Source: a virus. From it: a stretch of 64,000 nucleotides of DNA. Shown one piece after another: positions 1 to 64,000 of this stretch. The notes below the pieces were generated by a model. The model was given only the letters and a program-made list of their open reading frames with translations. It had not been told where the DNA came from and did not search any database. The first letter of the stretch is position 1; every line of letters begins with the position of its first letter. Where the stretch lies: the IMG/VR virus record IMGVR_UViG_3300025087_000044, positions 35,114 to 99,113 of that record; one strand, written 5' to 3'. Both the position numbers and the translations under genes were made by a program.

Positions 1-94
1 GAAACAAAAACGCCCGAACGCCTGAACTTTTTGAAAGCGTTGAAAGCTAAGTGCGAGGAACTATTAAACTTGTAACTTTAGTCTTAAAACAGAC

Positions 95-139
95 TTATCC
101 ACAAAAACCTCTTGCAATATCCGTTGAACGTGCTATACT
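95..139 (+). promoter_or_regulatory. DnaA box plus sigma70-like promoter
   Basis: TTATCCACA 95-103; TTGCAA 112-117; extended -10 TGCTATACT 131-139. Confidence 0.55.
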
Positions 140-400
140 GGTTGTAGGAGATAACCAATTTATATGATGACGCAAAAAGACATGATACGGCTTGCCCAGA
201 AGTCAGTAACGGCAAGACGGCGCAAGAACCGAATATACGCAATCAGCTTGAAGACCGGGCGGAGCGTACAGGAGCTGGTGAAGCTGGAGAATAAGGACGT
301 GGACATGATGTGGTGCAACCTTTAAAAAAATCACTGCTCTACTCCTATCGCAACCGCCACACCGCAATGATAGCAGGCGGAAGACAGGAAAGAGCGGTAA

Positions 401-483
401 GCTTAATCTCTGAATGAGCCAGATATGTGGAATAACTCCTAGCAGGGTGCGCTCCACATGTCTGGCGGATTAAGAGATTAAGC
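401..483 (+). other. long imperfect intergenic hairpin
   Basis: GCTTAATCTCT/AGAGATTAAGC and GCCAGATATGTGGA/TCCACATGTCTGGC pair. Confidence 0.55.
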
Positions 484-571
484 AATATCAATAATCAATC
501 CTTTGGGTGGCAGGGGAGTCGGCGGTTAGTTGATTAGCCTCCTCTCCCGTTGCCCTAAGGACAGTAACAAT

Positions 572-823
572 ATGACAAAGAAAGAGTACATCGCCTTAGT
601 TGGCGACAGTCCAAGCTCGTTGTTTGGCGGCGATTGGAAGAACGAGCTGGCGGAGCTTGAAGACCTGGCAATACGAGATGGCGTAGCGAGACGGTGCGGA
701 TTAGTTCCTTGCGGGAAGAATTCCGAGGGTGAGCAGGAGTACATCGGCACGAAGCAAGAGTGGGACAGGTACGATGACGATAACGCTTCCGATGTGCTTT
801 ACGAGGAAGGAGCGGATAAATAA
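572..823 (+). CDS. hypothetical protein
   Basis: ORF 530..823; ATG 572 follows the typical AACAAT leader. Confidence 0.55.
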   Translation: MTKKEYIALVGDSPSSLFGGDWKNELAELEDLAIRDGVARRCGLVPCGKNSEGEQEYIGTKQEWDRYDDDNASDVLYEEGADK

Positions 824-824
824 T

Positions 825-977
825 ATGTCCACCCATAGCGATTGGCAACGGTCGCAGTCCAATAGCAATTACGCCGAGTGCGAGGTGTGCGGCCGCCACC
901 TGCCAGCAGGAACTGTCTGTTACGGGAACGACGAAGGAGAATTTGTTTGTGAGAATTGCATGCCTGATAACGAATAA
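825..977 (+). CDS. small zinc-finger protein
   Basis: CEVC...CENC. Confidence 0.55.
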   Translation: MSTHSDWQRSQSNSNYAECEVCGRHLPAGTVCYGNDEGEFVCENCMPDNE

Positions 978-981
978 CCAT

Positions 982-1221
982 ATGGATGACCAAAAAATAC
1001 TATGCCAACATTGCGGAACGGAAAAGGTATTCCACAACGGAGGAGTGCTTAACGGCAAAGGCTATCGGGCGTTCTTCTACTGCCCTGCATGCGAGATAGT
1101 TCAAAAGTACATGCCGATAGCACTAGGTGACAAGTGTCCTGTGTGTGGCGAGCCTGCTATATTGGGCAAGTATGGAGCGTACTGCAAGAATTGTTACATC
1201 AAGAATAAAACCAATAATTAA
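982..1221 (+). CDS. double zinc-ribbon protein
   Basis: four CxxC pairs. Confidence 0.55.
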   Translation: MDDQKILCQHCGTEKVFHNGGVLNGKGYRAFFYCPACEIVQKYMPIALGDKCPVCGEPAILGKYGAYCKNCYIKNKTNN

Positions 1222-1261
1222 GCCAATAGTCGCCAATTAGGCGCACGGCACAAAAAATAAT

Positions 1262-1852
1262 ATGGAAAACACATTCCTCCCAAGTACTTATGAGCCACCC
1301 GCGACCGAGAGCAAGTATTTGAAGATTGAGCAGGGCAAGACTAAGTTCCGAATCCTGTCGAACTCTATTCAAGGCTGGGTGGACTGGCAGGAAAAAGACG
1401 GCAAGCGAAAGCCTATCCGTACTCGAGAATGGCAACCTGCAATTGACCCCGAGCGTCCGTCAAAACATTTCTGGGCGTTCGCAGTGTGGGATTATGCCGC
1501 GCAATCCGTCAAAGTCATGGAGATAACGCAGAAGACCATTCAGCAGGCCATTCTAGAACTCTACAAGAGCGAGGATTGGGGCGACCCGAAAGGTTATGAC
1601 ATCGAGATAACACGTGAGGGCGAGAAAATGGAAACAAAGTACCACGTCATTCCGAAACCCCCGAAACCGCTTGACACTGTAGTGGCGGAAGCGAGAGACA
1701 GCATGAACGTTGACTTGGAACAGCTGTTTGTGGGAGGCGACCCGTTTGGTGAAGCCAGCCACAATGCCCCTGTGAGCCCCTACAATGCCCCAGGACGAAC
1801 GGAAGAGCCGTTACCTGAGGAATCGGTCACGGTGGCAGGAATTCCCTTCTAA
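1262..1852 (+). CDS. single-stranded DNA-binding/annealing protein (gp32-like)
   Basis: KFRILS...WGDPKGYDIEITREG pattern; acidic tail ending IPF. Confidence 0.6.
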   Translation: MENTFLPSTYEPPATESKYLKIEQGKTKFRILSNSIQGWVDWQEKDGKRKPIRTREWQPAIDPERPSKHFWAFAVWDYAAQSVKVMEITQKTIQQAILELYKSEDWGDPKGYDIEITREGEKMETKYHVIPKPPKPLDTVVAEARDSMNVDLEQLFVGGDPFGEASHNAPVSPYNAPGRTEEPLPEESVTVAGIPF

Positions 1853-1948
1853 ACGAAGTTTTAACTGCCCCTTTCCCGTTTTCGCAACTTTTATGCGACT
1901 GCACAATCAGTCCACCGGTGCGGAGACGGGGTGGGGCGGTATAATAAT

Positions 1949-2140
1949 ATGACCAACGATTTAATTTCAGAAACAATCAAAATAACAAAAGAAGAAACCG
2001 CGCTTAGTCCGCAAGAAGAATACGTTCTGGAACACGCTTTAAGATTTTTCGCCCAGAGAATAAGATACGACTTACTGGTCATTGCAGGCAAGGGCGAATA
2101 CGAAGACATGAGGCGTGAGGTGGAGAATTATTTTCAATAA
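1949..2140 (+). CDS. hypothetical protein
   Basis: ORF in operon context. Confidence 0.45.
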   Translation: MTNDLISETIKITKEETALSPQEEYVLEHALRFFAQRIRYDLLVIAGKGEYEDMRREVENYFQ

Positions 2141-2141
2141 T

Positions 2142-2603
2142 ATGCCAAAACTAAATGAATTTAAAGTAGGCGACAAAGTGAGACTTAATATTCCCGGAGA
2201 TAGTGATAATGGCAAAGAGGGTGTGGCTGGGTGCATTCATGATGATTGTTTGTACCTTGAATCAAATGAGTGGAATTTCAATGGCCTTCAATGCAAAGAA
2301 CACGGGTCTAAAAAATGTTGGATATGTGAAATTAATTCTAGTGGTGAAGTTAGTGCAAGTAGCAAGAATGGTGTTTTAGAACTAATTAACTCTAATATCA
2401 ACTTTATGAATCTCAAAGAAAAGTTCGTGCAAGTGTTTTTAAAAGAGCCTGAAAAATCTTTCCGCAAAGCGGAGATAACCAATGGAGATGGGATACTAAC
2501 AACTGACGGTCAAAGCGTCTTTCTTGGCTGGTTACTGAAAAAGCACGGTGATGAGTTTAAGACGGAAGTGGTTGATGAACTCTTGAAAGAAAAGGAGGCG
2601 TAA
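2142..2603 (+). CDS. hypothetical protein (N-terminal KOW/SH3-like FKVGDKV)
   Basis: ORF 2115..2603, ATG 2142. Confidence 0.6.
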   Translation: MPKLNEFKVGDKVRLNIPGDSDNGKEGVAGCIHDDCLYLESNEWNFNGLQCKEHGSKKCWICEINSSGEVSASSKNGVLELINSNINFMNLKEKFVQVFLKEPEKSFRKAEITNGDGILTTDGQSVFLGWLLKKHGDEFKTEVVDELLKEKEA

Positions 2604-2768
2604 CATGGCTATCAAGTTATCGTGGCAGGCGTGGCTGTTGCTCACAATGCAAGCCCGACTGGACTTGCTCTATGGCGAGTGCGCCGGGTACTGGACGCTT
2701 GACGTTATTTAATCCTCACACGCCCCTGTCATATCAGGGGCTAAAAAAACTTTAACTGTACTAAACAT

Positions 2769-2887
2769 ATGAAAATCACAATCAAAGCGGAGCCAACCTG
2801 TGCAGAGCCGACCTGTGCAGAGCCAAAATTAAAATTGCGCAAAAAGCGGAGTTGTTAAAAACCTTAGGTATTATTATTGAGGAGTAA
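2769..2887 (+). pseudogene. deleted pentapeptide-repeat protein remnant
   Basis: MKITIK start, then out-of-frame GANLCRADLCRAKIK...IEE*. Confidence 0.5.
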
Positions 2888-2914
2888 GAACTTAACTAAC
2901 TAACATAAAACAGT

Positions 2915-3373
2915 ATGCAAACAAAACAAGCAATTCAAGCAAGTGCGAATGTAGTGCGAATAACATCTATCTCTGCTGGCGATCTGTATAAAAGATTTGA
3001 CGAATCTTATGATGATAGGGTTTATTACGGAATTGTCAAAAAAGTCCATAATGACGGAGAAAAAACGGTAATTGAGGCAGTAGAATACAGATATTCATGG
3101 AACTCCTTGGAAGTGGATTATAAAATTATTAGAGGAGAAAAAGACTTTACTATTTTCCCCGCCACACAAGAAGAATTTAATCTTGAATTGGGTAAGGCAA
3201 AAAAGAAAAAAATTCAAGAAATAAAAGAATCAGAAGAAAAGATAGAAGAAAACAAAAAAGTCTTAGAAGAAATCAGCAAAATGGAATCGGGAGAACTAAT
3301 GGCAGGCCTAAAAAGCGTTAGCTATGCAGAATTAACGCAAGAACAATATAACGAAAGAATGCTTTTGAAATAA
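2915..3373 (+). CDS. hypothetical protein with coiled-coil C-terminus
   Basis: 152-aa ORF. Confidence 0.7.
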   Translation: MQTKQAIQASANVVRITSISAGDLYKRFDESYDDRVYYGIVKKVHNDGEKTVIEAVEYRYSWNSLEVDYKIIRGEKDFTIFPATQEEFNLELGKAKKKKIQEIKESEEKIEENKKVLEEISKMESGELMAGLKSVSYAELTQEQYNERMLLK

Positions 3374-3392
3374 CTAAATAATATAAAAAAGT

Positions 3393-3746
3393 ATGAATGA
3401 AGAACTAACAGTCAATGGAATTGAGTATGTTCCCAAGAGTTCAGTTGCGGAGAAGTTTGAAGGTTTGAAATATGTAATAGCAAGAACTTATTCGGCAGGC
3501 GTTTTTGCTGGATATTTAAAGAGTAGGAACGGCCTAGAAGGAGTTTTACTGAAGGCTCGCAGATTGTGGTATTGGGCTGGAGCGGCCAGTCTGTCTCAAT
3601 TGGCAATGGAAGGAACTTCGAAACCGACAGAATGTAAATTTCCGTGCGAAGTGGACGCAATCGAATTGACGCAGATTATTGAAATTTTGGATGTAACAAA
3701 AAAAGCTCAAGACTCAATTAACGCCGTAAAAATATGGAAAGAATAA
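3393..3746 (+). CDS. conserved phage protein (DUF6948-like)
   Basis: YVIARTYSAGVFAG...ARRLWYWAGAASLSQLA. Confidence 0.7.
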   Translation: MNEELTVNGIEYVPKSSVAEKFEGLKYVIARTYSAGVFAGYLKSRNGLEGVLLKARRLWYWAGAASLSQLAMEGTSKPTECKFPCEVDAIELTQIIEILDVTKKAQDSINAVKIWKE

Positions 3747-4021
3747 ATGACGGTTCCGGTTCCGGTTCCGGTGACGGTTACGGTTACGGTGACGGTGACG
3801 GTGACGGTTCCGGTTACGGTTACGGTGCCGGAACCGGTTCCGGTTCCGGTTACGGTGACGGTTACGGTGACGGTTCCGGTGACGGTTACGGTTACGGGGA
3901 CGATGACGGTTACGGTGACGGTTACGGTGACGGTTCCGGTTACGGTTACGGTGACGGTGACGGTGACGGTTCCGGTGACGGTGACGGTTCCGGTGACGGT
4001 TACGATTCCGGTAACGGTTAA
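3734..4021 (+). CDS. glycine-rich (GD/GY/GS)n protein
   Basis: alternating Gly; commonly found after DUF6948-like genes. Confidence 0.55.
   Translation: MERINDGSGSGSGDGYGYGDGDGDGSGYGYGAGTGSGSGYGDGYGDGSGDGYGYGDDDGYGDGYGDGSGYGYGDGDGDGSGDGDGSGDGYDSGNG
3749..4018 (+). repeat. degenerate hexamer tandem repeat (GAC/TAC/TCC)GGT
   Basis: read directly from sequence. Confidence 0.9.
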
Positions 4022-4385
4022 AATCCAGACCTGTTGGCGGAGCAGGCCAAAACCGCCTGATTAAATTTATGAAACTTAAAACACATATCCCCTCACTGGT
4101 TTGTGCCGCGTTCTCGGCAGTAACCACTGGCAGCATGCTTGCGTATAACGTACCGCTTTGGTTAATAATCCCGATCGCTCTAGTGGGTTCTTTGTCTGTT
4201 GGTGTCGTAATGCTCATTATACTTGACTAGCCCACCTTCATGCCGCAAACTTGGAGGCCGGGGGAGAGGAAATTAACTCGATTCCTCAACAGCCTGCAAA
4301 ATAACTTTACTCTACAGAACTGGCTCCTACCAACAAACAACAATGTCCAAACAATTCCTTGCACCACCACATTGAATAAAAAAAT

Positions 4386-4667
4386 ATGATTAAATTGAAA
4401 ATTGAATTTTTTGATAGAGTTTCACAAAGTGGAGAAACTGGATTTAGAAGCGCGGAAATTCAAATTCCAGATGAGGCAATGTTACTTTCTAACAAGCCAA
4501 CCTTTAATGGAGAAATTTCAAACGAACGCCATCAATTTGTTATGGATGAACTCGAAAGAATAGTTAATGAAACAGAGGGTGTCAATTATGGAGAAATTAG
4601 TGAGATTGAAAGCGATATCCCAATTAGACAAAGATTTGTAATTATAACATGTCGAAAAATTCAATAA
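4386..4667 (+). CDS. hypothetical protein
   Basis: 93-aa ORF. Confidence 0.6.
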   Translation: MIKLKIEFFDRVSQSGETGFRSAEIQIPDEAMLLSNKPTFNGEISNERHQFVMDELERIVNETEGVNYGEISEIESDIPIRQRFVIITCRKIQ

Positions 4668-4840
4668 TAAAAAATCCTATGACACTTTCAGAATTAAAAA
4701 AACACTTGGAGGTGATACGTCTAAGAAATGGCGTTGATTCAGACAGAGACCATCAGGAAGTTGATGATATGCTTATCGGTTATATAAACGATGGCGAGGT
4801 AACTGAGTTGTTTGATTCAATTGAAAAGTGGTATTCCTGA
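4649..4840 (+). CDS. hypothetical protein
   Basis: ORF ending KWYS. Confidence 0.5.
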   Translation: MSKNSIIKNPMTLSELKKHLEVIRLRNGVDSDRDHQEVDDMLIGYINDGEVTELFDSIEKWYS

Positions 4841-4948
4841 CCTAATAATAATTGGAAAATAAATTAAAATAAAATCTTATGAGTAAATTCAAAGCGGGAA
4901 TGATTATCGAGAACGCTGACGAGGGTTCGACTCCCTCAGTTGACTTGC

Positions 4949-5129
4949 ACTAAATTTAATAGGAGAATAGTATGACCGAAGAGCAAGAGTTTTTAGACAA
5001 AGAAATCCAAGTCTGCAATGACGAGATGGATAAGGCCATCAAGACCAGTTCCGCGGCGCAAGACGTATTGAAGTTCTACGCCCGGCGCAAAGAGTTTTTA
5101 ACTAAGATACTAAATTTAATAGGAGAATA
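4949..5129 (+). repeat. 21-bp direct repeat ACTAAATTTAATAGGAGAATA flanking a small ORF
   Basis: exact copies at 4949-4969 and 5109-5129. Confidence 0.85.
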
Positions 5130-5131
5130 AT

Positions 5132-5506
5132 ATGTCAAAATTCAAAGCGGGAATGATAATCAAGAACGCTGCAGGTAAGCGCAAGATACTCGGCCAGTGC
5201 GGTGAAGTGTTCTTTATTAGCGAGGAAGATGATTTTGAAACAGCAGTATCCGAGATATACACAGAAGAAGAATTGCTGAAAGTTAATTTTAAACCCGTCG
5301 AAGAGCCGTGGAAACCTGAGAAGAACAGAGAATATATTTTTCTTGACCTCGCTGGAGAACACGCTTCTACGATTTGGATAAATGGCAAAAGCGACAATTA
5401 TCTCCTCTCCATCGGCAACGTCTTTCCACCCGAGAACAACGAAGAACTCATTGCCGAGTACAAGCGCAAGTTGCAGGAGATGTTTAAGCCAGAGTCTTAC
5501 AAGTAA
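5132..5506 (+). CDS. hypothetical protein
   Basis: 124-aa ORF with AGGAG RBS. Confidence 0.7.
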   Translation: MSKFKAGMIIKNAAGKRKILGQCGEVFFISEEDDFETAVSEIYTEEELLKVNFKPVEEPWKPEKNREYIFLDLAGEHASTIWINGKSDNYLLSIGNVFPPENNEELIAEYKRKLQEMFKPESYK

Positions 5507-5514
5507 AAAATAAT

Positions 5515-5703
5515 ATGGAAAAAACATTTTGCGATATTTGCGGGGTGGAGATGAAGAAGCTAAACTATTACATTTACCGGCTAATGCACGAAAAACCGGG
5601 ACTTGATATGTGCGATTTTGCCGTGTCAAGCCATCTGGATGTCTGCCAAGATTGCTGTGAAAAATTCATTACAAAAGAAAACCGCGTTAATCAAGGGAAA
5701 TAA
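5515..5703 (+). CDS. small zinc-finger protein
   Basis: CDIC...CQDC. Confidence 0.55.
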   Translation: MEKTFCDICGVEMKKLNYYIYRLMHEKPGLDMCDFAVSSHLDVCQDCCEKFITKENRVNQGK

Positions 5704-5708
5704 AAAAT

Positions 5709-5891
5709 ATGAAAAAAGGCCAACAATTGGCGTGTATATTGCGAGAACTTGCAGAAAACATTGCCATAATCAGAGACAAGGGGACTGATTGGAGCGAATG
5801 TATGTTTGATGATATCGAAGAAGTTTGTCGTGAGTTTGACAAAAGCGATAAATTCACAACCAAAGAGAATCGAGTTAATCAAGGGAAATGA
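5709..5891 (+). CDS. hypothetical protein
   Basis: shares C-terminal TKENRVNQGK with the upstream ORF. Confidence 0.5.
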   Translation: MKKGQQLACILRELAENIAIIRDKGTDWSECMFDDIEEVCREFDKSDKFTTKENRVNQGK

Positions 5892-6118
5892 TTATGACAA
5901 TATCAGATAAAGAATTGGGGGAAAAGCTTCTCAAGTGGATTAGGCGGTATCATCAATATTGCCATAAAGTTATGGTTGAGTTGCCCGATGGAAACATTAC
6001 AACGCAATACAAAGAAGGCGACCTTATGATATGCAAAGCTTGTAAAGATGAGATAGCTTTACTAGAAGAAGAAATAAACAAAAGAAATAAAAAGATAATT
6101 AAAAATAGACTTGTATGA
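5888..6118 (+). CDS. hypothetical protein
   Basis: ATGA-coupled ORF. Confidence 0.5.
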   Translation: MIMTISDKELGEKLLKWIRRYHQYCHKVMVELPDGNITTQYKEGDLMICKACKDEIALLEEEINKRNKKIIKNRLV

Positions 6119-6283
6119 AAACTGTCAAGTGTAAAAACTGTTATGATAAAAGTTTCGCCAGCGTTTATTAAGCTGACAGTTATGCCATGCCTGATTTTTA
6201 CGGCGATAAAAAATACCGAGTCCAAAAAGTGGGAATAAGAATTAAATACTGCACTTGCCTAAAAGGCAAACGCATGAAAGCTT

Positions 6284-6637
6284 ATGACAAACAAATTAAA
6301 AAAAGATAAATTCCTAAAAGCATGGCGATATCTTGAAAGTCTTAAATACTTTAATCCGCCCGAGATAGCTGGACTTTTCGGATTCGGCAATTTCGATATA
6401 ATGGTCAGCAGTGAGACGACCCCAAAAGGAACCAATGTTTACGTTGAATTGAACACGGGCAGTTGGAACGAGAAGTATAGTTGCTTTTCTCACGATTACA
6501 GACTAGACGTTTCATGTCCTACATTCGAGGATGCCATAATCGAGCTTGCCAAGAAATGCAAAAAGTTAGGCCGCAAGCTTAATCATTCAGTAAGCGAGAC
6601 GATAAAGTTCAAGAAAATAAAACATCTCCTAAAATGA
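6284..6637 (+). CDS. hypothetical protein
   Basis: 117-aa ORF. Confidence 0.6.
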   Translation: MTNKLKKDKFLKAWRYLESLKYFNPPEIAGLFGFGNFDIMVSSETTPKGTNVYVELNTGSWNEKYSCFSHDYRLDVSCPTFEDAIIELAKKCKKLGRKLNHSVSETIKFKKIKHLLK

Positions 6638-6834
6638 GTTACGAATATCAAATGGTTCTCCTCGACGTTAAAGTTGAGGCGATAAACCAGAGGCGCGATA
6701 AGTTACTGAGAGGTGGAATCAGTTACGATAAATTGTGGTTGGATTTTAATCTTGAAAAGCTATATATCGAGGCAGAGCAAATCATACTAAAATTAAAGCA
6801 AATTACCACTTATCCACACAATTTCCAAAAATGA
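6634..6834 (+). CDS. hypothetical protein
   Basis: ATGA-coupled ORF. Confidence 0.45.
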   Translation: MSYEYQMVLLDVKVEAINQRRDKLLRGGISYDKLWLDFNLEKLYIEAEQIILKLKQITTYPHNFQK

Positions 6835-6875
6835 CTTAAACAACCCCTTTACAAATCTATTCAATCTGCTACAAT
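6810..6875 (+). promoter_or_regulatory. DnaA box plus promoter
   Basis: TTATCCACA 6810-6818; TTTACA 6848-6853; TGCTACAAT ending 6875. Confidence 0.55.
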
Positions 6876-7440
6876 TTAATTAGGCAAAAAATAAGCTAAC
6901 CTTACAGAAAATAACTTTCTAGTGCCTAAACAATATAAGCGATGTCAAATCGTTTCGTGTGTTAATCTCATTTAAGATGTGTCTTGCCTTTAAAACGGCA
7001 GTACCAACACGGGTACATTTGACACACATCTTAGCTGAGATTTTTTGTTATTTATATCCTGTTCGGAATAAAAGAGATATAACGGTCACACGCTAACGCT
7101 ACGACCCAAACTGTCCCTCCCGATTCCGAGCAGGATATAGGTAACTATAGTCTTCCCCCAGAGTTGCTAGCTACTCTATAAGCGGACTTAAAAAGGCTTA
7201 TGTCAAGCTAATCCTTGGGCGTGCAGGAACCGCTCTAAATAGCCTGCCTTTATACGAGTTTCACCACAAAAGTCCTTTTAAATCAAATCGCTAATTTCTC
7301 TTATATAAATTGATATAAATATCTATTTAAAAAGAGTAATTATAAATAAAATTTTAACTCGGTAATGGTTGTATGGGGAGTGGGGGTAATATAGCTATAT
7401 ATAGCCATTCCATAAACAAACAATATATTGTCTAATATGT

Positions 7441-7611
7441 ATGCAGTTACATTCCAAAGAAGAACGATTGATTTTAAAGAAAAAGGTGTATGTAACTGAT
7501 GAGGTTTTTGAAACATTGTTAGTCGAAAAGAAAAGGCAAAAAATATCAATGGCAAAAATAGTTTGTAATTTGATAATAGAAAAATATGTTAATAGAGAAA
7601 ACAAAACTTGA
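7441..7611 (+). CDS. ribbon-helix-helix-like small protein
   Basis: manual translation MQLHSKEERLILKKKVYVTDEVF...ISMAKIVCNLII. Confidence 0.45.
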   Translation: MQLHSKEERLILKKKVYVTDEVFETLLVEKKRQKISMAKIVCNLIIEKYVNRENKT

Positions 7612-7768
7612 AAGTAATGCAACAAGTATATTTAAAAAAAGAGTAAGAGTTAGTTTGAAAGATTATGCTTTTCTAGTAAAGACCAAAGGAAAGAAAAGTA
7701 TAGCAGGGCGATTGGAAGAGATAGTTAAATTCCATATTGAGAAAATATATAAAGAAAAAAAATAAATT

Positions 7769-8158
7769 ATGCACTTATATGTTGACGGATATACTATAGG
7801 AGCTAATCCTAGCAAAGTAGGCGGAGGATATGTCGTAATGGACGAAAGAAAGAACGTCTTATGGGAAGGAAAGTGCTTAAAGCCTAATTTTACGAACAAT
7901 GAAGCAGAGTTGATAGCCATTATGAGAGCCACCGAGCTTGCTCATCAAAACGATACCATTTTTACGGACAGCCATTGCGCTTGGTGCTGGGTAATCGGAG
8001 GCCATTGCAAGGCCAGGAGAGATTTAAATAAATACGCAGCCCAGTCCCAATGCAATATGTATGACAAGAACCTTACAATAAAGCAGATACCCAGAGAGAT
8101 AAATTTAGCGGGTATTTACTTGGAAGATAAAAAATATGGAACGATTATTCCAAGATGA
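7769..8158 (+). CDS. RNase H-like nuclease (RNase HI family)
   Basis: YVDG, TNNEAELIAI, IFTDS, RE.NLAG motifs. Confidence 0.75.
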   Translation: MHLYVDGYTIGANPSKVGGGYVVMDERKNVLWEGKCLKPNFTNNEAELIAIMRATELAHQNDTIFTDSHCAWCWVIGGHCKARRDLNKYAAQSQCNMYDKNLTIKQIPREINLAGIYLEDKKYGTIIPR

Positions 8159-8378
8159 CAAATTCAAAACCGCGGATATTGCAAAAATGAACTTGAAGAC
8201 ATTGCAAATGTTCGAAGGATTCTGGACTGCCGTTTACGAGAGTGCAGGCAGGAACAATAATGAGAAAAAGTTTATTGAGGCTGAGTCTAATCTTATAAAA
8301 ATAAGAGAAGCGATGATGGCTCTAAAATTAAAAGAAACAAAACCCTATGGACAGAGAGAAGTACATAACTCGATTTGA
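8136..8378 (+). CDS. hypothetical protein
   Basis: ORF in operon. Confidence 0.5.
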   Translation: MERLFQDDKFKTADIAKMNLKTLQMFEGFWTAVYESAGRNNNEKKFIEAESNLIKIREAMMALKLKETKPYGQREVHNSI

Positions 8379-8673
8379 TATCGTAACCAAGCCTATGATG
8401 CTGGAGTTCATGTTCAAGCATAAGATATTCAATGCTCAGGACGTGATAGCTCTAGGCGTTGAGAATAGAACCGATAAGCGTAAGACCCCCGAAGGTCGAG
8501 CGAGAAAGATTGTTAAGTTCTTGGCCTATCTAATCGGGATGGGCTTTTTGAGAGCCAAGCCAGACAGCAATGTTTTAGAAGTTGATGAGTCATTCATTCC
8601 CAGAGACCAGCGAGAACCTGTTAAGATTGTAGAGCCTAAAAAGACAAAAAAAGTTAAAAAAAGACGAACGTAA
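8347..8673 (+). CDS. hypothetical protein, possible winged helix
   Basis: 108-aa ORF. Confidence 0.55.
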   Translation: MDREKYITRFDIVTKPMMLEFMFKHKIFNAQDVIALGVENRTDKRKTPEGRARKIVKFLAYLIGMGFLRAKPDSNVLEVDESFIPRDQREPVKIVEPKKTKKVKKRRT

Positions 8674-8690
8674 TAAATAGAGAAAATCTT

Positions 8691-9041
8691 ATGAATAAAG
8701 AAAAACTGTATGTGCCAATCGCAATCTTGATTGTTGGTGTTGTTCTCGGTACGTCTATTGTGTCGGTTCAAGTATTAAAACAGAAGTCCATTGAAAGACA
8801 GCAGCAAAGAGAATTGTTGTCCAAGGAAGAGCTGGATAGTAGAAGAATAAAAGAGGACAGGCGGAATGCAGAGCTTTTGGATGATTGCCTTGCAGGTGCT
8901 GACAGTGCATATTGGAATTATGTTGAGAATAACATGGAAGAGAAAAAAGACGGAACGTATTTTGGTGAGAATTGGAGATGGGATGAGGCGCAAAGCCGCA
9001 AAGACGCAAAAGAGAAAAGTTGTTTTACGCAATATAAATAA
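8691..9041 (+). CDS. membrane-anchored hypothetical protein
   Basis: N-terminal hydrophobic helix followed by coiled coil. Confidence 0.65.
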   Translation: MNKEKLYVPIAILIVGVVLGTSIVSVQVLKQKSIERQQQRELLSKEELDSRRIKEDRRNAELLDDCLAGADSAYWNYVENNMEEKKDGTYFGENWRWDEAQSRKDAKEKSCFTQYK

Positions 9042-9042
9042 T

Positions 9043-9192
9043 ATGAATGTAATAAATAAAGAAAATTATAAAATTCCAGTCTTTAGTTGGTGTCCTGAGA
9101 TTGAAGACAGTGCAATGGAGCAGATTGACCATTTGGCACAGCTTCCTTTTGCAGTTAAACACATCTCAATCATGCCGGATTGTCACGCATGA
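9043..9192 (+). pseudogene. rtcB: orphan 5' fragment of rtcB
   Basis: MNVINKENYKIPVFSWCPEIEDSAMEQIDHLAQLPFAVKHISIMPDCHA* is an RtcB N-terminus ending at the MPDxH motif. Confidence 0.8.
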
Positions 9193-9214
9193 GCATTGTG
9201 TGCGAATATAATGT

Positions 9215-9727
9215 ATGAAAAATTCCCTACAAGCATTAAAAAACAGAAAAGAGAAAAGAAAGTTTTTAAAGAAGACAATAGACCAAAGTTCGTTTTCTCA
9301 CCACGTAGAAAGAGTTTGTAAGGATTGTGGAGAAATAAAAAAGTGCGATTGGATGAGTGAGTTTAATGCAAATGGAACACCTCAATATAGAGCAAGATGT
9401 AAGGAATGCCATAATAAGTTGATTAGAAAAAGAAGGGTGAAGCGTTGGCCGTATATATTAAAAAAGAAAAGAGACAATCAAAGGATTGTGAAACAGAGAT
9501 GCGTTGATTATCTTGGCGGAAAATGTTGTATGTGTGGATATGATAAAAGCATAAGAGCTTTAACCTTCCACCACAAAAACAGGAAAGATAAAGAAAAGGC
9601 GATTTCAGTTATGATAGTTAATAATTCTTTTCGGAAAATAAAAAAAGAATTAAAGAAATGTGTTTTGGTGTGTTTTAACCGTCACATGGAAATAGAAGAA
9701 GAGTATGTAAAGAATAACAGTAAATAG
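9215..9727 (+). CDS. free-standing HNH endonuclease (possibly degenerate)
   Basis: CKDC/CKEC; YLGGKCCMCGYDK...LTFHH...CVLVCFNRH, with the last Cys replaced by Arg. Confidence 0.75.
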   Translation: MKNSLQALKNRKEKRKFLKKTIDQSSFSHHVERVCKDCGEIKKCDWMSEFNANGTPQYRARCKECHNKLIRKRRVKRWPYILKKKRDNQRIVKQRCVDYLGGKCCMCGYDKSIRALTFHHKNRKDKEKAISVMIVNNSFRKIKKELKKCVLVCFNRHMEIEEEYVKNNSK

Positions 9728-9730
9728 CTT

Positions 9731-11860
9731 ATGTTTACCTATAAAAAAGATGGATTCAATGTTCCAGTCAAAAGTTGGATACCAGAAAAAGATTATTATT
9801 CTGACGTTGCTATGGTTGAACAGTGCGAGAATTTGGCAAGGTTGCCTTTTTCTTTCGGACACGTTGTCTTGTGTCCTGACGGACATGTTGGTTTCGGTTG
9901 CCCAATCGGTTCAGTCGTTGCAACTAAAGCTGTAATAATTCCCAATGTTTGTGGGGTAGATATTGGAGCTGTAGATAGGGATACTGAGATTTTAACTAAA
10001 AGTGGATGGATTACTATAGATAAATATAACAACATTGATGATGTCTTAATTTATGATAATTACAAGCAAACTTCCTTTTTTAGCAAGCCATTGTTGTATA
10101 TTGTAAAACCTTGTGAAGATTTTACGGAATACAAAAGCAAATATGGATTAGACCAGGTTTTGAGTGACGAGCATAGAATGTTGGTTTATGAAGGGTATGG
10201 AAAAGATAGAACAAACAATACTTATTTTTGTAAGGACTTTAGGGAAAAATTATCAAAATTAAAAAAACAAGATTATTATTCAGTAAGAACGACGTTCGCA
10301 ACAAATGAAAAGGGAATAAAATTAACAGATGAGCAGATAGCTATTATGGTAATGGTTTCTGCTGATGGTCATATTAGAAAACAGTCTAGTGTATATACAA
10401 ATGTAGAGATGCATTTTAAAAAGAGTAGAAAAATAAATCGTTGTAAGGTTTTGTTGAATAAAGCAAAAGTTAGTTTTAAAGAATATGACCACAGTGATAA
10501 GACAAAGTCAATAATCTTTAAGTTAGATTGGGAGTGTAAGAAAGAATTAACTGCTTTATATCTATGTAATCAGCATCAGGCAAAAGTTGTTTTTGACGAG
10601 TATTTGTATTGGGATGGAACCATTGATAAAAAAAGAAATCATAAAATGTATTCCACAACAAAGAAAGTAAACGCCGATGTTGTTCAGTATATATGTGCCG
10701 TGAATGGAGTTAGGGCTGGCATACATCTTCAAAGTTATAAAAATGAAAATTGGAATGATTCATATAGCGTGTATCAAACGAGAAACGAATATGTTGGATT
10801 CAGTCGTCCCCAAAAAATAAAGATACCAAACGGTAACAAGTATTGTTTTGTTGTTGAAACTGGATATTTTGTTGCTAGAAGGAATAACAAGATATTTGTT
10901 ACTGGAAACTGTGGAATGATTGCGGTTAAAACATCTCTTACTGAATTGGACAGAGAAACATTAAAAAAGATTCTTGGTAATATAAGACAAACGATTCCTG
11001 TAGGATTCGAACACCACAAAACAGACCAAGACATTACCCTCATGCCGAATTATGGGTTAGGAGCAGGTGGCGAAATAACAGGAAGAGAGTACATGTCAGC
11101 CCTAAGGCAGATTGGAACACTTGGTGGAGGTAATCATTTTATCGAAATCCAAAAAGGAGATGATGGGCATATCTGGATAATGATTCATTCGGGTTCGAGA
11201 AACTTAGGAAAGCAAGTTGCTGATTATTATAACAAAGTCGCTATTGAGTTAAACGAAAAATATCACTCCTCAGTACCTAATGAATGGCAGTTAGCGTTTT
11301 TGCCTGTTGACAGTCAAGAAGGACAGAATTATATTTCCGAGATGAATTATTGCGTTGAGTTTGCGTTGGCTAATAGACAGTTAATGATGAGCAGGATAAT
11401 TGATATTTTCTGCAAGCATACAGAATTGGCTGCTAAGGGTTGGGAACCGCCAATCAATATAGCTCACAATTATGCCAAGCAAGAAAATCATTACGGACAA
11501 AATTTATGGGTTCACAGAAAAGGAGCAACGTTAGCGCAAGACGGAACAATAGGAATAATCCCTGGCTCACAAGGTTCAAGTTCGTTCATCGTTAAGGGCA
11601 AGGGAAGTAAAGAATCATTTAATTCATGTTCACATGGTGCAGGAAGGCTTATGAGCAGAACCAAAGCCATGGCCACTCTTAACCTTGAAGATGAGATAAA
11701 GAAACTTGACGACCAAGGTATTTTGCATGCAATCAGAGGCAAGAAAGACCTTGATGAGGCAAGCGGTTCTTATAAGAACGTAGAAGAAGTAATGAACAAT
11801 CAATCTGATTTAGTGGATATTTTAGTAAAATTAAGCCCAATGGGTGTCGTGAAAGGATAG
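9731..11860 (+). CDS. rtcB: RNA-splicing ligase RtcB with intein
   Basis: PDGHVGFGCPIG, GVDIG//CGM, GTLGGGNHFIE, HSGSR, HNY, HRKGAT, SHGAGR, DEA. Confidence 0.95.
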   Translation: MFTYKKDGFNVPVKSWIPEKDYYSDVAMVEQCENLARLPFSFGHVVLCPDGHVGFGCPIGSVVATKAVIIPNVCGVDIGAVDRDTEILTKSGWITIDKYNNIDDVLIYDNYKQTSFFSKPLLYIVKPCEDFTEYKSKYGLDQVLSDEHRMLVYEGYGKDRTNNTYFCKDFREKLSKLKKQDYYSVRTTFATNEKGIKLTDEQIAIMVMVSADGHIRKQSSVYTNVEMHFKKSRKINRCKVLLNKAKVSFKEYDHSDKTKSIIFKLDWECKKELTALYLCNQHQAKVVFDEYLYWDGTIDKKRNHKMYSTTKKVNADVVQYICAVNGVRAGIHLQSYKNENWNDSYSVYQTRNEYVGFSRPQKIKIPNGNKYCFVVETGYFVARRNNKIFVTGNCGMIAVKTSLTELDRETLKKILGNIRQTIPVGFEHHKTDQDITLMPNYGLGAGGEITGREYMSALRQIGTLGGGNHFIEIQKGDDGHIWIMIHSGSRNLGKQVADYYNKVAIELNEKYHSSVPNEWQLAFLPVDSQEGQNYISEMNYCVEFALANRQLMMSRIIDIFCKHTELAAKGWEPPINIAHNYAKQENHYGQNLWVHRKGATLAQDGTIGIIPGSQGSSSFIVKGKGSKESFNSCSHGAGRLMSRTKAMATLNLEDEIKKLDDQGILHAIRGKKDLDEASGSYKNVEEVMNNQSDLVDILVKLSPMGVVKG
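9968..10909 (+). mobile_element. 314-aa Ala1 intein with LAGLIDADG-like domain in RtcB
   Basis: AVDRDTEILTKSGW...YCFVVETGYFV...VTGN|C interrupts DIG-CG; SADG and YWDG motifs. Confidence 0.9.
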
Positions 11861-11864
11861 ATTT

Positions 11865-12170
11865 ATGAGTTTAGAAACATTACTGTACGATAGTCTTAAA
11901 AAATCCAAACAGTTAAGCATGGATGAGCTTTATAGTCTTGGGAGGCCCCACAAGCAAAGTGCCGTTGAAAGAAAATTGCGAGCATTGGCTCAAAAAGGAC
12001 TTCTAAAGGCTCTGATTGGTTCCCACAACTCAAATATCGCGTATAGGGTCACGGAACGCACACAGGCCAATTTTGAGGCTTCTAGGCCCATTCTAAAACA
12101 AGAACCATTCCCCCTAGGACAGGGCGGTAATACAACCAAAGTCGTAAATCCACCAGAGATTTATGACTGA
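11865..12170 (+). CDS. winged-helix-like protein
   Basis: VERKLRALAQKGLL pattern. Confidence 0.45.
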   Translation: MSLETLLYDSLKKSKQLSMDELYSLGRPHKQSAVERKLRALAQKGLLKALIGSHNSNIAYRVTERTQANFEASRPILKQEPFPLGQGGNTTKVVNPPEIYD

Positions 12171-12198
12171 TTTATATATTTATAACTAATTTAAAATT

Positions 12199-12441
12199 AT
12201 GAACAATGAAACGTCTAAAGAGGTCAAGCCATGTACTGCTGGCTTAGTGTTGGGTATCTTATCGGTAGTGTTTTTCTGGATGTCATTTTTTTGTCTCCCA
12301 ATGACAATCCTTGCAATCGTATTCGGTGCTATCGGAATTAAGAAAGAGCAACCGTATTCACTTGCCGCTCTTACTCTTGGTATTCTGTCTGGTTTCTTAA
12401 TGGCGATTATGTTACTTGTCCTTTTTTCAGTGGCAGCTTAA
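12199..12441 (+). CDS. small membrane protein (DUF4190-like)
   Basis: AGLVLGILS...LAIVFGAIG...AALTLGILS. Confidence 0.65.
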   Translation: MNNETSKEVKPCTAGLVLGILSVVFFWMSFFCLPMTILAIVFGAIGIKKEQPYSLAALTLGILSGFLMAIMLLVLFSVAA

Positions 12442-12472
12442 CCCACGTATCTGCTCCACGAGGAGCAGGTAT

Positions 12473-12543
12473 CACTTGGTAGCCAAATGGTAAGGCTATG
12501 GGTTGCAAACCCATGATTGCAGGTTCGATTCCTGCCCAGGTGT
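12473..12543 (+). tRNA. tRNA-Cys(GCA)
   Basis: acceptor CACTTGG/CCAGGTG, anticodon arm ATGGG-TTGCAAA-CCCAT, GGTTCGATTCC, U73. Confidence 0.85.
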
Positions 12544-12549
12544 TTGAAC

Positions 12550-12606
12550 TTATCCACATCAAAACCCCCAAAACCCCTTTACAATATTAAAAAACCATGC
12601 TATAAT
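12550..12606 (+). promoter_or_regulatory. DnaA box plus repeated promoter
   Basis: TTATCCACA 12550-12558; TTTACA-17-TATAAT with TG extension. Confidence 0.7.
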
Positions 12607-12938
12607 ACAAACATTAAAACATTTAAAATAAAAAAGAGTATGGACTTCATCAAACATCTCAAAGATGAATTAAAAGAAGAGCGTTACAAGTGCCTGTTAG
12701 ACGGTATTAACGTTGGTTCAAAAGACGGATATTCCGCAAATGAAGAAGAATATGATATTCCAAAACACGGATGAAGCTTTAGCAGCTTTAGGAAATACGT
12801 TTAGGCGATTAGTATTGCATAGCGATGGCTCTTGGACTGCTAATTGCAGAAAGAAAGGTATTGTCTACGGACGTTTGTTTAAGGGAAATACGTCCCTTGA
12901 GGTTCTTCAAAAAATGTACGATAAAATAAAACAATAAT

Positions 12939-13634
12939 ATGCCAAGTTATTATTACATTGATGACGGAACAAGTACTGCAGGTTTTAGCAGAGTTGGAGT
13001 TTCCGAGTATAATAGTAAATCTGTTGGGTTCAAGTCCACGGTTGAAAATGGAATTGAGCCTACTCTTGCTTTCAATTTTATAAAGAAGAAATTTGGCATT
13101 CTTGAAGGCACTGTTCTAAAAAGAAGACTTGATAAATTAGAGAAAGCCTTTAGCGTTGCGGTTAGTAACGGACAGGACACACTGGCTAAAAAGTTTCTTA
13201 ATGAAGTGGTATTGCAGACAAAAGAAAGCGTTATTTATGCCAAGGGTATAAAGCTTTATGTTGAACGTGATGACGTTATGAAAGTAAAGAATAAGTTGAA
13301 AGACGGAAAGATTGCCGATACCAAGCTTGAGGATTATACCAAGATAGTTCCCGATGATGTTATAAAGATTAAAAACAAACTCGTTGACGTGTTTGATGGT
13401 TTCGTTGTTTATCATTATTACAATGATGCTCTTGAAGATAAGGTTTCTAAGGCTCAGAAGATTACTCCAGAGGAGAAGGCTAAAATGAAAGACCCGATAT
13501 TATTCGGCTATATCAATGAGAGTGATAGATTGTATTTTATCGCTGACTGGGAAAGTGATGAGTGTGATTTTACGTTTGATGAGATTGTTGAATTGGTCGG
13601 AGAGACAAGATTAAATAAATATCCAACATTATGA
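12939..13634 (+). CDS. conserved phage protein
   Basis: KDPILFG...RLYFIADW..DECDFT C-terminal motif. Confidence 0.75.
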   Translation: MPSYYYIDDGTSTAGFSRVGVSEYNSKSVGFKSTVENGIEPTLAFNFIKKKFGILEGTVLKRRLDKLEKAFSVAVSNGQDTLAKKFLNEVVLQTKESVIYAKGIKLYVERDDVMKVKNKLKDGKIADTKLEDYTKIVPDDVIKIKNKLVDVFDGFVVYHYYNDALEDKVSKAQKITPEEKAKMKDPILFGYINESDRLYFIADWESDECDFTFDEIVELVGETRLNKYPTL

Positions 13635-13811
13635 GTGATGAAAACAAAACCTACTCTGGAAGCTGTGGTGGATGTTGTGTAAGTGCGGTTGTCTTTATCT
13701 TTATTGTCTGGGCGTGGTTGCTTGGCGTGCCTACTTTTTGGGGATATTTCAATCTTGATTTGTTTCCTCCTGGAATAAGTCTTAATAATATAAAGTACAT
13801 AGGAAACTGAT

Positions 13812-14459
13812 ATGCACTATTACCATAAAATAAATTCAATGTTCAAAAGAGAGTCTGTTAATGGCGGAAAGATATTGATTGGAGAATGGGCTACTCCAGA
13901 GTTCGGATGGTTACAGGATAATAAATGGGTATGGACAGAAAAAATTGACGGCACTAGCATTTTAATCCATTTTGACGGAGAAAAGATTACGTTTGGCGGA
14001 CACACCGTAAACTCTCAAATTCCATTTGCTTTAGTTGAGAAGTTGCATGAATTGTTTGATTCAAAACTGCAATTATTCAAGGATACATTTTTGCCCAATG
14101 AAGAAGGGCTTACCGATGTTACTTTTTACGGCGAGGGATACGGCGCGGGGATTCAAGGTGGAGGTGGAAAGTACCGTAAAGATAAAAGTTTTATAGGTTT
14201 CGATATTAGGATAGGTAATATATGGTTATTGAGAAAAGACGTTGAGGAGATATTCACTAAATTCCTAATTGATGTGGTTCCCATTGTGGGGTATGGAAAT
14301 TTAAATTCAGCCATTGAATTTGTTAGAAACGGATTCAAGTCCACGTTTGGAGATTTCATTGCCGAGGGGTTGGTGGTTAGGCCAGAAGTTGAGTTAAGGA
14401 CTAGGCGTGGAGACAGAATAATCACTAAGATAAAATACAAAGATTTTAAAGACCTTTAA
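13812..14459 (+). CDS. ATP-dependent RNA ligase (Rnl2-like)
   Basis: EKIDGT, YGEGYG, FDI, EGLVVRP, ITKIK nucleotidyltransferase motifs. Confidence 0.85.
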   Translation: MHYYHKINSMFKRESVNGGKILIGEWATPEFGWLQDNKWVWTEKIDGTSILIHFDGEKITFGGHTVNSQIPFALVEKLHELFDSKLQLFKDTFLPNEEGLTDVTFYGEGYGAGIQGGGGKYRKDKSFIGFDIRIGNIWLLRKDVEEIFTKFLIDVVPIVGYGNLNSAIEFVRNGFKSTFGDFIAEGLVVRPEVELRTRRGDRIITKIKYKDFKDL

Positions 14460-14472
14460 AAGAACAAAATTT

Positions 14473-15348
14473 ATGTTCATGCTAATCGACAAGATTCAAG
14501 AGCATTTAAACCGTAAGGCGGAAGAAGAACGCAAGAGAGATGACGGAAGTGCCAGAGTAAAAGACAGTTTCTGGTGCAGCGAGTGTGAAGCACCATTATT
14601 TGACCTTTATCATAAATGGATTGGAACTCCGCCAACTAATCCTTCAAGTGCTGAAGGCATGATGATAATGTCAACTGGCAAGATGGTAGAGATGTCATTA
14701 GTTGATACGCTGAATGACTTGGACCTGATAGAATTCAATCCGAAAGAACCGCAGGTAAGGGTTGATATGAAACGATTAGGAGTAAAGATTACGGGATACA
14801 TGGATGCAGTATTAAAAGACGGAAGAACCCCAGTTGAGGTAAAAAGTTTTTATGGAGACTATCAGGCAAAAGAATTGAAAGAAGGAAAAGCCAGAACGTC
14901 ATATCTCAAACAGCTTGGTTGTTACATGGATTTTATAGGGTCGGATATTGGACGATTGGTTTATATCAATCGAGGTACTGGTGAGTTGCTAGAATTCATT
15001 CTTGAAAGAAACGGATTAAAATTCAAATGTTTGGACATAGAGTTTGATTTGGAAGATACTTATAAGAGATGGGCAGAGTTGTATTACAATAATATCTTGC
15101 CAAGGAAAGAGCCTATCAGCGAATTCCGCTATAAGATAAAAGTTGAAGATATTGACTGGAGTCTTATAAGTAATGCTGATATCTCAAAGGCTAGGACTAA
15201 TAAAAAAGTAATAGGAGATTCTTGGCAAGTTGCTTATTCTCCATATAAATCTCTTATCATTGAGCGAGAGGGAAGTACTTTGGGCTATACAGAGGAAGAG
15301 TTAGAATTCATTTTAAACGCCACGAAAGGCTATAGTAAAAGAAAATAA
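14473..15348 (+). CDS. PD-(D/E)XK (Cas4/RecB-like) nuclease
   Basis: ITGYMD...EVKS...QLGCY. Confidence 0.75.
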   Translation: MFMLIDKIQEHLNRKAEEERKRDDGSARVKDSFWCSECEAPLFDLYHKWIGTPPTNPSSAEGMMIMSTGKMVEMSLVDTLNDLDLIEFNPKEPQVRVDMKRLGVKITGYMDAVLKDGRTPVEVKSFYGDYQAKELKEGKARTSYLKQLGCYMDFIGSDIGRLVYINRGTGELLEFILERNGLKFKCLDIEFDLEDTYKRWAELYYNNILPRKEPISEFRYKIKVEDIDWSLISNADISKARTNKKVIGDSWQVAYSPYKSLIIEREGSTLGYTEEELEFILNATKGYSKRK

Positions 15349-15350
15349 AT

Positions 15351-15545
15351 ATGAGAAATTATCTAGTTTATTCAGTTATCGTTCTGTCATTCTGCGTCTT
15401 GCTGTTGGGAATTCTTGAGGCAATAAACTTTAGCGACAACAGACAGCAGGATGAGCTTATTTTTGGAACGGTTAATAATGTTGACGGTCTAATTACGAAT
15501 GTAAATTTTCTGACTGATTTCATGTCTAAAGAATGTATAAAGTAA
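15351..15545 (+). CDS. small membrane protein
   Basis: N-terminal TM helix. Confidence 0.5.
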   Translation: MRNYLVYSVIVLSFCVLLLGILEAINFSDNRQQDELIFGTVNNVDGLITNVNFLTDFMSKECIK

Positions 15546-15546
15546 T

Positions 15547-16053
15547 ATGCCTTACGGAATCCCTGTGATAACCGAATATTCCATATTATGCGAAGAGTGT
15601 GGAGTTAAGTTCAAGAAGTTAGTCCACGCTCACTTGAAACTGCACGGATTGACGATAACTGAATATAAAGAAAAATGGGGTTTCTGCATTACGCAGCCAC
15701 TAGAGGCTCTATACATCAAAAAATTAAGAAGGCATTATAATAAGATTTATAATGCGTCTAAATATCTAGTATCTGATTTTGCTTTTAAGAAAGGAGATGA
15801 TGGAAGAAAGACAAGGATAGTTTCAGAGCAAGAGAGGATAAGACTTGCAAGTATAGCTGTAAATGTCCAGAGTACTGAGAAATTCAGAAAGACAATATCC
15901 AAAGCGGCCAAGAAAGTCTGGGACAGGCCAGGTTACAAGAAGAAGTATTCCAAGAAAATGAAGAAGAAGTATTCTAAAGACAAAGGATTTAGTAAAAGGA
16001 TGGGCGAACAATCAAGTAAGTTCTGGGACAGTCATAAAAAGGCAACTCATTAA
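15547..16053 (+). CDS. MucR/Ros-like zinc-finger protein with basic repeats
   Basis: CEECG...HLKLHGLTITEYKEKWG. Confidence 0.65.
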   Translation: MPYGIPVITEYSILCEECGVKFKKLVHAHLKLHGLTITEYKEKWGFCITQPLEALYIKKLRRHYNKIYNASKYLVSDFAFKKGDDGRKTRIVSEQERIRLASIAVNVQSTEKFRKTISKAAKKVWDRPGYKKKYSKKMKKKYSKDKGFSKRMGEQSSKFWDSHKKATH

Positions 16054-16092
16054 CCATGGTTGTCTTTTTTTAACCATAACCCCCAAACGAAC

Positions 16093-16192
16093 TTATCCAC
16101 ACCCCTTTGTTAAATTACTAAATTTACACAAAAACAGACAATAGTCAAAACCCCTAAAACCCCTTTACAACCTTTAAAAACCATGCTATAAT
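16093..16192 (+). promoter_or_regulatory. DnaA box plus repeated promoter
   Basis: TTATCCACA 16093-16101; TTTACA 16164-16169, 17 bp, TATAAT 16187-16192. Confidence 0.7.
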
Positions 16193-16241
16193 ACTAATAT
16201 ACATATAAACAACATTTACAAACTAACTAACCAACAAATCT

Positions 16242-16496
16242 ATGAAAGCAATCAAAAAGCTTGGAGACATCAAAGAGAGCTTAGGGGTTGATTCAATTAG
16301 TAGGAAAGATGGAGTAATCACTATCAGAGAGGGTTTCTTCTACACTCATGGAAAAACAGTTGAAGGTTTAATAAAAAAGGTTAAGGCACTTTTCCCAGAG
16401 GCAGTAATAGTCTCAAGTGGAGAAAAGTGGTCTCCCTTTCATGGTGGTCAATCAATCGCTAGCGGTTCTCATTGGTGGGTGTCTTTTACAAACTAA
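16242..16496 (+). CDS. hypothetical early protein
   Basis: first ORF after the promoter. Confidence 0.6.
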   Translation: MKAIKKLGDIKESLGVDSISRKDGVITIREGFFYTHGKTVEGLIKKVKALFPEAVIVSSGEKWSPFHGGQSIASGSHWWVSFTN

Positions 16497-16515
16497 TCAA
16501 CTAACCTAAAAAACT

Positions 16516-16716
16516 ATGAAATCAACAATCATGAAAGTAATCATCTTGTTAATGGTCGGAGCATTTTTTCTCTACATCTTCTCTGTAGGGATAAGACTCA
16601 CAGAGATTAAGGAATGTGAGAGATGGCAAAAACAAATCAAGGAGTATTCATTATTCACTCCCAACAACTGGCAAATCAACCAGTGTTTGAACTACGAAAT
16701 CAAATTAGAAAAATAA
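16516..16716 (+). CDS. small membrane protein
   Basis: N-terminal TM helix. Confidence 0.55.
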   Translation: MKSTIMKVIILLMVGAFFLYIFSVGIRLTEIKECERWQKQIKEYSLFTPNNWQINQCLNYEIKLEK

Positions 16717-16732
16717 CACTCCACCAAACACT

Positions 16733-16912
16733 ATGAAAAACTATCTAATCAGCCACGACAAAACGCATTACAAAAGCAGAAAAGAGAAGGGAGTAAGATA
16801 CTGCACAATCAGGGAAGTTTCAGGGAGTGAAGTTATAGCTACCTGTGATTGTTTGGGATTCTTTTTCCACGGCCACTGCTGGCACTCTGACAGGCTTTTA
16901 CAAACTAACTAA
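16733..16912 (+). CDS. small SWIM zinc-finger protein
   Basis: manual translation ...TCDCLGFFFHGHCWH... Confidence 0.55.
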   Translation: MKNYLISHDKTHYKSRKEKGVRYCTIREVSGSEVIATCDCLGFFFHGHCWHSDRLLQTN

Positions 16913-17059
16913 CTAATATAAAAAAAGTATGCCAAAAATCGACAACATCGAGTTATCAGAGGATGAGGTGTTAATGGCTGAGGACATTGGACTGGGAGAT
17001 TATGTGGATTACGATGACATTCCTTCAGTAGAGGAATACGAGAAAGGAGAAAAATCTAT

Positions 17060-17251
17060 ATGAGAGCCATAACCAACAAACAGGAGAAGTACATTATCAA
17101 TCTCATCAAGAAAGACCGTTCCATAAAAACCGTGGACGATTTAAAAGAAGAAGACTGGGTAGCGATAGGAGAAATGAATTATTCAGAGGTGTTGTGGGCT
17201 AATGTTAACGGGTTTATTTCGGACATGAGATTTAAATTACTAAACAATTAA
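17060..17251 (+). CDS. hypothetical protein
   Basis: 63-aa ORF. Confidence 0.5.
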   Translation: MRAITNKQEKYIINLIKKDRSIKTVDDLKEEDWVAIGEMNYSEVLWANVNGFISDMRFKLLNN

Positions 17252-17599
17252 GTTTAACAAGAACTGGGAAAAAAAATAATTCCAGATTCTAAATCATATC
17301 GGACGCAATTACTCTGGCGACATAAATGGAAAATTTTGGTTCGCAGTGCAGTCCAGCGATGATGCTTCATTTTTCGGGGGAACGGAATGCGAGCCAAACC
17401 ATTATCGGCTCTTGGGCTGGAGACCACATTTTGATAGACAGCAAAAAACCACAGGGCTATGAAGAGGTCATTTTCGACCTTCAAGAAGACCGCTAATACC
17501 CAACTATCAAAAACCACCCAAACACCCCTTAAAACGCAATTTTAGGCCTCACAATCACCCTTAAATAACCTTTTATAACGTAAAAATAAACATCAATCT

Positions 17600-17896
17600 A
17601 TGAAAACAGCCACAGTTGAGTTGTATTACACTCCACCGTCAATCGAGCAATTCAATGAAGTTAGAGATGCGGCCATAATTCTATGGTCTAGCATAGGTGA
17701 CTATAATTACAAAAAAGAGAAGATTGGAAGTATTAAAGAGTTGGAAAACATTGAAGATAATTTTATGTTTATAGTGGCCATGTTCGACCAATCCAATCAG
17801 GTGTTATTGGCTGACTTATTGAGTGAAGACACAAAGAAGTCTATTCGTGAAAGGTTAATTGACGGAGGCATGCCCAAAGAACATATAGTATTTTAA
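17600..17896 (+). CDS. hypothetical protein
   Basis: 98-aa ORF. Confidence 0.65.
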   Translation: MKTATVELYYTPPSIEQFNEVRDAAIILWSSIGDYNYKKEKIGSIKELENIEDNFMFIVAMFDQSNQVLLADLLSEDTKKSIRERLIDGGMPKEHIVF

Positions 17897-17914
17897 TAAT
17901 TAAAACAAAAACGT

Positions 17915-18085
17915 ATGAGCATGAGAATGTCGTTAGCTAAAGCTGGAGGAAAGGGGATTTGTTAGCTTTGTAAAGGCAAATTAAAAGAAGGAGAAACTCA
18001 ATTGGTGGTAGTTACTCCAAGTTCAAGAGCCAGATGGCATATCGGTTGCGTTGAGAAACTAATAAGAGATAATATGCACGAATAA
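17915..18085 (+). pseudogene. small zinc-finger gene with internal TAG
   Basis: MSMRMSLAKAGGKGIC*LCKGKLKEG...WHIGC; TAG at 17963-17965 sits within CxxC. Confidence 0.5.
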
Positions 18086-18089
18086 AAAT

Positions 18090-18470
18090 ATGAAACATCT
18101 TATTTTAGACCAATTTGATGAGGATATAGGTTACGAAAAGTCAATGAATGTTGATGAGTGCAATTGGAACTCGGGAATCCACGATACTGATGCTCTTTGT
18201 CAGAAAGCATATATCAAGGGGCTTGAAAGGGGTAGGGAAATATCAATTGATTTGTTCGATAGCATGGACCCAACGATAGCCGAGATAGAATATATGTGTA
18301 ATGAAGTTGAAAAGTTAGTTTGTTCTCTTATGGATATCATTGAGAGATTGTCGCCGGAGGAATACCACAAATCTGATGTTATCTTAAAGTGCGATAAGTG
18401 GTTGAAGTGGGCTAACGAAGAGTCTGATGCGGTAGAATTAAAAGAATTTTTCGGATATGAAGAAAAATAA
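18090..18470 (+). CDS. hypothetical protein
   Basis: 126-aa ORF. Confidence 0.6.
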   Translation: MKHLILDQFDEDIGYEKSMNVDECNWNSGIHDTDALCQKAYIKGLERGREISIDLFDSMDPTIAEIEYMCNEVEKLVCSLMDIIERLSPEEYHKSDVILKCDKWLKWANEESDAVELKEFFGYEEK

Positions 18471-18768
18471 AAAATGTTGTGTCTGTTTAGTGAAGCCTGC
18501 CAAGCAAGGTGTATATTGCTATGGATGTTACAGTTCAATGCGATGGATTCTTGGAGATGACGAATACAAGAGAAAAAGAACTGAGTCCACTAAAAAGTGG
18601 GCGCTTAAAAACCCAGAGAAAAATAGAGCCATAATTGACCGTGCCAGAAGGAAGTATCTTAAACGGCCAGATGTCATAGTTAAGACAAAGGCCAAGAGGC
18701 ATGAAACGTACATTAAGAATAGGGATATAATCAGGGAATATAAGGCCAAAAACTTATCCCCAAATTGA
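18457..18768 (+). CDS. basic zinc-finger protein (HNH N-terminal-like)
   Basis: CxxC pairs; KNPEK repeat type. Confidence 0.5.
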   Translation: MKKNKKCCVCLVKPAKQGVYCYGCYSSMRWILGDDEYKRKRTESTKKWALKNPEKNRAIIDRARRKYLKRPDVIVKTKAKRHETYIKNRDIIREYKAKNLSPN

Positions 18769-18823
18769 GGGTTCTGCTCTATTTACAATAACTAACAAAT
18801 GAGCTATAATACCTTTATAAACT

Positions 18824-19087
18824 ATGAAAAATAAAGATGTGGCAGTCTTGGTTTCAGCAGGTTCTCTAGTGTTTGGATTGATGGGACTTATAGGAGTTGT
18901 AGTAAGTCCAGACTTTACCAGATTCAGCATGGCGTGTTGGATGATGGTTTCAGGACATGTAGGACTTAATTTCTCGGTAAAGACCCTTGAAGTTTCCAAT
19001 GAAGATGTTGCTGAGATAAGTAAAGTTATAAAATCAGCTAACGAAACTATTGAAAAGATAGAGAATAAAATCAAAAAGGTCGAATAA
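18824..19087 (+). CDS. membrane protein
   Basis: two hydrophobic segments; promoter TTTACA...TATAAT upstream. Confidence 0.55.
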   Translation: MKNKDVAVLVSAGSLVFGLMGLIGVVVSPDFTRFSMACWMMVSGHVGLNFSVKTLEVSNEDVAEISKVIKSANETIEKIENKIKKVE

Positions 19088-19119
19088 CATTTCAGTCTAA
19101 CAATTAACTAAAAAAACTT

Positions 19120-19863
19120 ATGACAGATGAATCAAAAAGCGTAGCGTTAACGGTAGAACAAGAGAAGCAACTCATTGCCGAGGCCAGAAGCAACTCTGGA
19201 GAAGGGATGAGACTAAGTCTAAAGTATGTTTCATTCAACGGAAAAGAGGGGACATATTACTTGAGTACAGGAATGAAGAATGAATCCGGAAAGACAATCA
19301 AGGAGGATTTGGGGCCGAATTACAGTGGGATAGTATTAAAGAACAGAAACAGAGTAAACGTATTCAATCCCAAAAACGCACTGGCCTCATTCAAGAGTGA
19401 TGAGTTCGATAACACCCAGACGGAGCAGATTAGTGTTTTTAACGGAAACAATCAACTTGTTGGCAGAGGGACTTACAAGGAGTTAAAAGAAAAAATCCCA
19501 GGTTTAACCATGGAAAAAGTGCTTTACATCAAGGAAGTCGGAGGTGACGAAGGACTTGTAAAGATGTCAGTTGGAGGTTCTTCAATGAAGCCATGGTTCG
19601 ATTATCTGAAAGTATTCCCTGCTGATGACACTTCGATAAGATACGTTACTATTTTCGGAGAAGAGTCTAAGAGCAATGATTTCGGTGATTTCCATTGTAT
19701 GAAGTTTTCAAAGGGAGAGTCTATTGATATTATTAAAGCATTGGATTGGCAGAGGTCTCTTAATATCGCTCTAAATGCTTTTAGCAGAAATGTTAATATC
19801 CCCTCAATGGTTGATGACAAGGAGGATTTAGAGGTTATTTCAGTAGAGGAGTGTCCATTCTAA
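19120..19863 (+). CDS. putative ssDNA-binding protein
   Basis: beta-rich fold pattern; acidic tail ending EECPF. Confidence 0.5.
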   Translation: MTDESKSVALTVEQEKQLIAEARSNSGEGMRLSLKYVSFNGKEGTYYLSTGMKNESGKTIKEDLGPNYSGIVLKNRNRVNVFNPKNALASFKSDEFDNTQTEQISVFNGNNQLVGRGTYKELKEKIPGLTMEKVLYIKEVGGDEGLVKMSVGGSSMKPWFDYLKVFPADDTSIRYVTIFGEESKSNDFGDFHCMKFSKGESIDIIKALDWQRSLNIALNAFSRNVNIPSMVDDKEDLEVISVEECPF

Positions 19864-19937
19864 CCATTTCAATGGTAATGATAGGTCTGGGGTAGTGTTA
19901 GCATGGCATTATCCCAGACTAATCATTTATATAAAAT

Positions 19938-20318
19938 ATGACAAAAAAAGAAACAAGTGATTTCGGTGACGGATTTATTTATAATCTCATACTGTTTGCA
20001 GAGCATTTTGGAAGGATTGAAGATGAGATAAGTCAGGCAAGAGCTCTTGGAGGCAGAGATGATATGGCTGTGATGTTGTGGTGCAATGTAGCAAGCGACC
20101 ATTTAAGGGATATTAAATTTCCAAGCAAGTTTTTAGGGACTGACATGGAAAAGAAATTTTGGGAATTAAGAGATTATGTTCTTGACAGACGTGGATTAGA
20201 AAAAATTAGATTGTGTAAAATTAAAGACTTTGAAGTTATAAAGCGGATGACTAAAAATCTGGGCTTGCTTATAGATAAAGAGTTTGGTATAAAAGTAGAG
20301 AAGGCAGAGTACGAGTAA
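19938..20318 (+). CDS. hypothetical protein
   Basis: 126-aa ORF. Confidence 0.65.
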   Translation: MTKKETSDFGDGFIYNLILFAEHFGRIEDEISQARALGGRDDMAVMLWCNVASDHLRDIKFPSKFLGTDMEKKFWELRDYVLDRRGLEKIRLCKIKDFEVIKRMTKNLGLLIDKEFGIKVEKAEYE

Positions 20319-20349
20319 GGTTCAGTTTGAATACAGACTAAGCAATTAC

Positions 20350-20826
20350 ATGAAAAAGAATATCAACAAAAAGGTTTCTATAAATAGATGGAAACGCTTT
20401 AGTCCGTTGCAACAAGCAATGATTGAACGCAATAATCCATGTTTTACAATCACAATTAAACCCAAAAAGCAGAAGACAAAGCATTTAAAGCAAGACCCTA
20501 ACCAGAATCAGTTTTCGCTTTTTACTGGAACTTATGATGAATATTTAAAGTCTGATATTTGGCTGAAAATTAGAAATGAGGCTGTTAGACTGCAGAAGTG
20601 TTGTTATGTTTGTAGGTCTTTTGACTTCTTAACGGTACATCACAAGTGTTACGCACAAAAAGGAAGAGAAAAACAGAAGCATTTAGTTGTACTTTGCTGG
20701 AAGTGTCATAAAGCTGTACACAATTTAATGATAGACAACAAGACTATAAGTTTAAAAAATGCTCATGAAGAATATGCTAAACTGTGGAGACTAGGAATAA
20801 GAAAATATGAAGCTTTAGATGGATAA
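20350..20826 (+). CDS. HNH endonuclease family protein
   Basis: YLKSDIWLKIR...CYVC...VHH...LCWKCH. Confidence 0.8.
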   Translation: MKKNINKKVSINRWKRFSPLQQAMIERNNPCFTITIKPKKQKTKHLKQDPNQNQFSLFTGTYDEYLKSDIWLKIRNEAVRLQKCCYVCRSFDFLTVHHKCYAQKGREKQKHLVVLCWKCHKAVHNLMIDNKTISLKNAHEEYAKLWRLGIRKYEALDG

Positions 20827-20983
20827 GTTTTTGTTATATAGCGTTGTGAGCGTTGACTTAAGAACGTATGGACGATTACGAAAAAGCAAAAAGACAGCAA
20901 AAAAAAGAAGAGAGCAGTCCTACTGTTATGTTTAAGGATTTATTAACCCAAGAAGAATTGGATATGTTGAGTAAGTTCTTTTC

Positions 20984-21056
20984 AGAAGAGTAGCTCAGTT
21001 GGTAGAGTGTCCGCCTGATACGCGGAGTGTCGCTGGTTCGAGTCCCAGCTCTTCTA
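20984..21056 (+). tRNA. tRNA-Ile(GAT)
   Basis: acceptor AGAAGAG/CTCTTCT, TAGCTCAGTTGGTAGAG, anticodon CT-GAT-AC, slightly enlarged T-loop. Confidence 0.8.
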
Positions 21057-21069
21057 TAAACAAAAAACT

Positions 21070-21513
21070 ATGACAAAAACAAAGGCAGTAGACGTTTCAC
21101 ATAATAACTCTCAACTTCAAGAGTCAACCCCTCTTAAAACGCAAAATCAGGCCTCACAGGATGATTTCTACTATAGTCCATTACAGGGTAGGGAGATTTC
21201 AAAGATTATTGCCCTATTCCACAAGACAATCAATCCAGTAATAGAGTTCGGCAATAAGACCCAGAGAAATGCTTGTCAGTTCCTTATTGAAAAGTTCGGA
21301 TACGAAAAGACGGAAAAAATGAGTAAATACGCTATCTCCATACAAGGAGAGAAATATGCTCCAACAGTTACCTCGCCTTGGGATTTAAAGCAGAAGCTTG
21401 CCAAGGTTTTTGTGTTTTATAAGAAGAGTTTGAGTATTGAGAAACCGTCTAAACAAGGAAAAAACTATGATGTCATTGACAAAAAAGCAGATGGTAATCT
21501 GCTTGAGGAATAG
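21070..21513 (+). CDS. replication initiator C-terminal-like protein
   Basis: INPVIEFGNKTQR...YAPTVTSPWDLKQK resembles phage replisome organizer C-termini (from recall). Confidence 0.45.
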   Translation: MTKTKAVDVSHNNSQLQESTPLKTQNQASQDDFYYSPLQGREISKIIALFHKTINPVIEFGNKTQRNACQFLIEKFGYEKTEKMSKYAISIQGEKYAPTVTSPWDLKQKLAKVFVFYKKSLSIEKPSKQGKNYDVIDKKADGNLLEE

Positions 21514-21868
21514 TTTAGAGATATATATTGACGCTGAGATTGCAGAAACTTTAATGGACGATTTGCACAGTGGAAGGATAAAGGGATTTATCAAAATTGC
21601 AGGAAGAATGCTTAATGTTGTTGATATTTCTGCCGTAGTTCCACCAGAGGATATGATTGACTTGTCTAAGAGAAGGAATGGGCAATGGAGATGCGATAAA
21701 GGAGTCTGGCATGACAGGGGGACGAAATGCGATTGCATAGATAATGATTTGCTTGAAAGGAACAAACGGATAGCCCAAGCTATAAAAGATTGTGGTAAGT
21801 GTCATGATGGGTATGTTCAAGACAGTGAGTGTTTCGTAACTAAGTGCGATTGCATAAAAAATTTATAA
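21467..21868 (+). CDS. hypothetical Cys-rich protein
   Basis: ORF 21437..21868, ATG 21467. Confidence 0.6.
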   Translation: MMSLTKKQMVICLRNSLEIYIDAEIAETLMDDLHSGRIKGFIKIAGRMLNVVDISAVVPPEDMIDLSKRRNGQWRCDKGVWHDRGTKCDCIDNDLLERNKRIAQAIKDCGKCHDGYVQDSECFVTKCDCIKNL

Positions 21869-21869
21869 T

Positions 21870-22172
21870 ATGTCTTGTGAGTTTTCTTCTAAGACTAGAG
21901 AGTTATGGTTTTGGCAAAGAGAGTGTCTTGTTTGCGGAAACAACAGGGTATTAGAACTTCATCACATTCTGGGACGGGTGTCCTCGAGGCCATTAAACAG
22001 TATTCTTATTTGTCATAACTGTCATTCTGATGGAAAGATAACAAACAGAGAGGTGAGGATTAAATATCTCATGATTACAAAAAGATTTTTGCTAACCACG
22101 GGTTATAATGTAAAGGCTATTGATAAAAAGTTTATAGAGTATGCTGAGAAAATGTTAAATTTTAGCTATTAA
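21870..22172 (+). CDS. small HNH/Ref-like nuclease
   Basis: CLVCG...ELHHI...ICHNCH. Confidence 0.7.
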   Translation: MSCEFSSKTRELWFWQRECLVCGNNRVLELHHILGRVSSRPLNSILICHNCHSDGKITNREVRIKYLMITKRFLLTTGYNVKAIDKKFIEYAEKMLNFSY

Positions 22173-22183
22173 AATCAAAAACT

Positions 22184-22528
22184 ATGAAGACAACAGAAAC
22201 GTTTCACACGCAATTGATTTCTGTCAATGTGAAAAAGAAAGGCGAGGCTAGGATTACGTTCGCCTGCGATAAAGAGGCTTTCATGAAACTTGAGGAGTTG
22301 AGGTCTGCTGAGTTACCACTTGATTTTTGGGTGGAAGGAGCTGAGCTTGAGAAGTTAAGTGGAGCTATTGTTTCCATAACCAGCACTTCAAGCGGCAGTT
22401 TTCCAAGAAAGTTTGTCATTGAAACTCCTGAAAGCGAGAAGATGAGGGTTGCCGAATTGACTTCATTGATGGGTGCTGAACTTAATATCATTATGGAGAT
22501 TATGCAAGAAGATAAACTAGCTTTATAA
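22184..22528 (+). CDS. hypothetical protein
   Basis: 114-aa ORF. Confidence 0.6.
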   Translation: MKTTETFHTQLISVNVKKKGEARITFACDKEAFMKLEELRSAELPLDFWVEGAELEKLSGAIVSITSTSSGSFPRKFVIETPESEKMRVAELTSLMGAELNIIMEIMQEDKLAL

Positions 22529-22532
22529 AAAT

Positions 22533-22862
22533 ATGAATCAAATCAATGAAGTTGAACAAAAAGAGAAAGAGGTCGCTGAGTTTGTTAGGGGCAGGATAGA
22601 GAAGATGGGAGTAGAGATAAAGCAGTGCAGATTTTGCGGCGAGGATATATTTTTCATGAAGACCAACAGAGGTAAGATTGTTCCTGTTTCATTCAATCTT
22701 GTAATTCATTTTTACGATTGTCCTAAAGGTCAAGATTATTACAGCGAGGCTCCCCAGCCTCTTGAGCAACCCTCCTATTCCAGCATAAACAAGCGAAAGT
22801 CCGTTTACTCTTCTAGAGAGCAAGAACGATATGGTGGAAGAGGCTTTAGGGCTGGGTATTAA
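22533..22862 (+). CDS. zinc-binding hypothetical protein
   Basis: CRFCG...HFYDCP. Confidence 0.6.
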   Translation: MNQINEVEQKEKEVAEFVRGRIEKMGVEIKQCRFCGEDIFFMKTNRGKIVPVSFNLVIHFYDCPKGQDYYSEAPQPLEQPSYSSINKRKSVYSSREQERYGGRGFRAGY

Positions 22863-22865
22863 ATT

Positions 22866-23264
22866 ATGATTATTATAAGCAATGAAAACAAGTACGGCCA
22901 TTGCAAGAGAGGAAAGTATGATGTCAACGGAACAGAGATATTCTTTAGGAGCGAATGGGAGTATAAGTATGCAATGTATCTTGATTTCCTAAAAAGAAAG
23001 AAGCAGATAGTTTGTTGGGAATACGAACCCTGCACGTTTTTTTTTGAGGCTATCAAGCAAGGAACACGGAGTTATCTTCCAGATTTCAGGATAACCAATA
23101 ACGATAAGTCACAAGAGTATCACGAGATTAAGGGATATATGGATTCCAAGAGTAAGACTAAACTCAATAGGATGAAGAAGTATTATCCTTGCGAGAAGGT
23201 CATCTTGATTGATGGTCCAGCATATAAATCTATCATGAGGTACGAAAATGTCTACGGAATATAG
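22866..23264 (+). CDS. PD-(D/E)XK endonuclease (DUF1064/TnsA-like)
   Basis: FRSEWE...WEYEP...YLPDF...EIKG. Confidence 0.8.
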   Translation: MIIISNENKYGHCKRGKYDVNGTEIFFRSEWEYKYAMYLDFLKRKKQIVCWEYEPCTFFFEAIKQGTRSYLPDFRITNNDKSQEYHEIKGYMDSKSKTKLNRMKKYYPCEKVILIDGPAYKSIMRYENVYGI

Positions 23265-23275
23265 AGATTGTGGAC

Positions 23276-23397
23276 TTATCCACAGTATTTTAGTTTGACT
23301 AATTAAGGTTAAGTTGTACAATATAAATGACGTTTGGTTTATGCACACTCAAAACCCCCAAAAAGACCTTTACAACCTATAAAAACAATGCTATAAT
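23276..23397 (+). promoter_or_regulatory. DnaA box plus repeated promoter
   Basis: TTATCCACA 23276-23284; TTTACA 23369-23374, 17 bp, TATAAT 23392-23397. Confidence 0.7.
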
Positions 23398-23434
23398 TAC
23401 AATATAAAACAATAAAACAACGAACAAAAACAGT

Positions 23435-24607
23435 ATGTCTTATGTAGAAAAAAATAGTCTTTTCGGTGATGTTGAAAGAAGGTCAGTCGATGATTTAACT
23501 GGAAAGATAAGTAAGATAATCCATAAGCCAGAGATTGTTAAAGTAGAGTCGTTTTCGCAAAGTGGGTTGTTTTATGAGGTTGATATAAAAAACTCAACCT
23601 GTTCCTGTCCAGCATTTCAAACAAACAAGAGAATCCCATGTAAACATCTTAATAAGGCATTCGGATTTAATTTTGAAAAGCAAGAAATTCCTTTGTCTCT
23701 CATAAAATCCTTGGTTCAAAAGGCTGTCAGAAGAAGAGAAGTTGAGGTCGCTATCAGGTCTTCTAAGTTAATGATGTCCATGGATTTAAATCAGTTTTTA
23801 AGAAGATGGTTAATAATTATAATAGAAGATGCTATTTTACACCCAGATATTGGTTTTATAGCTAAAATTCTCAATAGTGGAAAAGGTTTTCGTGATTTGT
23901 CTACTCAAGAAAAAGATGTAATAATAAATTGTGTTTTTCAGGTTGCAGAATCAGAAGAGAGAGACGTGTGGGTAACTAGAGATAGACCATATCTTGACAA
24001 TGATGGAAATGATATAGTTTTGCGAGGAAAAAATTCAGAGTATAAAGTTGTTTCGTTGCCAGATAATATAAAAGACATGCTGTTTGGTATAAAATACAGA
24101 TGTGGAATTGGTGGCATGAGAGGAGATATTGTATTCATGAATAATTATTATTATTTATGGGTTGATAGGTTTGTTAATCTTGGCTGGACATTCGACGATG
24201 TGTGTAAGTTTTTTAAAAAATCTAGTTTGAAGTTCGATGATGTTTGTATGTTGGAGAAAAAAGACATTATTCCAGAAGCTGCTGATTTTCATTGCACTCC
24301 TCTTTTAAGAATAATGCTTAAAAAAGAATACTTTGTGGATTTACTTCAAAAGTATTATCCAAACCAAATACTAGAAGATTTGAAAGGGATAGAAGGAGTT
24401 GCTGGTTCTTTTTTGTGGAGACAGATGAGTTGTATAAATTTAAAAAGAATTTATGATGGTTCACAAAACATGCAAGCTGTATGGTATTCTTGTGATGGAG
24501 GCGAAAAGTTTGATAGAAAAATAGATGAGTATATTTTTAGTGTTATTAAAAATGAGGTATATAGAATAATGAATTGGTACATAAATAAAGCAGTTACTCT
24601 AAAATAA
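23435..24607 (+). CDS. SWIM zinc finger plus helical domain protein
   Basis: CSCPAF...CKH; KSLVQKAVRR...RRWLIIIIED. Confidence 0.65.
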   Translation: MSYVEKNSLFGDVERRSVDDLTGKISKIIHKPEIVKVESFSQSGLFYEVDIKNSTCSCPAFQTNKRIPCKHLNKAFGFNFEKQEIPLSLIKSLVQKAVRRREVEVAIRSSKLMMSMDLNQFLRRWLIIIIEDAILHPDIGFIAKILNSGKGFRDLSTQEKDVIINCVFQVAESEERDVWVTRDRPYLDNDGNDIVLRGKNSEYKVVSLPDNIKDMLFGIKYRCGIGGMRGDIVFMNNYYYLWVDRFVNLGWTFDDVCKFFKKSSLKFDDVCMLEKKDIIPEAADFHCTPLLRIMLKKEYFVDLLQKYYPNQILEDLKGIEGVAGSFLWRQMSCINLKRIYDGSQNMQAVWYSCDGGEKFDRKIDEYIFSVIKNEVYRIMNWYINKAVTLK

Positions 24608-24608
24608 C

Positions 24609-25579
24609 ATGGGAAGATATTGCATTCATTACGAGAACATTCACGGGAGTGCTATTTCTAATATAGGAGATAGACTTGTTGAGTATCTAAAACTTAAAGG
24701 ACACGATGTTGTTGTTGATTTTAAATTTAACAATCTTAATGATGTTAATATAATAAATCTTCTTCCTCATCATCATAATAAAATTAAAGACCTTGGAAGA
24801 TTCATTAAGATTAAAGACATGGTAACTGTTTTTACTCCAAATTTCGAAGAATATAGTCCTAATGAACGATGTTCTTTTTTAGTTAATGGTGTTTATAATA
24901 AGATAGTGTTTACTTCGTTGTTTTCTTATGAAGAGGCGATTAAGTTTTGTAAAAGTTATTTCTCTCCGTCTGTGTGTCTTGACATGTTTAAAAACTTCGT
25001 GTTGCTTTACAATGGAATAGATACTGAGCATATAAAAAGTTCAATGTCTAACAATAGAAATTCTTTCATAGTTCCCTTCAACAGAAAGAATAATCAACAA
25101 AAAAATTATAAGTTGCATTGTGAACTAAGTAGTTCTATTAAAACCTATCTGTCTGTGAAAGGATTTGACACAAAGCATACTTTTTTGTGAATAATTTTTT
25201 TGTAAAATCTCTTGATTGCGTAGACGATGTTTATAATTGTATGTTCCAGTATTCATCAAGGGAAGATTATGTCAATTACATAAAGAATGTTGGGTTTTTT
25301 GTGTCAACTTCTAATTACGAAAGTTTTGGACTTTATTATTTAGAGTTATTGGCTAGTGGTGTTGTTGGTGTGTTTGTAGATAAGCCTTGGATTAGGAAAT
25401 TGCTTCCAGATTATAAATATATAGTAAACAAAAATCACGTTGTGTCTGTAGTAGGACAGCTTCATTCTGATTACGTAGCGGCTAATAAGTACATTCACGA
25501 TGATGTTATCCCTTTCATAAAATTAAAATATAACGACACTGTTTTTTATGAGTCACTGATAAGTCTTTTTAAATTATGA
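24609..25579 (+). CDS. GT-B glycosyltransferase, split by a 1-nt frameshift at the T6 run 25181-25186
   Basis: N-half LYNGID; C-half STSNYESFGLYYLELLASG; adding one T fuses the two ORFs. Confidence 0.65.
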
Positions 25580-27017
25580 GAGTATTATACATTCCGTTCT
25601 TCTCCAACAGTAGCAATCATAATGGTTGTAGTATCTATAAACCATGAAGATTTTTTTTAGGGCATGGGTTGATTCGGATGAAAGTGTATTTGTTTATTTC
25701 CTTGTCCCAGACAATGTTAAGTATTCTTATGACGATGACGCTCTTAATCACCCAAGAATAAAGAAGATTCCAGTGCCAATGATTGGAAGAGACCAGTATG
25801 ACGAGAAAGTTATTGTGCCAGAAAGTCTTTATGCTCTATTCAACACAGACGTTGGCAAGTATTACTATGATTTGGTGTTCTGTGATAAGGCTCAGATAGC
25901 AAATCTTGTTAAGATAATGTTAAGTAGAAAGTTTAAGGTAAATAGCTTTGACACTCTGCCCTATGTTACATTGACTCAGTTTTTAATAAAAAAAGAGGGT
26001 AGATTTCAAAACATACTAGATGAAATTGAGTTTAGTCATTGTCTTGGGTGGATGTCTGGATACAATCTTTTTGAGAATGAAAGAAATGCTAGTCAATGCC
26101 TTAGTGTTGCTAAGAAATACTTACTGCCAACTCATGTAATGAAGATTAAGGAAAAGTCTAAAATTCAAAACATTTATGGATTAAACACGAAGGTTTTGGA
26201 TAAGTATTATACTGGAAACACTTATAAGGCTGGAGAAGAGATTAGAATAAATTTTGCCAATAGAGCAGCAATTCATTACAAGTTAGAGGAAATTCTTGAT
26301 GTTGTTGATTACATTTTTAAAAGTGGAATAAACATAAGATTCATAATAACCACTCCAACCATTGCTCTTGGAATGTATGCTCACAAAAGAATAAGTGAAA
26401 TGAAGAGAAATGGAATGAAGATTGATGTTCATTGTGGCTTGAGTCAGCCTCAGTTTTATGAGATAGCAGCTACTTGTCATTTCTTTATTTCAGCAATAGA
26501 TGAGTTGCAGTCCCCTAATGCTTATATGGAACAGCTTTATCTTGGACAGGTTGGCTTGTTCCCTAAACATAATTGGGTTGATGGATTTTTCAAAGACTAT
26601 CCATATAGATGGAACAATTTAAAAGATGCGTTTGTCACCTTGAAAGAGTTTTCTCAAAATCCAGTGCCAATGATTGAAAGAAATTTGATTGAGAGAAACA
26701 AGTTAAAGGAAGAGTATGATATATCACAAAACTCAGTAAAAGTTCTTGACTGGCTAAAGAAAGATGTTTTGCCTCTTTACACTTCAACTAGCGACTCACA
26801 AACAGACTTAGTAAGAGAGTGTGTAGAAAAGGCTGGTTTTCCAAATAACATTACCATAACCGAGTTTGCTGAAATGCTAAAGAAATACTCAGCAACTAAA
26901 ATAGACTTGTATGAGCCAACCTTTAGGCGAGTAAACAAGTTTGACTATATAAAGTCACTTATGTCGCTTGGCTATAAAGATACCTGTGAAGAGGAATTAA
27001 CATTTATTAAAACTTAA
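25576..27017 (+). CDS. GT-B glycosyltransferase-like protein; N-terminus frameshifted near 25640
   Basis: MRVLYIPFF... at 25576 is 1 nt out of frame with ORF 25644..27017. Confidence 0.6.
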
Positions 27018-27026
27018 CTTTAAACT

Positions 27027-27731
27027 ATGTCCACTGAAATTAAACAGAATCAGCTTATAGACATTAACTTGTTAGAGCCAGCAGAGTTCAATCCTAACAA
27101 GATGCCTGACAAGAAATTTAATAAGTTGGTCGAGAGAATAGCAGAACAGGGATTCAAGGACCCAATTAGTGTTGTTCCTCTTGAGGATGGTAGATATAGG
27201 ATTATTGAAGGAGAACATAGATGGCGTGCTGGAAAGTATTTGGATATGTCTCAAGTGCCAGTTTTTATACACACAGACTGGGATGATGATAAGCAAAAGT
27301 TTGAGATAGTTAAGAGTAACATTCTCAAAGGAGAGATTGATGTAGAGAAATTCACTAAACTTGTCAATGGTCTAAACGACAAATATGAAAACGATATTTT
27401 GTCAGACATGATGGGGTTCACTGATGAGGCTGAGTTTGGGAAGTTCTACGAGAAAGTTCGTTCTGGCTTGCCAGATGAATTGAAAGACAAACTCGATGCT
27501 GTTAAAGATGAGATTAAAACAATAGACGACCTTAGCAATATCCTGAACCGCTTGTTTAGAGAGTATGGCTCAACTTTAGAGCAAGGTTTCATGATGTTTG
27601 ACTATGGCGGCAAGGACAATATCTGGATTAAGTGTAATGACCATTTATGGAAAAAAGTTGTTGAAATAAAAAACAAGTGTACTGCTGAAAGCAAGGACAT
27701 CAACGATACATTCATTGAGTACTTGAAATAA
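27027..27731 (+). CDS. ParB/Srx-like N-terminal domain protein
   Basis: FNPNKM...GFKDPISV...IIEGEHRWRA. Confidence 0.85.
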   Translation: MSTEIKQNQLIDINLLEPAEFNPNKMPDKKFNKLVERIAEQGFKDPISVVPLEDGRYRIIEGEHRWRAGKYLDMSQVPVFIHTDWDDDKQKFEIVKSNILKGEIDVEKFTKLVNGLNDKYENDILSDMMGFTDEAEFGKFYEKVRSGLPDELKDKLDAVKDEIKTIDDLSNILNRLFREYGSTLEQGFMMFDYGGKDNIWIKCNDHLWKKVVEIKNKCTAESKDINDTFIEYLK

Positions 27732-27884
27732 TATGAAAACAACAACAGAAGAACAATCTAAAGTAGTTGAAGATAAAATAACGGGACGCTCAACTGCAAC
27801 TGGTGAATTGTTTTTAGAAAGAAGTAAATTGGCTAAAATAATTGTTGAATTGTTTGACAGGATAGAAGAACTTGAGAATAAGTT

Positions 27885-27956
27885 GCGTCAATAATTCATG
27901 GGTTAGAATCTGAGATTTCCAATCTCGGTAAAAGGGTTCAAGTCCCTTTTGACGCT
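27885..27956 (+). tRNA. tRNA-Gly(TCC)
   Basis: acceptor GCGTCAA/TTGACGC, anticodon arm TGAGA-TTTCCAA-TCTCG, GGGTTCAAGTCCC, U73. Confidence 0.8.
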
Positions 27957-27991
27957 TCGTGGGTATCCATGAGGTTGTACGCAGGATACAT

Positions 27992-28068
27992 CTAGCACTC
28001 CAATTAAAAGCGACTGATGAGAGAGTAACCCTCTCGAAACTCATGAGAGTCTCGCGGAGTAGCCCTAG
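27992..28068 (+). ncRNA. type I hammerhead ribozyme
   Basis: GCGA-CTGATGA-GAGAG(taacc)CTCTC-GAAA-CTC(atga)GAG-TC-TCGC; stem I extended by ACTCC/GGAGT; predicted cleavage after GUC at 28051. Confidence 0.85.
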
Positions 28069-28154
28069 GAGTGGAATAACTGGCTACCAGCAACCTCTTT
28101 AGCAAATAGTACCTTACACAACTTACTGGCTAATACCACAAGGTCAAAACAAAT

Positions 28155-28547
28155 ATGCCCTTGCGTTATAATCGTATGGATAAGAATATAAGTGAAATGT
28201 TGAATTGCTTCATGGACAGCAATCTTAGAATAAAGGAAAGCTCAGAAATTGATGTTCCTAAAAGAACTGGAGATACGGGGTTTGACGGGGACGTGTGTTC
28301 TTATGCAGTAGGAGGCTTTCCGGTTCCTAGTGGTACAGTCCCTATGACTGGTTGGAATTGGTGGCAAGATTATTATTACCCCAATGTAATAAGAGAAGTC
28401 TATCCTGTATACGTCCAAGAAAGAACAATTGATTCCGGCAAGAAAGCCTATGAGATAATTAAAGCTCTCAATGACAAGAAGATTATCAAACTGGACAAGG
28501 TGTCAGACTTTGTTGAAGCTATGGACTTATTGATTAAAATGTTGTAG
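28155..28547 (+). CDS. hypothetical protein
   Basis: 130-aa ORF; start uncertain. Confidence 0.55.
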   Translation: MPLRYNRMDKNISEMLNCFMDSNLRIKESSEIDVPKRTGDTGFDGDVCSYAVGGFPVPSGTVPMTGWNWWQDYYYPNVIREVYPVYVQERTIDSGKKAYEIIKALNDKKIIKLDKVSDFVEAMDLLIKML

Positions 28548-28617
28548 ACTAAACAGCTAACTCCAGTAAGTTGTGTAAGTTTAGATAAAATACGTTTAAG
28601 TGGTTTAAATATAATAT

Positions 28618-29517
28618 ATGGAAGAAGTTGTCAATCCCAAAATAAGTACCGAGGCAAGGATAGGGTATACCGTTAAGGCAAATCAATGGAGTGCTAAAGG
28701 TGGATTGATAAGTCATCTCATGAAGACTGAGCCTGGATTTAGAGAGTTCTTTCATGAAGAGATAATGAAGAAGAGTATTCCTGTTGGAGTGTTTATTGCT
28801 AGAATGAGAGAAAAGTTTCCCAAGCTTGATGAAGAGATGTATCCGTGTGAAGCTACGGTATATAACTATAAGAGGAAGTTAAAGAAAGATTTGAATGACG
28901 ACGCTAACATTGGCCTTGCCATGAAGAGCGAGATAAAGATATTGCAGACGATGGATGGGTTTAATTTCTTCGAAGAGGTGAAAGACATCTATGATAAGAT
29001 ATGTTTTTCAGTAGATATAGCAGAGAAAGCCATTGCTCACATAGTGGATTTGATGGAGAGGACTAAGTTGCCGCCACAACCATTGTGGGATGCCTTGCTT
29101 AACATGAAGGAGTTATTGAAAGCAAGGTCAGAGCATCTTAGTGAGTTGGATAAGTTGAGTGTGAGGTTCGGACTTATGCCAGCCAGAGAAGAACGCAATA
29201 TCATTTTTGCCCAGCAGAACAACATCATGACAATGAATGACGAGCAGGTTGATGTCATGGGTAAGATTGGATTGAAAGTAGAAGATTTTGAAGACGATAA
29301 TCTTGAGAAGACTATGAGTAAAGTAATGGGATATTATTCAAAAACGTATGGAATTGGAGAACAACAATCTGGAGCAATCCTTGTTGAAGGACAGTCAGTT
29401 CAGGATGATGGACCAGAAGAAACGCTCCAACCAGATGAAGATATTGGAAATGATAGTCCAAATGGAGAAGATAAAACTGGAAGGGAAGCGGAGCCTATGG
29501 AAGAAGAGTTACTTTGA
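28618..29517 (+). CDS. putative terminase small subunit
   Basis: HTH-like N-terminus, helical; directly upstream of and overlapping TerL. Confidence 0.55.
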   Translation: MEEVVNPKISTEARIGYTVKANQWSAKGGLISHLMKTEPGFREFFHEEIMKKSIPVGVFIARMREKFPKLDEEMYPCEATVYNYKRKLKKDLNDDANIGLAMKSEIKILQTMDGFNFFEEVKDIYDKICFSVDIAEKAIAHIVDLMERTKLPPQPLWDALLNMKELLKARSEHLSELDKLSVRFGLMPAREERNIIFAQQNNIMTMNDEQVDVMGKIGLKVEDFEDDNLEKTMSKVMGYYSKTYGIGEQQSGAILVEGQSVQDDGPEETLQPDEDIGNDSPNGEDKTGREAEPMEEELL

Positions 29518-30985
29518 TTGGGTAAAGGACAACTGGTCAAGCAGGGGAAATAAGTTGGATTTCAATAATAGAAAATATCTTGAGCAGGTTTATAAAGACC
29601 AAAGCCAAGAGATTGTCTATAAGAAATCTGCTCAGGTGGGAATAACTGAAAGGATGGTGTCAGAGGCGGTATGGCTTCCGGACCAGATGCCAAACAATTC
29701 ACTTTATCTATTTCCGACTTCGACTACCATGTCAGACTTGGTTCAGGAGCGTGTGGATATGCCATTGAACAACTCTGATTTCTTGCGAGAGATTTCAGCA
29801 AGAGCCAAGAAGTTAATGGGCAAGCAGGCGGACAACGTGGGATTGAAGCGGATGTCCAAAGGCTATATCTATTTCAGAGGAAGCAATAGTCCTGCAATGA
29901 TTACCTCTGTTTCAGCTGATGCCATATTCGTTGATGAGCTGGACAGGATGACAATGGAGAACGTTCCTTATTTTGATAAACGGTTATTGAATTCCGATTT
30001 AAAATGGAAGCGTTGGGCAAGCACACCAACCGTTCCAGGTTACGGGATAGACAAGAAATGGATGGAAAGCGACCAGCATATTTATCTGGTTAAGTGCAGC
30101 CATTGCAATGAGATTCAAGAACTTACATTCTGGGATAATGTTGACGATGTTAATGAAACGGTTATCTGCAAGCGATGTCATAACATTATCATTCCATGGA
30201 CGTTGAGCGGTGAATGGGTCAAGACCAAGGAGTCAGAGGTTAGAGGATATTACATCAACCAACTTTATTCGCCTAAACTTGATTTGCATGACATGATTAA
30301 GGCTTCAATAAAGACTTCCGATTCAGATGTACAGCAATTTTACAATCAGAACTTAGGTCTTCCGTACGAGCCTAAAGGAGCAAAGTTGAACAATGCTGAT
30401 ATCCAGAGTTGTATCAGAGATTATGTTTATCCAGCCAACGAAGAAACTGAATTTATCGGGATTGATGTAGGTAAGGTGTTTCATGTTGTGGTGTTGGGAG
30501 TTAATCGGTTCTTGGATGCACAGTCGTTTAGGACAAAAGAAGAACTGATAAACTTCCTTTCGGGTAGGAATTTCAAAGGAATGGTAATTGACGCATTGCC
30601 CGAGACCAGAGTTTCACAAGAGGTTGTAAGTTCATTCTCAGGCCGAGCACATTATTGTTTCTATGCTTTTTCAAAACCAAGTACTGATGAATGGTGGAAG
30701 GTTGATGAGGACAAGGTGGGTACGGACAGGACTTTATCATTAGACGTTCTATTCAACCGTATTAAGACGCAAGACTTAGAGATGCCCAAGAACATCTTGG
30801 AGCATACTGAATTCATTGCTCACTTAAAGTCAACGTCAAGGATAGTTGATATGGAAGGTTCAAAACCCGTGGTTGAGTATAAAGAAACAAGTGCCGACCA
30901 TTATCTGCACGCCATGAATTATGCCAATTTGGCAAAAGACATATTCGAAAAGACTAATTCAGAACCTGTAATAATGTTCATATAG
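29348..30985 (+). CDS. terL: terminase large subunit (GpA-like)
   Basis: KSAQVGITE Walker A, FVDELD Walker B, ASTPT, zinc ribbon, GIDVG...DHYLHA nuclease. Confidence 0.92.
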   Translation: MELENNNLEQSLLKDSQFRMMDQKKRSNQMKILEMIVQMEKIKLEGKRSLWKKSYFDWVKDNWSSRGNKLDFNNRKYLEQVYKDQSQEIVYKKSAQVGITERMVSEAVWLPDQMPNNSLYLFPTSTTMSDLVQERVDMPLNNSDFLREISARAKKLMGKQADNVGLKRMSKGYIYFRGSNSPAMITSVSADAIFVDELDRMTMENVPYFDKRLLNSDLKWKRWASTPTVPGYGIDKKWMESDQHIYLVKCSHCNEIQELTFWDNVDDVNETVICKRCHNIIIPWTLSGEWVKTKESEVRGYYINQLYSPKLDLHDMIKASIKTSDSDVQQFYNQNLGLPYEPKGAKLNNADIQSCIRDYVYPANEETEFIGIDVGKVFHVVVLGVNRFLDAQSFRTKEELINFLSGRNFKGMVIDALPETRVSQEVVSSFSGRAHYCFYAFSKPSTDEWWKVDEDKVGTDRTLSLDVLFNRIKTQDLEMPKNILEHTEFIAHLKSTSRIVDMEGSKPVVEYKETSADHYLHAMNYANLAKDIFEKTNSEPVIMFI

Positions 30986-30986
30986 T

Positions 30987-31292
30987 ATGATTAGAGAAAA
31001 AGAGATAGTTTCATCAGTTTCAAAAGCATTGAATGTCCAAGAACGTCTCGTGAAGCGTGTCTTGTCCGAGGTTAAAGAAGAGATAATCAAAGGACTTGAG
31101 AGTGACGAGAAAGTAAGGATTGTAGGACTTGGAACATTCAGAGTTAGTGTAAGCAAGAAGAGGATGGTATTGGACTTGCGGTCAAAGCAACGTATTTCAG
31201 TCAATCCCAAGAATCTTGTTAAGTTTTATCCGTCTATAGTGCTTAAACGAAAATTCGGGCTTTTAAAGCCATTCAAGCGTCCAAACACATAA
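30987..31292 (+). CDS. HU/IHF-like DNA-binding protein
   Basis: KVRIVGLGTF...VKFYPSIVLK. Confidence 0.8.
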   Translation: MIREKEIVSSVSKALNVQERLVKRVLSEVKEEIIKGLESDEKVRIVGLGTFRVSVSKKRMVLDLRSKQRISVNPKNLVKFYPSIVLKRKFGLLKPFKRPNT

Positions 31293-31631
31293 ACCCTAAC
31301 ATTATCATTCAAGAGGCCTTAAAACGCAAAATCAGGCCTCACAGCACCATTTAAACCTATGAAACCAACACCTAAAAAGATTAAACGGTTAAAAGGATTG
31401 AAGAAAGCCAAAAATGTTTGGCATAACAACATTCCAGTTGCAAAGAGTTTCGGGCTTCCTGCTCCTACTGTTTCGAGAAAGATTCAAACTAAAAAGAAGT
31501 CAGTTTAATTATGTCTTTAAGAAAAGTGTTTATTCCGTGGAACAAGGGACTGAAAACTGGTGCTTAAGTTGTCATATAAAAACAAACAAGAATAGAGATT
31601 GTTGGAAGGATTATTTTAACAAAATGTTGTT

Positions 31632-32249
31632 ATGCGTATAGAAACATCTTGGGACGACGGGACTAAGACTGACATAAGATTGGCAGAACTTCTTTTGAAG
31701 TACGATATTCCTGCCATTTTCTTTATTCCGAGCAATCATGAGTTGACAATTGAGCAGATTAAATGGCTTGATAAGAGCGGATTTGAGATAGGGGGACACA
31801 CAGTACATCACTTTCATGACCTGAAGTTAAGGCCAACTGATGTGATTTTCCATGAGATTTACGATAATAAGTTAGACCTTGAGCAGATTCTTGGGAAAGA
31901 GTTGCGGTGGTTCTGTTATCCCCGAGGAAGACATAGCGACCAGACTGATTTATTGGTTGAGGGTTGTGGATACAAGTATGCAAGGACTACTGTCGTAGGA
32001 GTAACAGATGCAAGGTCTAGCTTTGTTAAGCATACTTCAGTCCATGTGTTTGATGGCAGGGAAGAGTATAAGCCAGAGAGTGATTGGTTGGAATATGCCA
32101 AACGAATATTTCTTGAAGCTAGGAACCGTGGTGCTGGCGTGTTTCATTTGTGGGGTCACTCACGAGAAGTTGAAAAATGGTCGCAATGGTCGCGACTTGA
32201 GGAGTTCTTTATTTGGATGAAAGCAAACTGTTTTAATGATGAGGCATAA
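31632..32249 (+). CDS. polysaccharide deacetylase (NodB/CE4)
   Basis: TSWDDG, EIGGHTVHH, FCYPRG, HLWGH. Confidence 0.9.
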   Translation: MRIETSWDDGTKTDIRLAELLLKYDIPAIFFIPSNHELTIEQIKWLDKSGFEIGGHTVHHFHDLKLRPTDVIFHEIYDNKLDLEQILGKELRWFCYPRGRHSDQTDLLVEGCGYKYARTTVVGVTDARSSFVKHTSVHVFDGREEYKPESDWLEYAKRIFLEARNRGAGVFHLWGHSREVEKWSQWSRLEEFFIWMKANCFNDEA

Positions 32250-32382
32250 ACCTTTTCCTGAAATGCTTGTCATTCGGGAGAGAACGAGGGGCTTTGCCTC
32301 TGCGTGCTGGCGTAACTGCCTTTGGGTAATGCCCAACAACAAATACGCCCCTCGTCATTAGAACGGTTAAATAAATTTATTT

Positions 32383-33249
32383 ATGAATATCTATTTACCA
32401 AACACGTCTAAGATGGACCTTGGCGGTGGCTGGACATTTCGACGCGGACTAATCAAAGCCTCTAAAGACGCAGGTTTTAATATCGTAAACACTTGGAAAG
32501 AGTGTGATGTGATTCTTATTACTGGAGCAACCATGACTGACAGGTCTGAGATGCAGGAGGCTAAGAAGAATGGTAAAAAGATTTTCTTTCGGATAGACAA
32601 CATGCCTAAAGATTCCAACAACAGAGGAACAGCATTTTCAAGAATGAGGGATTTCTCTCTGATTGCAGATGGATTTATTTTTCAGAGTGAGTGGGCAAAG
32701 GATTATGTGGGACATTGGATTAACTGGACTGTCAAGGCTCCCAATTTTTATAACAACAAAGTTATCTATAACGGAGTTGATTCCGATTATTTCTTTTGTA
32801 ATGACAATCCTGAAGAACGCAAGGGTAATAAGTATCTGTACGTCAGATATAACCGTGACGAGAACAAACGATTTCCCGAAGCGGCTATGGATTTCTATAA
32901 AGTTGCCAGAAAATATAAAGATGTAGAGTTTGTAATAGTTGGTAAGTTCAGTCAAGAGAACATGGATTACAACTTTGATTTTTTTAATGGAGAGGAGATA
33001 AGTTATATTCCGCCAGTAGAAGACCCAGCAGTAATGGGAACAATCATGCGTCAGTGCAAGTATCTGTATTTCCCCGCCTATGCAGATGCTTCACCAAATT
33101 CTTTGGCGGAGGGAATGGCCTGCGGATTGAAACCATTACTTATCAATCCTGAAGGAGGTTCAGTTGAAGTTGAGAAGTTGTGGAGTAATGGCAACAAATA
33201 CAGTATTCACGATATGGCTAAAGATTATTTTAATTTTATAAATAACTAA
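32383..33249 (+). CDS. GT4 glycosyltransferase
   Basis: IYNGVD; DASPNSLAEGMACG. Confidence 0.85.
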   Translation: MNIYLPNTSKMDLGGGWTFRRGLIKASKDAGFNIVNTWKECDVILITGATMTDRSEMQEAKKNGKKIFFRIDNMPKDSNNRGTAFSRMRDFSLIADGFIFQSEWAKDYVGHWINWTVKAPNFYNNKVIYNGVDSDYFFCNDNPEERKGNKYLYVRYNRDENKRFPEAAMDFYKVARKYKDVEFVIVGKFSQENMDYNFDFFNGEEISYIPPVEDPAVMGTIMRQCKYLYFPAYADASPNSLAEGMACGLKPLLINPEGGSVEVEKLWSNGNKYSIHDMAKDYFNFINN

Positions 33250-33257
33250 ACAAATCT

Positions 33258-33734
33258 ATGGGAACTGATTTCGTGTTGAAAGAGTATCTGTTGGAGCATT
33301 TTAACAAAGTGTATGGCGAGGTAATTGATGAGATTCTTTTAAGCCTCATTAAGTTTGAGTCAATTAAGGATTATTCTGCATCGGTCAATGCTGAGATTTT
33401 GGCTTATGACGAAGTTGCATTGAGGGCCGACTTGAAAGCGGTATCGGATGAGTTTGATGTAGTCAAGGCTGAGTACGATGAGAAGATTAAGAATGATTCA
33501 TTGACTGAGGAAGAGAAAGTTAAGTACATGGAATTGAATGGGAAAAAAGAGGAATTGAACAACAAGATTGATTCTCTTTTGAGGGCGCGTTCGATTGCAG
33601 ATAAAAACTTGCGGAACATCAGCGAGCAGATGTTTCATTTTAGGAGTGTCATTGGACTATATGACAAGATGTCTTTGTTGTTGGTTGAGGACAATAAAGA
33701 AGAGGCTGCCGAAGAAACTGCTAAAGTTGAATAA
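33258..33734 (+). CDS. coiled-coil hypothetical protein
   Basis: heptad-rich 158-aa ORF. Confidence 0.6.
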   Translation: MGTDFVLKEYLLEHFNKVYGEVIDEILLSLIKFESIKDYSASVNAEILAYDEVALRADLKAVSDEFDVVKAEYDEKIKNDSLTEEEKVKYMELNGKKEELNNKIDSLLRARSIADKNLRNISEQMFHFRSVIGLYDKMSLLLVEDNKEEAAEETAKVE

Positions 33735-33737
33735 AAT

Positions 33738-34592
33738 ATGCTCATGGTTACGGGAAATTTGGGATTTATCGGAATGCACCTCGCTTCTGAATTAAAGAAG
33801 CGAGGCATTCTGTTTGTCGGCTATGATTTAGCTGACGGGAACGATATAAGAGATTCTCAAAATCTTGATGCGTTCTTTGAAAGAAATCAAATCACTCACG
33901 TTATTCACATGGCGGCTCTGGCTGGAGTAAGGAGAGGTGAAGAGTATCCAGATGATTATATCTCCACTAATATCAAAGGAACGCTAAATGTAGTAAGGAT
34001 GTGCGAGAAGTATAAGATTAAACATCTTGTTTCGTTTTCCAGTTCATCTGTTTATGGAAACGGAAATCCGCCCATATCAGAAGACCACCCTAAAAATCCA
34101 GTAAGTATTTATGGAATGACTAAGTTGATGGGTGAGAAGTTAGTTGAAAACGCTAAGATTGCACAAAAGACAATAGTTATTCCATTTACTGTCTATGGAG
34201 AGAACGGCCGTAAAGATGAAGTAATCTATAAATGGTTGGAACAACACAAGAATGGGCTTCCCATTACTATTTATGGAGACGGTGAGTCCATTCGCGGATA
34301 TGTTAATGTCCATGACTTAGTGGAAACTGTAGTTAAGCTTGTTGAGGAATACGAAGGTAAGTGGAGTTGCGAGAGTTTTAATCTTGGCGGAAATGAGCAA
34401 GTGAGATTGGCTGAACTGTTTAGTGTATTCACGGATAACATAAAAGGTTTAAAGTGGGTAATGCTTGACATGCCGGCCAGCGATGTAGTGTGTAATTACG
34501 CAGATACGAGAAAAGCATATAATGTTCTTGGATTCAGGCCTAGATTGATGTTTTACGAGAATGTTAAAAAAATAATCAAAAGAGAATTATGA
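33738..34592 (+). CDS. NAD-dependent epimerase/dehydratase
   Basis: TGNLGFIG, SSSSVYG, YGMTK. Confidence 0.9.
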   Translation: MLMVTGNLGFIGMHLASELKKRGILFVGYDLADGNDIRDSQNLDAFFERNQITHVIHMAALAGVRRGEEYPDDYISTNIKGTLNVVRMCEKYKIKHLVSFSSSSVYGNGNPPISEDHPKNPVSIYGMTKLMGEKLVENAKIAQKTIVIPFTVYGENGRKDEVIYKWLEQHKNGLPITIYGDGESIRGYVNVHDLVETVVKLVEEYEGKWSCESFNLGGNEQVRLAELFSVFTDNIKGLKWVMLDMPASDVVCNYADTRKAYNVLGFRPRLMFYENVKKIIKREL

Positions 34593-34792
34593 CAAAGTCA
34601 CAAATCAATAAAATAACAAAGGTTTTTAATCCGAGTTATAACGAAGTTACTGAGATGTATGAGTTCTGCTTGAATGTTGAATTCAAACTTACTAATGAAT
34701 TTTTCAAGAAAGCTGACTATGATAAAGTCATTGCACTAATTAAGAAGATAGTTGCTACCGGAATAAAAGAAGAATTTAATAAAATAAAATAA
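34589..34792 (+). CDS. hypothetical protein
   Basis: ATGA-coupled ORF. Confidence 0.5.
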   Translation: MTKSQINKITKVFNPSYNEVTEMYEFCLNVEFKLTNEFFKKADYDKVIALIKKIVATGIKEEFNKIK

Positions 34793-34796
34793 TTTT

Positions 34797-36734
34797 ATGA
34801 AACCAACAATAGGATTCGTAGGGCAAGGGTTCATAGGTTCAGCTTACTCTGATGACTTTGAAAGGAGGGGGTATAAAGTCATCAGATATAGTTTAGATAA
34901 GTTTGTTGAAAACAAGGAAAAGATTGCTGAGTGCGATATTACGTTTATTGCAGTCCCTACGCCCTCAACTCCTGACGGGTTTGATTATTCCATAGTTGAG
35001 AACGTGTTGCAGCTTATCGGTAAAGAAAAGATTGCTGTCATAAAGTCAACTGTTCTGCCGGGAACTACTGAAAAACTGCAAGAAAAGTATCCTGATATTT
35101 ACTTGTTTCATTCGCCAGAGTTTTTGACTGAAAAGACTGCTATTTATGACGCAGCCAATCCTGCAAGAAACATAGTTGGATATACCGAGAAATCATTTTC
35201 CAAATCACAGAATGTAATGAATGTATTGCCTCCTGCTCCATTTGAATCAATCGTTCCTGTTAAAGAGGCTGAACTAGTAAAGTATGCAGGAAACTGCTGG
35301 TTCTATTTTAAGATTGTGTTTATGAATACTGTTTATGATTTGAGCCAAAAGTTAGGTATTGATTACGAGAGCGTTATCAACATGATGGCAGCTGACAAGC
35401 GAATAGGCAGAAGTCATCTTGACGTTGTCCATCAGGGTGGCAGAGGAGCAGGTGGCCGCTGTTTATTGCCGGACACTAAAATAATTACAGAAAAAGGAAT
35501 TAAAAACATTTGTGATATTGAAATTGGCGAGAGAGTGCTGACTCACACTGGAGTATTTAAAAAGGTAATCAATACTTCAAAAAGAGAAATCAATGAATTG
35601 ATAAATGTAATTAAGTGTCAGGGTACTCAGCCGTTTTATGTGACAAATGAGCACCCTGTATTTTCAGCTTTATCGAATAGAAAATATTGTGGTGTTAAAA
35701 AAAGAAAATTAACTAATGGAAACAAAGACAAGATAAAGTTAGATTTTAATTTATCAGAAAGTCTTAGTATTGGAGACTATATTTGTTTCCCAAAGTTTGT
35801 TCAAAAATCAGTTAGTTTTAAGATAGATGGATTAGAATTAAAATCAGAGCAAGATAAACTAGATTTTATGAGATTGGCTGGGTATTATATAGCTGAAGGT
35901 TGCAATGACAGAAAAAGAGTTAGTTTTGGGTTTAATATAAACGAGGTTGAGTATCACAAAGATGTTACTGGCATAATAAAGAGACTATTTGATTATGATG
36001 CGTGCATCAATAAAGATGTTAAACGTCACCAATATAATATAAGAATCAATTCTGTTAAAATGTCTAAAATGTTTCGAGATTTGTTCGATAGACTTTCTCA
36101 AAATATACACATACCAAACGAATGGCTATTGTTTGAAGATAAGTATCTTAAAGAATTGTTGAGAGGCTATTTTAGGGGAGATGGAAGTTTTAGTAAAAAC
36201 GTTTTTACTTCTGCCACTATATCATTTAAGCTTGACGAGCAACTAAGGTTCTTGCTTTATCGTTTTGGGATAGTTTACAATTCTCATCACAAGAATGAAA
36301 AGGTTGACAAGAATGGACTGTGTCATAAAAAATCTTATTATATTTGTGTTAGCAGTATAGATGAAACTCAGAAGATAGCAGATATTACTGGTTATGATTT
36401 TGTAAAAGATGTTAAACTGATTAGGCATACTGCTTTTGTTAAGGATAATTATTTGCTTAGGTCTATCAGAGAGATAGAAAAAATTAAATATACTGGTTTG
36501 GTTTATAATCTTGAAGTAGAAGGTGATAATTCCTACGTTGGACTAGATGGAGTTTGGCACAATTGCTTCGTCAAGGATATGGCAGCGTATGCAGAGATGT
36601 ATGAGGAGTATGTTGGCGAAGACATGATGGGCAATGATTTGCTTATTATAATCCAGCAAAAGAACATAGAATTGTTGCGTTCTTCTGGTAAGGATTTGGA
36701 TTTGGTTAATGGAGTTTACGGAGAAAAAATATGA
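34797..36734 (+). CDS. ugd: short UDP-glucose/GDP-mannose dehydrogenase with intein
   Basis: GQGFIG, FIAVPTP, KSTVLPGTT, SPEFL, AELVKY.GN, GAGGR//CFVKD. Confidence 0.9.
   Translation: MKPTIGFVGQGFIGSAYSDDFERRGYKVIRYSLDKFVENKEKIAECDITFIAVPTPSTPDGFDYSIVENVLQLIGKEKIAVIKSTVLPGTTEKLQEKYPDIYLFHSPEFLTEKTAIYDAANPARNIVGYTEKSFSKSQNVMNVLPPAPFESIVPVKEAELVKYAGNCWFYFKIVFMNTVYDLSQKLGIDYESVINMMAADKRIGRSHLDVVHQGGRGAGGRCLLPDTKIITEKGIKNICDIEIGERVLTHTGVFKKVINTSKREINELINVIKCQGTQPFYVTNEHPVFSALSNRKYCGVKKRKLTNGNKDKIKLDFNLSESLSIGDYICFPKFVQKSVSFKIDGLELKSEQDKLDFMRLAGYYIAEGCNDRKRVSFGFNINEVEYHKDVTGIIKRLFDYDACINKDVKRHQYNIRINSVKMSKMFRDLFDRLSQNIHIPNEWLLFEDKYLKELLRGYFRGDGSFSKNVFTSATISFKLDEQLRFLLYRFGIVYNSHHKNEKVDKNGLCHKKSYYICVSSIDETQKIADITGYDFVKDVKLIRHTAFVKDNYLLRSIREIEKIKYTGLVYNLEVEGDNSYVGLDGVWHNCFVKDMAAYAEMYEEYVGEDMMGNDLLIIIQQKNIELLRSSGKDLDLVNGVYGEKI
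35460..36563 (+). mobile_element. 368-aa intein with LAGLIDADG endonuclease
   Basis: CLLPDT...TNEHP...LAGYYIAEG...LRGYFRGDG...VYNLEVEGDNSY...WHN|C. Confidence 0.92.
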
Positions 36735-37696
36735 GCAACGAATATAAGCCAAAGATTTCAGCTTTCTGCTTGACAACAAACTCATTGTCAAATGGTTATC
36801 CTGTTATGGAAAGCATAAGAAGTTGGCTCCCAGTATTGGATGAGCTTATTGTTATTGATGGCGGTTCAACCGATGATACAATCAAAGAGATAAACAAGAT
36901 AGGAGACAGTAAGATTAAAATCATCTGCGATTCTGAAACTTTATGGGAAGATGACTGGATTTATTCAAGAATGGGAAAGAACTTCAATCGAGGGTTGCAA
37001 GAATGTACTGGAGATATTGTAATCAAGTTCGATATTGATTATGTGCTTCACGAGAATGGCACACTCCCTAAGTATTTCAGGGGCAGTTGTTATAACTTTG
37101 CCAATAACAGTTCTCAGGTAGCACTTGCAGTTACTAGATTGAATTTTGTTCTTGCTGACAGGTACTTTGTTAAGTCTGAAAGAACGTTGGGGATAGACAG
37201 AAGAAAGTTGGAACACGCCTCTGGAGTGAAGGTTGTGTTCGGAATGGATACGGAAAGATGGGGATTCGGGTATGACTTCATAGTCCCTAAATTTGAAGAG
37301 AATGGGATATGGTTTGGAGATATGATAAGGAATAGTGGAAACCAGTGCGTTCCCAAGGGCGGGGCCGTGTATAATTATGACAATGTATTCTCAACGATTG
37401 AAGAGGTTAAACGTAAAAGATTAAAGCATTACAAGGCTGAGTTAAGACAACGTGATTTAAAGTATAATAATGCAAGCGTGTCTTCAGGCGTACATACTTA
37501 TCAGCAAGTATGCGATAACAATGATTTTGCATGGGAGCATTATGAGAATATGTGTCTAGCTAATTTAAGACGAGGACAGACTAGGATGGCTATAGCTGAA
37601 CACCCTAAAGTTATTCAAGATTCACTCATTAAGCTTTCTCACAAATGCCAAGGTTATGATTTCTTTGGAAGAGCAGAGAAAGCAAGTTATTACTAA
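36731..37696 (+). CDS. GT2 glycosyltransferase
   Basis: IDGGSTDDT; FDID. Confidence 0.85.
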   Translation: MSNEYKPKISAFCLTTNSLSNGYPVMESIRSWLPVLDELIVIDGGSTDDTIKEINKIGDSKIKIICDSETLWEDDWIYSRMGKNFNRGLQECTGDIVIKFDIDYVLHENGTLPKYFRGSCYNFANNSSQVALAVTRLNFVLADRYFVKSERTLGIDRRKLEHASGVKVVFGMDTERWGFGYDFIVPKFEENGIWFGDMIRNSGNQCVPKGGAVYNYDNVFSTIEEVKRKRLKHYKAELRQRDLKYNNASVSSGVHTYQQVCDNNDFAWEHYENMCLANLRRGQTRMAIAEHPKVIQDSLIKLSHKCQGYDFFGRAEKASYY

Positions 37697-37698
37697 AT

Positions 37699-38286
37699 AT
37701 GTCAAGCGTTTCGAGAGTTCAACTTGAATCATGGTTACGTACTATTGACGTAAAGTGCAATAGATTGCTTGATATTGGTGGAAGTCAGAATGAGATTAAG
37801 GGAAGAACTATGAGTTGGGATGTAGGTGATTATGTTATTCATGATTTGCAAATTCCTCACGAGAACAAGATTTCTCCAAGTTTAATGTTTGATTTGAATT
37901 ATGAAATTGAAAATTTAGAGTTGTTAGATTCTTGTGATTTTGATATTGCTTTTATGATAGAGGTATTGGAATATGTATGGAATCCGGTACAGGCATTCAA
38001 GACTATAAACAAGATGATGAGAATGAATGGCCTATTGTATCTATCTTCTCATTTTGTTTATAAGTGTCATCCACCCGAGGGATTAGATTGTTTAAGATAT
38101 ACTCCATTCGGAATAGAGAAGATTCTCTCAGAAACAGGATTTTCCATTATAGATAAGATTGACAGGATATCAGATACCGGCTTGCTTTCAGCTTTTTATC
38201 AAGGTGATAGGATGAGAGGGAAAACTGACGTTGATGACAATGTTACTGGTTCACTTATTAAATGCGTTAAGATAAGAAATTTATGA
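37699..38286 (+). CDS. SAM-dependent methyltransferase
   Basis: LLDIGG; EVLEYVWNP. Confidence 0.8.
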   Translation: MSSVSRVQLESWLRTIDVKCNRLLDIGGSQNEIKGRTMSWDVGDYVIHDLQIPHENKISPSLMFDLNYEIENLELLDSCDFDIAFMIEVLEYVWNPVQAFKTINKMMRMNGLLYLSSHFVYKCHPPEGLDCLRYTPFGIEKILSETGFSIIDKIDRISDTGLLSAFYQGDRMRGKTDVDDNVTGSLIKCVKIRNL

Positions 38287-38915
38287 GTGATTTAATTCCA
38301 AAAGAAGTGTGGGCTTCACGAGATAAGGCAAGTGCATGGATTGATAGGGCTGAGAAGATAAAAAACAGTATTCCCGAAGACGTGAATACTGATATTCAGT
38401 CAATCCATTCTTTTATAGACGATGTAAGGAAATGTGATTTTAAATCTTTTCTTGAAGTTGGAGCAGGAAATGGAAGGTTGATTGGCTCTTTATCGAAAAA
38501 GTTAAGGAAACGAGAGTTTGCGTCCATTGATATAAATCCTTATTTGTCAGAGTATGTTTCCACTAAATATCAGAGAGTTGATTCTTATGTGGGAGACGTG
38601 ATTAAACTTCCTTTTGATAATGATACGTTTGATTTAGTTTATACTTATCAGGTGTTACAGCACGTTCCGCCTTCCGATGTTAATACTGCATTGCATGAAA
38701 TGATAAGAGTGTGCAAGAAGGAAGTATGGATAATGGAGGGACATGACCCTGAGTATAGCCATTGTATGAATGGATTCATGAGAAAAGGAACTGATGGAGG
38801 GACATTCGTTTATCGGTTCGATGAGATGGTTTCTTGCTACGAGACATCGATTCCTAGTTCAGAAAAATTAAAGGACATGGGCGTTAAGTTATATAAAATT
38901 AAAAAATATGCTTAA
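38283..38915 (+). CDS. SAM-dependent methyltransferase (type 11)
   Basis: LEVGAGNG; LPFDNDTFDLV...VLQH. Confidence 0.85.
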   Translation: MSDLIPKEVWASRDKASAWIDRAEKIKNSIPEDVNTDIQSIHSFIDDVRKCDFKSFLEVGAGNGRLIGSLSKKLRKREFASIDINPYLSEYVSTKYQRVDSYVGDVIKLPFDNDTFDLVYTYQVLQHVPPSDVNTALHEMIRVCKKEVWIMEGHDPEYSHCMNGFMRKGTDGGTFVYRFDEMVSCYETSIPSSEKLKDMGVKLYKIKKYA

Positions 38916-39594
38916 AAAATTATTTCTAGTTCCTTATTGCGGTGATTTGCCCAATTGGATGGATAAGTATAAAGACAACATTGAAAAGTTAAAGCAATAC
39001 GGATTCGAGTGGAAGATAATAACAGACATTGAAGATTTCAAACAGAGAGTACGGGACAAGTTAAGAGTTGAGCCTTGTATTCCACCTAATACCATTAAGA
39101 TGAGTGATTTTCACCCAGCCATGGGATTGCTTTATGAAGAAGAATTAAAAGGTTACGACTTTTGGGGATACACAGACCTTGATATCGTGTATGGGCGGCT
39201 GGACAAATACGTGACTGATGAACTGCTTAATGCCGTTGATGTATTCAGTAATGATGAGAATGAGATGTGCGGCCCATTTAGTTTGTTGCGTAATTGCAGT
39301 AAGGTTAATAATCTTTTTAAGGATAAGGCTAACTGGAAACAGATAATGGAGGATGGGTATATTTATATATTCAATGAGGACGGAAGAGATGGTGATTTCG
39401 GATTTACTAGTTTAGTTAACAATGAGGTTAGAGTGGGTCATCTAAGAAGACGGTCTGCTCATTGGATGAGTAATGAAAGAAGTTCATTTGAACTTGAAAT
39501 GAAGAAAGACGGCTCATTGTTTAATTGCGGTGATGAGACCATGATGTTCCACTTCAACGACAGCAAAAAATATCCAGAGATAATATATGAATAG
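38908..39594 (+). CDS. DUF6625-like glycosyltransferase-related protein
   Basis: YDFWGYTDLDIVYG. Confidence 0.65.
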   Translation: MLKKLFLVPYCGDLPNWMDKYKDNIEKLKQYGFEWKIITDIEDFKQRVRDKLRVEPCIPPNTIKMSDFHPAMGLLYEEELKGYDFWGYTDLDIVYGRLDKYVTDELLNAVDVFSNDENEMCGPFSLLRNCSKVNNLFKDKANWKQIMEDGYIYIFNEDGRDGDFGFTSLVNNEVRVGHLRRRSAHWMSNERSSFELEMKKDGSLFNCGDETMMFHFNDSKKYPEIIYE

Positions 39595-40105
39595 TATAAA
39601 TTTAGACATTAAAGGTTGGATGAGCGAAGAGGAACTGCTCTGGCTTCACGAAAGAGCTAAAGAGATGAGTTCTATTGTTGAGATTGGGAGTTGGATGGGC
39701 AGGAGTACTTATGCTTTGTTGACTGGTTGCAAGGGAAATGTTATTGCAGTTGACCATTTTCTTGGAAACAAGGAAGAGCAGTTTATGTTAGACTTGGCAA
39801 AAGATGATTATGTATATAAAGAATTCATCAAGAATGTGGGAATGTTTGATAATCTAATAGTTGAAAGGAATAGCAGTCTTGAAACTGCTGATAAGTATAA
39901 AGACAAAGCATTCGATATGGTGTTCATTGACGGTTCTCATCTTTATAGGGCAGTGATAAATGACATAAGAGCGTGGAGTCCAAAAACATTAAAGTTAATC
40001 TGCGGCCACGATTATGACTTTCCAGACGTGAAGATGGCCGTTGGCGAGTGCATGAAAATCGATGGTTGTATTGGGTCAATCTGGTATAAATATCTAAACG
40101 TATGA
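39587..40105 (+). CDS. class I SAM methyltransferase (Methyltransf_24)
   Basis: VEIGSWMGRST; FIDGSH; GHDY. Confidence 0.85.
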   Translation: MNSINLDIKGWMSEEELLWLHERAKEMSSIVEIGSWMGRSTYALLTGCKGNVIAVDHFLGNKEEQFMLDLAKDDYVYKEFIKNVGMFDNLIVERNSSLETADKYKDKAFDMVFIDGSHLYRAVINDIRAWSPKTLKLICGHDYDFPDVKMAVGECMKIDGCIGSIWYKYLNV

Positions 40106-40764
40106 TAGAGGTCTGCATGTGCATATATAAAAGGGTTGGAAGATTGAAAGAAATAGTAGAAATGTTCAAGCGTCAAACAAGACAAGACTTTAATCTTAAC
40201 ATTTGGAATAACAGTGGACAGAAGTTATCCATTGACTTCCCCAAGGAAAGACTGATGATAGTTGATTCTCCTAAAAACATAGGAGCCATAGGTAGATTCA
40301 ATCTTGTGAAGCTAGTTAAGGGCAATGTCATTGTTTTCATAGACGACGATGAGCTTATTGATGATGATTTCATTGATTACAATTATAATAAGTATTGTGA
40401 ATTTGGAGATGATTGCGTTTTGGGTTGGTATAACAAGATATTTAAGTCGAATGATTACAGAGACGAGGAAATATTCCTTCCGGAAGGTACGTTAGTTGAT
40501 TACATAGGCACAGGAGGAATGATTCTTAATCGTAAATTGTTCGATGATAATTGTTCATTGTATGACATAAAATGTAAGTGCGAACTGGCAGAGGACTTGT
40601 ATCTGTGTTTCATTGCCAAGTCAAATGGTTACAAGTTAATAGCCATAGATAAAAAATGTGAACAGATAAATGACGGACAAAATTTCACCAGCAAGTTGCC
40701 GCACAATTATAAGACTGATGCTTTGAATGAGTTAATAAGCAAAGGATTTAAGATAGGAGGATAA
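40102..40764 (+). CDS. GT2 glycosyltransferase
   Basis: VFIDDDE; EDLYL. Confidence 0.8.
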   Translation: MIEVCMCIYKRVGRLKEIVEMFKRQTRQDFNLNIWNNSGQKLSIDFPKERLMIVDSPKNIGAIGRFNLVKLVKGNVIVFIDDDELIDDDFIDYNYNKYCEFGDDCVLGWYNKIFKSNDYRDEEIFLPEGTLVDYIGTGGMILNRKLFDDNCSLYDIKCKCELAEDLYLCFIAKSNGYKLIAIDKKCEQINDGQNFTSKLPHNYKTDALNELISKGFKIGG

Positions 40765-40765
40765 T

Positions 40766-41209
40766 ATGAAAAAGAAACTGCTTATAGTTGCCCATTTTGA
40801 CGATGAGATACTGTGGTTCAATCCTTATAAGTTTGACAAGATAGTTGTTTGTTTCCTTGGCAGAGATGATAAGCCTGGGTTCGATGTGAAAAGACTTGCC
40901 GTATTCGCTGAGCATCCGTTAAAGGAAAAGATGGAATGTCTTAATATAAACGAACAAGATGATTGTGCTGAAAAAGCTATAAATGATTATCTCATTGGCA
41001 ATGGTAGGAAATTTGACTTTATCCACACTCATAATTCAAAAGGAGAATACGGCCACAAGCACCATTTAATGGTTCATTCCATAGTTAAGAGGCTATTCCC
41101 TGATGAGATTGTTGAAAGTTGTCTTGACAACACCAACAGCAAAGACAGATGGTTCGTAAGCATTAAAAATATATATCTAAAATATGGATGCTGGACTTGG
41201 AAAAAGTAA
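40766..41209 (+). CDS. PIG-L/LmbE-like deacetylase
   Basis: VAHFDDE...THN..GEYGH.HH. Confidence 0.75.
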   Translation: MKKKLLIVAHFDDEILWFNPYKFDKIVVCFLGRDDKPGFDVKRLAVFAEHPLKEKMECLNINEQDDCAEKAINDYLIGNGRKFDFIHTHNSKGEYGHKHHLMVHSIVKRLFPDEIVESCLDNTNSKDRWFVSIKNIYLKYGCWTWKK

Positions 41210-42248
41210 ATGTTTTTACGAAAGAGATATTGATAAGTTGATTAAGTATGATGACTTCGGCAGGAAGTCAAGGCTCTTAGTGTCCAAGGAAAACATTGAG
41301 AGCGTTGGACTTGAATACCATGAAGGAAGATGTATAAAAATAAAAGTAAGCCCTGATTTTATTGGTAATTTAGATAAAGTTAGAAAGCTATCATTAGTTG
41401 GCCAGTATTTGTGTTACAGGGGGCTGAGTCCAAAGATTTATGACTGCGGAGTTGTAACTGTCGGTGGCATTGAGTATCCTTATTTTGACGTTGAGTATAT
41501 AGCTAACAAGAAAAATTCAAATGACACAAACAAAATCAAGGATGAGGTGCGTAAAGAACTTAACAAGCTTGATTGGATTACTAAGGTTTATGAAGTTGAT
41601 TTAATTAACCAAGATAATTACATCGGAAATAAGTATATAGACTTCCATGGATTTGAAATTGACGATGACAAATTTTACAGATGGATTGTTGGATTGATAA
41701 ACAACAACACGCATTGGGGACATAAGAATGAAGCTGGAAACAAATTCGCTTATCAGGATTTTGATGGAGTAATCGGCAAGAGAAGGATTGAAGATAGGAT
41801 TGTTTCACTTGGCGCGGATAAGATTGATTATCGTGGAAAGACCGTGCTTGACATAGGATGCAATCTTGGGTTGATTGCAAATTACGCCATGGAATCAGGA
41901 GCAAGTCGGTCTGTTGGTGTGGACTTAAAGCCAGTTATAGAGGCCGCTGACATGTACAAATTGCACAAAGGATACAAGACTGAACTATATTATTCAGAAC
42001 TAACGGATAAGAACATCACGCAGTACGGAAAATTTGATATAGTGTTTTTCTTAGCCATGAGTTACTCGCTTGGAATCCCCAAGGAGTTGGCTGAAATTAC
42101 TGAAGAGTTGCTTGTTTATGAAGGGCATGACAGAGAAGATAAAGAAAAAACATCAACAAAGCTTAACGCCATATTTAAGAGGGTTGTTTTTGCGGGATTC
42201 ACTAATGACAGAGGAAAGCGGCCTACATTTATTTGTTACAAAAAATAG
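41184..42248 (+). CDS. kinase-like domain plus SAM methyltransferase fusion
   Basis: GLSPKIYD...N..YIDF N-half; GKTVLDIGCNLG C-half. Confidence 0.65.
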   Translation: MDAGLGKSKCFYERDIDKLIKYDDFGRKSRLLVSKENIESVGLEYHEGRCIKIKVSPDFIGNLDKVRKLSLVGQYLCYRGLSPKIYDCGVVTVGGIEYPYFDVEYIANKKNSNDTNKIKDEVRKELNKLDWITKVYEVDLINQDNYIGNKYIDFHGFEIDDDKFYRWIVGLINNNTHWGHKNEAGNKFAYQDFDGVIGKRRIEDRIVSLGADKIDYRGKTVLDIGCNLGLIANYAMESGASRSVGVDLKPVIEAADMYKLHKGYKTELYYSELTDKNITQYGKFDIVFFLAMSYSLGIPKELAEITEELLVYEGHDREDKEKTSTKLNAIFKRVVFAGFTNDRGKRPTFICYKK

Positions 42249-42249
42249 T

Positions 42250-42816
42250 ATGACTAAGTACAATTTTGGATGTGGAAATAAATACGAGAAAGGATATGTC
42301 AATGTTGATGCTTTGAATTGGTCAGTTCCTCCGGATGTGTTGTGGGATTTGTCTAAAGTCCCTTATGAATTCGCTGATGATAATTCAGCAGACGAGATAT
42401 TGGCTATAGAGGTTCTTGAGCATTTATCATTCAGGGATACTGTAAAGGTTCTTGGTGAGTGGAAGCGAATCCTAAAGGTTAACGGAAAGCTTACAATCCA
42501 AGTCCCTGATTGCGGAAAGATGATGGAGTATTATGTTGATGGAAAGATATGCTCATGTGTTGAGCATAAGCCTAAAGATGAGTTTGAGGGGTACGGTAAG
42601 GAGTCTTGCTTTGAGTGTGGTGGAAGAGGAAGGATAAATCCAACTCGATGGCTATATGCTTTTACAGGTGCACAAAAGACCGGAACTGCGGATATTCACA
42701 AGAACATCTTTACCAAGCAGATATTGTCCAACGTGTTTGATGTTTGTAAATTTCGTTCTTATGAAATAAAAAGTGATAAAAGGGGTTGGAAACTAATTGC
42801 TGAGGCAACTAAATAA
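42250..42816 (+). CDS. SAM-dependent methyltransferase
   Basis: NFGCG...YVNVD...VLEHL...RILKVNG. Confidence 0.85.
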   Translation: MTKYNFGCGNKYEKGYVNVDALNWSVPPDVLWDLSKVPYEFADDNSADEILAIEVLEHLSFRDTVKVLGEWKRILKVNGKLTIQVPDCGKMMEYYVDGKICSCVEHKPKDEFEGYGKESCFECGGRGRINPTRWLYAFTGAQKTGTADIHKNIFTKQILSNVFDVCKFRSYEIKSDKRGWKLIAEATK

Positions 42817-42817
42817 T

Positions 42818-43294
42818 ATGACAATCAGAGATATTGCTAAAGTTACAAACTGGGAAGACGTTAAACGTTCAATCAAATATCATTATCCAGATGACCACAA
42901 TGATTACGAGAAACTGTTTTTATCCTTTCCTAACAGAAAGAAGAAGAAAGTTAAGATTGGAGAGTCACTCGTTGTACATGGAGGGATTGATGTTAATTCA
43001 GAGTGGTTCAAGGTTCACGGAAGGCATTACTTGGAGAGTTTAGAGACTGGAGATGAGAAGCAGTATTACGGCATTAACATAAAGAATGAAGGAGATGAGC
43101 AGTCTTGGTCATTGATGTTTGTGGATTATGATTGTCTTGTTAATGTACCTATAAATGAAGTTACTCTGAAATGTTTCATGTTTGCGGATATACTTGCTCA
43201 TTTCATTTGGGAGATAACGTATTTAGGAGGAGAGAAGGAAATGAAGAAGAAGCGTACTGAATTTGATAAGACAATTAAATCAATTAAAAAATAA
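42818..43294 (+). CDS. hypothetical protein (DUF6557-like)
   Basis: AHFIWEITYLG. Confidence 0.55.
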   Translation: MTIRDIAKVTNWEDVKRSIKYHYPDDHNDYEKLFLSFPNRKKKKVKIGESLVVHGGIDVNSEWFKVHGRHYLESLETGDEKQYYGINIKNEGDEQSWSLMFVDYDCLVNVPINEVTLKCFMFADILAHFIWEITYLGGEKEMKKKRTEFDKTIKSIKK

Positions 43295-43298
43295 CTCT

Positions 43299-44963
43299 AT
43301 GAAGATTTGCATAGTCGTAGATTCCCCTTCTTGGGCCATAGGAAAACTTGCCATTGCCAAGGTTAAGCATAACTCTCATCACCAGTTCGAGTATCTTGTT
43401 GTCCACCCCAGGGATGCAGGAGAAAAGCCGATTCAAGATGCTTTTATTGAGAAGATTAGAGCATTTGACCCGCAGATAATCCATTTCGAGTATTTCAGAA
43501 CGGCTTCACAACTTCTAGTAGCGTTTCCCGAATTGAAGAAGTACAAGATAATGCTTACTCATCATAACCAGAGGGACAAGAAAGCTTTACTGTCTGCTGA
43601 CTGGGAGGTTCTTGGCGTTAATCAAAACATCACGCATACAGAGAAATGCAAAAAGATATTGGTTGAAAGAGGCAATCAGAAACACGTTGATGTAATCAAG
43701 CATGGAGTGGATAGCGATTTGTTCATTTTTTCAGACAAAGAACCAGAAGAGTTCACTGTTGGATATGTTGGACGTATAGTGCCATGGAAGAGGTTGAAAG
43801 ATGTGGCAGAGATATGTCATGAGTTGAAAGTCCCTTTAATGTTTATGGGAATGAGAGACAAGGAAGATTACTGGCAGACTATTTCTGACGAGGCAAAGAA
43901 TTCAATAAACTTTTCATTCATGGATTGCAAGGACGAAGAGAGAATTGATTTCTACAGAAACATAACGTGTTGCGTTAGTTTCTCTGATGATGGATACGAA
44001 GAGGGGCCATTATCCTTTTTTGAGGCCATGTTCAGTGGAGTGCCTGTGATTACCACGCCTAACGGGACAGCGGCTGAGTTTGGTAAGGATAACGAGAATT
44101 GCCTCATGGTTGGATTCGGAGACAGGGAAGCATTAAAGACTTCCATTATAAAGTTAAGAGATGACTTTGAGTTAAGGAAAAAGTTAAGAAACAATGCCTG
44201 GGATTTTATCAAAAATTACAACGAGAAACGAATGGCCTATGATTATTCAAGAGCTTATAATAAATTGATGTTTGGCGACAATGACTTAGTTTCTGTAATT
44301 CTGCCCACTTACAACAGAAAGGAACAAGTTATATCAATTCTCAACAGGATAAAGGAACAGACATATAAAGCCATTGAAGTTATCATTGCCGATGACGGGT
44401 CGGATGAAGAAGGTTTTATGGATGATATAAACAGATGGAAGTATTCCAATAATGATTTGACTGTCAAGATTGTGCATACAGGCAATGATATAATCAGAAA
44501 AACAGGAAAGAAGGCATACGGATTAGCCATGGCTAGGAATATGGCAGTGTGCGAATCAGAAGGAAGATTCCTTATGTTCTTAGACAGTAGAATCCTTCCT
44601 GACATAAACGCCGTAGAAGATTTTGTTGTATTTGCCAAGGGACAGCTTGCCATTGACGGCAAGAAGAAGATGTGGTATTTCGGAAACAAGGGCAATGGAA
44701 AGTCAACTTTCGTAGAGAACTTTTCTTTCGTTGAGCGAGATGCGTTTATTAAATTCGGAATGTTTAATGAACGGATAACAGCTTATGGCGGTATGAGTCA
44801 AGACATAAGAATGAGATGGCCAAAGACCAATGATAATGAATTTATGTTCTTGAGCGATATAAACGCTACTGAGATGATAAGCGCACACAAGCGTGGCGAT
44901 GAGCGTAGAAAAGACATTATAGACATGAAGTTCTTATTATATCGTTTGAACTTATTAACATAG
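43299..44963 (+). CDS. GT4-GT2 fusion glycosyltransferase
   Basis: YVGR...EEGPLSFFEAMFSG, then VSVILPTYNR...DDGSD. Confidence 0.88.
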   Translation: MKICIVVDSPSWAIGKLAIAKVKHNSHHQFEYLVVHPRDAGEKPIQDAFIEKIRAFDPQIIHFEYFRTASQLLVAFPELKKYKIMLTHHNQRDKKALLSADWEVLGVNQNITHTEKCKKILVERGNQKHVDVIKHGVDSDLFIFSDKEPEEFTVGYVGRIVPWKRLKDVAEICHELKVPLMFMGMRDKEDYWQTISDEAKNSINFSFMDCKDEERIDFYRNITCCVSFSDDGYEEGPLSFFEAMFSGVPVITTPNGTAAEFGKDNENCLMVGFGDREALKTSIIKLRDDFELRKKLRNNAWDFIKNYNEKRMAYDYSRAYNKLMFGDNDLVSVILPTYNRKEQVISILNRIKEQTYKAIEVIIADDGSDEEGFMDDINRWKYSNNDLTVKIVHTGNDIIRKTGKKAYGLAMARNMAVCESEGRFLMFLDSRILPDINAVEDFVVFAKGQLAIDGKKKMWYFGNKGNGKSTFVENFSFVERDAFIKFGMFNERITAYGGMSQDIRMRWPKTNDNEFMFLSDINATEMISAHKRGDERRKDIIDMKFLLYRLNLLT

Positions 44964-44968
44964 TAAAT

Positions 44969-46018
44969 ATGGATACAATAAAAATTTTAAATTATTCCTG
45001 GCATTTATCACATCAGAATTCTCTTTTTTCCATTCCAGCAACTGAATGGTCGTGGCTCACTCAGTATAAACGTCAGTATGGTACTGGAGTAAGAGGTGAT
45101 ATTCTTAAAAAGTATAATGTAAAGTCGGTTCCTTTTTTCGAGAAAGGAAAATATGACGCAGTACTGCTTCATCTTGACCAGCAATGTTTCGAGGATAGTC
45201 TTTGGGAGAGAGGAAAGGGAAGTTTGTTTCGAGAGGTTAACAGTTCTGTTTATGGAGTGCCTAAGATTGTAATCATGCACGGAACGCCTTTTTATCCCGA
45301 GATGTTTCCTTCTGATATTCAAGATTTCAATTATAAAGAGTTGGGCTTTGAAGAGTCGCAGATAAACATGAGCAGCGAACTTATCAATCGATTTAAAGAT
45401 GCGGTTAAAGACTTTGATAAGATAGTGTTCAATTCAAGACGAGCCAAGAGCCAATGGGGATTTGACAATGACGCTAGAGCTATTGCAATCTGGCATGGAC
45501 TTGAAGCTACTGATTGGCTTGACCTTCCCAAGGAGCCTCGTGTAGTTACTATGATTAGTCCTGGAGGGTTAGATAGTTATTACGATAGGACATTTTTAAA
45601 AGCCGTTAAGGACAAATTGTCAGAAAAAGACATAATGCACTGTCATATTACGGTTGATGTGCAGTTCAAGTCATTCGATGAGTACCGAGATTTCCTCGGA
45701 AGAAGTCTTATTTATTTCAATCCCACAAAAGAGAGTCCGATGCCAAGGTCGAGAACAGAGGCTATGCTTTCAGGTTGTTGCGTTGTTACTACGTTCAATC
45801 AAGATTCTGAATTATTTATGAAAGACGGAGTTAATGGATTCAAGGCTATCCGCAATCCTGATTATGTAGTAACTCTCATAGAGGGTCTTATAAAAAATTA
45901 TCAAAAGGCCATAGAAGTTGGACAGGAGGGCAAGAAGACTGCACTTGAGTTGTTTTCCAAGGACAGGTTCGAGTCCCAGTGGAGAGGCCTCCTTGAGGAG
46001 GTTACACATAAGCCCTAA
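44969..46018 (+). CDS. GT4-like glycosyltransferase
   Basis: ESPMPRSRTEAMLSGC; DGVNGF. Confidence 0.82.
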   Translation: MDTIKILNYSWHLSHQNSLFSIPATEWSWLTQYKRQYGTGVRGDILKKYNVKSVPFFEKGKYDAVLLHLDQQCFEDSLWERGKGSLFREVNSSVYGVPKIVIMHGTPFYPEMFPSDIQDFNYKELGFEESQINMSSELINRFKDAVKDFDKIVFNSRRAKSQWGFDNDARAIAIWHGLEATDWLDLPKEPRVVTMISPGGLDSYYDRTFLKAVKDKLSEKDIMHCHITVDVQFKSFDEYRDFLGRSLIYFNPTKESPMPRSRTEAMLSGCCVVTTFNQDSELFMKDGVNGFKAIRNPDYVVTLIEGLIKNYQKAIEVGQEGKKTALELFSKDRFESQWRGLLEEVTHKP

Positions 46019-46099
46019 CCCCTCTCCTAACCCCTCTCTTAACCCCTCTATTTTGCTCTACAACGAATGATAATCATAAAAACATAATCCTATATCAAT

Positions 46100-46999
46100 A
46101 TGGAAGATTTAACTTCTAAAATCAATTGTGGAATCCTTACTTTCGACCAATTCCACGGGCGCAAGAAAAACACGGGAAGTTCCAGGATAAGGGGCGAGTG
46201 GTTGTTAAAATACTGGCCTGAGGCTGAGTATTTTATTCAAGGCAAGAGTTATAAGTCTGTTATTTACCAGAAGGCGTATTTCACGGACCATGCCAAGGCG
46301 TTCAATTATTGTCTTGATAGTGATGGTAGTTACAAGAAACCTGTAAAGATTCTTGACATTACAGACCCTGATTATTTGTGGTGGCAGGGGCGTGTTATTG
46401 AGATGGCCAATGAATGTGACGCAATAACCACATCAACTGAAGCGTTGGTAGATGATTTTAGAAATTTTTTCCCCAACAAGCGAGTTAAATGGATTAAGGA
46501 TAGAATGGACTTAGAGTTCCACAACGAGAAGAAAGTCCACGTTGGAGATGCAAGGAGAGTTGTTTGGTTTGGGTATTCCTCTAATTTCGAGATGTTGCTC
46601 CCTGTTCTTACGTTCCTAGAAAAGCTTGGATTAACCTTGATTGTGATTTCCGATAGGCCATTTACGGCTCCGTCCCATTACGATATAAACATAGAAAATT
46701 ATCAGTGGGATATTGAAACAGTTAATCGAGATATTATCAAAGGAGATATTGCAATAAATCCTCAAAGCAAATCGGGAAAGTGGAGATATAAGAGTGAGAA
46801 CAAGACAATTACAGCCAATCTTCTGGGAGTTCCGGTAGCTAAGGATTTAGCTGATTTGAAACGTCTTATAGATTGTGATGAACGTATAAAAGATGCCGAA
46901 GAATCACGTAAAATAGCGATAGAACAATATGACGTTCGCCAAAGTGTATCAGAGTATAAGGCTCTCATTGATGAGATTTATCTCGAGAAGAATAGTTAA
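46100..46999 (+). CDS. glycosyltransferase-like protein
   Basis: SSRIRG, VWFG, KSENK...LGVPV. Confidence 0.7.
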   Translation: MEDLTSKINCGILTFDQFHGRKKNTGSSRIRGEWLLKYWPEAEYFIQGKSYKSVIYQKAYFTDHAKAFNYCLDSDGSYKKPVKILDITDPDYLWWQGRVIEMANECDAITTSTEALVDDFRNFFPNKRVKWIKDRMDLEFHNEKKVHVGDARRVVWFGYSSNFEMLLPVLTFLEKLGLTLIVISDRPFTAPSHYDINIENYQWDIETVNRDIIKGDIAINPQSKSGKWRYKSENKTITANLLGVPVAKDLADLKRLIDCDERIKDAEESRKIAIEQYDVRQSVSEYKALIDEIYLEKNS

Positions 47000-47427
47000 G
47001 TTAAGCGAGTCTGAAATAAGCAGTTTATTTTTAGAGCGTATTTTAATAAAGATTATGAAATCAACACGATTAGAATATATCTGGTATTGCGTTAGAGTCT
47101 CTTGCGGCTCAATCGTGTTAAAGAGTAATGAGTTAGTATTGCCTAAAAACAAAAAGTACGAGTGCAAGAGATGTCTTGCCCAGTACACAGGTCTTGAACT
47201 TATGCGGAATAATAAACGCAATATAAAGAAATTTGCTGATAGTTTAGCCAAACAGACTGTGGATAACTCTACTTGTTGTCAATCCAATAATAATGTTGTA
47301 CAGTAAAGATACAATATATAACCTAGGTAACGTATTGCATTTGTTTTCGAGCAAATGCTATAACAAGCACCTAACTCAAGAGTGAAAGCTTAGTTTTCAT
47401 TTTTAAGTGGGGTGCTTTTGCGTATAT

Positions 47428-49614
47428 ATGAATATATTTCAATCCATAAGACAAGGATTATCTAATTTTAGGAGCAAAGATGCTCCCAAGATTAACAATG
47501 TAGATAATTCTTTTGTTAAAAGTGTTGGATATTCAGAAGAAGTTGCTGGAAGTAGTCAGGAAGAGTTATTGAGTTCCATTAAAGGTTGGTCGTATACTTG
47601 TATCTCGGCCATAGCAGACCAGATAGCTTCCATTGATTTGAAGTTGTATAGATTAAAGCCTGACGGCTCGGCTGATGAAGTTGTGGACAGCCCGATTTTA
47701 GATGTTTTGTATAAGGTCAATGATTTCACTACAAGATTTGACCATTTTTGGATAACGCAAGCGTTCCTTGAGGCTGTTGGAGAGGCGTATTGGTATTTGG
47801 ATATTAACAATGGAATTGTTGATAACATTTATTTTTTACAACCAGATAAAGTTGAGCCTATCATTGACAAGACTAGAATAATCGCAGGATATAATTATAG
47901 TGTCAATGGAAGTAAGATTGCCTTGCCGTTGGAACGGGTTGTGTTTTTCAAGCTACCCAACCCAGCTAATCCGTTTAGAGGCTTTGGAACAATGGAGGCT
48001 GCTGCAAAAACCATTGACCTTGACAACTATTCAGAAACGTGGAACAGAAACTTTTTCAAAAACTCTGCCAGACCACATAGTATCTTAAAAGTAAAGAATC
48101 AGAATTTGTCAAAAGAGCAGATGGAAAAGTTAAAATCTTCTATCGCATTATCATATCAAGGGCTTGAGAAGGCGCATGGAACTATGATTCTTTTTGGTGA
48201 TATGGAAGTAACTCCATTTGGAACCGCTCCCAAGGACATGGATTACGTAAGACAGCAAGAATTCGCAAGAGATAAGATTCTCGGTATATTCAGAGTGCCA
48301 AAGGAAGTAGTTGCTCAAACTTCAACGTCTAGTTTTGCGGCTGCAAAGACGGCTCAATATGCTTTTGCCAAATGGACAATCCAGCCTAAAATGGAACGGC
48401 TTATTCAGCAAATGAATGAGTTTTTTATCCCGATGTTTGCTGATTCTGAAGGATTGTATCTTGATTACACTAATCCCATTCCGGAAGATGATAATTACAA
48501 ATTGAGTCTTTACAATTCAGGAATAGTAAACGGGTGGATGACAGTAAACGAAGTTAGGAGTATGGAGAATCTTCCTTCTGTTGATGGTGGAGATGAGTTG
48601 AGAGCTAACGCGCCTGTGTTGCCGTTGGGATACGGATACACCCCTAATAAATCAATTAAAATCAACCAAGAACGATGCAAGGAGATAAAGTCAAGAAACA
48701 AGGAATACTATCAAGTAGAGGGTGAGAAGTTGAAATTGTTAAACAAGATAAAGAACCAGTTGCGGAAAGACATTTCCAATAAGATGAAGAAAAAAGATGC
48801 TGAGATTAGCGTTAAAAAAAAGTCATGGGAAATCGAGACGAAGATGGCTTTTTATCAGATAAAGAGCGTTATTTACGACAAGAATGTTATCAAGGCATAC
48901 AAGCTTCAATCAAAAGTGTTTAAAGAGCAGAAAGTTGAGGTTCTGAGTAAGTTTAAAGAAAATTACCCGCAAGAAAAAGCTCTTGATATAAACAAATTGA
49001 TTGCTTTGTTATTGCTGGACAAAAAGAAAGAGGCTAAGCGGTATAAAGATGCCATGTCTGCCTTGTTCTCAGATATATTCAATTCAAGCGCAACTGCTAC
49101 GTCAGACTTCATGAGAGAGAATCACGATGCAGACGTTGACACGTCAGAAATTACTCCTGAAAAATATATCAAGAAAGCCACGTCTAAAGTTGCCGGCAAG
49201 ATAACTGACACTACTAATAGTTTGATAAGGGGCAGATTGTCTGAAGGAATCGCTAATGGAGAGAGTAACGAAAAACTTGCCAAGAGAATTTCCGATTTAT
49301 TTGACGAAGCAGAGCAGGGCAGGGCTATGTCTATAGCAAGAACCGAGACAGCCAGATACAGCGAGCAAGCCACTCTCGATGTTTATAAAGAATCAGGAGT
49401 TGTTGACGGAAAGGAATGGGTTGTCAACCCTGACGCTTGTGAGTTTTGTCAAGAAATGGATGGAAAAACAGTATCGTTAGAGGAAGGCTTCGCAGGTAAG
49501 GGTGACGACCTTGAAGGTGTTGATGGAGGCGAGATAACAAATAGCTGGGACACGTTAGACACTCCACCGCTTCACCCGCAATGCAGATGCTTAATAGCTC
49601 CAATTTTTAAATAG
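47428..49614 (+). CDS. HK97-family portal fused to MuF/SPP1 gp7-like head morphogenesis domain
   Basis: GEAYW, FFKNSARP, IFRVP, MTVNEVR..ENLP; C-terminal RAMSIARTE...KEW...PPLHPQCRC. Confidence 0.92.
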   Translation: MNIFQSIRQGLSNFRSKDAPKINNVDNSFVKSVGYSEEVAGSSQEELLSSIKGWSYTCISAIADQIASIDLKLYRLKPDGSADEVVDSPILDVLYKVNDFTTRFDHFWITQAFLEAVGEAYWYLDINNGIVDNIYFLQPDKVEPIIDKTRIIAGYNYSVNGSKIALPLERVVFFKLPNPANPFRGFGTMEAAAKTIDLDNYSETWNRNFFKNSARPHSILKVKNQNLSKEQMEKLKSSIALSYQGLEKAHGTMILFGDMEVTPFGTAPKDMDYVRQQEFARDKILGIFRVPKEVVAQTSTSSFAAAKTAQYAFAKWTIQPKMERLIQQMNEFFIPMFADSEGLYLDYTNPIPEDDNYKLSLYNSGIVNGWMTVNEVRSMENLPSVDGGDELRANAPVLPLGYGYTPNKSIKINQERCKEIKSRNKEYYQVEGEKLKLLNKIKNQLRKDISNKMKKKDAEISVKKKSWEIETKMAFYQIKSVIYDKNVIKAYKLQSKVFKEQKVEVLSKFKENYPQEKALDINKLIALLLLDKKKEAKRYKDAMSALFSDIFNSSATATSDFMRENHDADVDTSEITPEKYIKKATSKVAGKITDTTNSLIRGRLSEGIANGESNEKLAKRISDLFDEAEQGRAMSIARTETARYSEQATLDVYKESGVVDGKEWVVNPDACEFCQEMDGKTVSLEEGFAGKGDDLEGVDGGEITNSWDTLDTPPLHPQCRCLIAPIFK

Positions 49615-49633
49615 ATAATAATTGTATAACAGT

Positions 49634-52327
49634 ATGGACAAGAAATACTTAAAAGCGATAACCAAAAGACAGAAGAATGGTTCACTGCTTGCGATTGCGT
49701 CAACTGAGAATAAGGATAGAGTCGGAGATTCTTTGAAAGCTGAAGATTGGGATTTTAAGCATTTTCAAAATAATCCAGTCCTTCAGGCAGGCCATGATTA
49801 CAGGCCTCAGTATACGATTGGAATTGCAGAGAATCTTAAGGTTGAGAACGGACAAGTTACGTTCACGCCAAAGTTTCATAACATCACAAAACTTGCCCAA
49901 GAGATAAGCAAGATGTATGAAGAGGGTTTTTTGACTGCTTGGAGTGTTGGCTTTATTCCCAAGGAATCTAACGTAGAAATCAAGAAGAATCAACTGCTTG
50001 AGGTTTCAGCAGTTGCCGTTCCTGCCAACCCTTATGCTTTGACTTCTTTAAAGAGTTGCAAGAAAGAATTGGAGAGTGTTGATAATGATGTTATAGAAAA
50101 TATAAAAGAGTGGGTAACTAAAGAATATGACGAGTTAACTGAACAGCCAGTCGAAGAGCCAGTTGTTGAAGCACCCGAAGAAGGTGTTGATGAAAAGATT
50201 TGGGATGATTCTGAAACAGAGGTAAGGTATAGAGTCAAAAACCCTGAATTATTCGAGCAAGATTCTTTTAGAACCATTGCCATAAAAGAAGACAAGCCAT
50301 CAATCAATGCTGTTATTGGAAAGCTCATCGGAGAAGAGTCAACAACTATCCAATCGCTTGTTTTCTCTAAAGATGAGGGCCGGACGTTAGAAGATGCGAA
50401 AACTTGGGTTGAAGAACATCCTGACATTAAAGCTATAGGAGAAGAGGACGTTCCATTGCCTGACGAAACGGTCCCTGAAGACATGCCAATGGATAAGCCT
50501 GCCGAAGACGCAGAAGAGTCTGAAAGCGATAAGCCTGAAATGATGAAGATGCAAACGGGAGAAACCAATGGACACACGCACGAGGCTGAGTTCGGTAAAG
50601 AATCTGGAAACGGAAAAACCAATGAAGTTGAAATGCACTATCATGACATTGAAAATTTTATTGTAAAAGAAGCTGGAGAAGTTGCTCACACTCATTCATT
50701 AGATGTTCAGCCTGAAGAGGGGAATGAAGATGAGGAGGTTGTGATAGAAGAGACTGGCTTGAGGGAGTTTAAGTATAAGGAGAGATGGAACAAGTCGTTA
50801 TCAAAATCGTTCGACATTGAAAATGCTCCGTCGATAACAAATAGCCCGATGTTTAAGATTTACACAAAGTATCTTGAGTGCAGCGTGAAGGACGTATTTG
50901 TTAATAGTACATTCGTTCCGTCTCCGATGATTGGAAATTACTTAAATGCTGTAAAGAATATATTGTCTGGATATAACTTGAAAGGCACTAGGGGATATGA
51001 TTTGTGGAGTGGAAATGAAATTCCACCATTATCTGAAGTCATTAAATTGAACTCATCTAGTTCAGACGACTTCCTTGTTCAAGGAACTCAGTATTACGAA
51101 AACGAAGGAAAGGGTTTTGTTGTACAGTATCAGCCAGTCTGGGGAGGAATGAGTGTCGACATATTGACTTCCAGAAATGACAAGGATTTCAATAAGAACA
51201 TAAAGAAGTTAATTGAAGATTACGCAGAGAAGAACAATAAACTAAAAGGAGAAATGTTTGCTCTAAGCGGTGAGTTCTTGGTTAAGACTGATGAACGGTT
51301 TGATGATATTGTGCTAGATGCAGTAGTTAAGAAATCAATCGTGAACACATCTAGTCAGATGGTTAAGAAGGGCATTGAGTTCGCCAGTCGAGGAATGATA
51401 TTCATGGGACCGCCAGGAACAGGGAAGACTAAAACGTGCAGAGCCATAATGAATAGTTCTGATTCTACGTTCATCTGGGTATCAAGCAAGGATTTAAGGG
51501 CTTACGGAGCGGTTGAATGTATAAGTTTGGCTTATTCTTTAGCTAGGAAGATTGCTCCTGCAATCATCTTGTTTGAAGATATTGATACATGGATTAAGGA
51601 TTATGTTATTGATGCGTTGAAGACTGAACTTGACGGGCTTAATTCCACCAAAGCTATCCTTACAATCCTTACGTCAAACAATCCTGAGAACCTGCCTGAT
51701 TCATTGATTGACAGACCAGGAAGATTCCATGAAGTGCTTGAATTCGGACTTCCTAATAAGGCATTGAGGTCAGAGATGATTGTAAAATTCATAGGAGATT
51801 CCATTGATTCAGTTGACACGGATAATCTTAACAAGGTTATTGATGACACAGAAGGAATGTCAGGTGCACATATTAAAGAGTTGGTTGAATACGCCAAAGT
51901 GATATCGGAAGAAGAAGCGGTCAGTCTTGATGTGGCTTTAGTAAAGAGTCTTGACAAGATAAAGAAACAGAGAGAGTTGATAAGCACTATACAGTCAAAG
52001 GCATTTAATCTGAAATTAAAGGAAGGAAGAGTATTGTCAACTAAAAACATTGAAGTAATTAACCAAGCGATAACTGCTCAAAAGAACTCAGTTCAGGTAC
52101 TTGAGAAACTTTTAGAAGAGTCATCAGCAATGAATGACGCTTCCAAAGCTCAAAAACCCTTTAACAAGAACGAGAGTTTAGCTAAAGGTCGGACAGAACC
52201 CCAAAAACGGATGGAGCAGAAAACCATAGGTCAGATGGAGACATCAGACCAAATAGTTTTACGGGTTCTACAAAAAATAGCGGGGCAATCTTGCTACGCT
52301 TTAAACAAGTTGAATAGAAAAATATGA
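49634..52327 (+). CDS. HK97 prohead protease fused to acidic/His-rich linker and AAA+ ATPase
   Basis: ASTE..DR.GD, NPVL..H, SVGF, LLEVSAVAVPANP; GPPGTGKT, ILFEDID, TSN, DRPGRF. Confidence 0.88.
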   Translation: MDKKYLKAITKRQKNGSLLAIASTENKDRVGDSLKAEDWDFKHFQNNPVLQAGHDYRPQYTIGIAENLKVENGQVTFTPKFHNITKLAQEISKMYEEGFLTAWSVGFIPKESNVEIKKNQLLEVSAVAVPANPYALTSLKSCKKELESVDNDVIENIKEWVTKEYDELTEQPVEEPVVEAPEEGVDEKIWDDSETEVRYRVKNPELFEQDSFRTIAIKEDKPSINAVIGKLIGEESTTIQSLVFSKDEGRTLEDAKTWVEEHPDIKAIGEEDVPLPDETVPEDMPMDKPAEDAEESESDKPEMMKMQTGETNGHTHEAEFGKESGNGKTNEVEMHYHDIENFIVKEAGEVAHTHSLDVQPEEGNEDEEVVIEETGLREFKYKERWNKSLSKSFDIENAPSITNSPMFKIYTKYLECSVKDVFVNSTFVPSPMIGNYLNAVKNILSGYNLKGTRGYDLWSGNEIPPLSEVIKLNSSSSDDFLVQGTQYYENEGKGFVVQYQPVWGGMSVDILTSRNDKDFNKNIKKLIEDYAEKNNKLKGEMFALSGEFLVKTDERFDDIVLDAVVKKSIVNTSSQMVKKGIEFASRGMIFMGPPGTGKTKTCRAIMNSSDSTFIWVSSKDLRAYGAVECISLAYSLARKIAPAIILFEDIDTWIKDYVIDALKTELDGLNSTKAILTILTSNNPENLPDSLIDRPGRFHEVLEFGLPNKALRSEMIVKFIGDSIDSVDTDNLNKVIDDTEGMSGAHIKELVEYAKVISEEEAVSLDVALVKSLDKIKKQRELISTIQSKAFNLKLKEGRVLSTKNIEVINQAITAQKNSVQVLEKLLEESSAMNDASKAQKPFNKNESLAKGRTEPQKRMEQKTIGQMETSDQIVLRVLQKIAGQSCYALNKLNRKI

Positions 52328-55300
52328 GTAAGAAAATTACAATCAACGGTAAAACCTACATCGAAGATGAGGGAGCCGCTCCTGAAACAACGGAGGAAGA
52401 AGTGAAGGAAGAAGGTGTAAGCGAGGAAGTGATTGACGAAACAGCACAGAAGATTCTCAAATCCTTGGGTATTGATGAGTTGAGAAAGTCAATTGCTGAG
52501 CTCAAACAGGCCACAAGCAAAGATAACGGGATTGACGCTAAGACCGCCTCTCTAATTGACCTTGCAGGCTTGATGAAGAAAGATGTCAATCAGTTGACAG
52601 TACAAGAGAAAATCATCGGATTCTTTCAGGCCATGGTTCAGAACAACCAGACCGTCATGAAAGCTTTGTCCGAGGGTTAGATAGCAGAAGCCCTCATTAA
52701 AATCGGTGAATTGCTGGGAACTCCTTTTTCAAAGGACAATCAGCAGCCAAGCTTTCGCTTAAATGGCGACTGAAGGTTCAACGACTAGGTCTTGAAACTG
52801 CGTATAGCAGAATATAACAGACCCAAGAGTGCCGATTACTAGCTCGTTAACAATTAAACTTGACTAATTCTCATAATTACTTTAAAATTATTGTATAATA
52901 ATTAAATTGTATTTATGAGAAAGATTCTCCAAAAGATAAAAACTGCCAGAGGAATTGGCTATGTAATGGAATGCGTTAATTGTCATAAGCCTTTCAGAAT
53001 AAAAAAATGGGATTATGACAATTTAAGAAAGGGAACTTATTGTTCTAACAGCTGTCGAGGTGAGTATCAACGTGTTTCTCTTGTTGGAAAACTTAATCCT
53101 AATTGGAAGGGTGGAAAGGTTCAGATAAAATGTATGGTTTGCGGAACAAGGGTTATGATTAAAGTTAAAGATGCAAAAAGGGGTGGTAAGTATTGTAGCA
53201 AACGGTGTAAAGACTATGACAACAGTAGAGTTGTTAAAATGAATTACGCAAACAATCCTGGACTAAGAGACAAGACAAAGCACGTTGGCGATAAAAACGG
53301 AAGATGGCTGTGTGGAAAGTCGTTTGAACCTTATACAACCTCTTTTAACGAACATACTAAGAACATTGTTAAAGACAGAGACAATAGAGTCTGTATGATT
53401 TGTGGAGTTAACGAAAAAGACCTAAGAGAGTCTTTAAACGTTCATCACATTGATTATGATAAAAAGAATAGCAACATTAACAATCTCATTTCATTGTGTA
53501 ATGTGTGTCATTCTAAAACAAATTCAAACAGAGAGTATTGGAGAAATTATTTGTCAAGTTTAATTGTTAACTAGCAGTAATGATATAGTCTGAACTGCAT
53601 AGTAATATGCAGATGCAACAAAATTAAAAAAGTTGCGATAACATAATGACTGCTGCCGATGGAGGATATCTTTTCCCTAAACGATTCATTGGGGCATACT
53701 AAATAAGTATGAAAATTGGGTGAACTGCTGGAACGTCCACTAAGTGGATAATCAGCAACCAAGCTAAAGGTTAAAATCTTTAGAAGGCTCAACGACTAGA
53801 GGGTGAAACTTGTTAAAAGAATATAATCCCTCCACGAGTGCCCAACTTCTTGAATTTGTAGCTGATATGTTGTATAATGTAATTATAATAAATAATTAAA
53901 TTATATGCGTAAAGGCTCTAAGATGACATTAGAACAGAGAAAAAGAGTTAGTCTTGCTCATTTTGGACATCCTGCATGGAATAAGGGTAAAAAGATGCCA
54001 GAATGGTGGGGAAGATTGTCTTCAGAAAGAGTATTAGCTGGAATAGGAGGAATGAAGGGAAGACATCACTCAGACAAGACCAAAGAAAAACAGAGAAAAT
54101 CCAATAAGACAAAACTACTTTGGCAAAATCCTGATTATAGAAAGATGATGTCCGAAAAGCACAAATGGCTTACTGGAAAAAATAATCCTGCTTATATTGA
54201 CGGAAGAAAGCCTCTAGTAATGAGAGTAAGAAATTCAGAAAAATATGAGAAATGGATTAAGTCTGTTTTCGAGAGAGATGATTACACTTGTCAAGACTGC
54301 AACGTTAGAGGTGGTAAATTAGAAGCACATCACATCAAAGGTTTTTCTAAGATATTTTCAGAAAATAACTTTAAAACCTTTGAGCAAGTAATGGACTGTG
54401 AAGAAATGTGGAATATGGACAATGGATTAACTCTCTGTAAAAAATGTCATAGCAAGATAAGTACAAGAAGATGATATAGTCTGACCACTAGATATACATA
54501 AAACTAGTGAAGCAAAAGATAAAGAACTTTTGCGATAACATAAATGGATGAGTTTGTTTCCGAGGTAGTTCGCGATTTGTCCAACGAGATGTATATGCGT
54601 AAACAACATTGCGCCCTTGCGTAAGCAAGGATAATCGGGTTAAACGGGGAAACTCCCTAACAAGGACAATCCCGTAGCAAGCATGAGGTTAAAATCTTAT
54701 GACGCTCTAACGACTAGATAGTGAACCTCTTAATTGAGAACATAACCTATCCACGAGTGCCCGACATTAGCTCTTTACAACTTAGATAGTTGAGACTCAA
54801 GAAATTTGATATGTTCTTGAAGACATTTAATAAATGTTTTCTCACCATTTCCCTTTTTGTCTGTTATCACAAGGTTTTCTGGGCGATTGTCATTTCTAAT
54901 GCCGTTTAGATGGTGAACAACATCTTGTTTAGTTAATTGCTTGTTATATTTAATAGAAGCTATTAAACGATGTTCGGGAACGTATCCATTAGAATCTGAT
55001 AAATAATGATTACGCATTTTTACTTTAACATATCCGTCTGCTGTATTAAACTTGCCCCCACGCCACATTGGATTACCTGATAACATCTGTCTTTTAGAGA
55101 TTGTTGCTCCACGTTCAGGAAGTTTATAGTTACAAGATGCGCATCTAAGATTTTTCTTGGGAATTTGTTTATTGCAATCAATGCAAAAATTAACAATCTT
55201 TTTTCTCAACATATTATCTAAGTTTAATTATTATATATATATTGTATATGTATAATCATTATAAGTAAAGTTCAAGTGAAGATATAGTCTGAACGCTACA

Positions 55301-57518
55301 GTAATGTAGTGACATAGAAGATAAAGAACTTCTATTATAACAAAATTGAATGAAGTTACGGTGGTTCCGATGAAGAGGGACATCATGAAGATTCCGACAT
55401 TGACATCTGGCCCGAAAGTAGCTTGGACGGCTGAGAATGCCGCGAAAAGCACAACGACAGCTACGTTCGATGAGGCGACTTTGACCGTCAAAAAGATGGC
55501 CGCCATAAAAATACATTGTGGCACTATACTGAAAAGTATAGTTAAAAATTCGGTAAATTGCTGGAAAACCCTGTTTCAAAACAGGACAATCAGCAGCCAA
55601 GCTTTGGCTTAAATGGCCAATGAAGGTTCAGAGACTAGGTGGTGAAACTATATATATAGAATATATCCACTCACGAAAACCGAATATCTATTTTGAACTT
55701 TGACAATTGACAATTACACTCTCATTATATATAATACAATTATTTATAAACTAATTGTGATATTGTATGAGAGAAAGAATAATCCTTGATAAAAAGACAA
55801 ACAGACTTGGAACGCTAAGTTATTTTGTGAAATGTGTTATGTGCGGAAAAGAGTTCTGGATAACAGAAAGTCAATTCAAAGACGGAAGAGGCCTTTACTG
55901 TTCACAGAAATGTTATCACTCTGACCCATTAGTAATTGATAATTTCAACAAAAGTTTTGCTTCGTTTAAAAAGGGAAAAGCTTCATGGAGTAAAGGGTTG
56001 ACTAAAGAAACTAGTATAATTATAAAACGAATGGCAGAAAAAAGAATTGGTGATAAGCATCCGTTATGGAAAGGAGGAAGAGCCAAAATGACTGGCGGAT
56101 ATATCGGTGTATTGATTCCAGAGCATCCAGATGCCAATGTTAACGGACGAGTTTTAGAACATAGATTGGTAATGGAAAAGAAACTTGGAAGAAGACTTGT
56201 TCATTACGAAGAGGTCCATCATAGAAACGGAATTAAAACTGATAACAGACCAGAAAACTTAGAGCTTGTATTGAAGTACAAACATCAAGGAGAAATTCAA
56301 TGTCCATATTGTCAATGTATGTTTAAAATAAAATAGATAATGATATAGTCCGACCTTACAGGAAACTGTAAGAAGCAGAAGATAAAGAGCTTTTGCGATA
56401 ACAAATTGAATGTACATCTCGGACGAATTGGTAGAAGATTCTGATAGCATCGACATCGTTAAGTTCATTGTTACTTTGTTCTCTGAAGCGATTGGAACCG
56501 AAGAAGACCGTGTTATCACAGCGGGTAACGGAACTACTGAGCCTACCGGCTACAATACTTCCGCCAATCCTGGAACGATAGCATGTTCTGGCAACTTGAG
56601 TTATGCCAACATGGTAGACCTCGAGTACACTTTGCCTGCGAAATATCATCGCAATGCAAAGTTCTTCGCGCACAGGAACAACATTCGAGAACTCCGCAAG
56701 ATGGTGGATTCCAATTCACGTCCTTTGTGGAGCGACCCGATTGCTCCTGGCCAGCCCCCGACATGGCACGGATTAAGTGGTAGTCCCTGTTATGCGTAAT
56801 CATAACAGAAAAGACGGTGAATTGCTGGAAAACCCTGTTTCAAAACAGGGCAATCAGCAGCCAAGCTTTACCAGTAATGGTTTAGAAGGTCCAACGACTA
56901 GGGGATGAGTCCACGTAGTGGATGATAATTTCCCCCAAGAGTGCCGTCCACCTTGAAAAAGGTGATGATATAGTCTGAACACTGACTATAAATAAAATCA
57001 GTGAAGCAAGAAATAAAGAGTTCTTGCGATAACATAATTGACCAAGTCGTTGAAGACAACAATCTGCCTGAGTCAGTTATCGCCTTTGGCGATTTGAAGC
57101 AGGCTTATTGGTTGGGCGACCGCAAGTCTATGACAGTGAAGGTAACTCAGGACACTGAGACTGCATTAACTGGTACATCGTACAAGTGCAGTATAAAGAG
57201 GATGAATTGCTGGGAAGCCCTGAAATGGGTTATCAGCAGCCTAGCTTTGCCAGTAATGGCTTAGAAGGTTCAGAGCATAGAGTCCGAGTCCCTCCGGGAC
57301 GATAATGACTCCACGAGCGTCCTCAATCCATTAGTTTAATGGATTATGATATATGCCGACCACCAGATATGAATAAAACTGGTGAAAAGTCAGATAAAAA
57401 ACTGGCTTGTTAAAAATATTTAGTTGTCCATGACCAAACAGCTGTCCGTGTTGTTTCTCGCATTGCAGGTAATGTAGTTAATCCGTACGCTATCAAGAAA
57501 CTTACAAACATTCCGTAG
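52324..57518 (+). CDS. HK97-fold major capsid protein, spliced from 7 exons (393 aa)
   Basis: join(52324..52677,53649..53678,54547..54600,55349..55506,56409..56773,57041..57166,57424..57518) = 1182 nt open frame: ...ALSEG-TAADGGYLFP-DEFVSEVVRDL...MR-NEVTVVPM...KKMAAI-MYISDELVEDS...WHGY-QVVEDNNLP...FGDL...TAF-VHDQTAVRVVSR...NIP*. Confidence 0.93.
52678..53648 (+). mobile_element. group I intron 1 of capsid gene (971 nt, HNH ORF in P8)
   Basis: P1 GAGGGU/GCCCUC; AATCAGCAG; AACGACTAG; GATATAGTC; terminal G 53648. Confidence 0.92.
52915..53574 (+). CDS. intron-encoded HNH homing endonuclease
   Basis: zinc-finger repeats, NPNWKGG; CMICG...VHHIDY.K.N....NLISLCNVCH. Confidence 0.88.
   Translation: MRKILQKIKTARGIGYVMECVNCHKPFRIKKWDYDNLRKGTYCSNSCRGEYQRVSLVGKLNPNWKGGKVQIKCMVCGTRVMIKVKDAKRGGKYCSKRCKDYDNSRVVKMNYANNPGLRDKTKHVGDKNGRWLCGKSFEPYTTSFNEHTKNIVKDRDNRVCMICGVNEKDLRESLNVHHIDYDKKNSNINNLISLCNVCHSKTNSNREYWRNYLSSLIVN
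53679..54546 (+). mobile_element. group I intron 2 (868 nt, HNH ORF in P8)
   Basis: P1 CCCU/GGGG; P10 AUUCAU/AUGAGU; core motifs; terminal G 54546. Confidence 0.9.
53905..54474 (+). CDS. intron-encoded NUMOD3-HNH endonuclease
   Basis: WNKGKK, GRHHSDKTKEK; VFERDDYTCQDC...HHIK...LCKKCH. Confidence 0.88.
   Translation: MRKGSKMTLEQRKRVSLAHFGHPAWNKGKKMPEWWGRLSSERVLAGIGGMKGRHHSDKTKEKQRKSNKTKLLWQNPDYRKMMSEKHKWLTGKNNPAYIDGRKPLVMRVRNSEKYEKWIKSVFERDDYTCQDCNVRGGKLEAHHIKGFSKIFSENNFKTFEQVMDCEEMWNMDNGLTLCKKCHSKISTRR
54601..55348 (+). mobile_element. group I intron 3 (748 nt, antisense HNH ORF in P8)
   Basis: P1 GCGU/GCGC; AACGACTAG; AAGATATAGTCTG; terminal G 55348. Confidence 0.9.
54775..55212 (-). CDS. 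intron-encoded HNH endonuclease on the antisense strand
   Basis: YVPEHRL...VHHLNGIRNDNRPENL. Confidence 0.85.
   Translation of the reverse strand: MLRKKIVNFCIDCNKQIPKKNLRCASCNYKLPERGATISKRQMLSGNPMWRGGKFNTADGYVKVKMRNHYLSDSNGYVPEHRLIASIKYNKQLTKQDVVHHLNGIRNDNRPENLVITDKKGNGEKTFIKCLQEHIKFLESQLSKL
55507..56408 (+). mobile_element. group I intron 4 (902 nt, HNH ORF in P8)
   Basis: P1 GCCAU/GUGGC; P10 UACAUU/AAUGUA; core motifs; terminal G 56408. Confidence 0.92.
55767..56336 (+). CDS. intron-encoded HNH endonuclease
   Basis: LEHRLVME..LGR...VHHRNGIKTDNRPENL. Confidence 0.88.
   Translation: MRERIILDKKTNRLGTLSYFVKCVMCGKEFWITESQFKDGRGLYCSQKCYHSDPLVIDNFNKSFASFKKGKASWSKGLTKETSIIIKRMAEKRIGDKHPLWKGGRAKMTGGYIGVLIPEHPDANVNGRVLEHRLVMEKKLGRRLVHYEEVHHRNGIKTDNRPENLELVLKYKHQGEIQCPYCQCMFKIK
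56774..57040 (+). ncRNA. group I intron 5 (267 nt, no ORF)
   Basis: P1 GGAU/GUCC; short P8 CACCTT-GAAA-AAGGTG; terminal G 57040. Confidence 0.92.
57167..57423 (+). ncRNA. group I intron 6 (257 nt, no ORF, variant P7)
   Basis: P1 ACUGCAU/GUGCAGU; P7 GCAUA/UAUGC; P8 AATCCATTA/TAATGGATT; terminal G 57423. Confidence 0.88.
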
Positions 57519-57541
57519 TCCTAAGTTTGTTGATGGTTTTT

Positions 57542-57567
57542 GGGGCTGGGTAGAAATACCTAGCCCT
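57542..57567 (+). terminator. hairpin after capsid stop codon
   Basis: GGGCTGGGTA-GAAA-TACCTAGCCC; no clear U-tract. Confidence 0.45.
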
Positions 57568-57777
57568 CTAACCCCCAATAAACACCTCTCTTAAGGCTCA
57601 AAATTGACCTCTAACGTATGAAAGACACAATACATATAATAATCTACTCAGAGACTAACAATGACCTTATAAACGTCATTCCCAAAAAGAAGAAACGCAA
57701 TAGTAATCTGTTTAAGGCTGGAACATTTAAGAACGCTAAAACTAGAGCTTTTAATAAAAAACCTAACTTATAACAAT

Positions 57778-59100
57778 ATGGGAGAGTATTCTCAAGAACT
57801 ACCAAACATGCACCCTGCTACAGGCAGGGTCATTAAGGAAGATGGAACCACTAAGAACATAGCGGATGCCATTATTACGGACATTAACGGGAACGAAGCG
57901 GTGAGGACCACAGCTACCATGTCTGGAGATGTCAATGTTGACCAGACTTCAATCAATGTTAACGCCTACGTTGGAAAACCGCTTGGAACCAATGGGGATT
58001 TTGTTACTGCCAGGACCGGTGACACTACGTTTACTTGCGCAACTTTGCCTGTTGGAGTTGCCGCTATAAAGAGCGAGGACATTGAGTTAATCAGGCAGAT
58101 AAGTGCAGCTGGAGTAGTGGTTGCTTCTTACAGTAGGGATGATGTAACCATAACGGTTGCAGGCACAGACCCGACTACGGTTACCGTTGCAGGTGCTGTT
58201 TTTGGAGCGACTGATACGATTATTGTTTATACCAACATCAGTAAGACTAATTTTATAGCGTCATCGTCAAAGCCTGCTGCCGTCGCGACTGGTGCTATTG
58301 TACGTCCTTATTTTGACATATACGGCAGGCAGCGAGTGTATGACGAGGGTGGTGGAGGAGTTGGTGGAGGCGGTTTCATGACTTACGTGTTTGATTCATT
58401 GAATTCTTTTAGGCTTGGAACTACGCTCTATGTCGCAGCTACTCAGTTTTCCGTGAGCGGACATAATTTCACTCCCAATCCAGCTGCTTTGATTAAGATT
58501 GACAGATTCAGTTCTGCCGGTGCTTATCAGGAGACTATAACTCCATATTCTCATGTCATTGCTGTTTCAACGACAAGCGGAGTGTCTACATATACGGTAA
58601 CTGGAATGGCTGCTTCTGCCGGTGATACATTTGTCGTGTACCAGCAAGGTCCTGAAAGAACCATAACAAATTCAAGTGATTCGCAGAGAATTGACAACAT
58701 CAACCCGCTATCGTATCAGACTATTCCTGACAGCTGGGTAGATACAACCAATGTAGCCGCGGCTACGGTATATTATCCGTCTGCTTTAGGTTATTCCAAT
58801 GACGGTACAAAAGACGAATCGACATCGTATAAATTCATTGACGCGGACGGCACTATTACCTTAACGCATGAATCCACTAATGATGAAGACCAGACCAACG
58901 CGGATTGGGTTGATGATACCAAGGCGTTGTACGATAGGAACGCGGACGCTACGGGAGCTTCTTCGTTCACGGTGACTAACGGTACGATGACGGGAATCTT
59001 AGATTCGGATAATAACAGCGCAAGGTTTAGTCGTTGGAAAGTGGTGTATTCAGGCTCGACCAATACCGCTATCCTTAAATCCAAGAGAAAGGCTTTGTAA
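57778..59100 (+). CDS. putative virion structural protein
   Basis: Thr/Gly/Ala-rich, beta-rich, follows the capsid gene. Confidence 0.6.
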   Translation: MGEYSQELPNMHPATGRVIKEDGTTKNIADAIITDINGNEAVRTTATMSGDVNVDQTSINVNAYVGKPLGTNGDFVTARTGDTTFTCATLPVGVAAIKSEDIELIRQISAAGVVVASYSRDDVTITVAGTDPTTVTVAGAVFGATDTIIVYTNISKTNFIASSSKPAAVATGAIVRPYFDIYGRQRVYDEGGGGVGGGGFMTYVFDSLNSFRLGTTLYVAATQFSVSGHNFTPNPAALIKIDRFSSAGAYQETITPYSHVIAVSTTSGVSTYTVTGMAASAGDTFVVYQQGPERTITNSSDSQRIDNINPLSYQTIPDSWVDTTNVAAATVYYPSALGYSNDGTKDESTSYKFIDADGTITLTHESTNDEDQTNADWVDDTKALYDRNADATGASSFTVTNGTMTGILDSDNNSARFSRWKVVYSGSTNTAILKSKRKAL

Positions 59101-59116
59101 TTAACAATATAATTAT

Positions 59117-59659
59117 ATGAAAGGCATAGGACTAAATTCACCGATTCCAGCATTGCCGGTAACGAACTCCATCAATTCGATTACGCGGCGGACAGGTGGT
59201 CTATTGGTGACAAAAACTATCACGTGCAATGGTGACGGAGCGCAAGCTGATAATGTTTTTTCCCTAACCGGCACTGTTGATGTTGTTGGTATTTACGGAG
59301 TTTGCACAGAAGCGACGAATGCCACGGACTTGGCAGCTTGTTCACTCGCTCTATATGACGGAACTGCCACTTTAGAATTGACGGACAGCGGCACGCCGCT
59401 TGATTGTTCAGGCATCAACGTAGGAGACGTTGTGTTTAAAAACGGAGCGTCTGCGACAGTGGCTTTGGCGCGAAACAATAATGACGCAGGAGCTTTAACG
59501 GATTTAGCATCTAATGTTATTGTCAGGCTTACTAAGAAACTGGCAGTTGCGACTTATATTCAGTTCTTATTCAATGGAGATGCTGACACGGATGTTGATA
59601 TGAAATGGTATGTTATTTATATTCCGAGAACTGATGATGGCGCGCTAGCTGCTGTCTAA
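59117..59659 (+). CDS. putative virion structural protein
   Basis: beta-rich composition and gene context. Confidence 0.55.
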   Translation: MKGIGLNSPIPALPVTNSINSITRRTGGLLVTKTITCNGDGAQADNVFSLTGTVDVVGIYGVCTEATNATDLAACSLALYDGTATLELTDSGTPLDCSGINVGDVVFKNGASATVALARNNNDAGALTDLASNVIVRLTKKLAVATYIQFLFNGDADTDVDMKWYVIYIPRTDDGALAAV

Positions 59660-59680
59660 CTTATTTAACATTACAATTTT

Positions 59681-59914
59681 ATGAACGATGTAAACGCAGT
59701 GGCTTCCGAGCCGTTGGAGAAGACAGAAGATAAGCGGGCTGAAATTAAAGCCAACTTATTGAAAGAGTGGGACGAGGCGACTGACCGCCGTGCTTTGGCA
59801 AATTCCGTAATGGAGGGTTACATCTTCGGCAAGTACGCCAATAACGAGCATTACCCCATTGACTACTTTGTGGAGATTATCGCTGAGATAGACGCGGAAA
59901 ACGCTAACAAATAA
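59681..59914 (+). CDS. hypothetical protein
   Basis: 77-aa ORF. Confidence 0.55.
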   Translation: MNDVNAVASEPLEKTEDKRAEIKANLLKEWDEATDRRALANSVMEGYIFGKYANNEHYPIDYFVEIIAEIDAENANK

Positions 59915-59917
59915 ATT

Positions 59918-61077
59918 ATGCTGTTGAATAAATACTCAACACCGGCCGAACGCGCCCGAGGCTGTACGTTCTCAGAACGATTCAGCAATGCTATTGATAT
60001 TGCCAAAAACGGAGGTACGATTACGGGAGTGCTTACTTATAATGACGGCGGAGCATTGTTTTCAGGCAGTCAAAAGGTTGTTTATAACACCAAGCTGGGA
60101 ATCAAGACAATCTCATTCTGGATAACGCTCACAACCACCACGCAGGAGATTATCAAGTTGACCTCTTCGCACAGCATTTCCGTTTCAGCGGGTACGTTAG
60201 CCGCTACGGGGTTTGCTTCTCCGACAATCAGAGTGAATGGCGTGGCAACGACTACTATAACCACGGCTAAGAGCTTTGTTGAGATAGACACGGCGACCGC
60301 GATTGACTGTAATGATATTCAGGTTGGATATATTACAGGTTATGGCAACTTCATAATGGACGACTTGAAATTCTGGACGGCGCAGCTCACAACGCAAGAG
60401 GCGTTGGATTACTTCGCTAACGCGACTTACACGTACGTTATAAATTGCAGGTGCATTACCCGATGACAATGGAGTACCACGACCCGACCAACTTGAAAGT
60501 GCTGGACGCTTCAGGTCGTGGCAATCACGCCACGTATGTTAGCGGGCTAGTGAAGAAACAGTGCAGAGGGTATCAGTTCTCAACGGCGGTGAGCAAGTAC
60601 TTGACCGTTCCAACAACGGTTAATATCACGTCATCGGCAACGGGTTTCACGTTGAGTTTCTTTTTGTTGCTGAATACCACAGCGGTATTAAATCAGCGTG
60701 TTATCTGGCAGAAGAGCGCGACTGATGGAATGAAGATTTTAAAGGCTGGCGCGACCACATCGCTTCAAGCGGAAATGATTAGTGGAGGAAGTCTTACCTC
60801 TCAATTAGCAACTGGCGCAGTTGGTGACGGCAGGCCTGTGAACTTCACACTGGTGCATGACGGTACTATCCAGACGTGGTATGTCAATGGCGTACAAGTA
60901 TCGCAAGACACAGCCGCCGCATACGGCTCTACAACCAATGCTATGACAATCGGTGCAGGTGACGGCGTAATGGTGGACGGCGAGATGTACGATTTCAAGT
61001 GTTCATACGAGAACTGGACACCGCTCCAGATACTGGATAATTATCTGACTACGAGAAAGCAGTTAAACATGATTTAA
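59918..61077 (+). CDS. tandem LamG/ConA-like virion protein, apparently split by a 1-nt frameshift near 60440
   Basis: TISFW...MDDLKFW...LT.QE; D.SGRGNHAT...YVNG; one added A gives YVNKLQVHYPM. Confidence 0.6.
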
Positions 61078-61078
61078 T

Positions 61079-61720
61079 ATGCAGAGTATAAATTGGGAAG
61101 ATAAAACAGTTGGAAGGTTGAGGGTAGTAAAACGAGTAGAGTCTGATAAGCGAGGTCAATCTCGTTGGTTGTGTCGTTGTTTATGTGGAAATAAAAAGAT
61201 AATTTATGGATATAATTTACACAATGAACACACTAAAAGCTGTGGTTGTATAACCAAGGAAAAGGCAATAATGTGGGCAAAAGAAAGATTTGTAACTCAC
61301 GGAAGCACAGGAACTAATCTGTATAAAGTATGGTTGGGGATGAGATGCAGATGTTATCAAAAAACAGCTTCAGGATATGAAAGATATGGCGGACGAGGAA
61401 TAGAAATAAGTGATAGTTGGCAGATTTTTGATAATTTTAAAAAAGATATGGAAGCTGGATTTTTTAAGGGATTAACTTTGGATAGGATAAATAATGATGG
61501 CAATTATTGTAAAGAAAATTGTCGATGGGCTACTCCTAAAGAACAAGCAAATAATAGAAGTAATAATCGTAGATTGATTTACGATGGTAAAAGTTTAACG
61601 ATTAGCCAATGGGCGAAAGAATTAGACATGGCGGTTACTACCCTATGGAAAAGATTTAAAAAAGGATTACCGGTTAGTCTTGTTTTGAGTAAGGAAAAGC
61701 ATTTGAATCAATACGCTTAA
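61079..61720 (+). CDS. free-standing HNH homing endonuclease
   Basis: WLCRCLCGN...SCGC; YGGRGI; LDRINNDGNYCKENCRWAT.KEQANN; AT-rich relative to its flanks. Confidence 0.88.
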   Translation: MQSINWEDKTVGRLRVVKRVESDKRGQSRWLCRCLCGNKKIIYGYNLHNEHTKSCGCITKEKAIMWAKERFVTHGSTGTNLYKVWLGMRCRCYQKTASGYERYGGRGIEISDSWQIFDNFKKDMEAGFFKGLTLDRINNDGNYCKENCRWATPKEQANNRSNNRRLIYDGKSLTISQWAKELDMAVTTLWKRFKKGLPVSLVLSKEKHLNQYA

Positions 61721-61731
61721 TTATTACTTAT

Positions 61732-63459
61732 ATGGCACAATCAGTATTAGCAAAATTAAAAGCTGAGGGGGTGCTAAAACTCTGGCGCGCATACCGTGCC
61801 GGTCATTTTCAGGATTTGGGTGACAGCAATCACGGCACACCGACATCGGTGGTATTGGGATACAGAGGCGCTTCATTCCCATTGATTACCTCGCTCGAAA
61901 CGATTGCGGATAGCTCCAATTTAAGGCTGACTACGGGAACGGTTATAGTTTTTGGTAATTTCAATTCGCAGACGGCGACTGAAACGCTGGTCTCCAAAAA
62001 AGACGCAGGCGGAACGATGTATGATTTATATCTTAACGCCACGCAATTGGTGTTTTCTGATGGGACTAATAACAGAACGATTACCACAAGCTTGAATAAC
62101 AAGCGGTGTATCGGCGTTACCTTTGCTACAGGCGGAACGCCTATCGGGTATGTTGATGGGCTGTCAATTGGTAATTTTTCGGGTGCTGTAACAATAGCGG
62201 CCGATGACGCGCCATTGATTCTGGGTAATATCTATTCCGGGTCGCAGAACTCACAGAATACCATTGCTGATGTATTGCTATGCAGTCGCGTATTGACCGC
62301 TTCCGAGATGGCGGCAGTTTGCGCCGAGTTGAATAATACCACGTGGCCGACAATGCCATTCTCCAGATTCAATCGCGACAAGGACAATCAGTTCTACGAT
62401 TATGATATGGAGGGTTCTGGGATTTCGGGGTTCTGGGAGGCCGGTAATAACGCTACGGTAACGAAAGAAACCACAACTCCGCACAGTGGATTGCAGTGTT
62501 TGAGGGTGGCCCGGTCTGACACCAACGCTGCGTATGCCAAGAACAGTGTCAGCTCCCTAAGATACCCTGTAGGTGAGTACGTTAAGGTGTGGGGCTGGTT
62601 CAGAGGTGATGGTACGAACTACGCTTACGTTAATTTCAATGGTGTAACGGTAGCGACCTCGACTACGGCGAATACGTGGCAGTATTTCGAGTTTGTCGGT
62701 ACGGCTAAGCTGGCCTCAAGCTTCAATCCGATACGGTTCTTATGCAGTGCGACTGTTTCAGGCGGTTACGCAGAGTTCGATGATGTCGGCTTAATGACGT
62801 TTTCCAAGAAGAATTTCAAAACTGACTGGGGTGTTAAGGCGAGTATCGCAGCGGAAGGCGGCGTAGTTTCACAATATCTCGACCGGAGTAATTTCATGTT
62901 TGGGGATGCTACAGCGCGCTACAAGGTATCAACGGACACTATCCAAGGCAAGCTGGTCAAGGTAATAGAATGTACCACGGCCGGGCTATTGTCGCTTCCG
63001 ACCTCGATATTCGGTGAAAGCAGTACATCAGAGGCGGCGTATGGTACGTGGGAGGGCTGGGCGTACAAGGGGAGTGACGCTGGAACTATGAATATAGCGT
63101 TCATCTGCGATTCGCCAACGAGCATAGCTGGCAGCGGCTACAAGCTGGCGTTCACAGCAACGGAGACGGTGCAGATAGCGCGGTTGACCGGTACGGTGCA
63201 TTTGGAGACCGCGGCTGCGTATATCACTATCAACACGTGGTACAAATGGAAGATAACCAGAACCATTTTGGGCGTAACTTGTCTCTGGCTGAATGACGTA
63301 TTGGTGAGCGTTACCGGCGGCAGCGGCACTAATCCGTACACAAGCACGGCTTATACTTCCAGCACGCACGTGGTTTTGGACTTTAACGCAGGTGATAAGC
63401 TGGCCATTGCCGATGTCGGCGGTAATTATTCATTCAGGAAATATCTTAATGTAATTTAA
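61732..63459 (+). CDS. LamG plus carbohydrate-binding-like virion protein
   Basis: YVDG...LILGN...RVLTASE; PHSGLQCLRV...WQYFE...FDDV. Confidence 0.7.
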   Translation: MAQSVLAKLKAEGVLKLWRAYRAGHFQDLGDSNHGTPTSVVLGYRGASFPLITSLETIADSSNLRLTTGTVIVFGNFNSQTATETLVSKKDAGGTMYDLYLNATQLVFSDGTNNRTITTSLNNKRCIGVTFATGGTPIGYVDGLSIGNFSGAVTIAADDAPLILGNIYSGSQNSQNTIADVLLCSRVLTASEMAAVCAELNNTTWPTMPFSRFNRDKDNQFYDYDMEGSGISGFWEAGNNATVTKETTTPHSGLQCLRVARSDTNAAYAKNSVSSLRYPVGEYVKVWGWFRGDGTNYAYVNFNGVTVATSTTANTWQYFEFVGTAKLASSFNPIRFLCSATVSGGYAEFDDVGLMTFSKKNFKTDWGVKASIAAEGGVVSQYLDRSNFMFGDATARYKVSTDTIQGKLVKVIECTTAGLLSLPTSIFGESSTSEAAYGTWEGWAYKGSDAGTMNIAFICDSPTSIAGSGYKLAFTATETVQIARLTGTVHLETAAAYITINTWYKWKITRTILGVTCLWLNDVLVSVTGGSGTNPYTSTAYTSSTHVVLDFNAGDKLAIADVGGNYSFRKYLNVI

Positions 63460-63472
63460 CCATAAAGGGGAT

Positions 63473-63781
63473 ATGGAACAAGAAAGCACACATAGCAAAG
63501 TCAATACAGACATCATCTTGGAACGGTTGACCAATCTAATCACGGTCAATTCCAAGGAGCATGAAGTGATTGAGAAGACGCGCGATGATTATCGTGTCGA
63601 ATTGCTCGGCGCGGTGAGTGATGTTAAGGCGGCCGTGATAGGGCTGGACGCAAGAGTACTGAAGCTGGAGAAGTGGCAGATAGGGTTCGTTGCCAAGTTC
63701 TCTACGTATTCCGCACTGGCGTTATTTCTGGGCAGTGTTCTGGCTAATCTGGCGATTTCGTTCGTTTCACGATATTTATAA
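63473..63781 (+). CDS. holin-like / XhlA-like membrane protein
   Basis: coiled coil (RVLKLEKW) followed by a C-terminal TM helix. Confidence 0.45.
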   Translation: MEQESTHSKVNTDIILERLTNLITVNSKEHEVIEKTRDDYRVELLGAVSDVKAAVIGLDARVLKLEKWQIGFVAKFSTYSALALFLGSVLANLAISFVSRYL

Positions 63782-63795
63782 AAGGAGGAATGTAA

Positions 63796-63996
63796 ATGAG
63801 TTTGGACGATGTTCTGCAACCGATTACTAAAACCATTCGGTACACGAGCATGCGCAAGAAGAGGTGCGCTAACTGCAATCGCGAGGTACTTCATGAACTG
63901 GCTGAAACTGATACTTATAGTGCTTCCTATTGCCTTGCTTGCAAGTTTGAAACACTGGTTTGGAAGAAAGCGAGGAAAGGAGATGTGCGACCGTGA
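63796..63996 (+). CDS. small zinc-ribbon protein
   Basis: CANC...CLAC; AGGAGG RBS. Confidence 0.5.
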   Translation: MSLDDVLQPITKTIRYTSMRKKRCANCNREVLHELAETDTYSASYCLACKFETLVWKKARKGDVRP

Positions 63997-64000
63997 CCAA

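Follow-up and report, generated by a model that had tools for sequence, protein, structure and literature searches.

A 198-nt spacer (positions 27957 to 28154) between a tRNA-Gly gene and a 130-residue open reading frame probably holds a genuine type I self-cleaving hammerhead ribozyme, which forms the end of a long stem I interrupted by a bulge. The window, i.e., the whole stretch of DNA analyzed, comprises 64,000 nucleotides and forms the end of an IMG/VR virus record of 99,113 bp. The hammerhead occupies positions 28010 to 28055 of the plus strand, and the whole element extends from 27991 to 28069 if the distal part of stem I is included. Its parts and the surrounding genes are listed in Table 1.

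The original prediction had described a complete core with intact stems I to III, and this description holds for every core nucleotide between 28010 and 28055. All 13 core positions agree with the consensus, and the pairs next to the core are A28013-U28052, G28021-C28035, and A28039-U28050, the last of which corresponds to A15.1-U16.1; G10.1-C11.1 and C17 are present as well. Stems I, II, and III comprise 4, 5, and 4 bp, respectively, which are Watson-Crick pairs throughout, and no mispair adjoins the core. The topology is that of type I, with an open stem I, loop-capped stems II and III, and the strands following one another in the canonical order. Perreault et al. accepted hammerheads in which the pairs adjacent to the core are intact and a short stem contains at most one mispair (PMC3088659), and the core and stems of the candidate agree with this rule in every point. 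The bulged extension of stem I, which had likewise been predicted, turned out to be real and longer than first described, with 11 bp beyond an 8-nt asymmetric bulge. The free energy of this distal duplex is -13.6 kcal/mol, compared to -6.7 ± 2.3 kcal/mol in shuffled flanks, and 0.65% of the shuffles equal it, so that the distal stem is significant independently of the core (p about 0.007). A second GGAGUG at positions 28068 to 28073 offers an alternative partner for CACUCC. The predicted cut after residue 28051 and the GTATCC/GGATAC stem between the tRNA and the ribozyme were also recovered as described.

Two tertiary contacts were considered. The stem I bulge AAUUAAAA is a candidate docking site for loop II, although the match between the two amounts to 3 bp (UUA/UAA) and is, by estimate, not beyond chance. 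The loop of the upstream hairpin (27963 to 27989) contains GGUUG, which is complementary to UAACC of loop II over 5 bp, by estimate again not beyond chance, and a contact between this hairpin loop and loop II is speculative.

Table 1. Features of the hammerhead candidate, in 5' to 3' order of the core strands, and of its gene neighborhood (window coordinates)
Feature	Position	Strand	Basis or remark
Stem I, 5' strand GCGA	28010-28013	+	sequence
Core CUGAUGA	28014-28020	+	sequence
Stem II GAGAG/CUCUC, loop UAACC	28021-28025/28031-28035	+	sequence
Core GAA	28036-28038	+	sequence
Stem III ACUC/GAGU, loop AUGA	28039-28042/28047-28050	+	sequence
C17	28051	+	sequence
Stem I, 3' strand UCGC	28052-28055	+	sequence
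Predicted self-cleavage site, after C17 (C28051)	28051/28052	+	hammerhead numbering
Asymmetric stem I bulge, 8 nt, AAUUAAAA	28002-28009	+	sequence
Distal stem I, 5' strand	27991-28001	+	pairs with 28056-28069, 11 bp
Distal stem I, 3' strand	28056-28069	+	bulges at A28061 and CC28064-28065
SWIM protein and glycosyltransferases	upstream of the ParB-like nuclease gene	+	gene order
ParB-like nuclease gene, last large upstream gene	27027-27731	+	phrog_26387, E 5e-72
53-aa ORF, without family match	27733-27894	+	stop codon 27892-27894 inside the tRNA gene
tRNA-Gly(UCC), without encoded CCA (TCG after 27956)	27885-27956	+	ARAGORN; Rfam RF00005, 55.3 bits
Hairpin GUAUCC/GGAUAC, 15-nt loop	27963-27989 (27963-27968/27984-27989)	+	sequence; present in the MFE fold
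130-aa ORF, first downstream gene, without family match	28155-28547	+	partial relatives in L001 and L002
299-aa ORF immediately 5' of TerL, without family match	28618-29517	+	
Large terminase subunit (TerL), gpA type	29348-30985	+	phrog_675, E 1e-93; PF05876, PF20454; 324 homologues
RtcB RNA ligase ORF, 709 aa	9731-11860	+	PF01139, E 1e-104

The frequency of such a motif by chance was estimated with two descriptors. A loose descriptor, allowing loops of up to 60 nt, gave one match in the window and three in 200 dinucleotide shuffles. A compact descriptor, defined by a minimum stem length of 4 bp, loops resembling those of natural hammerheads, and a core reduced to CUGANGA, GAAA, and UH, gave a single match in 2,373 shuffled windows. 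The site additionally possesses U7, G10.1-C11.1, C15.2-G16.2, and C17, none of which the compact descriptor demands, and by our own arithmetic these extra consensus positions lower the chance expectation by two further orders of magnitude.

For comparison, a reference set was assembled from an IMG/VR core-pattern collection with 84 core matches, 79 of which form 3 bp or more in stem I; a slightly wider descriptor applied to 80 reference loci yielded 98 phage type I hammerheads. The covariance model R1 was built from 81 non-identical phage type I hammerheads, with the candidate left out; in this alignment 97.5% of the positions concerned are paired and covariation is heavy, the sequences having been selected for pairing. 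With filters off and both strands of the window searched, R1 scored the candidate at 27.0 bits (E about 2e-6), its alignment spanning model positions 1 to 50. The runner-up within the window reached 12.2 bits and the maximum across 662 kb of other phage loci was 12.5 bits; no match was obtained in E. coli O157 Sakai. In the whole 99-kb record the candidate is the sole R1 match, and the descriptor scans likewise found the motif to be unique. When R1 was applied to the 80 metagenome loci preselected by the core pattern, clear hammerheads scored 39 to 57 bits, stemless matches mostly 10 to 22 bits, and a grey zone with imperfect stems lay at 25 to 33 bits. The candidate falls into this grey zone and below the clear members; in the frame of R1, the two outermost positions of its stem I remain unpaired and its stem III is short. 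Judged from sequence statistics together with an independent model, the call of a hammerhead appears well supported, and an origin of the motif by chance is very unlikely.

The check proposed along with the original prediction, a search with Infernal and the Rfam hammerhead models, did not recover the site. No hammerhead was reported in the 64-kb window at gathering score or on 401 nt at E ≤ 10, and RF00163 had no match in the whole record. On 91 nt, the best scores were 12.5 bits for HH9 (gathering score, 52) and 12.4 bits for RAGATH-1-hammerhead (gathering score, 56.3), and these weak alignments fall exactly on the hammerhead span. The behavior of Rfam 15 at gathering score was evaluated on 12 IMG/VR loci (L084, L087, L091, L094, L106, L107, L118, L120, L128, L137, L146, and L148), which together contain no fewer than 28 well-formed and covarying type I hammerheads of phages; it reported none of them. 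Since Rfam is blind to these, its miss at the present site carries little weight. Scans that rely on Rfam at gathering score will under-call short phage type I hammerheads, a blind spot that may be more useful to know of than the site itself.

All sizeable open reading frames around the ribozyme site lie on the plus strand. The start of TerL is located 1.3 kb downstream of the hammerhead, and family searches with the two open reading frames in between gave no match; the position of the second of these, immediately 5' of TerL, fits a small terminase subunit, a role suggested by position. No signal of a promoter or terminator was detected that would divide the upstream genes from the packaging genes. 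A near-perfect sigma-70-like promoter (TTTACA-17 nt-TATAAT) is present elsewhere in the window, at positions 12578 to 12606 directly 3' of a tRNA-Cys gene, and no comparable signal follows tRNA-Gly. The TAA stop codon of the 53-aa open reading frame lies inside the acceptor and the start of the D arm of tRNA-Gly (27885 to 27894), and an RNase P cut at 27884/27885 would therefore strip the stop codon from the message. Two group I introns were detected on the plus strand at positions 55497 to 55739 and 56764 to 57001, with Rfam scores of 59.4 and 78.9 bits, both above the gathering score. The record also contains two long repeats: G000:C1:17884-18427 and window positions 63457 to 64000 share an inverted stretch of 545 bp with 96% identity, and G000:C1:1-358 and window positions 5746 to 6109 form a direct repeat of 364 bp with 92% identity. 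One copy of the inverted stretch forms the extreme end of the record and the internal copy adjoins a cluster of tRNA-like genes. The record possibly joins sequences from two related phages.

In the loci related by the flanking genes (L001 and L002 for the 130-aa open reading frame and L003 for the ParB-like protein), a compact hammerhead is absent, as is a tRNA at the corresponding site. The same was found for 71 loci related by TerL alignment at up to 52% identity, and a compact hammerhead was also absent from five related records searched in full, one of which is complete. Among the 324 TerL homologues, the closest, P0001 and P0002, share 78% and 72% identity, and P0003 represents the same phage in a separate assembly; TerL alone as a query against IMG/VR and JGI metagenomes retrieved no close relatives. 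Exact-pattern scans with the same stem II or the same dimensions found no orthologue, and the locus had no BLAST match among GenBank phages. None of these searches yielded a motif-bearing relative from which covariation could be assessed.

That the candidate is a singleton is one of the points in favor of a reading in which the sequence is a chance or decayed hammerhead-like RNA that lacks a useful cleavage rate, which we consider very improbable. Others are its intermediate score and its predicted folding. On 50 nt, the hammerhead fold has a free energy of -11.7 kcal/mol, compared to -13.7 kcal/mol for the minimum free energy (MFE) structure, and on 85 nt the values are -18.7 and -22.0 kcal/mol. 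The competitor, which pairs C3U4 and AUGA of the core with stem III, is thus 2.0 kcal/mol better on 50 nt and 3.3 to 3.4 kcal/mol better with the long stem I, according to an energy model that leaves out the tertiary bonds of the core. A gap of at least 2 kcal/mol occurs in none of the 81 references, 89% of which have the hammerhead fold as their MFE structure. For the preferred reading of a genuine ribozyme, the calculation suggests a slow or condition-dependent cutter rather than a rapid, constitutively active one; some decay of the motif is the other possibility. Stems I and III are, in addition, at the short end of the reference range: stem I of the candidate measures 4 bp before the bulge, and 8 of the 98 references have a stem I of this length; a stem III of 4 bp occurs in 5 of them, and a stem II hairpin of 15 nt, as in the candidate, is found in one. 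Inactive hammerhead-like RNAs are also among those listed by Perreault et al. (PMC3088659). Against a chance or decayed sequence stand the 13 intact core positions with the three core-adjacent pairs at consensus, the single compact match among the shuffled windows, which was obtained even with a looser core, a distal stem I that is significant by itself, and the intergenic location on the coding strand, in a window of which about 15% is free of open reading frames of at least 70 aa. The spacer might instead encode a peptide of 47 aa, for which an open frame does exist from a GTG at 27959 to 28102 of the plus strand, with the RNA motif being incidental. This frame was rejected as a real gene and its probability is practically negligible, as the GTG lies two bases past the tRNA, is not preceded by a ribosome-binding site, and opens a frame that has no Pfam match and is rich in AGG, AGA, and CGG codons.

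A different possibility accepts the hammerhead as real and regards it as an insert or "arm" within a larger structured RNA, of which it would be a single module. This RNA would occupy the whole spacer (27957 to 28154) and be matured or switched by the cut, whose role would then not lie in mRNA processing. The possibility draws on a second, tRNA-Gly-like gene in the record (G000:17286-17356, minus strand), which is followed by a spacer with GCAGGAUAC, CUAG, AGCCCUA, and CUGGCnnnCAGCAA in the same order, and on three other loci in which a hammerhead is joined to a conserved pseudoknot-like RNA. In the latter (L207:4875-5035, L213:4107-4267, and L265:652-841 on the minus strand), the hammerhead is directly followed by a module GCCA..UUCCC..UGGC..GACGUUnAGUCGGGAA, whose order of pairing suggests an H-type pseudoknot. 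A search with the GACGUUnAGUCGGGAA motif of this module, however, retrieved L207 and L213 only, with a variant in L265, and the motif is absent from the window as well as from L075 and L076. The second tRNA-linked spacer contains no hammerhead and gave nothing in Rfam, and its similarity to the first does not exceed that of shuffles (local score of 18 compared to 16.6 ± 2.2; global z of about 1.6). GGAUAC pairs upstream in one of the two copies and downstream in the other, which means that the motif is common to both and the helix is not. Neither spacer folds better than its shuffles as a whole (z of -0.67 for the first), and an IMG/VR scan for motifs common to both returned only chance matches in coding sequence. 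With the alignment at shuffle level and the motif scan yielding nothing beyond such matches, a larger tRNA-linked RNA common to both spacers was rejected, and we regard the modular reading as rather unlikely. The tRNA-like gene belongs to an abutting pair outside the window (G000:C1:17286-17436, L075, minus strand) with Rfam scores of 39.7 and 46.3 bits. One member has the anticodon UUA and would read the UAA stop codon; the other is an aberrant relative of the tRNA-Gly of the window, designated "tRNA-???" by ARAGORN. The open reading frames of the window look normal under code 11.

The preferred reading, a self-contained type I hammerhead, leaves the neighboring tRNA to be accounted for. The distance given in the original prediction is correct: the tRNA ends at 27956, and with C17 at 28051 the cut lies 95 nt past this end. 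The proposal attached to it, that self-cleavage releases the tRNA precursor, proved weak, because the cut lies so far beyond a tRNA without encoded CCA and because the pairing of the two elements does not recur. The predicted cut does not coincide with the mature tRNA end and, at this distance, cannot generate it; a trailer ending in a 2',3'-cyclic phosphate would still need RNase Z-type processing. A tRNA within 1 kb accompanies a single one of the 98 sampled hammerheads, on its downstream side, and an upstream tRNA within this distance was found for none, so that a recurrent tRNA-hammerhead pairing was rejected. A scan for a hammerhead followed by the canonical tRNA positions 8 to 14 gave nine matches, none of which was a tRNA. 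Given the rarity of the pairing in the sample and the fact that the cut does not replace RNase Z, the adjacency looks incidental, with two RNA elements sharing one spacer rather than forming a maturation device. A closer association was observed in another record, IMGVR_UViG_3300045973_000170 (L125:5777-5908, minus strand), where a full type I hammerhead lies in a cluster of seven tRNAs. The 3' strand of its stem I doubles as the 5' strand of the tRNA-Tyr acceptor stem, and cleavage is predicted after C5866, with G5865 being base 1 of the tRNA. This cut would produce the tRNA 5' end without RNase P, and the case may be more useful than the site in the window itself.

The candidate could plausibly serve to process read-through RNA upstream of the packaging genes. 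The plus strand would be read through the spacer from the upstream ParB and glycosyltransferase genes, and the RNA would fold into the three-way junction and cut itself after C28051. Hammerhead cleavage after H17 yields a 2',3'-cyclic phosphate and a 5'-OH. The upstream RNA, consisting of the tRNA and its 95-nt trailer, would accordingly end in a 2',3'-cyclic phosphate, and the RNA of the packaging genes would begin with a 5'-OH; both new ends might stay buried in the stem I of roughly 15 bp. The two halves of the polycistronic RNA could thereby gain separate fates with regard to stability or translation, the role that has been proposed for other phage hammerheads. If active, the candidate would represent one more phage transcript cut by a ribozyme, in this case where DNA-modification genes and a tRNA give way to the packaging genes.

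The window also encodes an RtcB RNA ligase. RtcB joins 2',3'-cyclic-phosphate and 5'-OH ends, as they are made by hammerheads. The Pfam match of the RtcB open reading frame is split into two stretches, which suggests a large insertion (an intein or similar). The ribozyme might be coupled to tRNA excision and the phage RtcB, acting as a reversible switch that insulates the packaging message and whose ends are resealed or joined elsewhere; we judge such a coupling to be quite unlikely. In this scheme, excision of tRNA-Gly by RNase P and RNase Z would leave a 5'-monophosphate on the downstream RNA and invite 5'-end-dependent decay, the hammerhead 95 nt further on would substitute a helix-buried 5'-OH and so shield the message of the packaging genes, and RtcB could reseal the cut or join the ends elsewhere. 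Apart from this, a lone ribozyme at a clear module boundary in an RtcB-encoding phage would, if active, provide a tidy place for testing effects of the cut on the stability or translation of a downstream message.

Polycistronic RNAs of phages and prophages contain hammerheads that flank genes (Perreault et al. 2011, PMC3088659), and the 5' end of a halovirus mRNA maps to a hammerhead cut (PMC3088659). According to a review, the role of bacterial and phage hammerheads is unsettled (PMC6765202). With the phage and prophage type I hammerheads (PMC3088659; Rfam clan with RF00163, RF02275, and others), the candidate shares the full core, G10.1-C11.1, A15.1-U16.1, and C17, and it is likewise intergenic and located on the coding strand of a polycistronic gene block; no long open reading frame of the same strand encloses any of the 91 reference hammerheads. 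It differs from the 81 sampled phage hammerheads in several respects. These mostly have a plain stem I of 6 bp and a stem II of 4 bp, whereas stem I of the candidate consists of 4 bp, a bulge, and 11 bp, and the candidate has a competitor fold more stable than the hammerhead by a gap that none of the references reaches. The distance to the next open reading frame is 100 nt, compared to a median of 22 nt in the sampled phages, whose hammerheads start a median of 1 nt after the upstream open reading frame (n = 91). Sampled phage hammerheads adjoin small unknown genes downstream and never a terminase, whereas the candidate precedes packaging genes; the location upstream of a terminase is thus a local fact and not a habit of the class in this sample. 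The candidate adds to a kind of ribozyme that is already well known in phages and involves no new principle.

In the Schistosoma-type (metazoan) type I hammerheads, an internal loop of stem I docks on loop II. The candidate resembles them in being of type I and in having an asymmetric internal loop in stem I near the core and a small stem II loop. It shows no sequence relation to them, and its own loop-loop contact would be the possible UUA/UAA match. The theta ribozymes, which are minimal HDV-like ribozymes, adjoin phage tRNAs (Kienbeck et al. 2024, PMC10879173). They are comparable in representing a small self-cleaving class near a phage tRNA, and the present record also contains a suppressor-like tRNA; the ribozyme class is a different one, however, and the cut of the candidate is remote from the tRNA end. 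The hammerhead-tRNA fusion of L125, in which the cut lies just before base 1 of tRNA-Tyr and the acceptor strand forms part of stem I, shares with the candidate the type I architecture and the location of ribozyme and tRNA on one strand, whereas the candidate follows its tRNA as a separate downstream element.

Follow-up and report, generated by a model that had tools for sequence, protein, structure and literature searches.

Nucleotides 52324–57518 of the analyzed window, a 64,000-nt stretch of IMG/VR virus record IMGVR_UViG_3300025087_000044, very probably make up the sole major capsid gene, of HK97 type, in an uncultured tailed phage, interrupted by six group I introns. The record is a metagenome assembly of ~99 kb with an estimated completeness of 81%. 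A preliminary description of this DNA had divided the gene into seven exons and six introns, and the structure was upheld at exactly the same coordinates: each of the six intervening blocks is recognized by RF00028, the Rfam group I intron model, and their removal leaves a 1182-nt open frame, with the introns in phases 0, 0, 0, 2, 1, and 1. The introns account for 77% of the length of the gene.

Organization of the Capsid Gene

The seven exons are all located on the plus strand. Exon 1 (52324–52677, 354 nt) encodes the variable N-terminal region (amino acids 1–118) of the protein, and its ATG shares bases with the stop codon of the upstream protease-AAA gene (ATGA). It is followed by two very short exons, exon 2 (53649–53678, 30 nt), which codes for TAADGGYLFP, and exon 3 (54547–54600, 54 nt). 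Exon 4 (55349–55506, 158 nt), exon 5 (56409–56773, 365 nt), and exon 6 (57041–57166, 126 nt) matched PF05065, the Pfam model of the HK97-family major capsid protein (cut-off 24.2 bits), with scores of 23.8, 67.1, and 23.9 bits, respectively. Exon 7 (57424–57518) comprises 95 nt, including the TAG stop codon. When joined, the exons contain only this one, terminal stop and encode a protein of 393 amino acids. The last base of every 5′ exon is T, and the last base of every intron is G. Further downstream, a 440-aa ORF (57778–59100) had no match in Pfam or PHROG.

The predicted spliced protein could be aligned with 16 uninterrupted relatives, the closest of which are 75–77% identical to it, with zero gaps at the six junctions. 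It also matched a profile of 15 intact HK97-type relatives over its full length (positions 1–393 against 1–407 of the profile, E 1.3e-207). The HK97-type identity proposed earlier, and the capsid motifs said to be restored across the junctions, are thus borne out. For the comparison with solved capsid structures, the uninterrupted relatives were used as a proxy for the spliced product; their profile matched the HK97-family capsids 6tba (2.4e-31) and 1ohg (1.7e-9). In the whole record, matches to PF05065 were confined to the exons described above. A second capsid gene was not found in this search of the 99-kb, 81% complete record, although one might conceivably lie in the missing portion of the genome; the preliminary description had likewise seen no intact capsid gene among the ORFs.

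Group I Identity of the Six Insertions

Matches to RF00028 (gathering score 50 bits) were above the gathering score for introns 4 and 5, just below it for introns 1 and 2, and well below it for introns 3 and 6. The four introns that contain ORFs matched the model as split 5′ and 3′ halves. Intron 1 (52678–53648, 971 nt), whose first three bases are an in-frame TAG, scored 48.0 bits in its 5′ half and 28.5 bits in its 3′ half. The score of intron 2 (53679–54546, 868 nt) was 47.8 bits, and intron 3 (54601–55348, 748 nt) scored 23.5 and 27.3 bits. Intron 4 (55507–56408, 902 nt) matched at 59.4 bits, with a 3′ piece that scored 23.2 bits in the first search and 33.5 bits in another RF00028 search. 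The two remaining introns are short and lack an ORF: intron 5 (56774–57040, 267 nt) scored 78.9 bits (E 2e-19), and intron 6 (57167–57423, 257 nt) scored 30.3 bits; minimum free energy z-scores of their folding were −5.69 and −4.35, respectively. All six introns are on the plus strand. Every RF00028 match in the 99-kb record fell within the capsid gene, i.e., the model found no group I introns elsewhere in the record. Since E-values were as low as 2e-19 and all matches were confined to one gene, chance matches are ruled out. At the same time, four scores fall short of the gathering threshold, by a wide margin in introns 3 and 6 and narrowly in introns 1 and 2, which makes it uncertain whether every intron is competent to splice.

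In every intron, a P1 helix of 6–8 bp can be drawn with a U·G pair exactly at the 5′ splice site that restores the frame, as well as a P10 helix of 4–8 bp that adjoins the guide sequence. These two helices and the terminal G had been listed in the preliminary description and are present at the proposed boundaries in all six cases. The guide sequence is different in each intron, as can be seen from the P1 pairings (arrow, splice site) of intron 1 (GAGGGU↓U/AGCCCUC), intron 2 (CCCU↓AA/UUGGGG), intron 4 (GCCAU↓AA/UUGUGGC), and intron 6 (ACUGCAU↓U/AGUGCAGU).

An alignment of the intron cores revealed covariation in P3, P4, and P7 among the six introns, along with a conserved J8/7–P7′ segment, GAUAUAGUC. 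When 14 related intron 5′ halves were analyzed by RNAalifold, 14 of the 20 predicted pairs kept their pairing through double changes. The P4 and P7 core motifs were found as first described, with two exceptions: P4 of intron 3 (ACGGGG/CCCGU), whose core is the most divergent of the six, and P7 of intron 6 (GCAUA/UAUGC) deviate from them, both deviations being compensated. An insertion of ~40 nt with a covarying hairpin is present in all six introns between P7 and P3′, at the position of P7.1/P7.2. The six introns appear to form one structural family with an IA-like layout and an extra P7.1/7.2 hairpin region, the subgroup being a tentative assignment from layout. Near-identical stretches of ~50 nt are common to the intron cores. 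In a tree of the introns, intron 3 was on the longest branch; because only one branch of the tree is well supported, pairwise identities were relied upon rather than topology. Inteins were also considered, and were rejected because the insertions harbor ribozyme cores and interrupt the capsid reading frame with stop codons. Based on the RNA structure and on the colinearity of the protein with its relatives, we infer that the introns would be spliced in vivo.

Intron-Borne HNH Endonuclease Genes

Introns 1 through 4 each contain an ORF for a putative HNH endonuclease. The ORF of intron 1 (52915–53574, plus strand, 219 aa) matched PF01844 at 25.5 bits (cut-off 21.4) and phrog_1271 at 3.5e-23, while that of intron 2 (53905–54474, plus strand, 189 aa) matched PF13391 at 28.8 bits (cut-off 21) and consists of HNH_2 and a NUMOD3-like part. 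The ORF of intron 3 (54775–55212, 145 aa) is on the minus strand, opposite to the capsid gene, and matched PF13392 at 27.9 bits (cut-off 24.8) and phrog_20891 at 4.3e-23. Its product is 39% identical to that of the intron 4 ORF (55767–56336, plus strand, 189 aa), which matched PF13392 at 38.2 bits. All four ORFs score above the cut-offs of their respective Pfam models, and all match PHROG families of HNH proteins. The intron 1 ORF ends just 5′ of J8/7 (GAUAUAGUC), and the stop codon of the intron 2 ORF is located within J8/7. Since each ORF ends at J8/7, the HNH genes are apparently carried in the P8 loop. The HNH proteins may be active endonucleases that promote homing, a role to which the orthologous HNH genes at equivalent sites in relatives and the position of the insertions in conserved motifs lend indirect support.

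Introns in Related Capsid Genes

Among 87 related loci, ten (on nine different contigs) have interrupted capsid genes. Some of the interruptions coincide with sites 1, 2, 4, and 6, and others occupy three further positions. A capsid gene of a relative contains from none to three interruptions. The presence of group I introns was confirmed by RF00028 in five related loci, at sites 1, 2, 4, and 6 and near amino acid 174; the interruptions in two further loci, L055 and L087, gave no RF00028 match at E ≤ 0.05. Introns homologous to intron 2 occupy site 2 in L005, L052, and L056, and the intron at site 6 of L035 is homologous to intron 6 and has the same P7 variant. The Rfam search of L005 returned no group I match, yet an intact homologous intron core could be aligned at its site 2, and we treated the negative result as a search miss rather than as absence of the intron. 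The insertion sites are situated in conserved motifs: their mean conservation was 0.873 versus 0.771, and 0.873 was reached by only 272 of 20,000 random site sets.

The product of the intron 2 HNH ORF is 59% identical to its same-site counterpart in L005 and 65% identical to that in L052, and the product of the intron 4 HNH ORF is 63% identical to that of the same-site ORF in L052. Across genomes, the endonuclease genes appear to follow the insertion site; ribozyme cores appear to be more alike within a genome. Since a megablast search of the locus against GenBank phages gave no match, and the best capsid protein of a cultured phage is only ~38% identical, there is no isolate for comparison. 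A metagenome scan yielded few extra relatives, which were short and uninterrupted. Parts of the locus itself recurred: exon 1, the intron 4 HNH ORF, and the ORF that runs across the boundary of exon 5 and intron 5 were found on seven contigs each, and the intron 2 HNH ORF was found on eight, the contigs coming from JGI, Logan, and ENA.

The low scores of introns 3 and 6 (23–30 bits, well under the Rfam threshold of 50) and the long branch of intron 3 are what one would expect of a decaying gene, in which at least one intron, most plausibly intron 3 or 6, has lost splicing activity and either this capsid copy is dead or the phage is defective. We consider such decay improbable, since the deviations in P4 and P7 of these introns are compensated on both strands, frame and conserved residues are kept in every exon, and the record contains no other capsid gene. 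Moreover, L035 has a same-site homologue of intron 6 with the same variant of P7, and the allele recurs on several contigs.

Because the record was assembled from a metagenome, it is the assembly that places the six introns together on the same molecule. In an intron-polymorphic population, an assembler could have followed a path through all intron-bearing variants, in which case the contig would be a mosaic and no real molecule would contain six introns. The presence/absence polymorphism among relatives at these sites, the ~50-nt near-identical core stretches that could mislead an assembler, and the nature of the record as a metagenome contig agree with such an artifact. However, alignment to relatives showed the exons to be colinear and complete, and the shortness of exon 2 (30 nt) and exon 3 (54 nt) means that introns 1, 2, and 3 are joined by individual reads or k-mers. 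In addition, boundary-spanning and HNH ORFs recur on 7–8 contigs from three independent sources. An assembly mosaic thus appears very improbable. That the insertions are endonuclease cassettes that stay in the RNA, with the capsid protein either absent or pieced together from fragments that are translated separately, is scarcely credible, given that two insertions, among them the one with the highest RF00028 score, lack any ORF, exons of 10 and 18 codons are not possible as stand-alone genes, ribozyme core helices are present in every insertion, and no duplicated gene ends were found inside the capsid gene.

Discussion

Phage group I introns are classically single and reside in genes of DNA metabolism. 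In 1999, Landthaler and Shub reportedly described a late gene of Staphylococcus phage Twort, orf142, that contains three group I introns, and exon skipping is said to occur in this gene. Like the six-intron capsid gene, orf142 combines several related group I introns at closely spaced sites of one late phage gene; it differs in having three introns instead of six and is not described as a major capsid gene.

The statement in the preliminary description that no comparable capsid gene was known turned out to be too strong. Single group I introns are present in the capsid genes of lactococcal phage Tuc2009 and mycobacteriophage LittleE, and their splicing was demonstrated by RT-PCR and protein sequencing (PMC3706429). 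In LittleE, the intron includes an HNH gene that is transcribed in the opposite direction (PMC3706429), as in intron 3 here. Both phages have one intron per capsid gene, whereas there are six in the gene described here, for which splicing is deduced from sequence. The major capsid gene of Faustovirus E12 is split into 13 exons by 12 introns, five of which are group I, with homing endonuclease genes in two of these five (PMC6247863). It thus resembles our phage in that the main capsid gene is broken into many exons by introns that include group I elements, but Faustovirus is a giant virus of eukaryotes with an unrelated capsid protein, its endonucleases are of the GIY-YIG rather than HNH type, and spliceosome-like introns are mixed in.

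In other phage genes, DNA polymerase introns of Bacillus phages SPO1 and SP82 are cited as carrying HNH endonucleases (in PMC12908238 and PMC3706429); these are HNH-bearing group I introns, as here, but are single and occur in a different host gene. Genes split by two or three group I introns, commonly accompanied by HNH genes, are known from Bastillevirinae (DNA polymerase and terminase; PMC11878797) and from Jug phages (PMC12880540); in the latter, junction reads support splicing of 37 of 76 predicted introns. The introns of these phages are spread over many genes, with ~18.5 per Jug genome, in contrast to the 99-kb record analyzed here, in which all six are concentrated in the capsid gene. 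With six introns, the gene has double the highest number that we could find published for any one phage gene (three; PMC11878797, Twort).

If the gene is expressed as proposed, all seven exons would be present in a late transcript, in which each intron would fold independently and select its 5′ splice site through its own guide sequence, by way of P1 and its U·G pair. Excision would proceed by the usual two guanosine-initiated transesterifications, with P10 aligning the next exon, and six such splicing reactions would produce the 1182-nt mRNA and, from it, the 393-aa capsid protein. The presumed targets of the four HNH enzymes are capsid alleles that lack the intron in co-infecting relatives, which would be cut and would then receive a copy of the intron; homing of this kind would account for the location of the introns in the most conserved capsid motifs. 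The ribozyme cores have apparently been exchanged or spread among sites within one genome, while the endonuclease genes would have stayed at their sites.

Gene callers list capsid genes of this kind as fragments, and capsid-based detection and classification of phages will therefore miss or mis-size them. For the phage, the predicted arrangement means that no capsid can be made from its most heavily expressed virion gene until six ribozyme reactions have proceeded correctly, around exons of which the shortest measure 30 and 54 nt. Together with relatives whose capsid genes have none to three interruptions, it provides a natural series for studying how mobile introns accumulate, and raises the questions of how closely related ribozymes that share a transcript escape mis-pairing and exon skipping, and whether ribozyme and endonuclease evolve as separate modules. 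One tentative and rather speculative reading is that the capsid gene is a contest zone, where HNH genes are fixed to their sites and a single ribozyme scaffold, repeatedly re-aimed by changes of its guide sequence or homogenized by conversion, colonizes new sites of this gene. The lineage might be one of phages of Patescibacteria/CPR, and the stacked endonucleases could serve as weapons against co-infecting relatives, so that selection may favor the intron load instead of only tolerating it.

Structure of the Interrupted Capsid Gene

In the window, which forms the final 64 kb of a linear 99,113-bp IMG/VR virus record (completeness estimate 81%), no intact capsid ORF was present in the capsid region (52324-57518, + strand). 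Instead, short ORFs, some with a match to the Pfam Phage_capsid family (PF05065), alternate with four HNH endonuclease ORFs. The exon and intron boundaries proposed in the preliminary description proved right to the base: removal of introns 1 to 6 (52678-53648, 53679-54546, 54601-55348, 55507-56408, 56774-57040, and 57167-57423) joins seven exons into a 1182-nt frame that has only one stop, at its end, and phases of 0,0,0,2,1,1 at the junctions. Each upstream exon ends in T, and each intervening block ends in G. The capsid ATG overlaps the stop of a 901-aa ORF (49622-52327, + strand), in which an N-terminal prohead serine protease domain is followed by a complete AAA ATPase (Pfam, PHROG); this fusion is also kept in a related locus, L052. 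Directly downstream of the capsid gene lies a 440-aa ORF (57778-59100, + strand) without a Pfam or PHROG match.

A search with exon 5 retrieved 69 relatives, mostly uninterrupted proteins of 385-430 aa, several with the source name "HK97 family phage major capsid protein". The predicted spliced product (393 aa) aligned to 16 of these uninterrupted proteins with neither gap nor insertion at any of the six junctions, and was 77% and 75% identical to the uninterrupted relatives P0002 and P0001, respectively; P0002 itself matches PHROG major head protein families. An HMM built from 15 relatives recognized the spliced product as one domain (E 1.3e-207, residues 1-393, profile positions 1-407), and the same profile matched solved HK97-family capsids, namely 6tba (2.4e-31) and HK97 gp5 (1ohg, 1.7e-9). 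The earlier assignment to the HK97 fold, with capsid motifs restored across the junctions, is thus borne out, and no PF05065 match was found in the 99-kb record beyond the capsid exons. We infer splicing of the capsid transcript, endonuclease activity, and homing from the established biology of group I introns and homing endonucleases (PMC3984707, PMC3943268).

Group I Ribozymes

The Rfam group I model RF00028 matched all six blocks on the + strand, as anticipated from their core motifs, with only introns 5 (78.9 bits, E 2e-19) and 4 (59.4 bits, with its 3' piece matched separately) exceeding the curated score of 50 bits. Introns 1 (48.0 + 28.5 bits), 2 (47.8 bits), 6 (30.3 bits), and 3 (23.5 + 27.3 bits) scored lower; in the four ORF-bearing introns scores are lowered because the ORFs split the matches into halves. 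There were no RF00028 matches outside the capsid gene in the whole record.

Each intron has a P1 of 6-8 bp, in which a guide sequence lying 10-20 nt further downstream binds the final 4-7 bases of the exon plus 1-2 bases of the intron, and a U.G pair is placed precisely at the presumed 5' splice site. P10 is formed by the bases immediately 5' of the guide and the opening 4-8 bases of the following exon. All six guide sequences are different, so each ribozyme should stay on its own splice site. Alignment revealed a common layout of P1, P2, P3, P4-P5, P6, P7, a ~40-nt hairpin region, P3', P8, J8/7-P7', P9, and a terminal hairpin, with a conserved J8/7-P7' segment, GAUAUAGUC. The ~40-nt region occupies the P7.1/7.2 position in all six introns; hairpins at this position are typical of subgroup IA. 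P3 occurs as compensating variants (AUCGG/CCGAU, UUGGG/CCCAA, GACGG/CCGUC, GAGGA/UCCUC), and compensated variants of P4 (UGCUGG/CAGCA) and P7 (GACUA/UAGUC) are found in intron 3 (ACGGGG/CCCGU) and intron 6 (GCAUA/UAUGC), respectively. RNAalifold, applied to the six introns and eight introns of relatives, predicted P4, P5, P6, and the P7.1/7.2 hairpin; at 14 of 20 predicted pairs, at least one sequence keeps pairing despite changes on both sides. The ORF-less introns 5 and 6 had folding z-scores of -5.69 and -4.35 versus shuffled sequences, and the same helices reappear in their MFE structures.

Insertion Sites and HNH Endonucleases

The junctions (SEG|TAADGG, LFP|DEF, MR|NEV, AAI|MY, HGY|QV, TAF|VHDQ) fall in the most conserved motifs of the protein. 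Mean conservation of the six flanking residues was 0.873, versus 0.771 across the folded region of the protein; no more than 272 of 20,000 random six-site sets attained 0.873. Such placement is the pattern expected of endonuclease-driven insertion into sequences unable to drift.

The three + strand HNH ORFs (introns 1, 2, and 4) have their 3' ends at or just before J8/7, and therefore appear to sit in the P8 loop. The HNH gene of intron 3 (54775-55212, - strand) occupies the same intron region but runs antisense to the capsid gene, an arrangement also described for the capsid intron of LittleE (PMC3706429), and is a paralogue of the intron 4 gene (39% identical). Four further HNH-domain matches lie outside the capsid gene (G000:C1 1450-1596, 20507-20629, and 29717-29845; window 20602-20724), which brings the total to ~8 in the 99 kb, yet RF00028 ribozymes are confined to the capsid gene.

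HNH proteins that share a site are orthologues in different genomes: the protein of intron 2 is 59% and 65% identical to its same-site counterparts in L005 and L052, and the intron 4 protein is 63% identical to that of L052. Within a genome, by contrast, ribozyme cores (P3 to P3') resemble one another more closely (introns 1/4 of the window, 82%; sites 1/6 of L035, 86%; sites 2/4 of L056, 85%) than they do within a site (65-71% between genomes), a comparison of pairwise identities, the intron tree being poorly supported. The within-genome likeness would reflect either a single ribozyme scaffold colonizing additional sites of the gene or conversion among the copies of the intron. The ribozyme and endonuclease modules apparently evolve separately.

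Interrupted Capsid Genes in Relatives

Of 87 related viral loci to which the spliced protein was mapped, ten, on nine contigs, had interrupted capsid genes, with three interruptions at most. Using the site numbers of the window introns, these are sites 1 and 6 (L035); site 2 plus a 3' element (L005/L020, one contig, and L037); sites 2, 4, and 6 (L052); site 4 (L053, L058); sites 2, 4, and a new site near aa 174 (L056); aa 262 (L055); and aa 123/124 (L087). RF00028 confirmed group I introns in L035, L037, L052, L056, and L058 (41-89 bits), and had no match at E <= 0.05 in the interruptions of L055 and L087. Rfam cmscan of L005:6919-7787 gave no RF00028 match even at E <= 10; this segment aligns to intron 2 with P4, P6, and P7 motifs intact. 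Many database "proteins" of 240-270 aa are pieces of split capsid genes; some begin with M followed by DEFRAE exactly at site 2, and others read on into sequence resembling the start of intron 6.

In the P1 loop of the site-6 introns of L005 (8530-8650) and L037 (6030-6140), ~90 nt intervene between 5' splice site and guide and encode, in frame, a diverged version of the final ~30 capsid codons and a stop; unspliced RNA would thus still encode a full-length capsid protein. The true last exon of L005 (9541-9627) comes after this intron. Intron 6 of the window is without the insert.

Assembly and Possible Host

Exact sequences of exon 1, of the ORF extending from exon 5 into intron 5, and of the intron 2 and intron 4 HNH ORFs each recur on 7-8 contigs (JGI, Logan, ENA), so the intron-bearing allele has been assembled repeatedly. 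Introns 1, 2, and 3 are spaced by 30 and 54 nt only; linkage across exons 4-6 rests on the assembly.

Cellular bins with this capsid family were confined to CPR/Patescibacteria MAGs (contigs L100, L102, and L103, Patescibacteria/Magasanikbacteria) and one DPANN bin (L101, Pacearchaeota). The portal-protease-capsid order of the window phage is also found in L101 and L102; in the short L100 and L103, the protease gene alone is seen beside the capsid gene. Matches of L102 are identical to those of the IMG/VR viral region L043, and both probably represent one region, which in L102 is embedded in a 78.5 kb contig. The bins hint weakly that the phage lineage infects Patescibacteria.

Relation to Known Systems

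The Twort gene orf142 reportedly contains three introns. Single group I introns occur in the capsid genes of Tuc2009 and LittleE, with splicing shown for the latter (PMC3706429), and cases of three introns in a single gene are reported from the polymerase and terminase genes of Bastillevirinae (PMC11878797). Jug phages carry 18.5 introns per genome on average, but their terL genes come in just two or three pieces (PMC12880540). Beyond phages, the capsid gene of Faustovirus E12 has 13 exons, and five of its introns are group I (PMC6247863). Our literature search found no phage capsid gene with six introns. The six-intron capsid gene is real, and is a new and extreme case of a known phenomenon, the occurrence in phage genes of mobile group I introns with HNH endonucleases. 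What makes it noteworthy is the number of introns, their confinement to one essential late gene, the micro-exons, and the apparently separate evolution of ribozymes and endonucleases.

Follow-up and report, generated by a model that had tools for sequence, protein, structure and literature searches.

A prohead protease fused to a predicted Bcs1/YjoB-type AAA ATPase is conserved in a large family of uncultured phages

Introduction

The maturation of tailed-phage procapsids is taught as being independent of ATP until DNA packaging, and the HK97-like protease as a small enzyme able to digest the scaffold domain unaided. HK97 gp4 itself consists of 225 aa and does not need ATP. The locus described here raises the question of what role an ATPase has in a head gene module when it is encoded in one reading frame with such a protease. 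The window analysed was a stretch of 64,000 nucleotides of the IMG/VR record IMGVR_UViG_3300025087_000044 (positions 35,114 to 99,113 of that record), and all positions below are those of the window. The initial annotation, made from the letters alone, described an HK97 protease fused in one frame to acidic linkers, a His-rich module and a complete AAA ATPase, and it placed the ATPase in the FtsH/Cdc48 clade.

Results

The fusion gene is located between portal and capsid genes

The one-frame fusion of protease and complete ATPase was borne out by the open frame and by Pfam and PHROG matches. The frame begins at TTG 49622 (alternative start) or ATG 49634 and stays open until the stop at 52327, and all motifs named in the initial annotation were found where it had placed them, the coordinates agreeing with the translation (Table 1). 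The upstream gene matched Pfam Phage_portal (3.2e-66) and Phage_Mu_F (7.3e-15) as well as the portal family phrog_2662 (1e-117). Downstream, the ATG of capsid exon 1 overlaps the stop of the fusion gene. The translation of this exon ends in ...KALSEG, group I introns follow it, and the later exons match Phage_capsid at 4.2e-18; the capsid orthologue in locus L022 is uninterrupted and matches Phage_capsid at 1.4e-61. The order seen in the window, i.e., portal, protease-AAA fusion and intron-split HK97-type capsid gene, is kept in the relatives, whose downstream ORF is PF05065 with an N-terminal extension of 115-167 aa. The product of the fusion gene is a head-morphogenesis protein.

No separate scaffold gene was seen. 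Another candidate for the capsid gene, a 440-aa ORF at 57778-59100, had no family match and was present in one of 80 loci; it was dropped in favour of the intron-split gene that begins at 52324. Shine-Dalgarno motifs were absent upstream of every gene of the phage that was checked, and candidate internal translation starts in the fusion gene therefore cannot be ranked.

Table 1. Positions of the fusion gene, its domains and motifs, and its neighbours in the window
Feature	Residues	Positions	Strand	Basis or remark
Portal protein with Mu F-like head-morphogenesis domain, one gene		47407..49614	+	Upstream neighbour of the fusion gene
Protease-AAA fusion gene (897 codons)	897 aa, 100.9 kDa from ATG	49634..52327	+	ORF list and translation
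HK97/S78-type prohead protease and trailing helix	1-170	49634..50143	+	PHROG families, alignment, AF2/Foldseek
Small beta-rich accessory domain (YRVKNP...WVEEH)	193-265	50210..50428	+	AF2 fold; motif span 198-262
His-rich stretch (GHTH, HYH, HTH)	306-360	50549..50713	+	Lineage-specific insert
Conserved N-domain, predicted Bcs1-specific/YjoB-NTD-like alpha/beta fold	381-575	50774..51358	+	Family conservation, profile, AF2, Foldseek
Classical-clade AAA ATPase	576-770	51359..51943	+	Pfam AAA 7.6e-19, motifs, PDB sequence matches
Walker A GPPGTGKT	592-599	51407-51430	+	Translation
Walker B E648-D649	648-649	51575-51580	+	Within ILFEDID, residues 645-651
Arginine fingers R694/R697	694, 697	51713-51724	+	Within DRPGRF, residues 693-698
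Basic C-terminal tail, pI 10	771-897	51944..52324	+	AF2 helices, motif conservation, composition
KEGRVLSTKN	796-805	52019-52048	+	Between two long AF2 helices
HK97-type major capsid gene, exon 1 (delta-like N-terminal domain)		52324..52677	+	Downstream neighbour

The N-terminus is an intact HK97/S78-type protease

The protease core comprises residues 1 to about 145 (up to about 50070), with the catalytic His54 in AGHDY (codon 49793-49795) and Ser104 in WSVGF (codon 49943-49945). PHROG prohead-protease and protease-capsid families, phrog_617 and phrog_80 included, matched residues 11-155 at 1e-12 to 1e-14. Pfam Peptidase_S78 (PF04586) scored 18.5 bits on the protein of the window (P0001), which is under the cut-off of 21; relatives exceeded this cut-off (P0077 with 25.6 and P0095 with 28.2 bits), and so did many precomputed matches. 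When gaps were counted, H54, S104 and E123 were present in 93, 91 and 95 rows of the 104-row alignment, respectively, and His54, Ser104 and E123xS125 were kept in more than 90% of the aligned sequences having a residue at that column. BLASTP against HK97 gp4 aligned WSVGF with MSVGF and LEVSAVAVPAN with REISVCTFPAN. The AF2 model of the protease had a pLDDT of about 80-96, and the top three Foldseek matches to it were chains of T4 gp21 (5jbl; probability 0.99, with a modest E of 5.6e-3), the herpesvirus proteases being lower in the list. The N-terminus of the fusion protein is an HK97/S78-type serine protease in which both the catalytic His and the catalytic Ser are intact, and it is predicted to cleave a delta domain or scaffold.

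As in the gp4-type proteases (MEROPS S78, PF04586), the catalytic His and Ser motifs and the ExSxxxxPAN pattern are present, a helix (..VD..IE.I...W.) trails the protease core, the gene is flanked by those for portal and capsid, and the capsid protein has a delta domain. Compared with gp4, however, about 730 residues are added after the protease, the ATPase included.

The linker region is variable

Residues 146-380 are acidic, variable filler between the protease and the N-domain, the length of which ranges from about 30 to 340 residues across the family; the linker alone had no significant match in PHROG or Pfam. The acidic character noted in the initial annotation is evident on both sides of the small accessory domain, where D and E make up 38-45% of the residues. 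The accessory domain itself, modelled by AF2 as four strands and one helix (pLDDT 78-93), was found in four close relatives only, and its structural neighbours in the ESM Atlas were S78 protease and protease-capsid clusters, though at a TM no higher than 0.44. The His motifs are present as located earlier (GHTH begins at residue 313, position 50570, and HTH ends at residue 354, position 50695), but the His-rich module is not a feature of the family: a similar pattern of three HxH occurs in one relative only (L002), a Cys4 zinc-ribbon-like module replaces it in six other relatives, and several have nothing there. Pfam and PHROG searches with the His-rich stretch gave no match. It is possibly a metal-binding knuckle.

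The ATPase module resembles Bcs1 and YjoB

The N-domain alone had no significant match in Pfam or PHROG. AF2 predicted it with a pLDDT above 90, and the model of the N-domain and AAA module together had a pLDDT of 85.9. The best Foldseek match to this model, in alignments of about 400-430 columns, was YjoB (PDB 7w42; 1.4e-19, 423 columns), and the Bcs1 heptamers 9gsn, 6sh3 and 6ukp were found at 1e-16 to 1e-13 over about 400 columns. These alignments, which span both the N-domain and the AAA domain, outranked the matches to AAA domains only (about 1e-13). Moreover, VIA aligned residues 1-403 of the model with YjoB 10-404 (Z 19.5 over 350 residues). The global TM-scores of the model to YjoB and Bcs1 reached only 0.4-0.5, perhaps because of how the domains are oriented. 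The PDB sequence matches of the AAA core were p97/Cdc48/YjoB/AFG2, with nearly equal bit scores for the p97 D2 fragment (76) and YjoB (74.6). A profile of the N-domain and AAA searched against PDB sequences, tried as a test of subgroup, ranked p97/Cdc48 first because these have two AAA domains, and thus this search does not discriminate the subgroup.

Walker A, E648-D649, the sensor-1 residue N682, R694 and R697 were retained in 102-103 of the 104 alignment rows, which argues against an inactive ATPase, a possibility raised in the initial annotation. The full set of classical-clade motifs, including SGAH at residues 743-746 (without the sensor-2 Arg), was also well kept, each motif being present in 93-103 rows. 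As judged from these complete motifs, the AAA domain is apparently active. The 'ED' form of Walker B was found in all 103 sequences with a residue there and, by regular expression, in 117 of 128 further representatives. Pore loop 1 is variable: no residue is conserved at positions 622-624, and G625 alone is retained, in 80 of 104 rows.

The 'ED' Walker B is a feature of Bcs1 and YjoB, the two classical AAA proteins known to have it, both of which are active (PMC9565160), and the pore-loop residues of Bcs1 are not conserved either (PMC7994207). Since YjoB and Bcs1 act on folded proteins, which they hold or move within a chamber, and do not thread unfolded chains (PMC9565160, PMC7994207), an FtsH/Cdc48-like unfoldase is the poorer analogy. 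DRPGRF, from which the FtsH/Cdc48 clade had been proposed, correctly indicated the classical AAA clade, but the ED Walker B, pore loop 1, the Bcs1-like N-domain and the Foldseek matches do not agree with the FtsH/Cdc48 type. On the basis of the predicted structure and the ED motif, we assign the ATPase module to the rare Bcs1/YjoB subtype of classical AAA.

The best structural match over the full length is YjoB of Bacillus subtilis, a chaperone-like AAA ATPase that is soluble and hexameric. It has in common with the phage module the 'ED' Walker B, the classical-clade motifs, an NTD with a single AAA domain and the lack of a TM helix; over the whole phage protein no transmembrane segment was found, the maximum Kyte-Doolittle 19-residue mean being 1.53 and located in the AAA core. 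However, the identity is about 20%, the phage N-domain has no detectable sequence similarity to that of YjoB, and YjoB, a cellular protein of Bacillales, stands alone, without protease or tail. Bcs1, the mitochondrial heptameric translocase of the folded Rieske protein, also has a specific N-domain adjoining its AAA domain, an 'ED' in Walker B and pore-loop residues that are not conserved. It works at a membrane and carries a TM anchor at its N-terminus, whereas the phage protein has the protease and acidic linker there, and the phage N-domain does not match Pfam BCS1_N. FtsH and Lon similarly combine ATPase and protease in one polypeptide, FtsH also being of the classical AAA clade, but their domain order is opposite to that found here (protease, then AAA) and their proteases are of families M41 and S16, not S78-like. 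In addition, they have conserved aromatic pore loops and thread their substrates, in contrast to the degenerate pore loop 1 and ED Walker B of the phage protein.

The C-terminal tail is conserved within the family

The extreme C-terminus of the tail is conserved in the family (..VLRVLQKIAGQS..LNKLNRKI). The tail alone had no significant match in PHROG and Pfam, and tblastn against 50,697 phage records gave no match at E ≤ 1. We considered GRVLSxxN as a general cleavage or docking motif of head proteins; when 626,080 aa of ORFs were scanned, 43 of 44 occurrences of the GRVLS-type motif were within the fusion-gene family. The motif is thus nearly confined to the fusion gene and is not a site common to head proteins. 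HK97 gp4 has a C-terminal targeting tail, and by eye its C-terminus (..INALLQSIKSFPSNLGK) resembles the ..ALQKI..SN..L end of the family. However, an HMM of 34 family tails scored the last 60 residues of gp4 at -0.8 bits, and since 475 of 2000 shuffles scored as high, the likeness is not above chance and was rejected as evidence of homology.

The fusion is common in metagenomes and absent from cultured phages

Relatives of the fusion protein were found on at least 263 IMG/VR contigs. The N-domain profile matched 374 protein clusters, 230 of them at E ≤ 1e-30, and in these clusters the N-domain was nearly always 200-700 residues from the N-terminus of a long protein. The one-ORF architecture occurs in most of 80 independent viral loci and 7 contigs on record encode the identical protein, so that the fusion is neither due to chance nor to chimeric assembly, the artefact that the initial annotation had allowed for. 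The aligned relatives are only 30-50% identical, with near-invariant catalytic motifs. Across the family, the partners of the ATPase module are always head-assembly domains, and it is almost always fused to the protease. Two variants were seen: in P0095 a single chain carries AAA, protease and Phage_capsid, i.e., in reversed domain order, and in L059 the AAA and the S78 protease are encoded by two successive ORFs, AAA first. The long relatives (1310-1460 aa) were considered as protease-AAA-capsid fusions, but their last 500-700 residues had no capsid domain in Pfam and PHROG searches, P0095 being the only one with such a domain.

No record among the 50,697 phage records comes near the fusion, and no description of a protease-AAA fusion was found in the literature. 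Of the possibility that the architecture is already common and described, only the first part was borne out: the fusion is the conserved state in a large family of uncultured phages, common in metagenomes. A search of 185,579 species genomes, tried for prophage or host assignment, yielded only 5 true relatives; the MAG contigs that carry them are binned under unrelated phyla and are likely mis-binned phage contigs.

Discussion

We propose that the fusion protein is a head-assembly and maturation factor in which the ATPase ring handles capsid substrates for the tethered protease or regulates it, a tentative reading whose chances we consider to fall slightly short of even. The mechanism that we infer is as follows. 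By analogy with YjoB and Bcs1, the N-domain and AAA rings would oligomerise as 6- or 7-mers, and the conserved C-terminal tail may carry the protein into the assembling procapsid, as the targeting tail of HK97 gp4 does. There, the ring would use ATP to retain or move capsid-assembly substrates that are folded or partly folded, the delta domain of the capsid protein being the most plausible one. Such substrates would thereby be made available to the six or seven tethered protease domains, or the action of the protease would be timed. Maturation would then be HK97-like except for one step that depends on ATP and works by a chamber mechanism, not by threading. The linker is variable in length and the order in P0095 is reversed, which implies that no fixed geometry of ring and protease is required. 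The supply of ATP inside a closed procapsid is uncertain and counts against the proposed mechanism.

A more far-reaching form of this proposal would be a self-compartmentalised class of AAA protease for virus maturation, in which a Bcs1-like ring in the procapsid, by concerted ATP hydrolysis, passes delta-domain bundles in the folded state, or other proteins of the interior, through the N-domain seal into a basket of 6-7 tethered HK97-type proteases, located where Bcs1 has its transmembrane helices. We regard this form as rather improbable. If it were true, capsid maturation would be ATP-gated in a large group of uncultured phages, unlike in any tailed phage studied.

Alternatively, ATP might not serve proteolysis at all. 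The ring could be an assembly chaperone or nucleator that keeps the capsid protein or portal soluble, or templates capsomers, before or during shell assembly, and the protease would merely be tethered for co-encapsidation. YjoB acts as a holdase for specific clients and depends on its chamber to do so (PMC9565160), pore loop 1 of the phage protein is degenerate, and the variable linker together with the reversed order of P0095 argues against a fixed conduit from AAA to protease. The ATPase module also sits where protease-scaffold fusions have the scaffold, and no separate scaffold gene was seen. In the protease-scaffold and protease-capsid fusions (lambda C/Nu3, P2 gpO, phrog_617-type) a head-assembly module is likewise appended C-terminally to the protease, but the appended module here is an ATPase and not a coiled-coil scaffold or capsid protein. 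At the same time, the capsid protein's own delta domain normally does the job of such a chaperone, and it would be left unexplained why the partner in the fusion is nearly always the protease and not the capsid protein or portal. We consider the chaperone role unlikely, although it deserves serious attention.

Nested protease-scaffold genes are established in lambda (C/Nu3) and P2 (gpO), and the fusion gene could similarly give two products in one frame: an internal start would yield the N-domain, AAA and tail as an ATP-dependent scaffold, while the full-length protein supplies the protease. The tail would then be common to both products, and the separate AAA ORF beside the protease ORF in L059 is consistent with this arrangement. 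However, no internal start is evident and Shine-Dalgarno motifs were absent upstream of the genes checked, and we find two products improbable to a marked degree.

It could also be supposed, as in the second idea of the initial annotation, that the ATPase is cargo, which the tail brings into the head, the protease frees and the phage ejects into the host as an early effector. Both the conserved C-terminal tail and the acidic linkers recall encapsidated proteins, and a position between protease and terminal tail is the layout expected of cargo. Nevertheless, a ring of 6-7 subunits of 45 kDa is an unlikely passenger through the tail, throughout the family the module has only head-assembly domains as partners, and no host target is indicated by the sequence, which makes ejected cargo very unlikely. 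That the gene is a mis-assembled chimera or a decaying ATPase without a role, for which nothing speaks except the metagenomic origin of the contig, is refuted almost beyond doubt by its presence in most of the 80 loci and on 7 contigs with near-invariant catalytic motifs at 30-50% identity.

Returning to the role in head assembly and maturation that we favour, the fusion is a hint that one step in the assembly of the capsid consumes energy. In hundreds of lineages of uncultured phages the maturation protease is joined to an intact ATPase of the one subtype known for the handling of folded proteins in a chamber. The fusion gene and the capsid gene constitute a compact, expressible system to probe the role of the ATPase, and the fusion would offer a bacterial-virus model of Bcs1-type handling of folded proteins. 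Jumbo phages and giant viruses have BCS1-like AAA ATPases that stand alone, and these have been proposed to bind and move folded proteins in head assembly, with the phage orthologues moving them into the heads (Iyer et al. 2021, PMC7824862); for this role, guessed for the stand-alone phage orthologues, the fusion gives Rosetta-stone evidence. These stand-alone viral BCS1 proteins are about 400-450 aa long and have no protease, whereas the fusion tethers the module to the maturation protease. The same fold class was found in the BFVD models of Tenacibaculum phage PTm1, crAss-like cr10_1 and Serratia phage Yaphecito.

Occurrence of the fusion and its genomic context

The source record is a 99,113-bp IMG/VR viral contig, 81% complete according to CheckV, and the window is its 3' 64 kb. 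The ORF list and translation placed the fusion gene in one frame, starting with TTG at 49622 or ATG at 49634 and with a stop codon ending at 52327; counted from the ATG, the protein has 897 aa (100.9 kDa). The motifs reported in the initial annotation (GHTH, Walker A, ILFEDID, DRPGRF and KEGRVLSTKN) were all correctly positioned when compared with the translation. The fusion protein matched Pfam AAA at 7.6e-19, the Peptidase_S78 score was 18.5 bits, under the 21-bit Pfam cut-off, and residues 11-155 matched PHROG prohead protease and protease-capsid fusion families at 1e-12 to 1e-14.

Features of the fusion protein and of the neighbouring head genes (nucleotide positions refer to the window, residues to the fusion protein)
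Feature	Position	Strand	Source or remark
Portal gene fused to Mu F-like domain	47407-49614	+	upstream of fusion gene
Protease	residues 1-~170		
GHTH	from 50570	+	translation
N-domain, conserved	residues 381-575		
Classical-clade AAA domain	residues 576-770		
Walker A GPPGTGKT	51407-51430	+	translation
ILFEDID	residues 645-651		translation
DRPGRF	residues 693-698		translation
Basic tail	residues 771-897		pI 10
KEGRVLSTKN	residues 796-805		translation
RF00028 matches	52649-52961, 53669-53979, 55497-55739, 56764-57001, 57077-57376, plus weaker pieces		Rfam
HNH endonuclease ORFs in three introns	52915-53574, 53905-54474, 55767-56336	+	
HNH-like ORF	54775-55212	-	

The protease-AAA fusion is real and recurrent. 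The identical protein was recorded on 7 contigs, and at least 263 contigs in the IMG/VR scan encoded a relative. A word-seeded search returned about 100 clusters of relatives (520-1460 aa) at E <= 1e-65, many with precomputed PF04586 and PF00004 domains, and most of the 80 loci kept carried the protease Ser motif, Walker A and DRPGRF within one unbroken ORF. When the profile of the N-domain, which directly precedes the AAA domain, was compared with 1.84 billion representatives, 374 clusters were matched (230 at E <= 1e-30), and the domain almost always lay in a protein of 650-1500 aa, 200-700 residues away from its N-terminus; a crude motif test gave the protease-then-AAA order for 95 of the 128 representatives. 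In a set of 50,697 phage records no match extended over more than 29% of the fusion protein, the best being confined to the AAA core at 25-30% identity, and among 185,579 species genomes a true relative was present on five MAG contigs only. The related protein P0095 is a single polypeptide with AAA, Peptidase_S78 and Phage_capsid domains, and at the related locus L059 the AAA ORF and the S78 protease ORF that comes after it are separate; in both variants the functional link of the ATPase with head-assembly partners is kept.

Several long forms (proteins P0059, P0061, P0072, P0077 and P0079; loci L067, L071 and L077) reach 1227-2046 aa, and their 500-1270 residues beyond the AAA domain had no Pfam or PHROG family match. 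For the 1099-aa relative P0086, HNH (PF13392) and intein (PF14890) domains are precomputed, and its Walker A was not intact by regex; this points to an intein within its ATPase gene.

The upstream portal fusion contains Phage_portal (residues 63-388) and the head-morphogenesis domain Phage_Mu_F (residues 607-730); much longer versions, ORFs of 1094-1435 aa, occur at L054 and L006. Downstream, the ATG at 52324 overlaps the stop codon of the fusion gene; with it begins the first exon of the HK97-family major capsid gene (52324-57520), which several group I introns divide into many exons. Rfam RF00028 scores there were 78.9, 59.4, 48.0 and 47.8 bits, the latter two slightly below the 50-bit threshold, plus weaker pieces. 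The exon pieces matched Pfam Phage_capsid at 4.2e-18 and 1.5e-4, and the uninterrupted orthologue of the close relative L022 (1.4e-61) has a 166-residue N-terminal extension resembling the delta domain, the scaffold-type substrate of prohead proteases. The capsid gene is also interrupted at L003, L006 and L054. In relatives, the next sizeable ORF encodes a PF05065 capsid protein with an N-terminal extension of 115-167 aa, and no separate scaffold gene was found in the head-gene neighbourhood of the fusion gene. Thus, given the portal gene on the 5' side and the delta-extended capsid gene on the 3' side, the order is portal, protease(-AAA) and a capsid protein that itself carries a scaffold domain, as in HK97. 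Just past the capsid gene, a 440-aa ORF (57778-59100) with a Gly-rich centre matched no family, and of 80 related loci a single one had a homologue.

Protease domain and variable spacer

In the family alignment of 104 rows, His54 was kept in 93, Ser104 in 91 and Glu123 in 95. BLASTP aligned the protease with HK97 gp4 at WSVGF/MSVGF and LEVSAVAVPAN/REISVCTFPAN, and the next helix with gp4 IETIRDVENW. The AF2 model of residues 1-285 had a mean pLDDT of 78 (80-96 across the protease), and its three best Foldseek matches were T4 gp21 chains (probability 0.99, E 5.6e-3), with herpesvirus proteases lower in the same list.

Residues 146-380 are filler. They include acidic linkers (38-45% D+E) and a small beta-rich domain (193-265) common to four close relatives only, and the spacer between protease and N-domain varies across the family from about 30 to 340 residues. 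The His-rich stretch, initially described as a module, recurs only at L002; at this site six further relatives have a Cys4 zinc-ribbon-like module (CECxxC..HC..KCPxCGGxMRR) and several have no insert. Because of this distribution and the variable spacer length, the stretch is, by sequence comparison, a lineage-specific insert outside the core; it is possibly a metal-binding knuckle. The Cys-rich module, extended to CECxxC..HC..KCPxCGGxMRRxERPG, precedes the N-domain in the linkers of L003, L004, L008, L013, L022 and L028, and the same module lies behind the AAA domain in the tails of P0038, P0039, P0041 and P0043; it behaves like a mobile mini-domain. Other Cys-rich inserts were seen in the tails of P0057, P0058, P0064, P0065, P0067 and P0070.

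Type of the ATPase module

The N-domain had no match in Pfam or PHROG. Within the AAA domain, Walker A, sensor-1 N682, R694/R697 and SGAH were each kept in 93-103 of 104 rows, and Walker B was ED rather than DE without exception in the 103 sequences that have a residue there. The YjoB structure paper names YjoB and Bcs1, both active ATPases, as the classical AAA proteins that depart from the rule by carrying ED (PMC9565160). Pore loop 1 was degenerate, with G625 alone kept and the aromatic position variable; the critical pore-loop residues of Bcs1 likewise lack conservation (PMC7994207). The AF2 model of residues 376-830 (pLDDT 85.9, pTM 0.77) matched YjoB best in Foldseek (1.4e-19, 423 columns), followed by chains of Bcs1 heptamers (1e-16 to 1e-13 over about 400 columns), and AAA-only matches were about 1e-13 or weaker. 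VIA-align superposed model residues 1-403 on YjoB 10-404 with a Z of 19.5. The ED Walker B, the unconserved pore loop and these structural matches distinguish the module from FtsH, Cdc48 and proteasomal unfoldases, so that the FtsH/Cdc48 clade named in the initial annotation is not its closest analogy. By sequence, the AAA core scored no better with YjoB (74.6 bits) than with p97 D2 (76 bits), and the likeness of the N-domain to YjoB/Bcs1 rests on the predicted model. No transmembrane segment was detected in the fusion protein, which therefore appears closer to soluble YjoB than to membrane-anchored Bcs1. The nearest viral models in BFVD stand alone, at about 400-450 aa; they come from uncultured phages, from Tenacibaculum phage PTm1 and from a crAss-like phage, and giant-virus 'BCS1' proteins are among them.

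Possible role in head assembly

Prohead proteases that carry a scaffold or a capsid protein as an extension are already known, as are one-chain AAA proteases (FtsH, Lon); we found no paper on a prohead protease fused to a Bcs1/YjoB-type ATPase. The alignments show that an S78 protease and a Bcs1/YjoB-type ATPase, both apparently active, are kept in one chain, and that this chain is retained in the head module among sequences sharing only 30-50% identity. We tentatively favour a ring ATPase that handles folded capsid-assembly substrates for the tethered protease, or times it. By analogy with YjoB and Bcs1, the N-domain and AAA domains would form a six- or seven-membered ring with a chamber. In the tail, two long helices flank KxGRVLSxKN and the extreme C-terminus is conserved; the C-terminal tail of HK97 gp4 is a targeting tail, and the conserved basic tail may similarly carry the protein into the assembling shell. 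ATP-driven ring movement would then hold or move folded substrates, most plausibly delta-domain bundles, and so present them to the tethered proteases or time protease action. In Bcs1 the substrate leaves the cavity on the AAA side, crosses the N-domain seal and moves towards the N-terminal helices, and it is suggestive that the proteases would hang from the N-terminal, exit side. A rigid AAA-to-protease conduit is, however, hard to reconcile with a linker of such widely varying length and with the inverted domain order of P0095.

A YjoB-like assembly chaperone or nucleator, to which the protease is only co-tethered, is a less probable alternative. Nested expression yielding an ATP-dependent scaffold is improbable, and still more so is a cargo packaged for the host; an artefact is scarcely credible for so recurrent a fusion. 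Since the fusion of protease and AAA implies an ATP-using step before packaging, it is of interest to capsid-assembly specialists, and the proposed role is directly testable with two genes.

Other features of the window

No Shine-Dalgarno-like motif was found ahead of 16 genes checked in the window, and the upstream regions were A/T-rich. Such leaders are typical of phages of Bacteroidota-like hosts. A 709-aa ORF (9731-11860) joins a PhoH-like ATPase region (residues 78-414) to an RtcB tRNA-splicing ligase (residues 394-709). Between the terminase (29348-30985) and the portal gene lies a long block of sugar-modifying genes (34797-46018), including a UDP-glucose dehydrogenase-like ORF, a 566-aa GT1 + GT2 protein (43263-44963) and a GT1-like ORF (44969-46018), the last two of which are also present in the close relatives L003 and L054.

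Follow-up and report, generated by a model that had tools for sequence, protein, structure and literature searches.

The window, a 64,000-nucleotide stretch of viral DNA, contains at 52324-57518 on the plus strand a major capsid gene of the HK97 type that is divided into seven exons by six group I introns. Exons were placed by tblastn of two uninterrupted homologues, P0001 (402 aa) and P0002 (395 aa), against the window, and homologue peptides proved colinear across all seven exons. Boundaries were set by a junction search that required a T at the exon end and a G at the intron end and took the best protein score, and this search gave a single solution for each intron with no alternatives. Exon 1 (52324-52677; 354 nt, 118 aa) encodes the N-terminal part of the protein and ends in KALSEG. 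It is followed by two micro-exons, exon 2 of 30 nt (53649-53678), which encodes TAADGGYLFP, and exon 3 of 54 nt (54547-54600), which encodes DEFVSEVVRDLSNEMYMR. The initial annotation had placed both micro-exons from the letters alone, and tblastn and the junction search agree on their positions. The gene continues with exon 4 (55349-55506; 158 nt), exon 5 (56409-56773; 365 nt), exon 6 (57041-57166; 126 nt) and exon 7 (57424-57518; 95 nt with the stop codon), all on the plus strand and all placed by the same two methods. Splicing of the seven exons yields 1182 nt, a 393-aa frame that is open in the standard code.

The spliced product is colinear with homologues of 395-422 aa. The homologues nearest to it, P0001 (83%) and P0002 (75%), have no interruption in their ORFs, the intron status of the closest five (P0001-P0005) being judged from ORF length and ends only. 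In P0002 the peptides flanking and filling the micro-exons run on without a break (...KALSEG-TAADGGYLFP-DEFVGEVVRDLSNEMYMR-NEVTVV...); exon 2 is identical to P0001 and P0002 at 10 of 10 residues and exon 3 to P0002 at 17 of 18. Exons 4, 5 and 6 each match the Pfam family PF05065 above its cut-off, exon 5 at 1.6e-18, and P0002 matches solved HK97-family capsid proteins (e.g., 6TBA at 1e-21). Among solved structures, the capsid protein is nearest to that of the Rhodobacter gene transfer agent.

The introns, all on the plus strand, are intron 1 (52678-53648; 971 nt), intron 2 (53679-54546; 868 nt), intron 3 (54601-55348; 748 nt), intron 4 (55507-56408; 902 nt), intron 5 (56774-57040; 267 nt) and intron 6 (57167-57423; 257 nt), the last two without an ORF. 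Their phases are 0, 0, 0, 2, 1 and 1, which bears out the earlier statement that introns 1-3 are all in phase 0, and introns 1-3 are inserted at nt 354, 384 and 438 of the coding sequence. The Rfam group I model RF00028 matched all six inserts, with E-values of 4e-10 to 8e-3 in a 6-kb search. Relative to the gathering score of 50 bits, introns 5 (78.9 bits) and 4 (59.4 bits) score above, introns 1 (48.0 bits) and 2 (47.8 bits) fall slightly below, intron 6 reaches 30.3 bits and intron 3 is matched in two halves (23.5 and 27.3 bits). Matches to the model are split in this way because endonuclease ORFs lie in P8. Each of the six introns is preceded by a U at the 5' splice site and has G as its last base.

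Support for the conserved core helices P3-P9 came from ten ORF-less introns of the family, for which RNAalifold gave a group I consensus of 53 pairs, 39 of them with double compensatory changes; P7, which is not writable in a nested structure, was left out. The introns of the window retain 37-51 of these 53 pairs, with 51 in intron 5, 48 in intron 6 and 37-46 in introns 1-4 (44 in intron 1 and 46 in intron 2). The low value belongs to intron 3, as counted in the automatic alignment, and its P3 and P4 could be recovered by eye as compensated variants. Intron 3 is nevertheless the one whose competence is least certain, since its Rfam match is weak and none of 99 related lineages has an intron at the same site. 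From the splice-site rules and the covariation of the fold, both of which are read directly from the DNA, we infer that the six inserts are self-splicing group I introns.

Each intron has its own P1 and P10 guide. In intron 1 the P10 guide AGCAG lies at 52683-52687 and the P1 guide GCCCUC at 52690-52695, with 6 bp formed in each helix; in intron 2 the P10 guide occupies 53683-53690 and the P1 guide GGGG 53691-53694; and in intron 3 the P10 guide CAUU is at 54607-54610 and the P1 guide GCGC at 54611-54614. Cognate P1 helices of introns 1-6 are 6, 4, 4, 5, 4 and 7 bp long and each starts with a U.G pair, whereas non-cognate P1 pairings are mostly 1-3, the exceptions being the intron 6 ribozyme with the end of exon 3 (5 bp) and that of intron 5 with the end of exon 1 (4 bp). 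The P1 stems formed with the micro-exons are short, at 4 bp plus 2 intron pairs. Cognate P10 helices have 6, 8, 4, 6, 4 and 4 contiguous pairs; those of intron 3 (-0.6 kcal/mol) and intron 6 (-1.0 kcal/mol) are weak, and the intron 3 guide pairs more strongly with exon 5 (-2.2 kcal/mol).

The suggestion that each micro-exon pairs with P10 of the upstream intron and P1 of the downstream intron is upheld by the pairing matrices. Nucleotides 2-6 of exon 2 pair with the P10 guide of intron 1 and nucleotides 27-30 with the P1 guide of intron 2; in exon 3, nucleotides 1-8 pair with the P10 guide of intron 2 and nucleotides 51-54 with the P1 guide of intron 3. The P10 pairings covary in relatives. 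At site 354 the window has AGCAG with CUGCU, and three related lineages have CAGCA with UGCUG (L142), CAGGA with UCCUG (L120) and GUGGCA with UGCCGC (L012); at site 384, UUCGUU faces GACGAA in lineage L026. The same matrices contradict the further suggestion that this double pairing may force an order of splicing. The P10 and P1 segments do not overlap and lie 20 nt (exon 2) and 42 nt (exon 3) apart, so that base pairing forces no order, and with the two contacts at opposite ends of each micro-exon introns 1-3 should be able to splice in any order.

It was also proposed that exons could be skipped in frame. The frame would indeed be kept, since introns 1-3 are all in phase 0 and loss of exon 2, exon 3 or both stays in frame. 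Some transcripts might lose exon 3 (or exon 2) and encode a capsid protein that is shorter but still in frame, whether as a side product or as an isoform in use. For exon 3, the first bases of exon 4 (AAUGAA) are complementary to the P10 guide of intron 2 (UUCAUU), with 6 Watson-Crick pairs at -3.1 kcal/mol, an energy equal to that of the cognate P10 of intron 4; introns 2 and 3 also resemble each other at their 3' ends (74% over 57 nt). Moreover, skipping between adjacent group I introns, in which the 5' site of one intron is joined to the 3' site of the next, has been found experimentally in phage SIOphi and is cited for orf142 of phage Twort (PMC11878797). The intron 2 guide, however, pairs better with its own exon 3 (8 pairs, -5.4 kcal/mol), so skipping of exon 3 appears possible but not favoured. 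For exon 2, the matrices gave no complementarity of the intron 1 guide to exon 3 or exon 4, and P10-guided skipping of this exon was rejected. Exon 3 skipping, if it occurs, would delete near-invariant residues, for the exon contains near-invariant columns of the family alignment. Since such residues occupy both micro-exons and none of 35 aligned homologues is without them, a capsid protein shortened in this way would probably be defective. We regard alternative splicing of exon 3 or exon 2 as very unlikely.

Introns 1-4 each carry a gene for an HNH endonuclease. The intron 1 HNH ORF (52915-53574), in the P8 loop, matches PF01844 at 25.5 bits (cut-off 21.4); the intron 2 HNH_2/NUMOD3 ORF (53905-54474) matches PF13391 at 28.8 bits (cut-off 21); the intron 3 HNH_3 gene (54775-55212), which encodes 145 aa and is antisense, on the minus strand, matches PF13392 at 27.9 bits (cut-off 24.8); and the intron 4 HNH_3 ORF (55767-56336) matches the same family at 38.2 bits (cut-off 24.8). 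A promoter-like site precedes the HNH gene in each of these introns. Comparison with relatives shows that the endonucleases group by insertion site, and the three recurrent sites of the window that carry an endonuclease gene (354, 384 and 596) each have their own lineage. In six relatives, site-384 introns encode endonucleases with 55-66% identity to that of intron 2, and the intron 4 endonuclease is 62-67% identical to site-596 endonucleases of relatives, while the nearest relative of the intron 3 endonuclease is the ORF of a site-533 intron in lineage L143 (43%). Presumably these HNH endonucleases nick intron-less alleles and so bring about homing.

Intron presence differs among related phages. 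In 84 of 99 related lineages these sites are empty; site 384 alone is occupied in 9 and site 354 alone in 2. Besides the window, a single lineage has both, and an intron at site 438 was found in none of the 99. Mapped across the family, introns occupy at least 13 sites, of which four fall inside a single 84-bp stretch. The lineage with both introns, L142, has at least five introns in all, and its 30-nt micro-exon is flanked by introns as in the window (Rfam 53.9 and 70.2 bits). In lineage L120, a 19-nt micro-exon between two introns was recognised from junction logic, family sequence motifs and endonuclease ORFs, and Rfam gave no match there at E <= 0.01. A degenerate DNA pattern spanning the end of intron 1, exon 2 and the start of intron 2 had no match in the viral_contigs collection (L142 comes from metagenome_contigs), and DNA searches of the phage collection for both near and distant matches returned generic intron-core matches only, with no close relative.

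The window derives from a metagenome-assembled contig with an estimated completeness of 81%, and linkage across a 54-nt exon depends on the read and k-mer lengths of the assembly; with intron presence variable among related phages, an assembler might join single-intron strains into a chimera, or the gene might be a decaying capsid pseudogene in a defective element. Yet all exons are intact, in frame and keep their conserved residues, and all guides and the four endonuclease ORFs are intact as well. A k-mer of more than 30 spanning exon 2 necessarily includes both intron ends, and L142, an independent contig from another sample, repeats the layout of site 354, 30-nt exon and site 384. A chimera was judged unlikely on these grounds, and an artefact of either sort is scarcely credible.

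A related proposal was that neighbouring homing sites would fall within each other's co-conversion tracts, so that the introns could spread as a block. In its strongest form, introns 1-3 and the two micro-exons (52678-55348, 2.67 kb) would be one mobile unit: homologies of 30 and 54 bp would be too short to resolve repair, and a cut at any of the three sites would copy all three introns into an empty allele. When an intron homes, resection is followed by co-conversion of the exon sequence that flanks it (PMC2988022), three intact HNH genes are aimed at an 84-bp stretch, and of four relatives with an intron at site 354, two (L120 and L142) have a further intron at a distance of 19 or 30 bp. That is a weak association (Fisher p = 0.08 with the window left out), and intron-rich lineages such as L142 would explain it equally well. 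Independent intron distributions had been named beforehand as the finding that would speak against block spread, and the distributions are largely independent: site 384 is occupied alone in 9 lineages and site 354 alone in 2, both together in 1, site 438 in the window only, and a separate endonuclease lineage is conserved for each recurrent site. Nor do the window and L142 bear signs of a recently shared block, since identity between introns that share a site is only about 70-75% and 5 synonymous differences separate the micro-exons. In comparisons of the window with other intron-bearing alleles, no signature of recent co-conversion was found, exon 2 and 3 DNA differing at many synonymous sites. 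Movement of introns 1-3 as a block is plausible, and on general grounds co-conversion of neighbouring introns is likely in a real cross (PMC2988022), but block spread does not appear to be how the array arose. We consider a composite cassette of this kind unlikely. A bolder version is extremely improbable. It would make the 5' half of the gene a functional composite, with introns 1-3 travelling jointly as a 2.7-kb cassette of three endonucleases and with an intron 2 guide that, by pairing with exon 4, gives a regulated in-frame capsid isoform without the 18 residues of exon 3.

In our interpretation, the micro-exons are most probably ordinary constitutive exons, whose small size results from the insertion of three separate mobile group I introns at distances of 30 and 54 bp. 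The insertions would have taken place in the most conserved stretch of the gene, immediately downstream of the N-terminal coding part in exon 1. Each intron would act as an independent ribozyme whose internal guide contacts the exons on both sides: the final 4-6 nt of the preceding exon in P1, where a U.G wobble marks the splice site, and the first 4-8 nt of the following exon in P10. Splicing order would be free, the simplest course being 5' to 3' during transcription, and joining of all exons would give the 393-aa capsid protein. In mixed infections, the endonucleases encoded in the P8 loops of introns 1-4 presumably nick intron-less alleles, and repair of the nicked allele would copy the intron in.

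Many group I introns separated by very short exons are found in the fungal mitochondrial cox1 gene. There, as here, an essential gene has collected independent mobile introns in its conserved core, with micro-exons left between them, but cox1 is an organelle gene with maturase-assisted splicing, whereas the present case concerns a bacteriophage with HNH-type endonucleases.

Phages offer closer parallels. [quoted passage not shown] As those summaries describe it, orf142 resembles the capsid gene in the crowding of related group I introns into one late structural gene, and in short internal exons and cross-compatible ribozymes that make skipping possible; it differs in having three introns in a tail tube gene, compared with six in a capsid gene, four with HNH genes and one of these antisense. 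Bastillevirinae phages are a published precedent for such an arrangement, although the introns of SIOphi and the Bastillevirinae occupy genes for DNA metabolism and packaging and, in the authors' account, avoid other gene classes, while ours interrupt a capsid gene in an unrelated uncultured phage. In crAss-like phages, the Zeta-group capsid gene is split into five fragments (Yutin et al. 2021, PMC7886860). That case shares with ours a major capsid gene broken by several group I introns with endonuclease genes and known from metagenome assembly, but here the lineage is different, the capsid protein is of the PF05065 family, the introns number six and the code is standard; PMC7886860 gives no analysis of micro-exon pairing, whereas the pairings are computed here. 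Finally, the DNA polymerase introns of SPO1 and SP82 with the HNH endonucleases I-HmuI and I-HmuII, and the td, nrdB and nrdD introns of T4 (PMC2988022), likewise carry an endonuclease gene in a peripheral loop of a phage group I intron. The behaviour expected from them is that a rival allele would be nicked or cleaved and flanking markers co-converted, with marker exclusion. Each of those genes has a single intron, whereas the capsid gene packs several endonuclease targets into 84 bp, which makes overlap of their recognition sites and conversion tracts unavoidable.

Since the arrangement is already reported in Twort, Bastillevirinae and crAss-like phages, current understanding is unchanged. 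The locus is a compact natural test bed, with three full-size ribozymes and intact endonuclease genes set 30 and 54 nt apart in an essential gene with an easily scored product. It could show whether each of several neighbouring introns splices without regard to the others, how frequently cross-compatible guides lead to skipped exons, and over what distance co-conversion takes adjacent introns along. For the wider family, the map of insertion sites shows how conserved segments of the capsid gene turn into hot spots for selfish elements.

The window comes from a viral contig of 99 kb in IMG/VR. Its region 52324-57518 (+) is a capsid gene whose product, a major capsid protein of the HK97 type, matches PF05065 in three separate ORF pieces. 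Rfam RF00028 matched six inserts, all within this gene, and had no match in the rest of the contig. A protein search supplied two uninterrupted homologues, P0001 and P0002 (402 and 395 aa; exon 5 identity, 83% and 75%, respectively), and tblastn with these placed seven colinear capsid pieces. A junction search that demanded T immediately before every intron and G as its last base, and chose by protein score, gave a single solution at each junction. The resulting plus-strand exons are exon 1 (52324-52677, 354 nt), exon 2 (53649-53678, 30 nt), exon 3 (54547-54600, 54 nt), exon 4 (55349-55506, 158 nt), exon 5 (56409-56773, 365 nt), exon 6 (57041-57166, 126 nt) and exon 7 (57424-57518, 95 nt). They are separated by introns 1 (52678-53648, 971 nt), 2 (53679-54546, 868 nt) and 3 (54601-55348, 748 nt), all in phase 0, intron 4 (55507-56408, 902 nt, phase 2), and introns 5 (56774-57040, 267 nt) and 6 (57167-57423, 257 nt), both in phase 1. 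Joined, the exons form 1182 nt that translate stop-free into 393 aa; the six introns in this 1.18 kb of coding sequence occupy 77% of the gene span. Immediately upstream lies a 901-aa ORF (49622-52327, +) whose residues 80-143 weakly match a prohead protease (PF04586) and whose residues 592-709 form a clear AAA ATPase domain (PF00004); its stop codon overlaps the start codon of the capsid gene.

Judged by homology, micro-exons 2 and 3 are real. In tblastn, P0002 runs unbroken across them (...KALSEG/TAADGGYLFP/DEFVGEVVRDLSNEMYMR/NEVTVV...), with 10/10 residues identical in exon 2 and 17/18 in exon 3, and both lie within the most conserved block of the 36-sequence capsid family alignment, where an E, F, E, M and R are almost invariant. 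Micro-exons also occur in relatives. Locus L142 has the same 30-nt exon as exon 2 (nt 538-567), between ORF-less introns (Rfam scores, 53.9 and 70.2 bits) at coding-sequence nt 354 and 384, the sites of introns 1 and 2 in the window. In its site-354 intron (L142:223-537), a short remnant is similar to the endonuclease gene of window intron 1 at its 3' end; this L142 intron looks like a deletion derivative that lost the endonuclease. In locus L120 (1080-3202), two endonuclease-bearing introns at sites 354 and 373 flank a 19-nt exon (nt 2193-2211); the first encodes an HNH enzyme and the second an ORF with a GIY-YIG-like opening. Rfam gave no match to these two introns at E <= 0.01. Their final ~70 nt are identical, which suggests either that the two neighbours recombined recently or that the assembly produced the match.

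The predicted folds indicate that the window inserts are genuine ribozymes. Ten ORF-less introns (introns 5 and 6 of the window and those of L012, L013, L039, L088, L089 and L142) yielded a group I consensus fold with P3, P4-P6, P7.1/7.2, P8 and P9, in which changes on both sides preserve pairing at 39 of 53 predicted pairs. With the ORFs removed, a quick automatic alignment kept 44, 46, 37 and 39 of the 53 pairs in introns 1 to 4, respectively. Misalignment accounts in part for the lower figure of intron 3, in which visual inspection showed compensated variants of P3 (UCGGG/CCCGA) and P4 (ACGGG/CCCGU).

In each intron, the G opposite the splice-site U served as the reference point: the P1 guide was read 3' of it, and the nine bases on its 5' side were taken as the P10 guide. 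Each guide was scored against all capsid exon ends and starts. Cognate P1 and P10 pairs numbered 6 and 6 for intron 1 (P10 energy, -7.8 kcal/mol), 4 and 8 for intron 2 (-5.4 kcal/mol), 4 and 4 for intron 3 (-0.6 kcal/mol), 5 and 6 for intron 4 (-3.1 kcal/mol), 4 and 4 for intron 5 (-4.0 kcal/mol), and 7 and 4 for intron 6 (-1.0 kcal/mol). Non-cognate P1 pairings mostly had 1-3 pairs; the longer ones were the 5 pairs of intron 6 with the end of exon 3 and the 4 pairs of intron 5 with that of exon 1. The initial annotation held that each micro-exon pairs with P10 of the upstream intron and P1 of the downstream intron, and these pairings were found and covary in relatives. Guide and exon are AGCAG/CUGCU in the window, CAGCA/UGCUG in L142, CAGGA/UCCUG in L120 and GUGGCA/UGCCGC in L012 at site 354, and at site 384 UUCGUU accompanies GACGAA in L026, whereas the others have UUCAUU with GAUGAR. 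The suggestion that such pairings force an order of splicing did not hold. Exon 2 is contacted at nt 2-6 (P10 of intron 1) and nt 27-30 (P1 of intron 2), 20 nt apart, and exon 3 at nt 1-8 (P10 of intron 2) and nt 51-54 (P1 of intron 3), 42 nt apart; since the contacts overlap in neither micro-exon, base pairing sets no order. Any order would stem from transcription timing or crowding.

In-frame exon skipping, also proposed, fared unevenly. The junction search confirmed that introns 1-3 are all phase 0, and therefore losing exon 2, exon 3 or both preserves the frame; skipping of exon 4 (158 nt) would shift it. Exon 3 skipping appears mechanistically possible but not favoured, because the UUCAUU guide of intron 2 is perfectly complementary over 6 bp to AAUGAA at the start of exon 4 (-3.1 kcal/mol) but pairs longer and more strongly with exon 3 (8 pairs, -5.4 kcal/mol). 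Introns 2 and 3 are alike at their 3' ends, and the intron 3 guide pairs more strongly with exon 5 (-2.2 kcal/mol) than it does with exon 4 (-0.6). Neither exon 3 nor exon 4 is complementary to the guide of intron 1, which leaves exon 2 skipping without a P10. Phage SIOphi provides a demonstrated case of exon skipping between neighbouring group I introns (PMC11878797). Here, a skipped capsid product would probably be a defective by-product, because the residues of exons 2 and 3 are present in every homologue of the 36-sequence alignment.

All four endonuclease ORFs lie in the P8 loop and exceed the curated Pfam cut-offs: HNH in intron 1 (52915-53574, +), HNH_2/NUMOD3 in intron 2 (53905-54474, +), and HNH_3 in introns 3 (54775-55212, -) and 4 (55767-56336, +). 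Introns 5 and 6 are without one. The sigma-70-like site just upstream of each ORF (52860-52888, 53850-53878 and 55707-55735, +; 55269-55241, -) suggests that transcription of the endonuclease genes does not depend on that of the capsid gene. The best site, TTGACA-17-TATAAT at 55707-55735, matches at 12/12 positions, and the region has 31 promoter-like sites versus 16.9 +/- 4.2 in shuffles. The intron 3 gene is antisense to its intron. A site-596 endonuclease (L151:2200-2934) is likewise antisense and 67% identical to the sense-strand intron 4 enzyme of the window; endonuclease genes evidently invert within P8. The intron 1 enzyme looks modular, with N-terminal zinc-ribbon-like repeats resembling the L120 site-354 enzyme and a C-terminal HNH part resembling the site-1087 enzyme of L127 (47% over 94 aa).

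Relatives comprised 169 loci from viral, metagenome and genome collections, with capsids mostly 43-69% identical in exon 5 (25-31% in four distant ones). There are 143 unique sequences among the 164 loci from the viral and metagenome collections, and in 107 of these sequences the capsid gene is uninterrupted or contig-limited. About 28 loci bear 1-5 capsid introns, at no fewer than 13 sites (354, 373, 384, 438, ~520, 533, 596, 961, 1005, 1027, 1087, 1098 and 1109). Four of these (354, 373, 384 and 438) fall within 84 bp (window 52677-54601) encoding the SEGTAADGGYLFPDEF...MR block. The base before the site is T in every intron-bearing allele versus 46-52% of empty alleles. The other five of the 169 loci (L165-L169), all in MAGs among prokaryote genome assemblies, are 47-61% identical and intron-less; four are labelled Patescibacteria/CPR and one Ca. 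Pacearchaeota. One CPR-labelled relative lies at the end of a 386-kb contig and another in a contig of Ca. Magasanikbacteria. CPR bacteria may be hosts of the phage family, although a binning error is possible.

It was further proposed that introns 1-3 spread as a block. Co-conversion accompanying homing is well established (PMC2988022), and because the intervening exons are as short as 30 and 54 bp, these introns would probably travel together in an actual cross. Among 99 lineages (loci spanning the 354-438 stretch, clustered at 95% nucleotide identity), 84 have no intron at 354, 373 or 384, nine have site 384 alone, two site 354 alone, two site 373 alone, one sites 354 and 373 (L120) and one sites 354 and 384 (L142); site 438, that of intron 3, is occupied in none of the 99. 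A site-354 intron is weakly associated with a neighbouring intron (Fisher p = 0.08; p = 0.35 for site 384 alone). The relatives show that a joint block is not the usual state of the array.

Several group I introns within one capsid gene are known from crAss-like phages (PMC7886860), and Jug phages have high intron loads (PMC12880540). The window shares the former arrangement but represents another phage lineage. Since such arrays have been published, it is not new in kind, and its capsid gene is a clear, unusually dense example of an arrangement already known in phages. The endonucleases track insertion sites: the intron 2 enzyme is 55-66% identical to those of six other site-384 introns, the intron 4 enzyme 62-67% to site-596 enzymes, and the N-terminal 129 residues of the intron 1 enzyme 58% to the L120 site-354 enzyme. 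The ribozyme cores form one broad family (55-75% identity) that clusters weakly by site, and the two nearest homologues (P0001 and P0002) have uninterrupted ORFs. Together with the lineage distribution, the weak association and the T before each site, this indicates that the introns are independent elements with individual targets that have piled up in a hot spot of the capsid gene.
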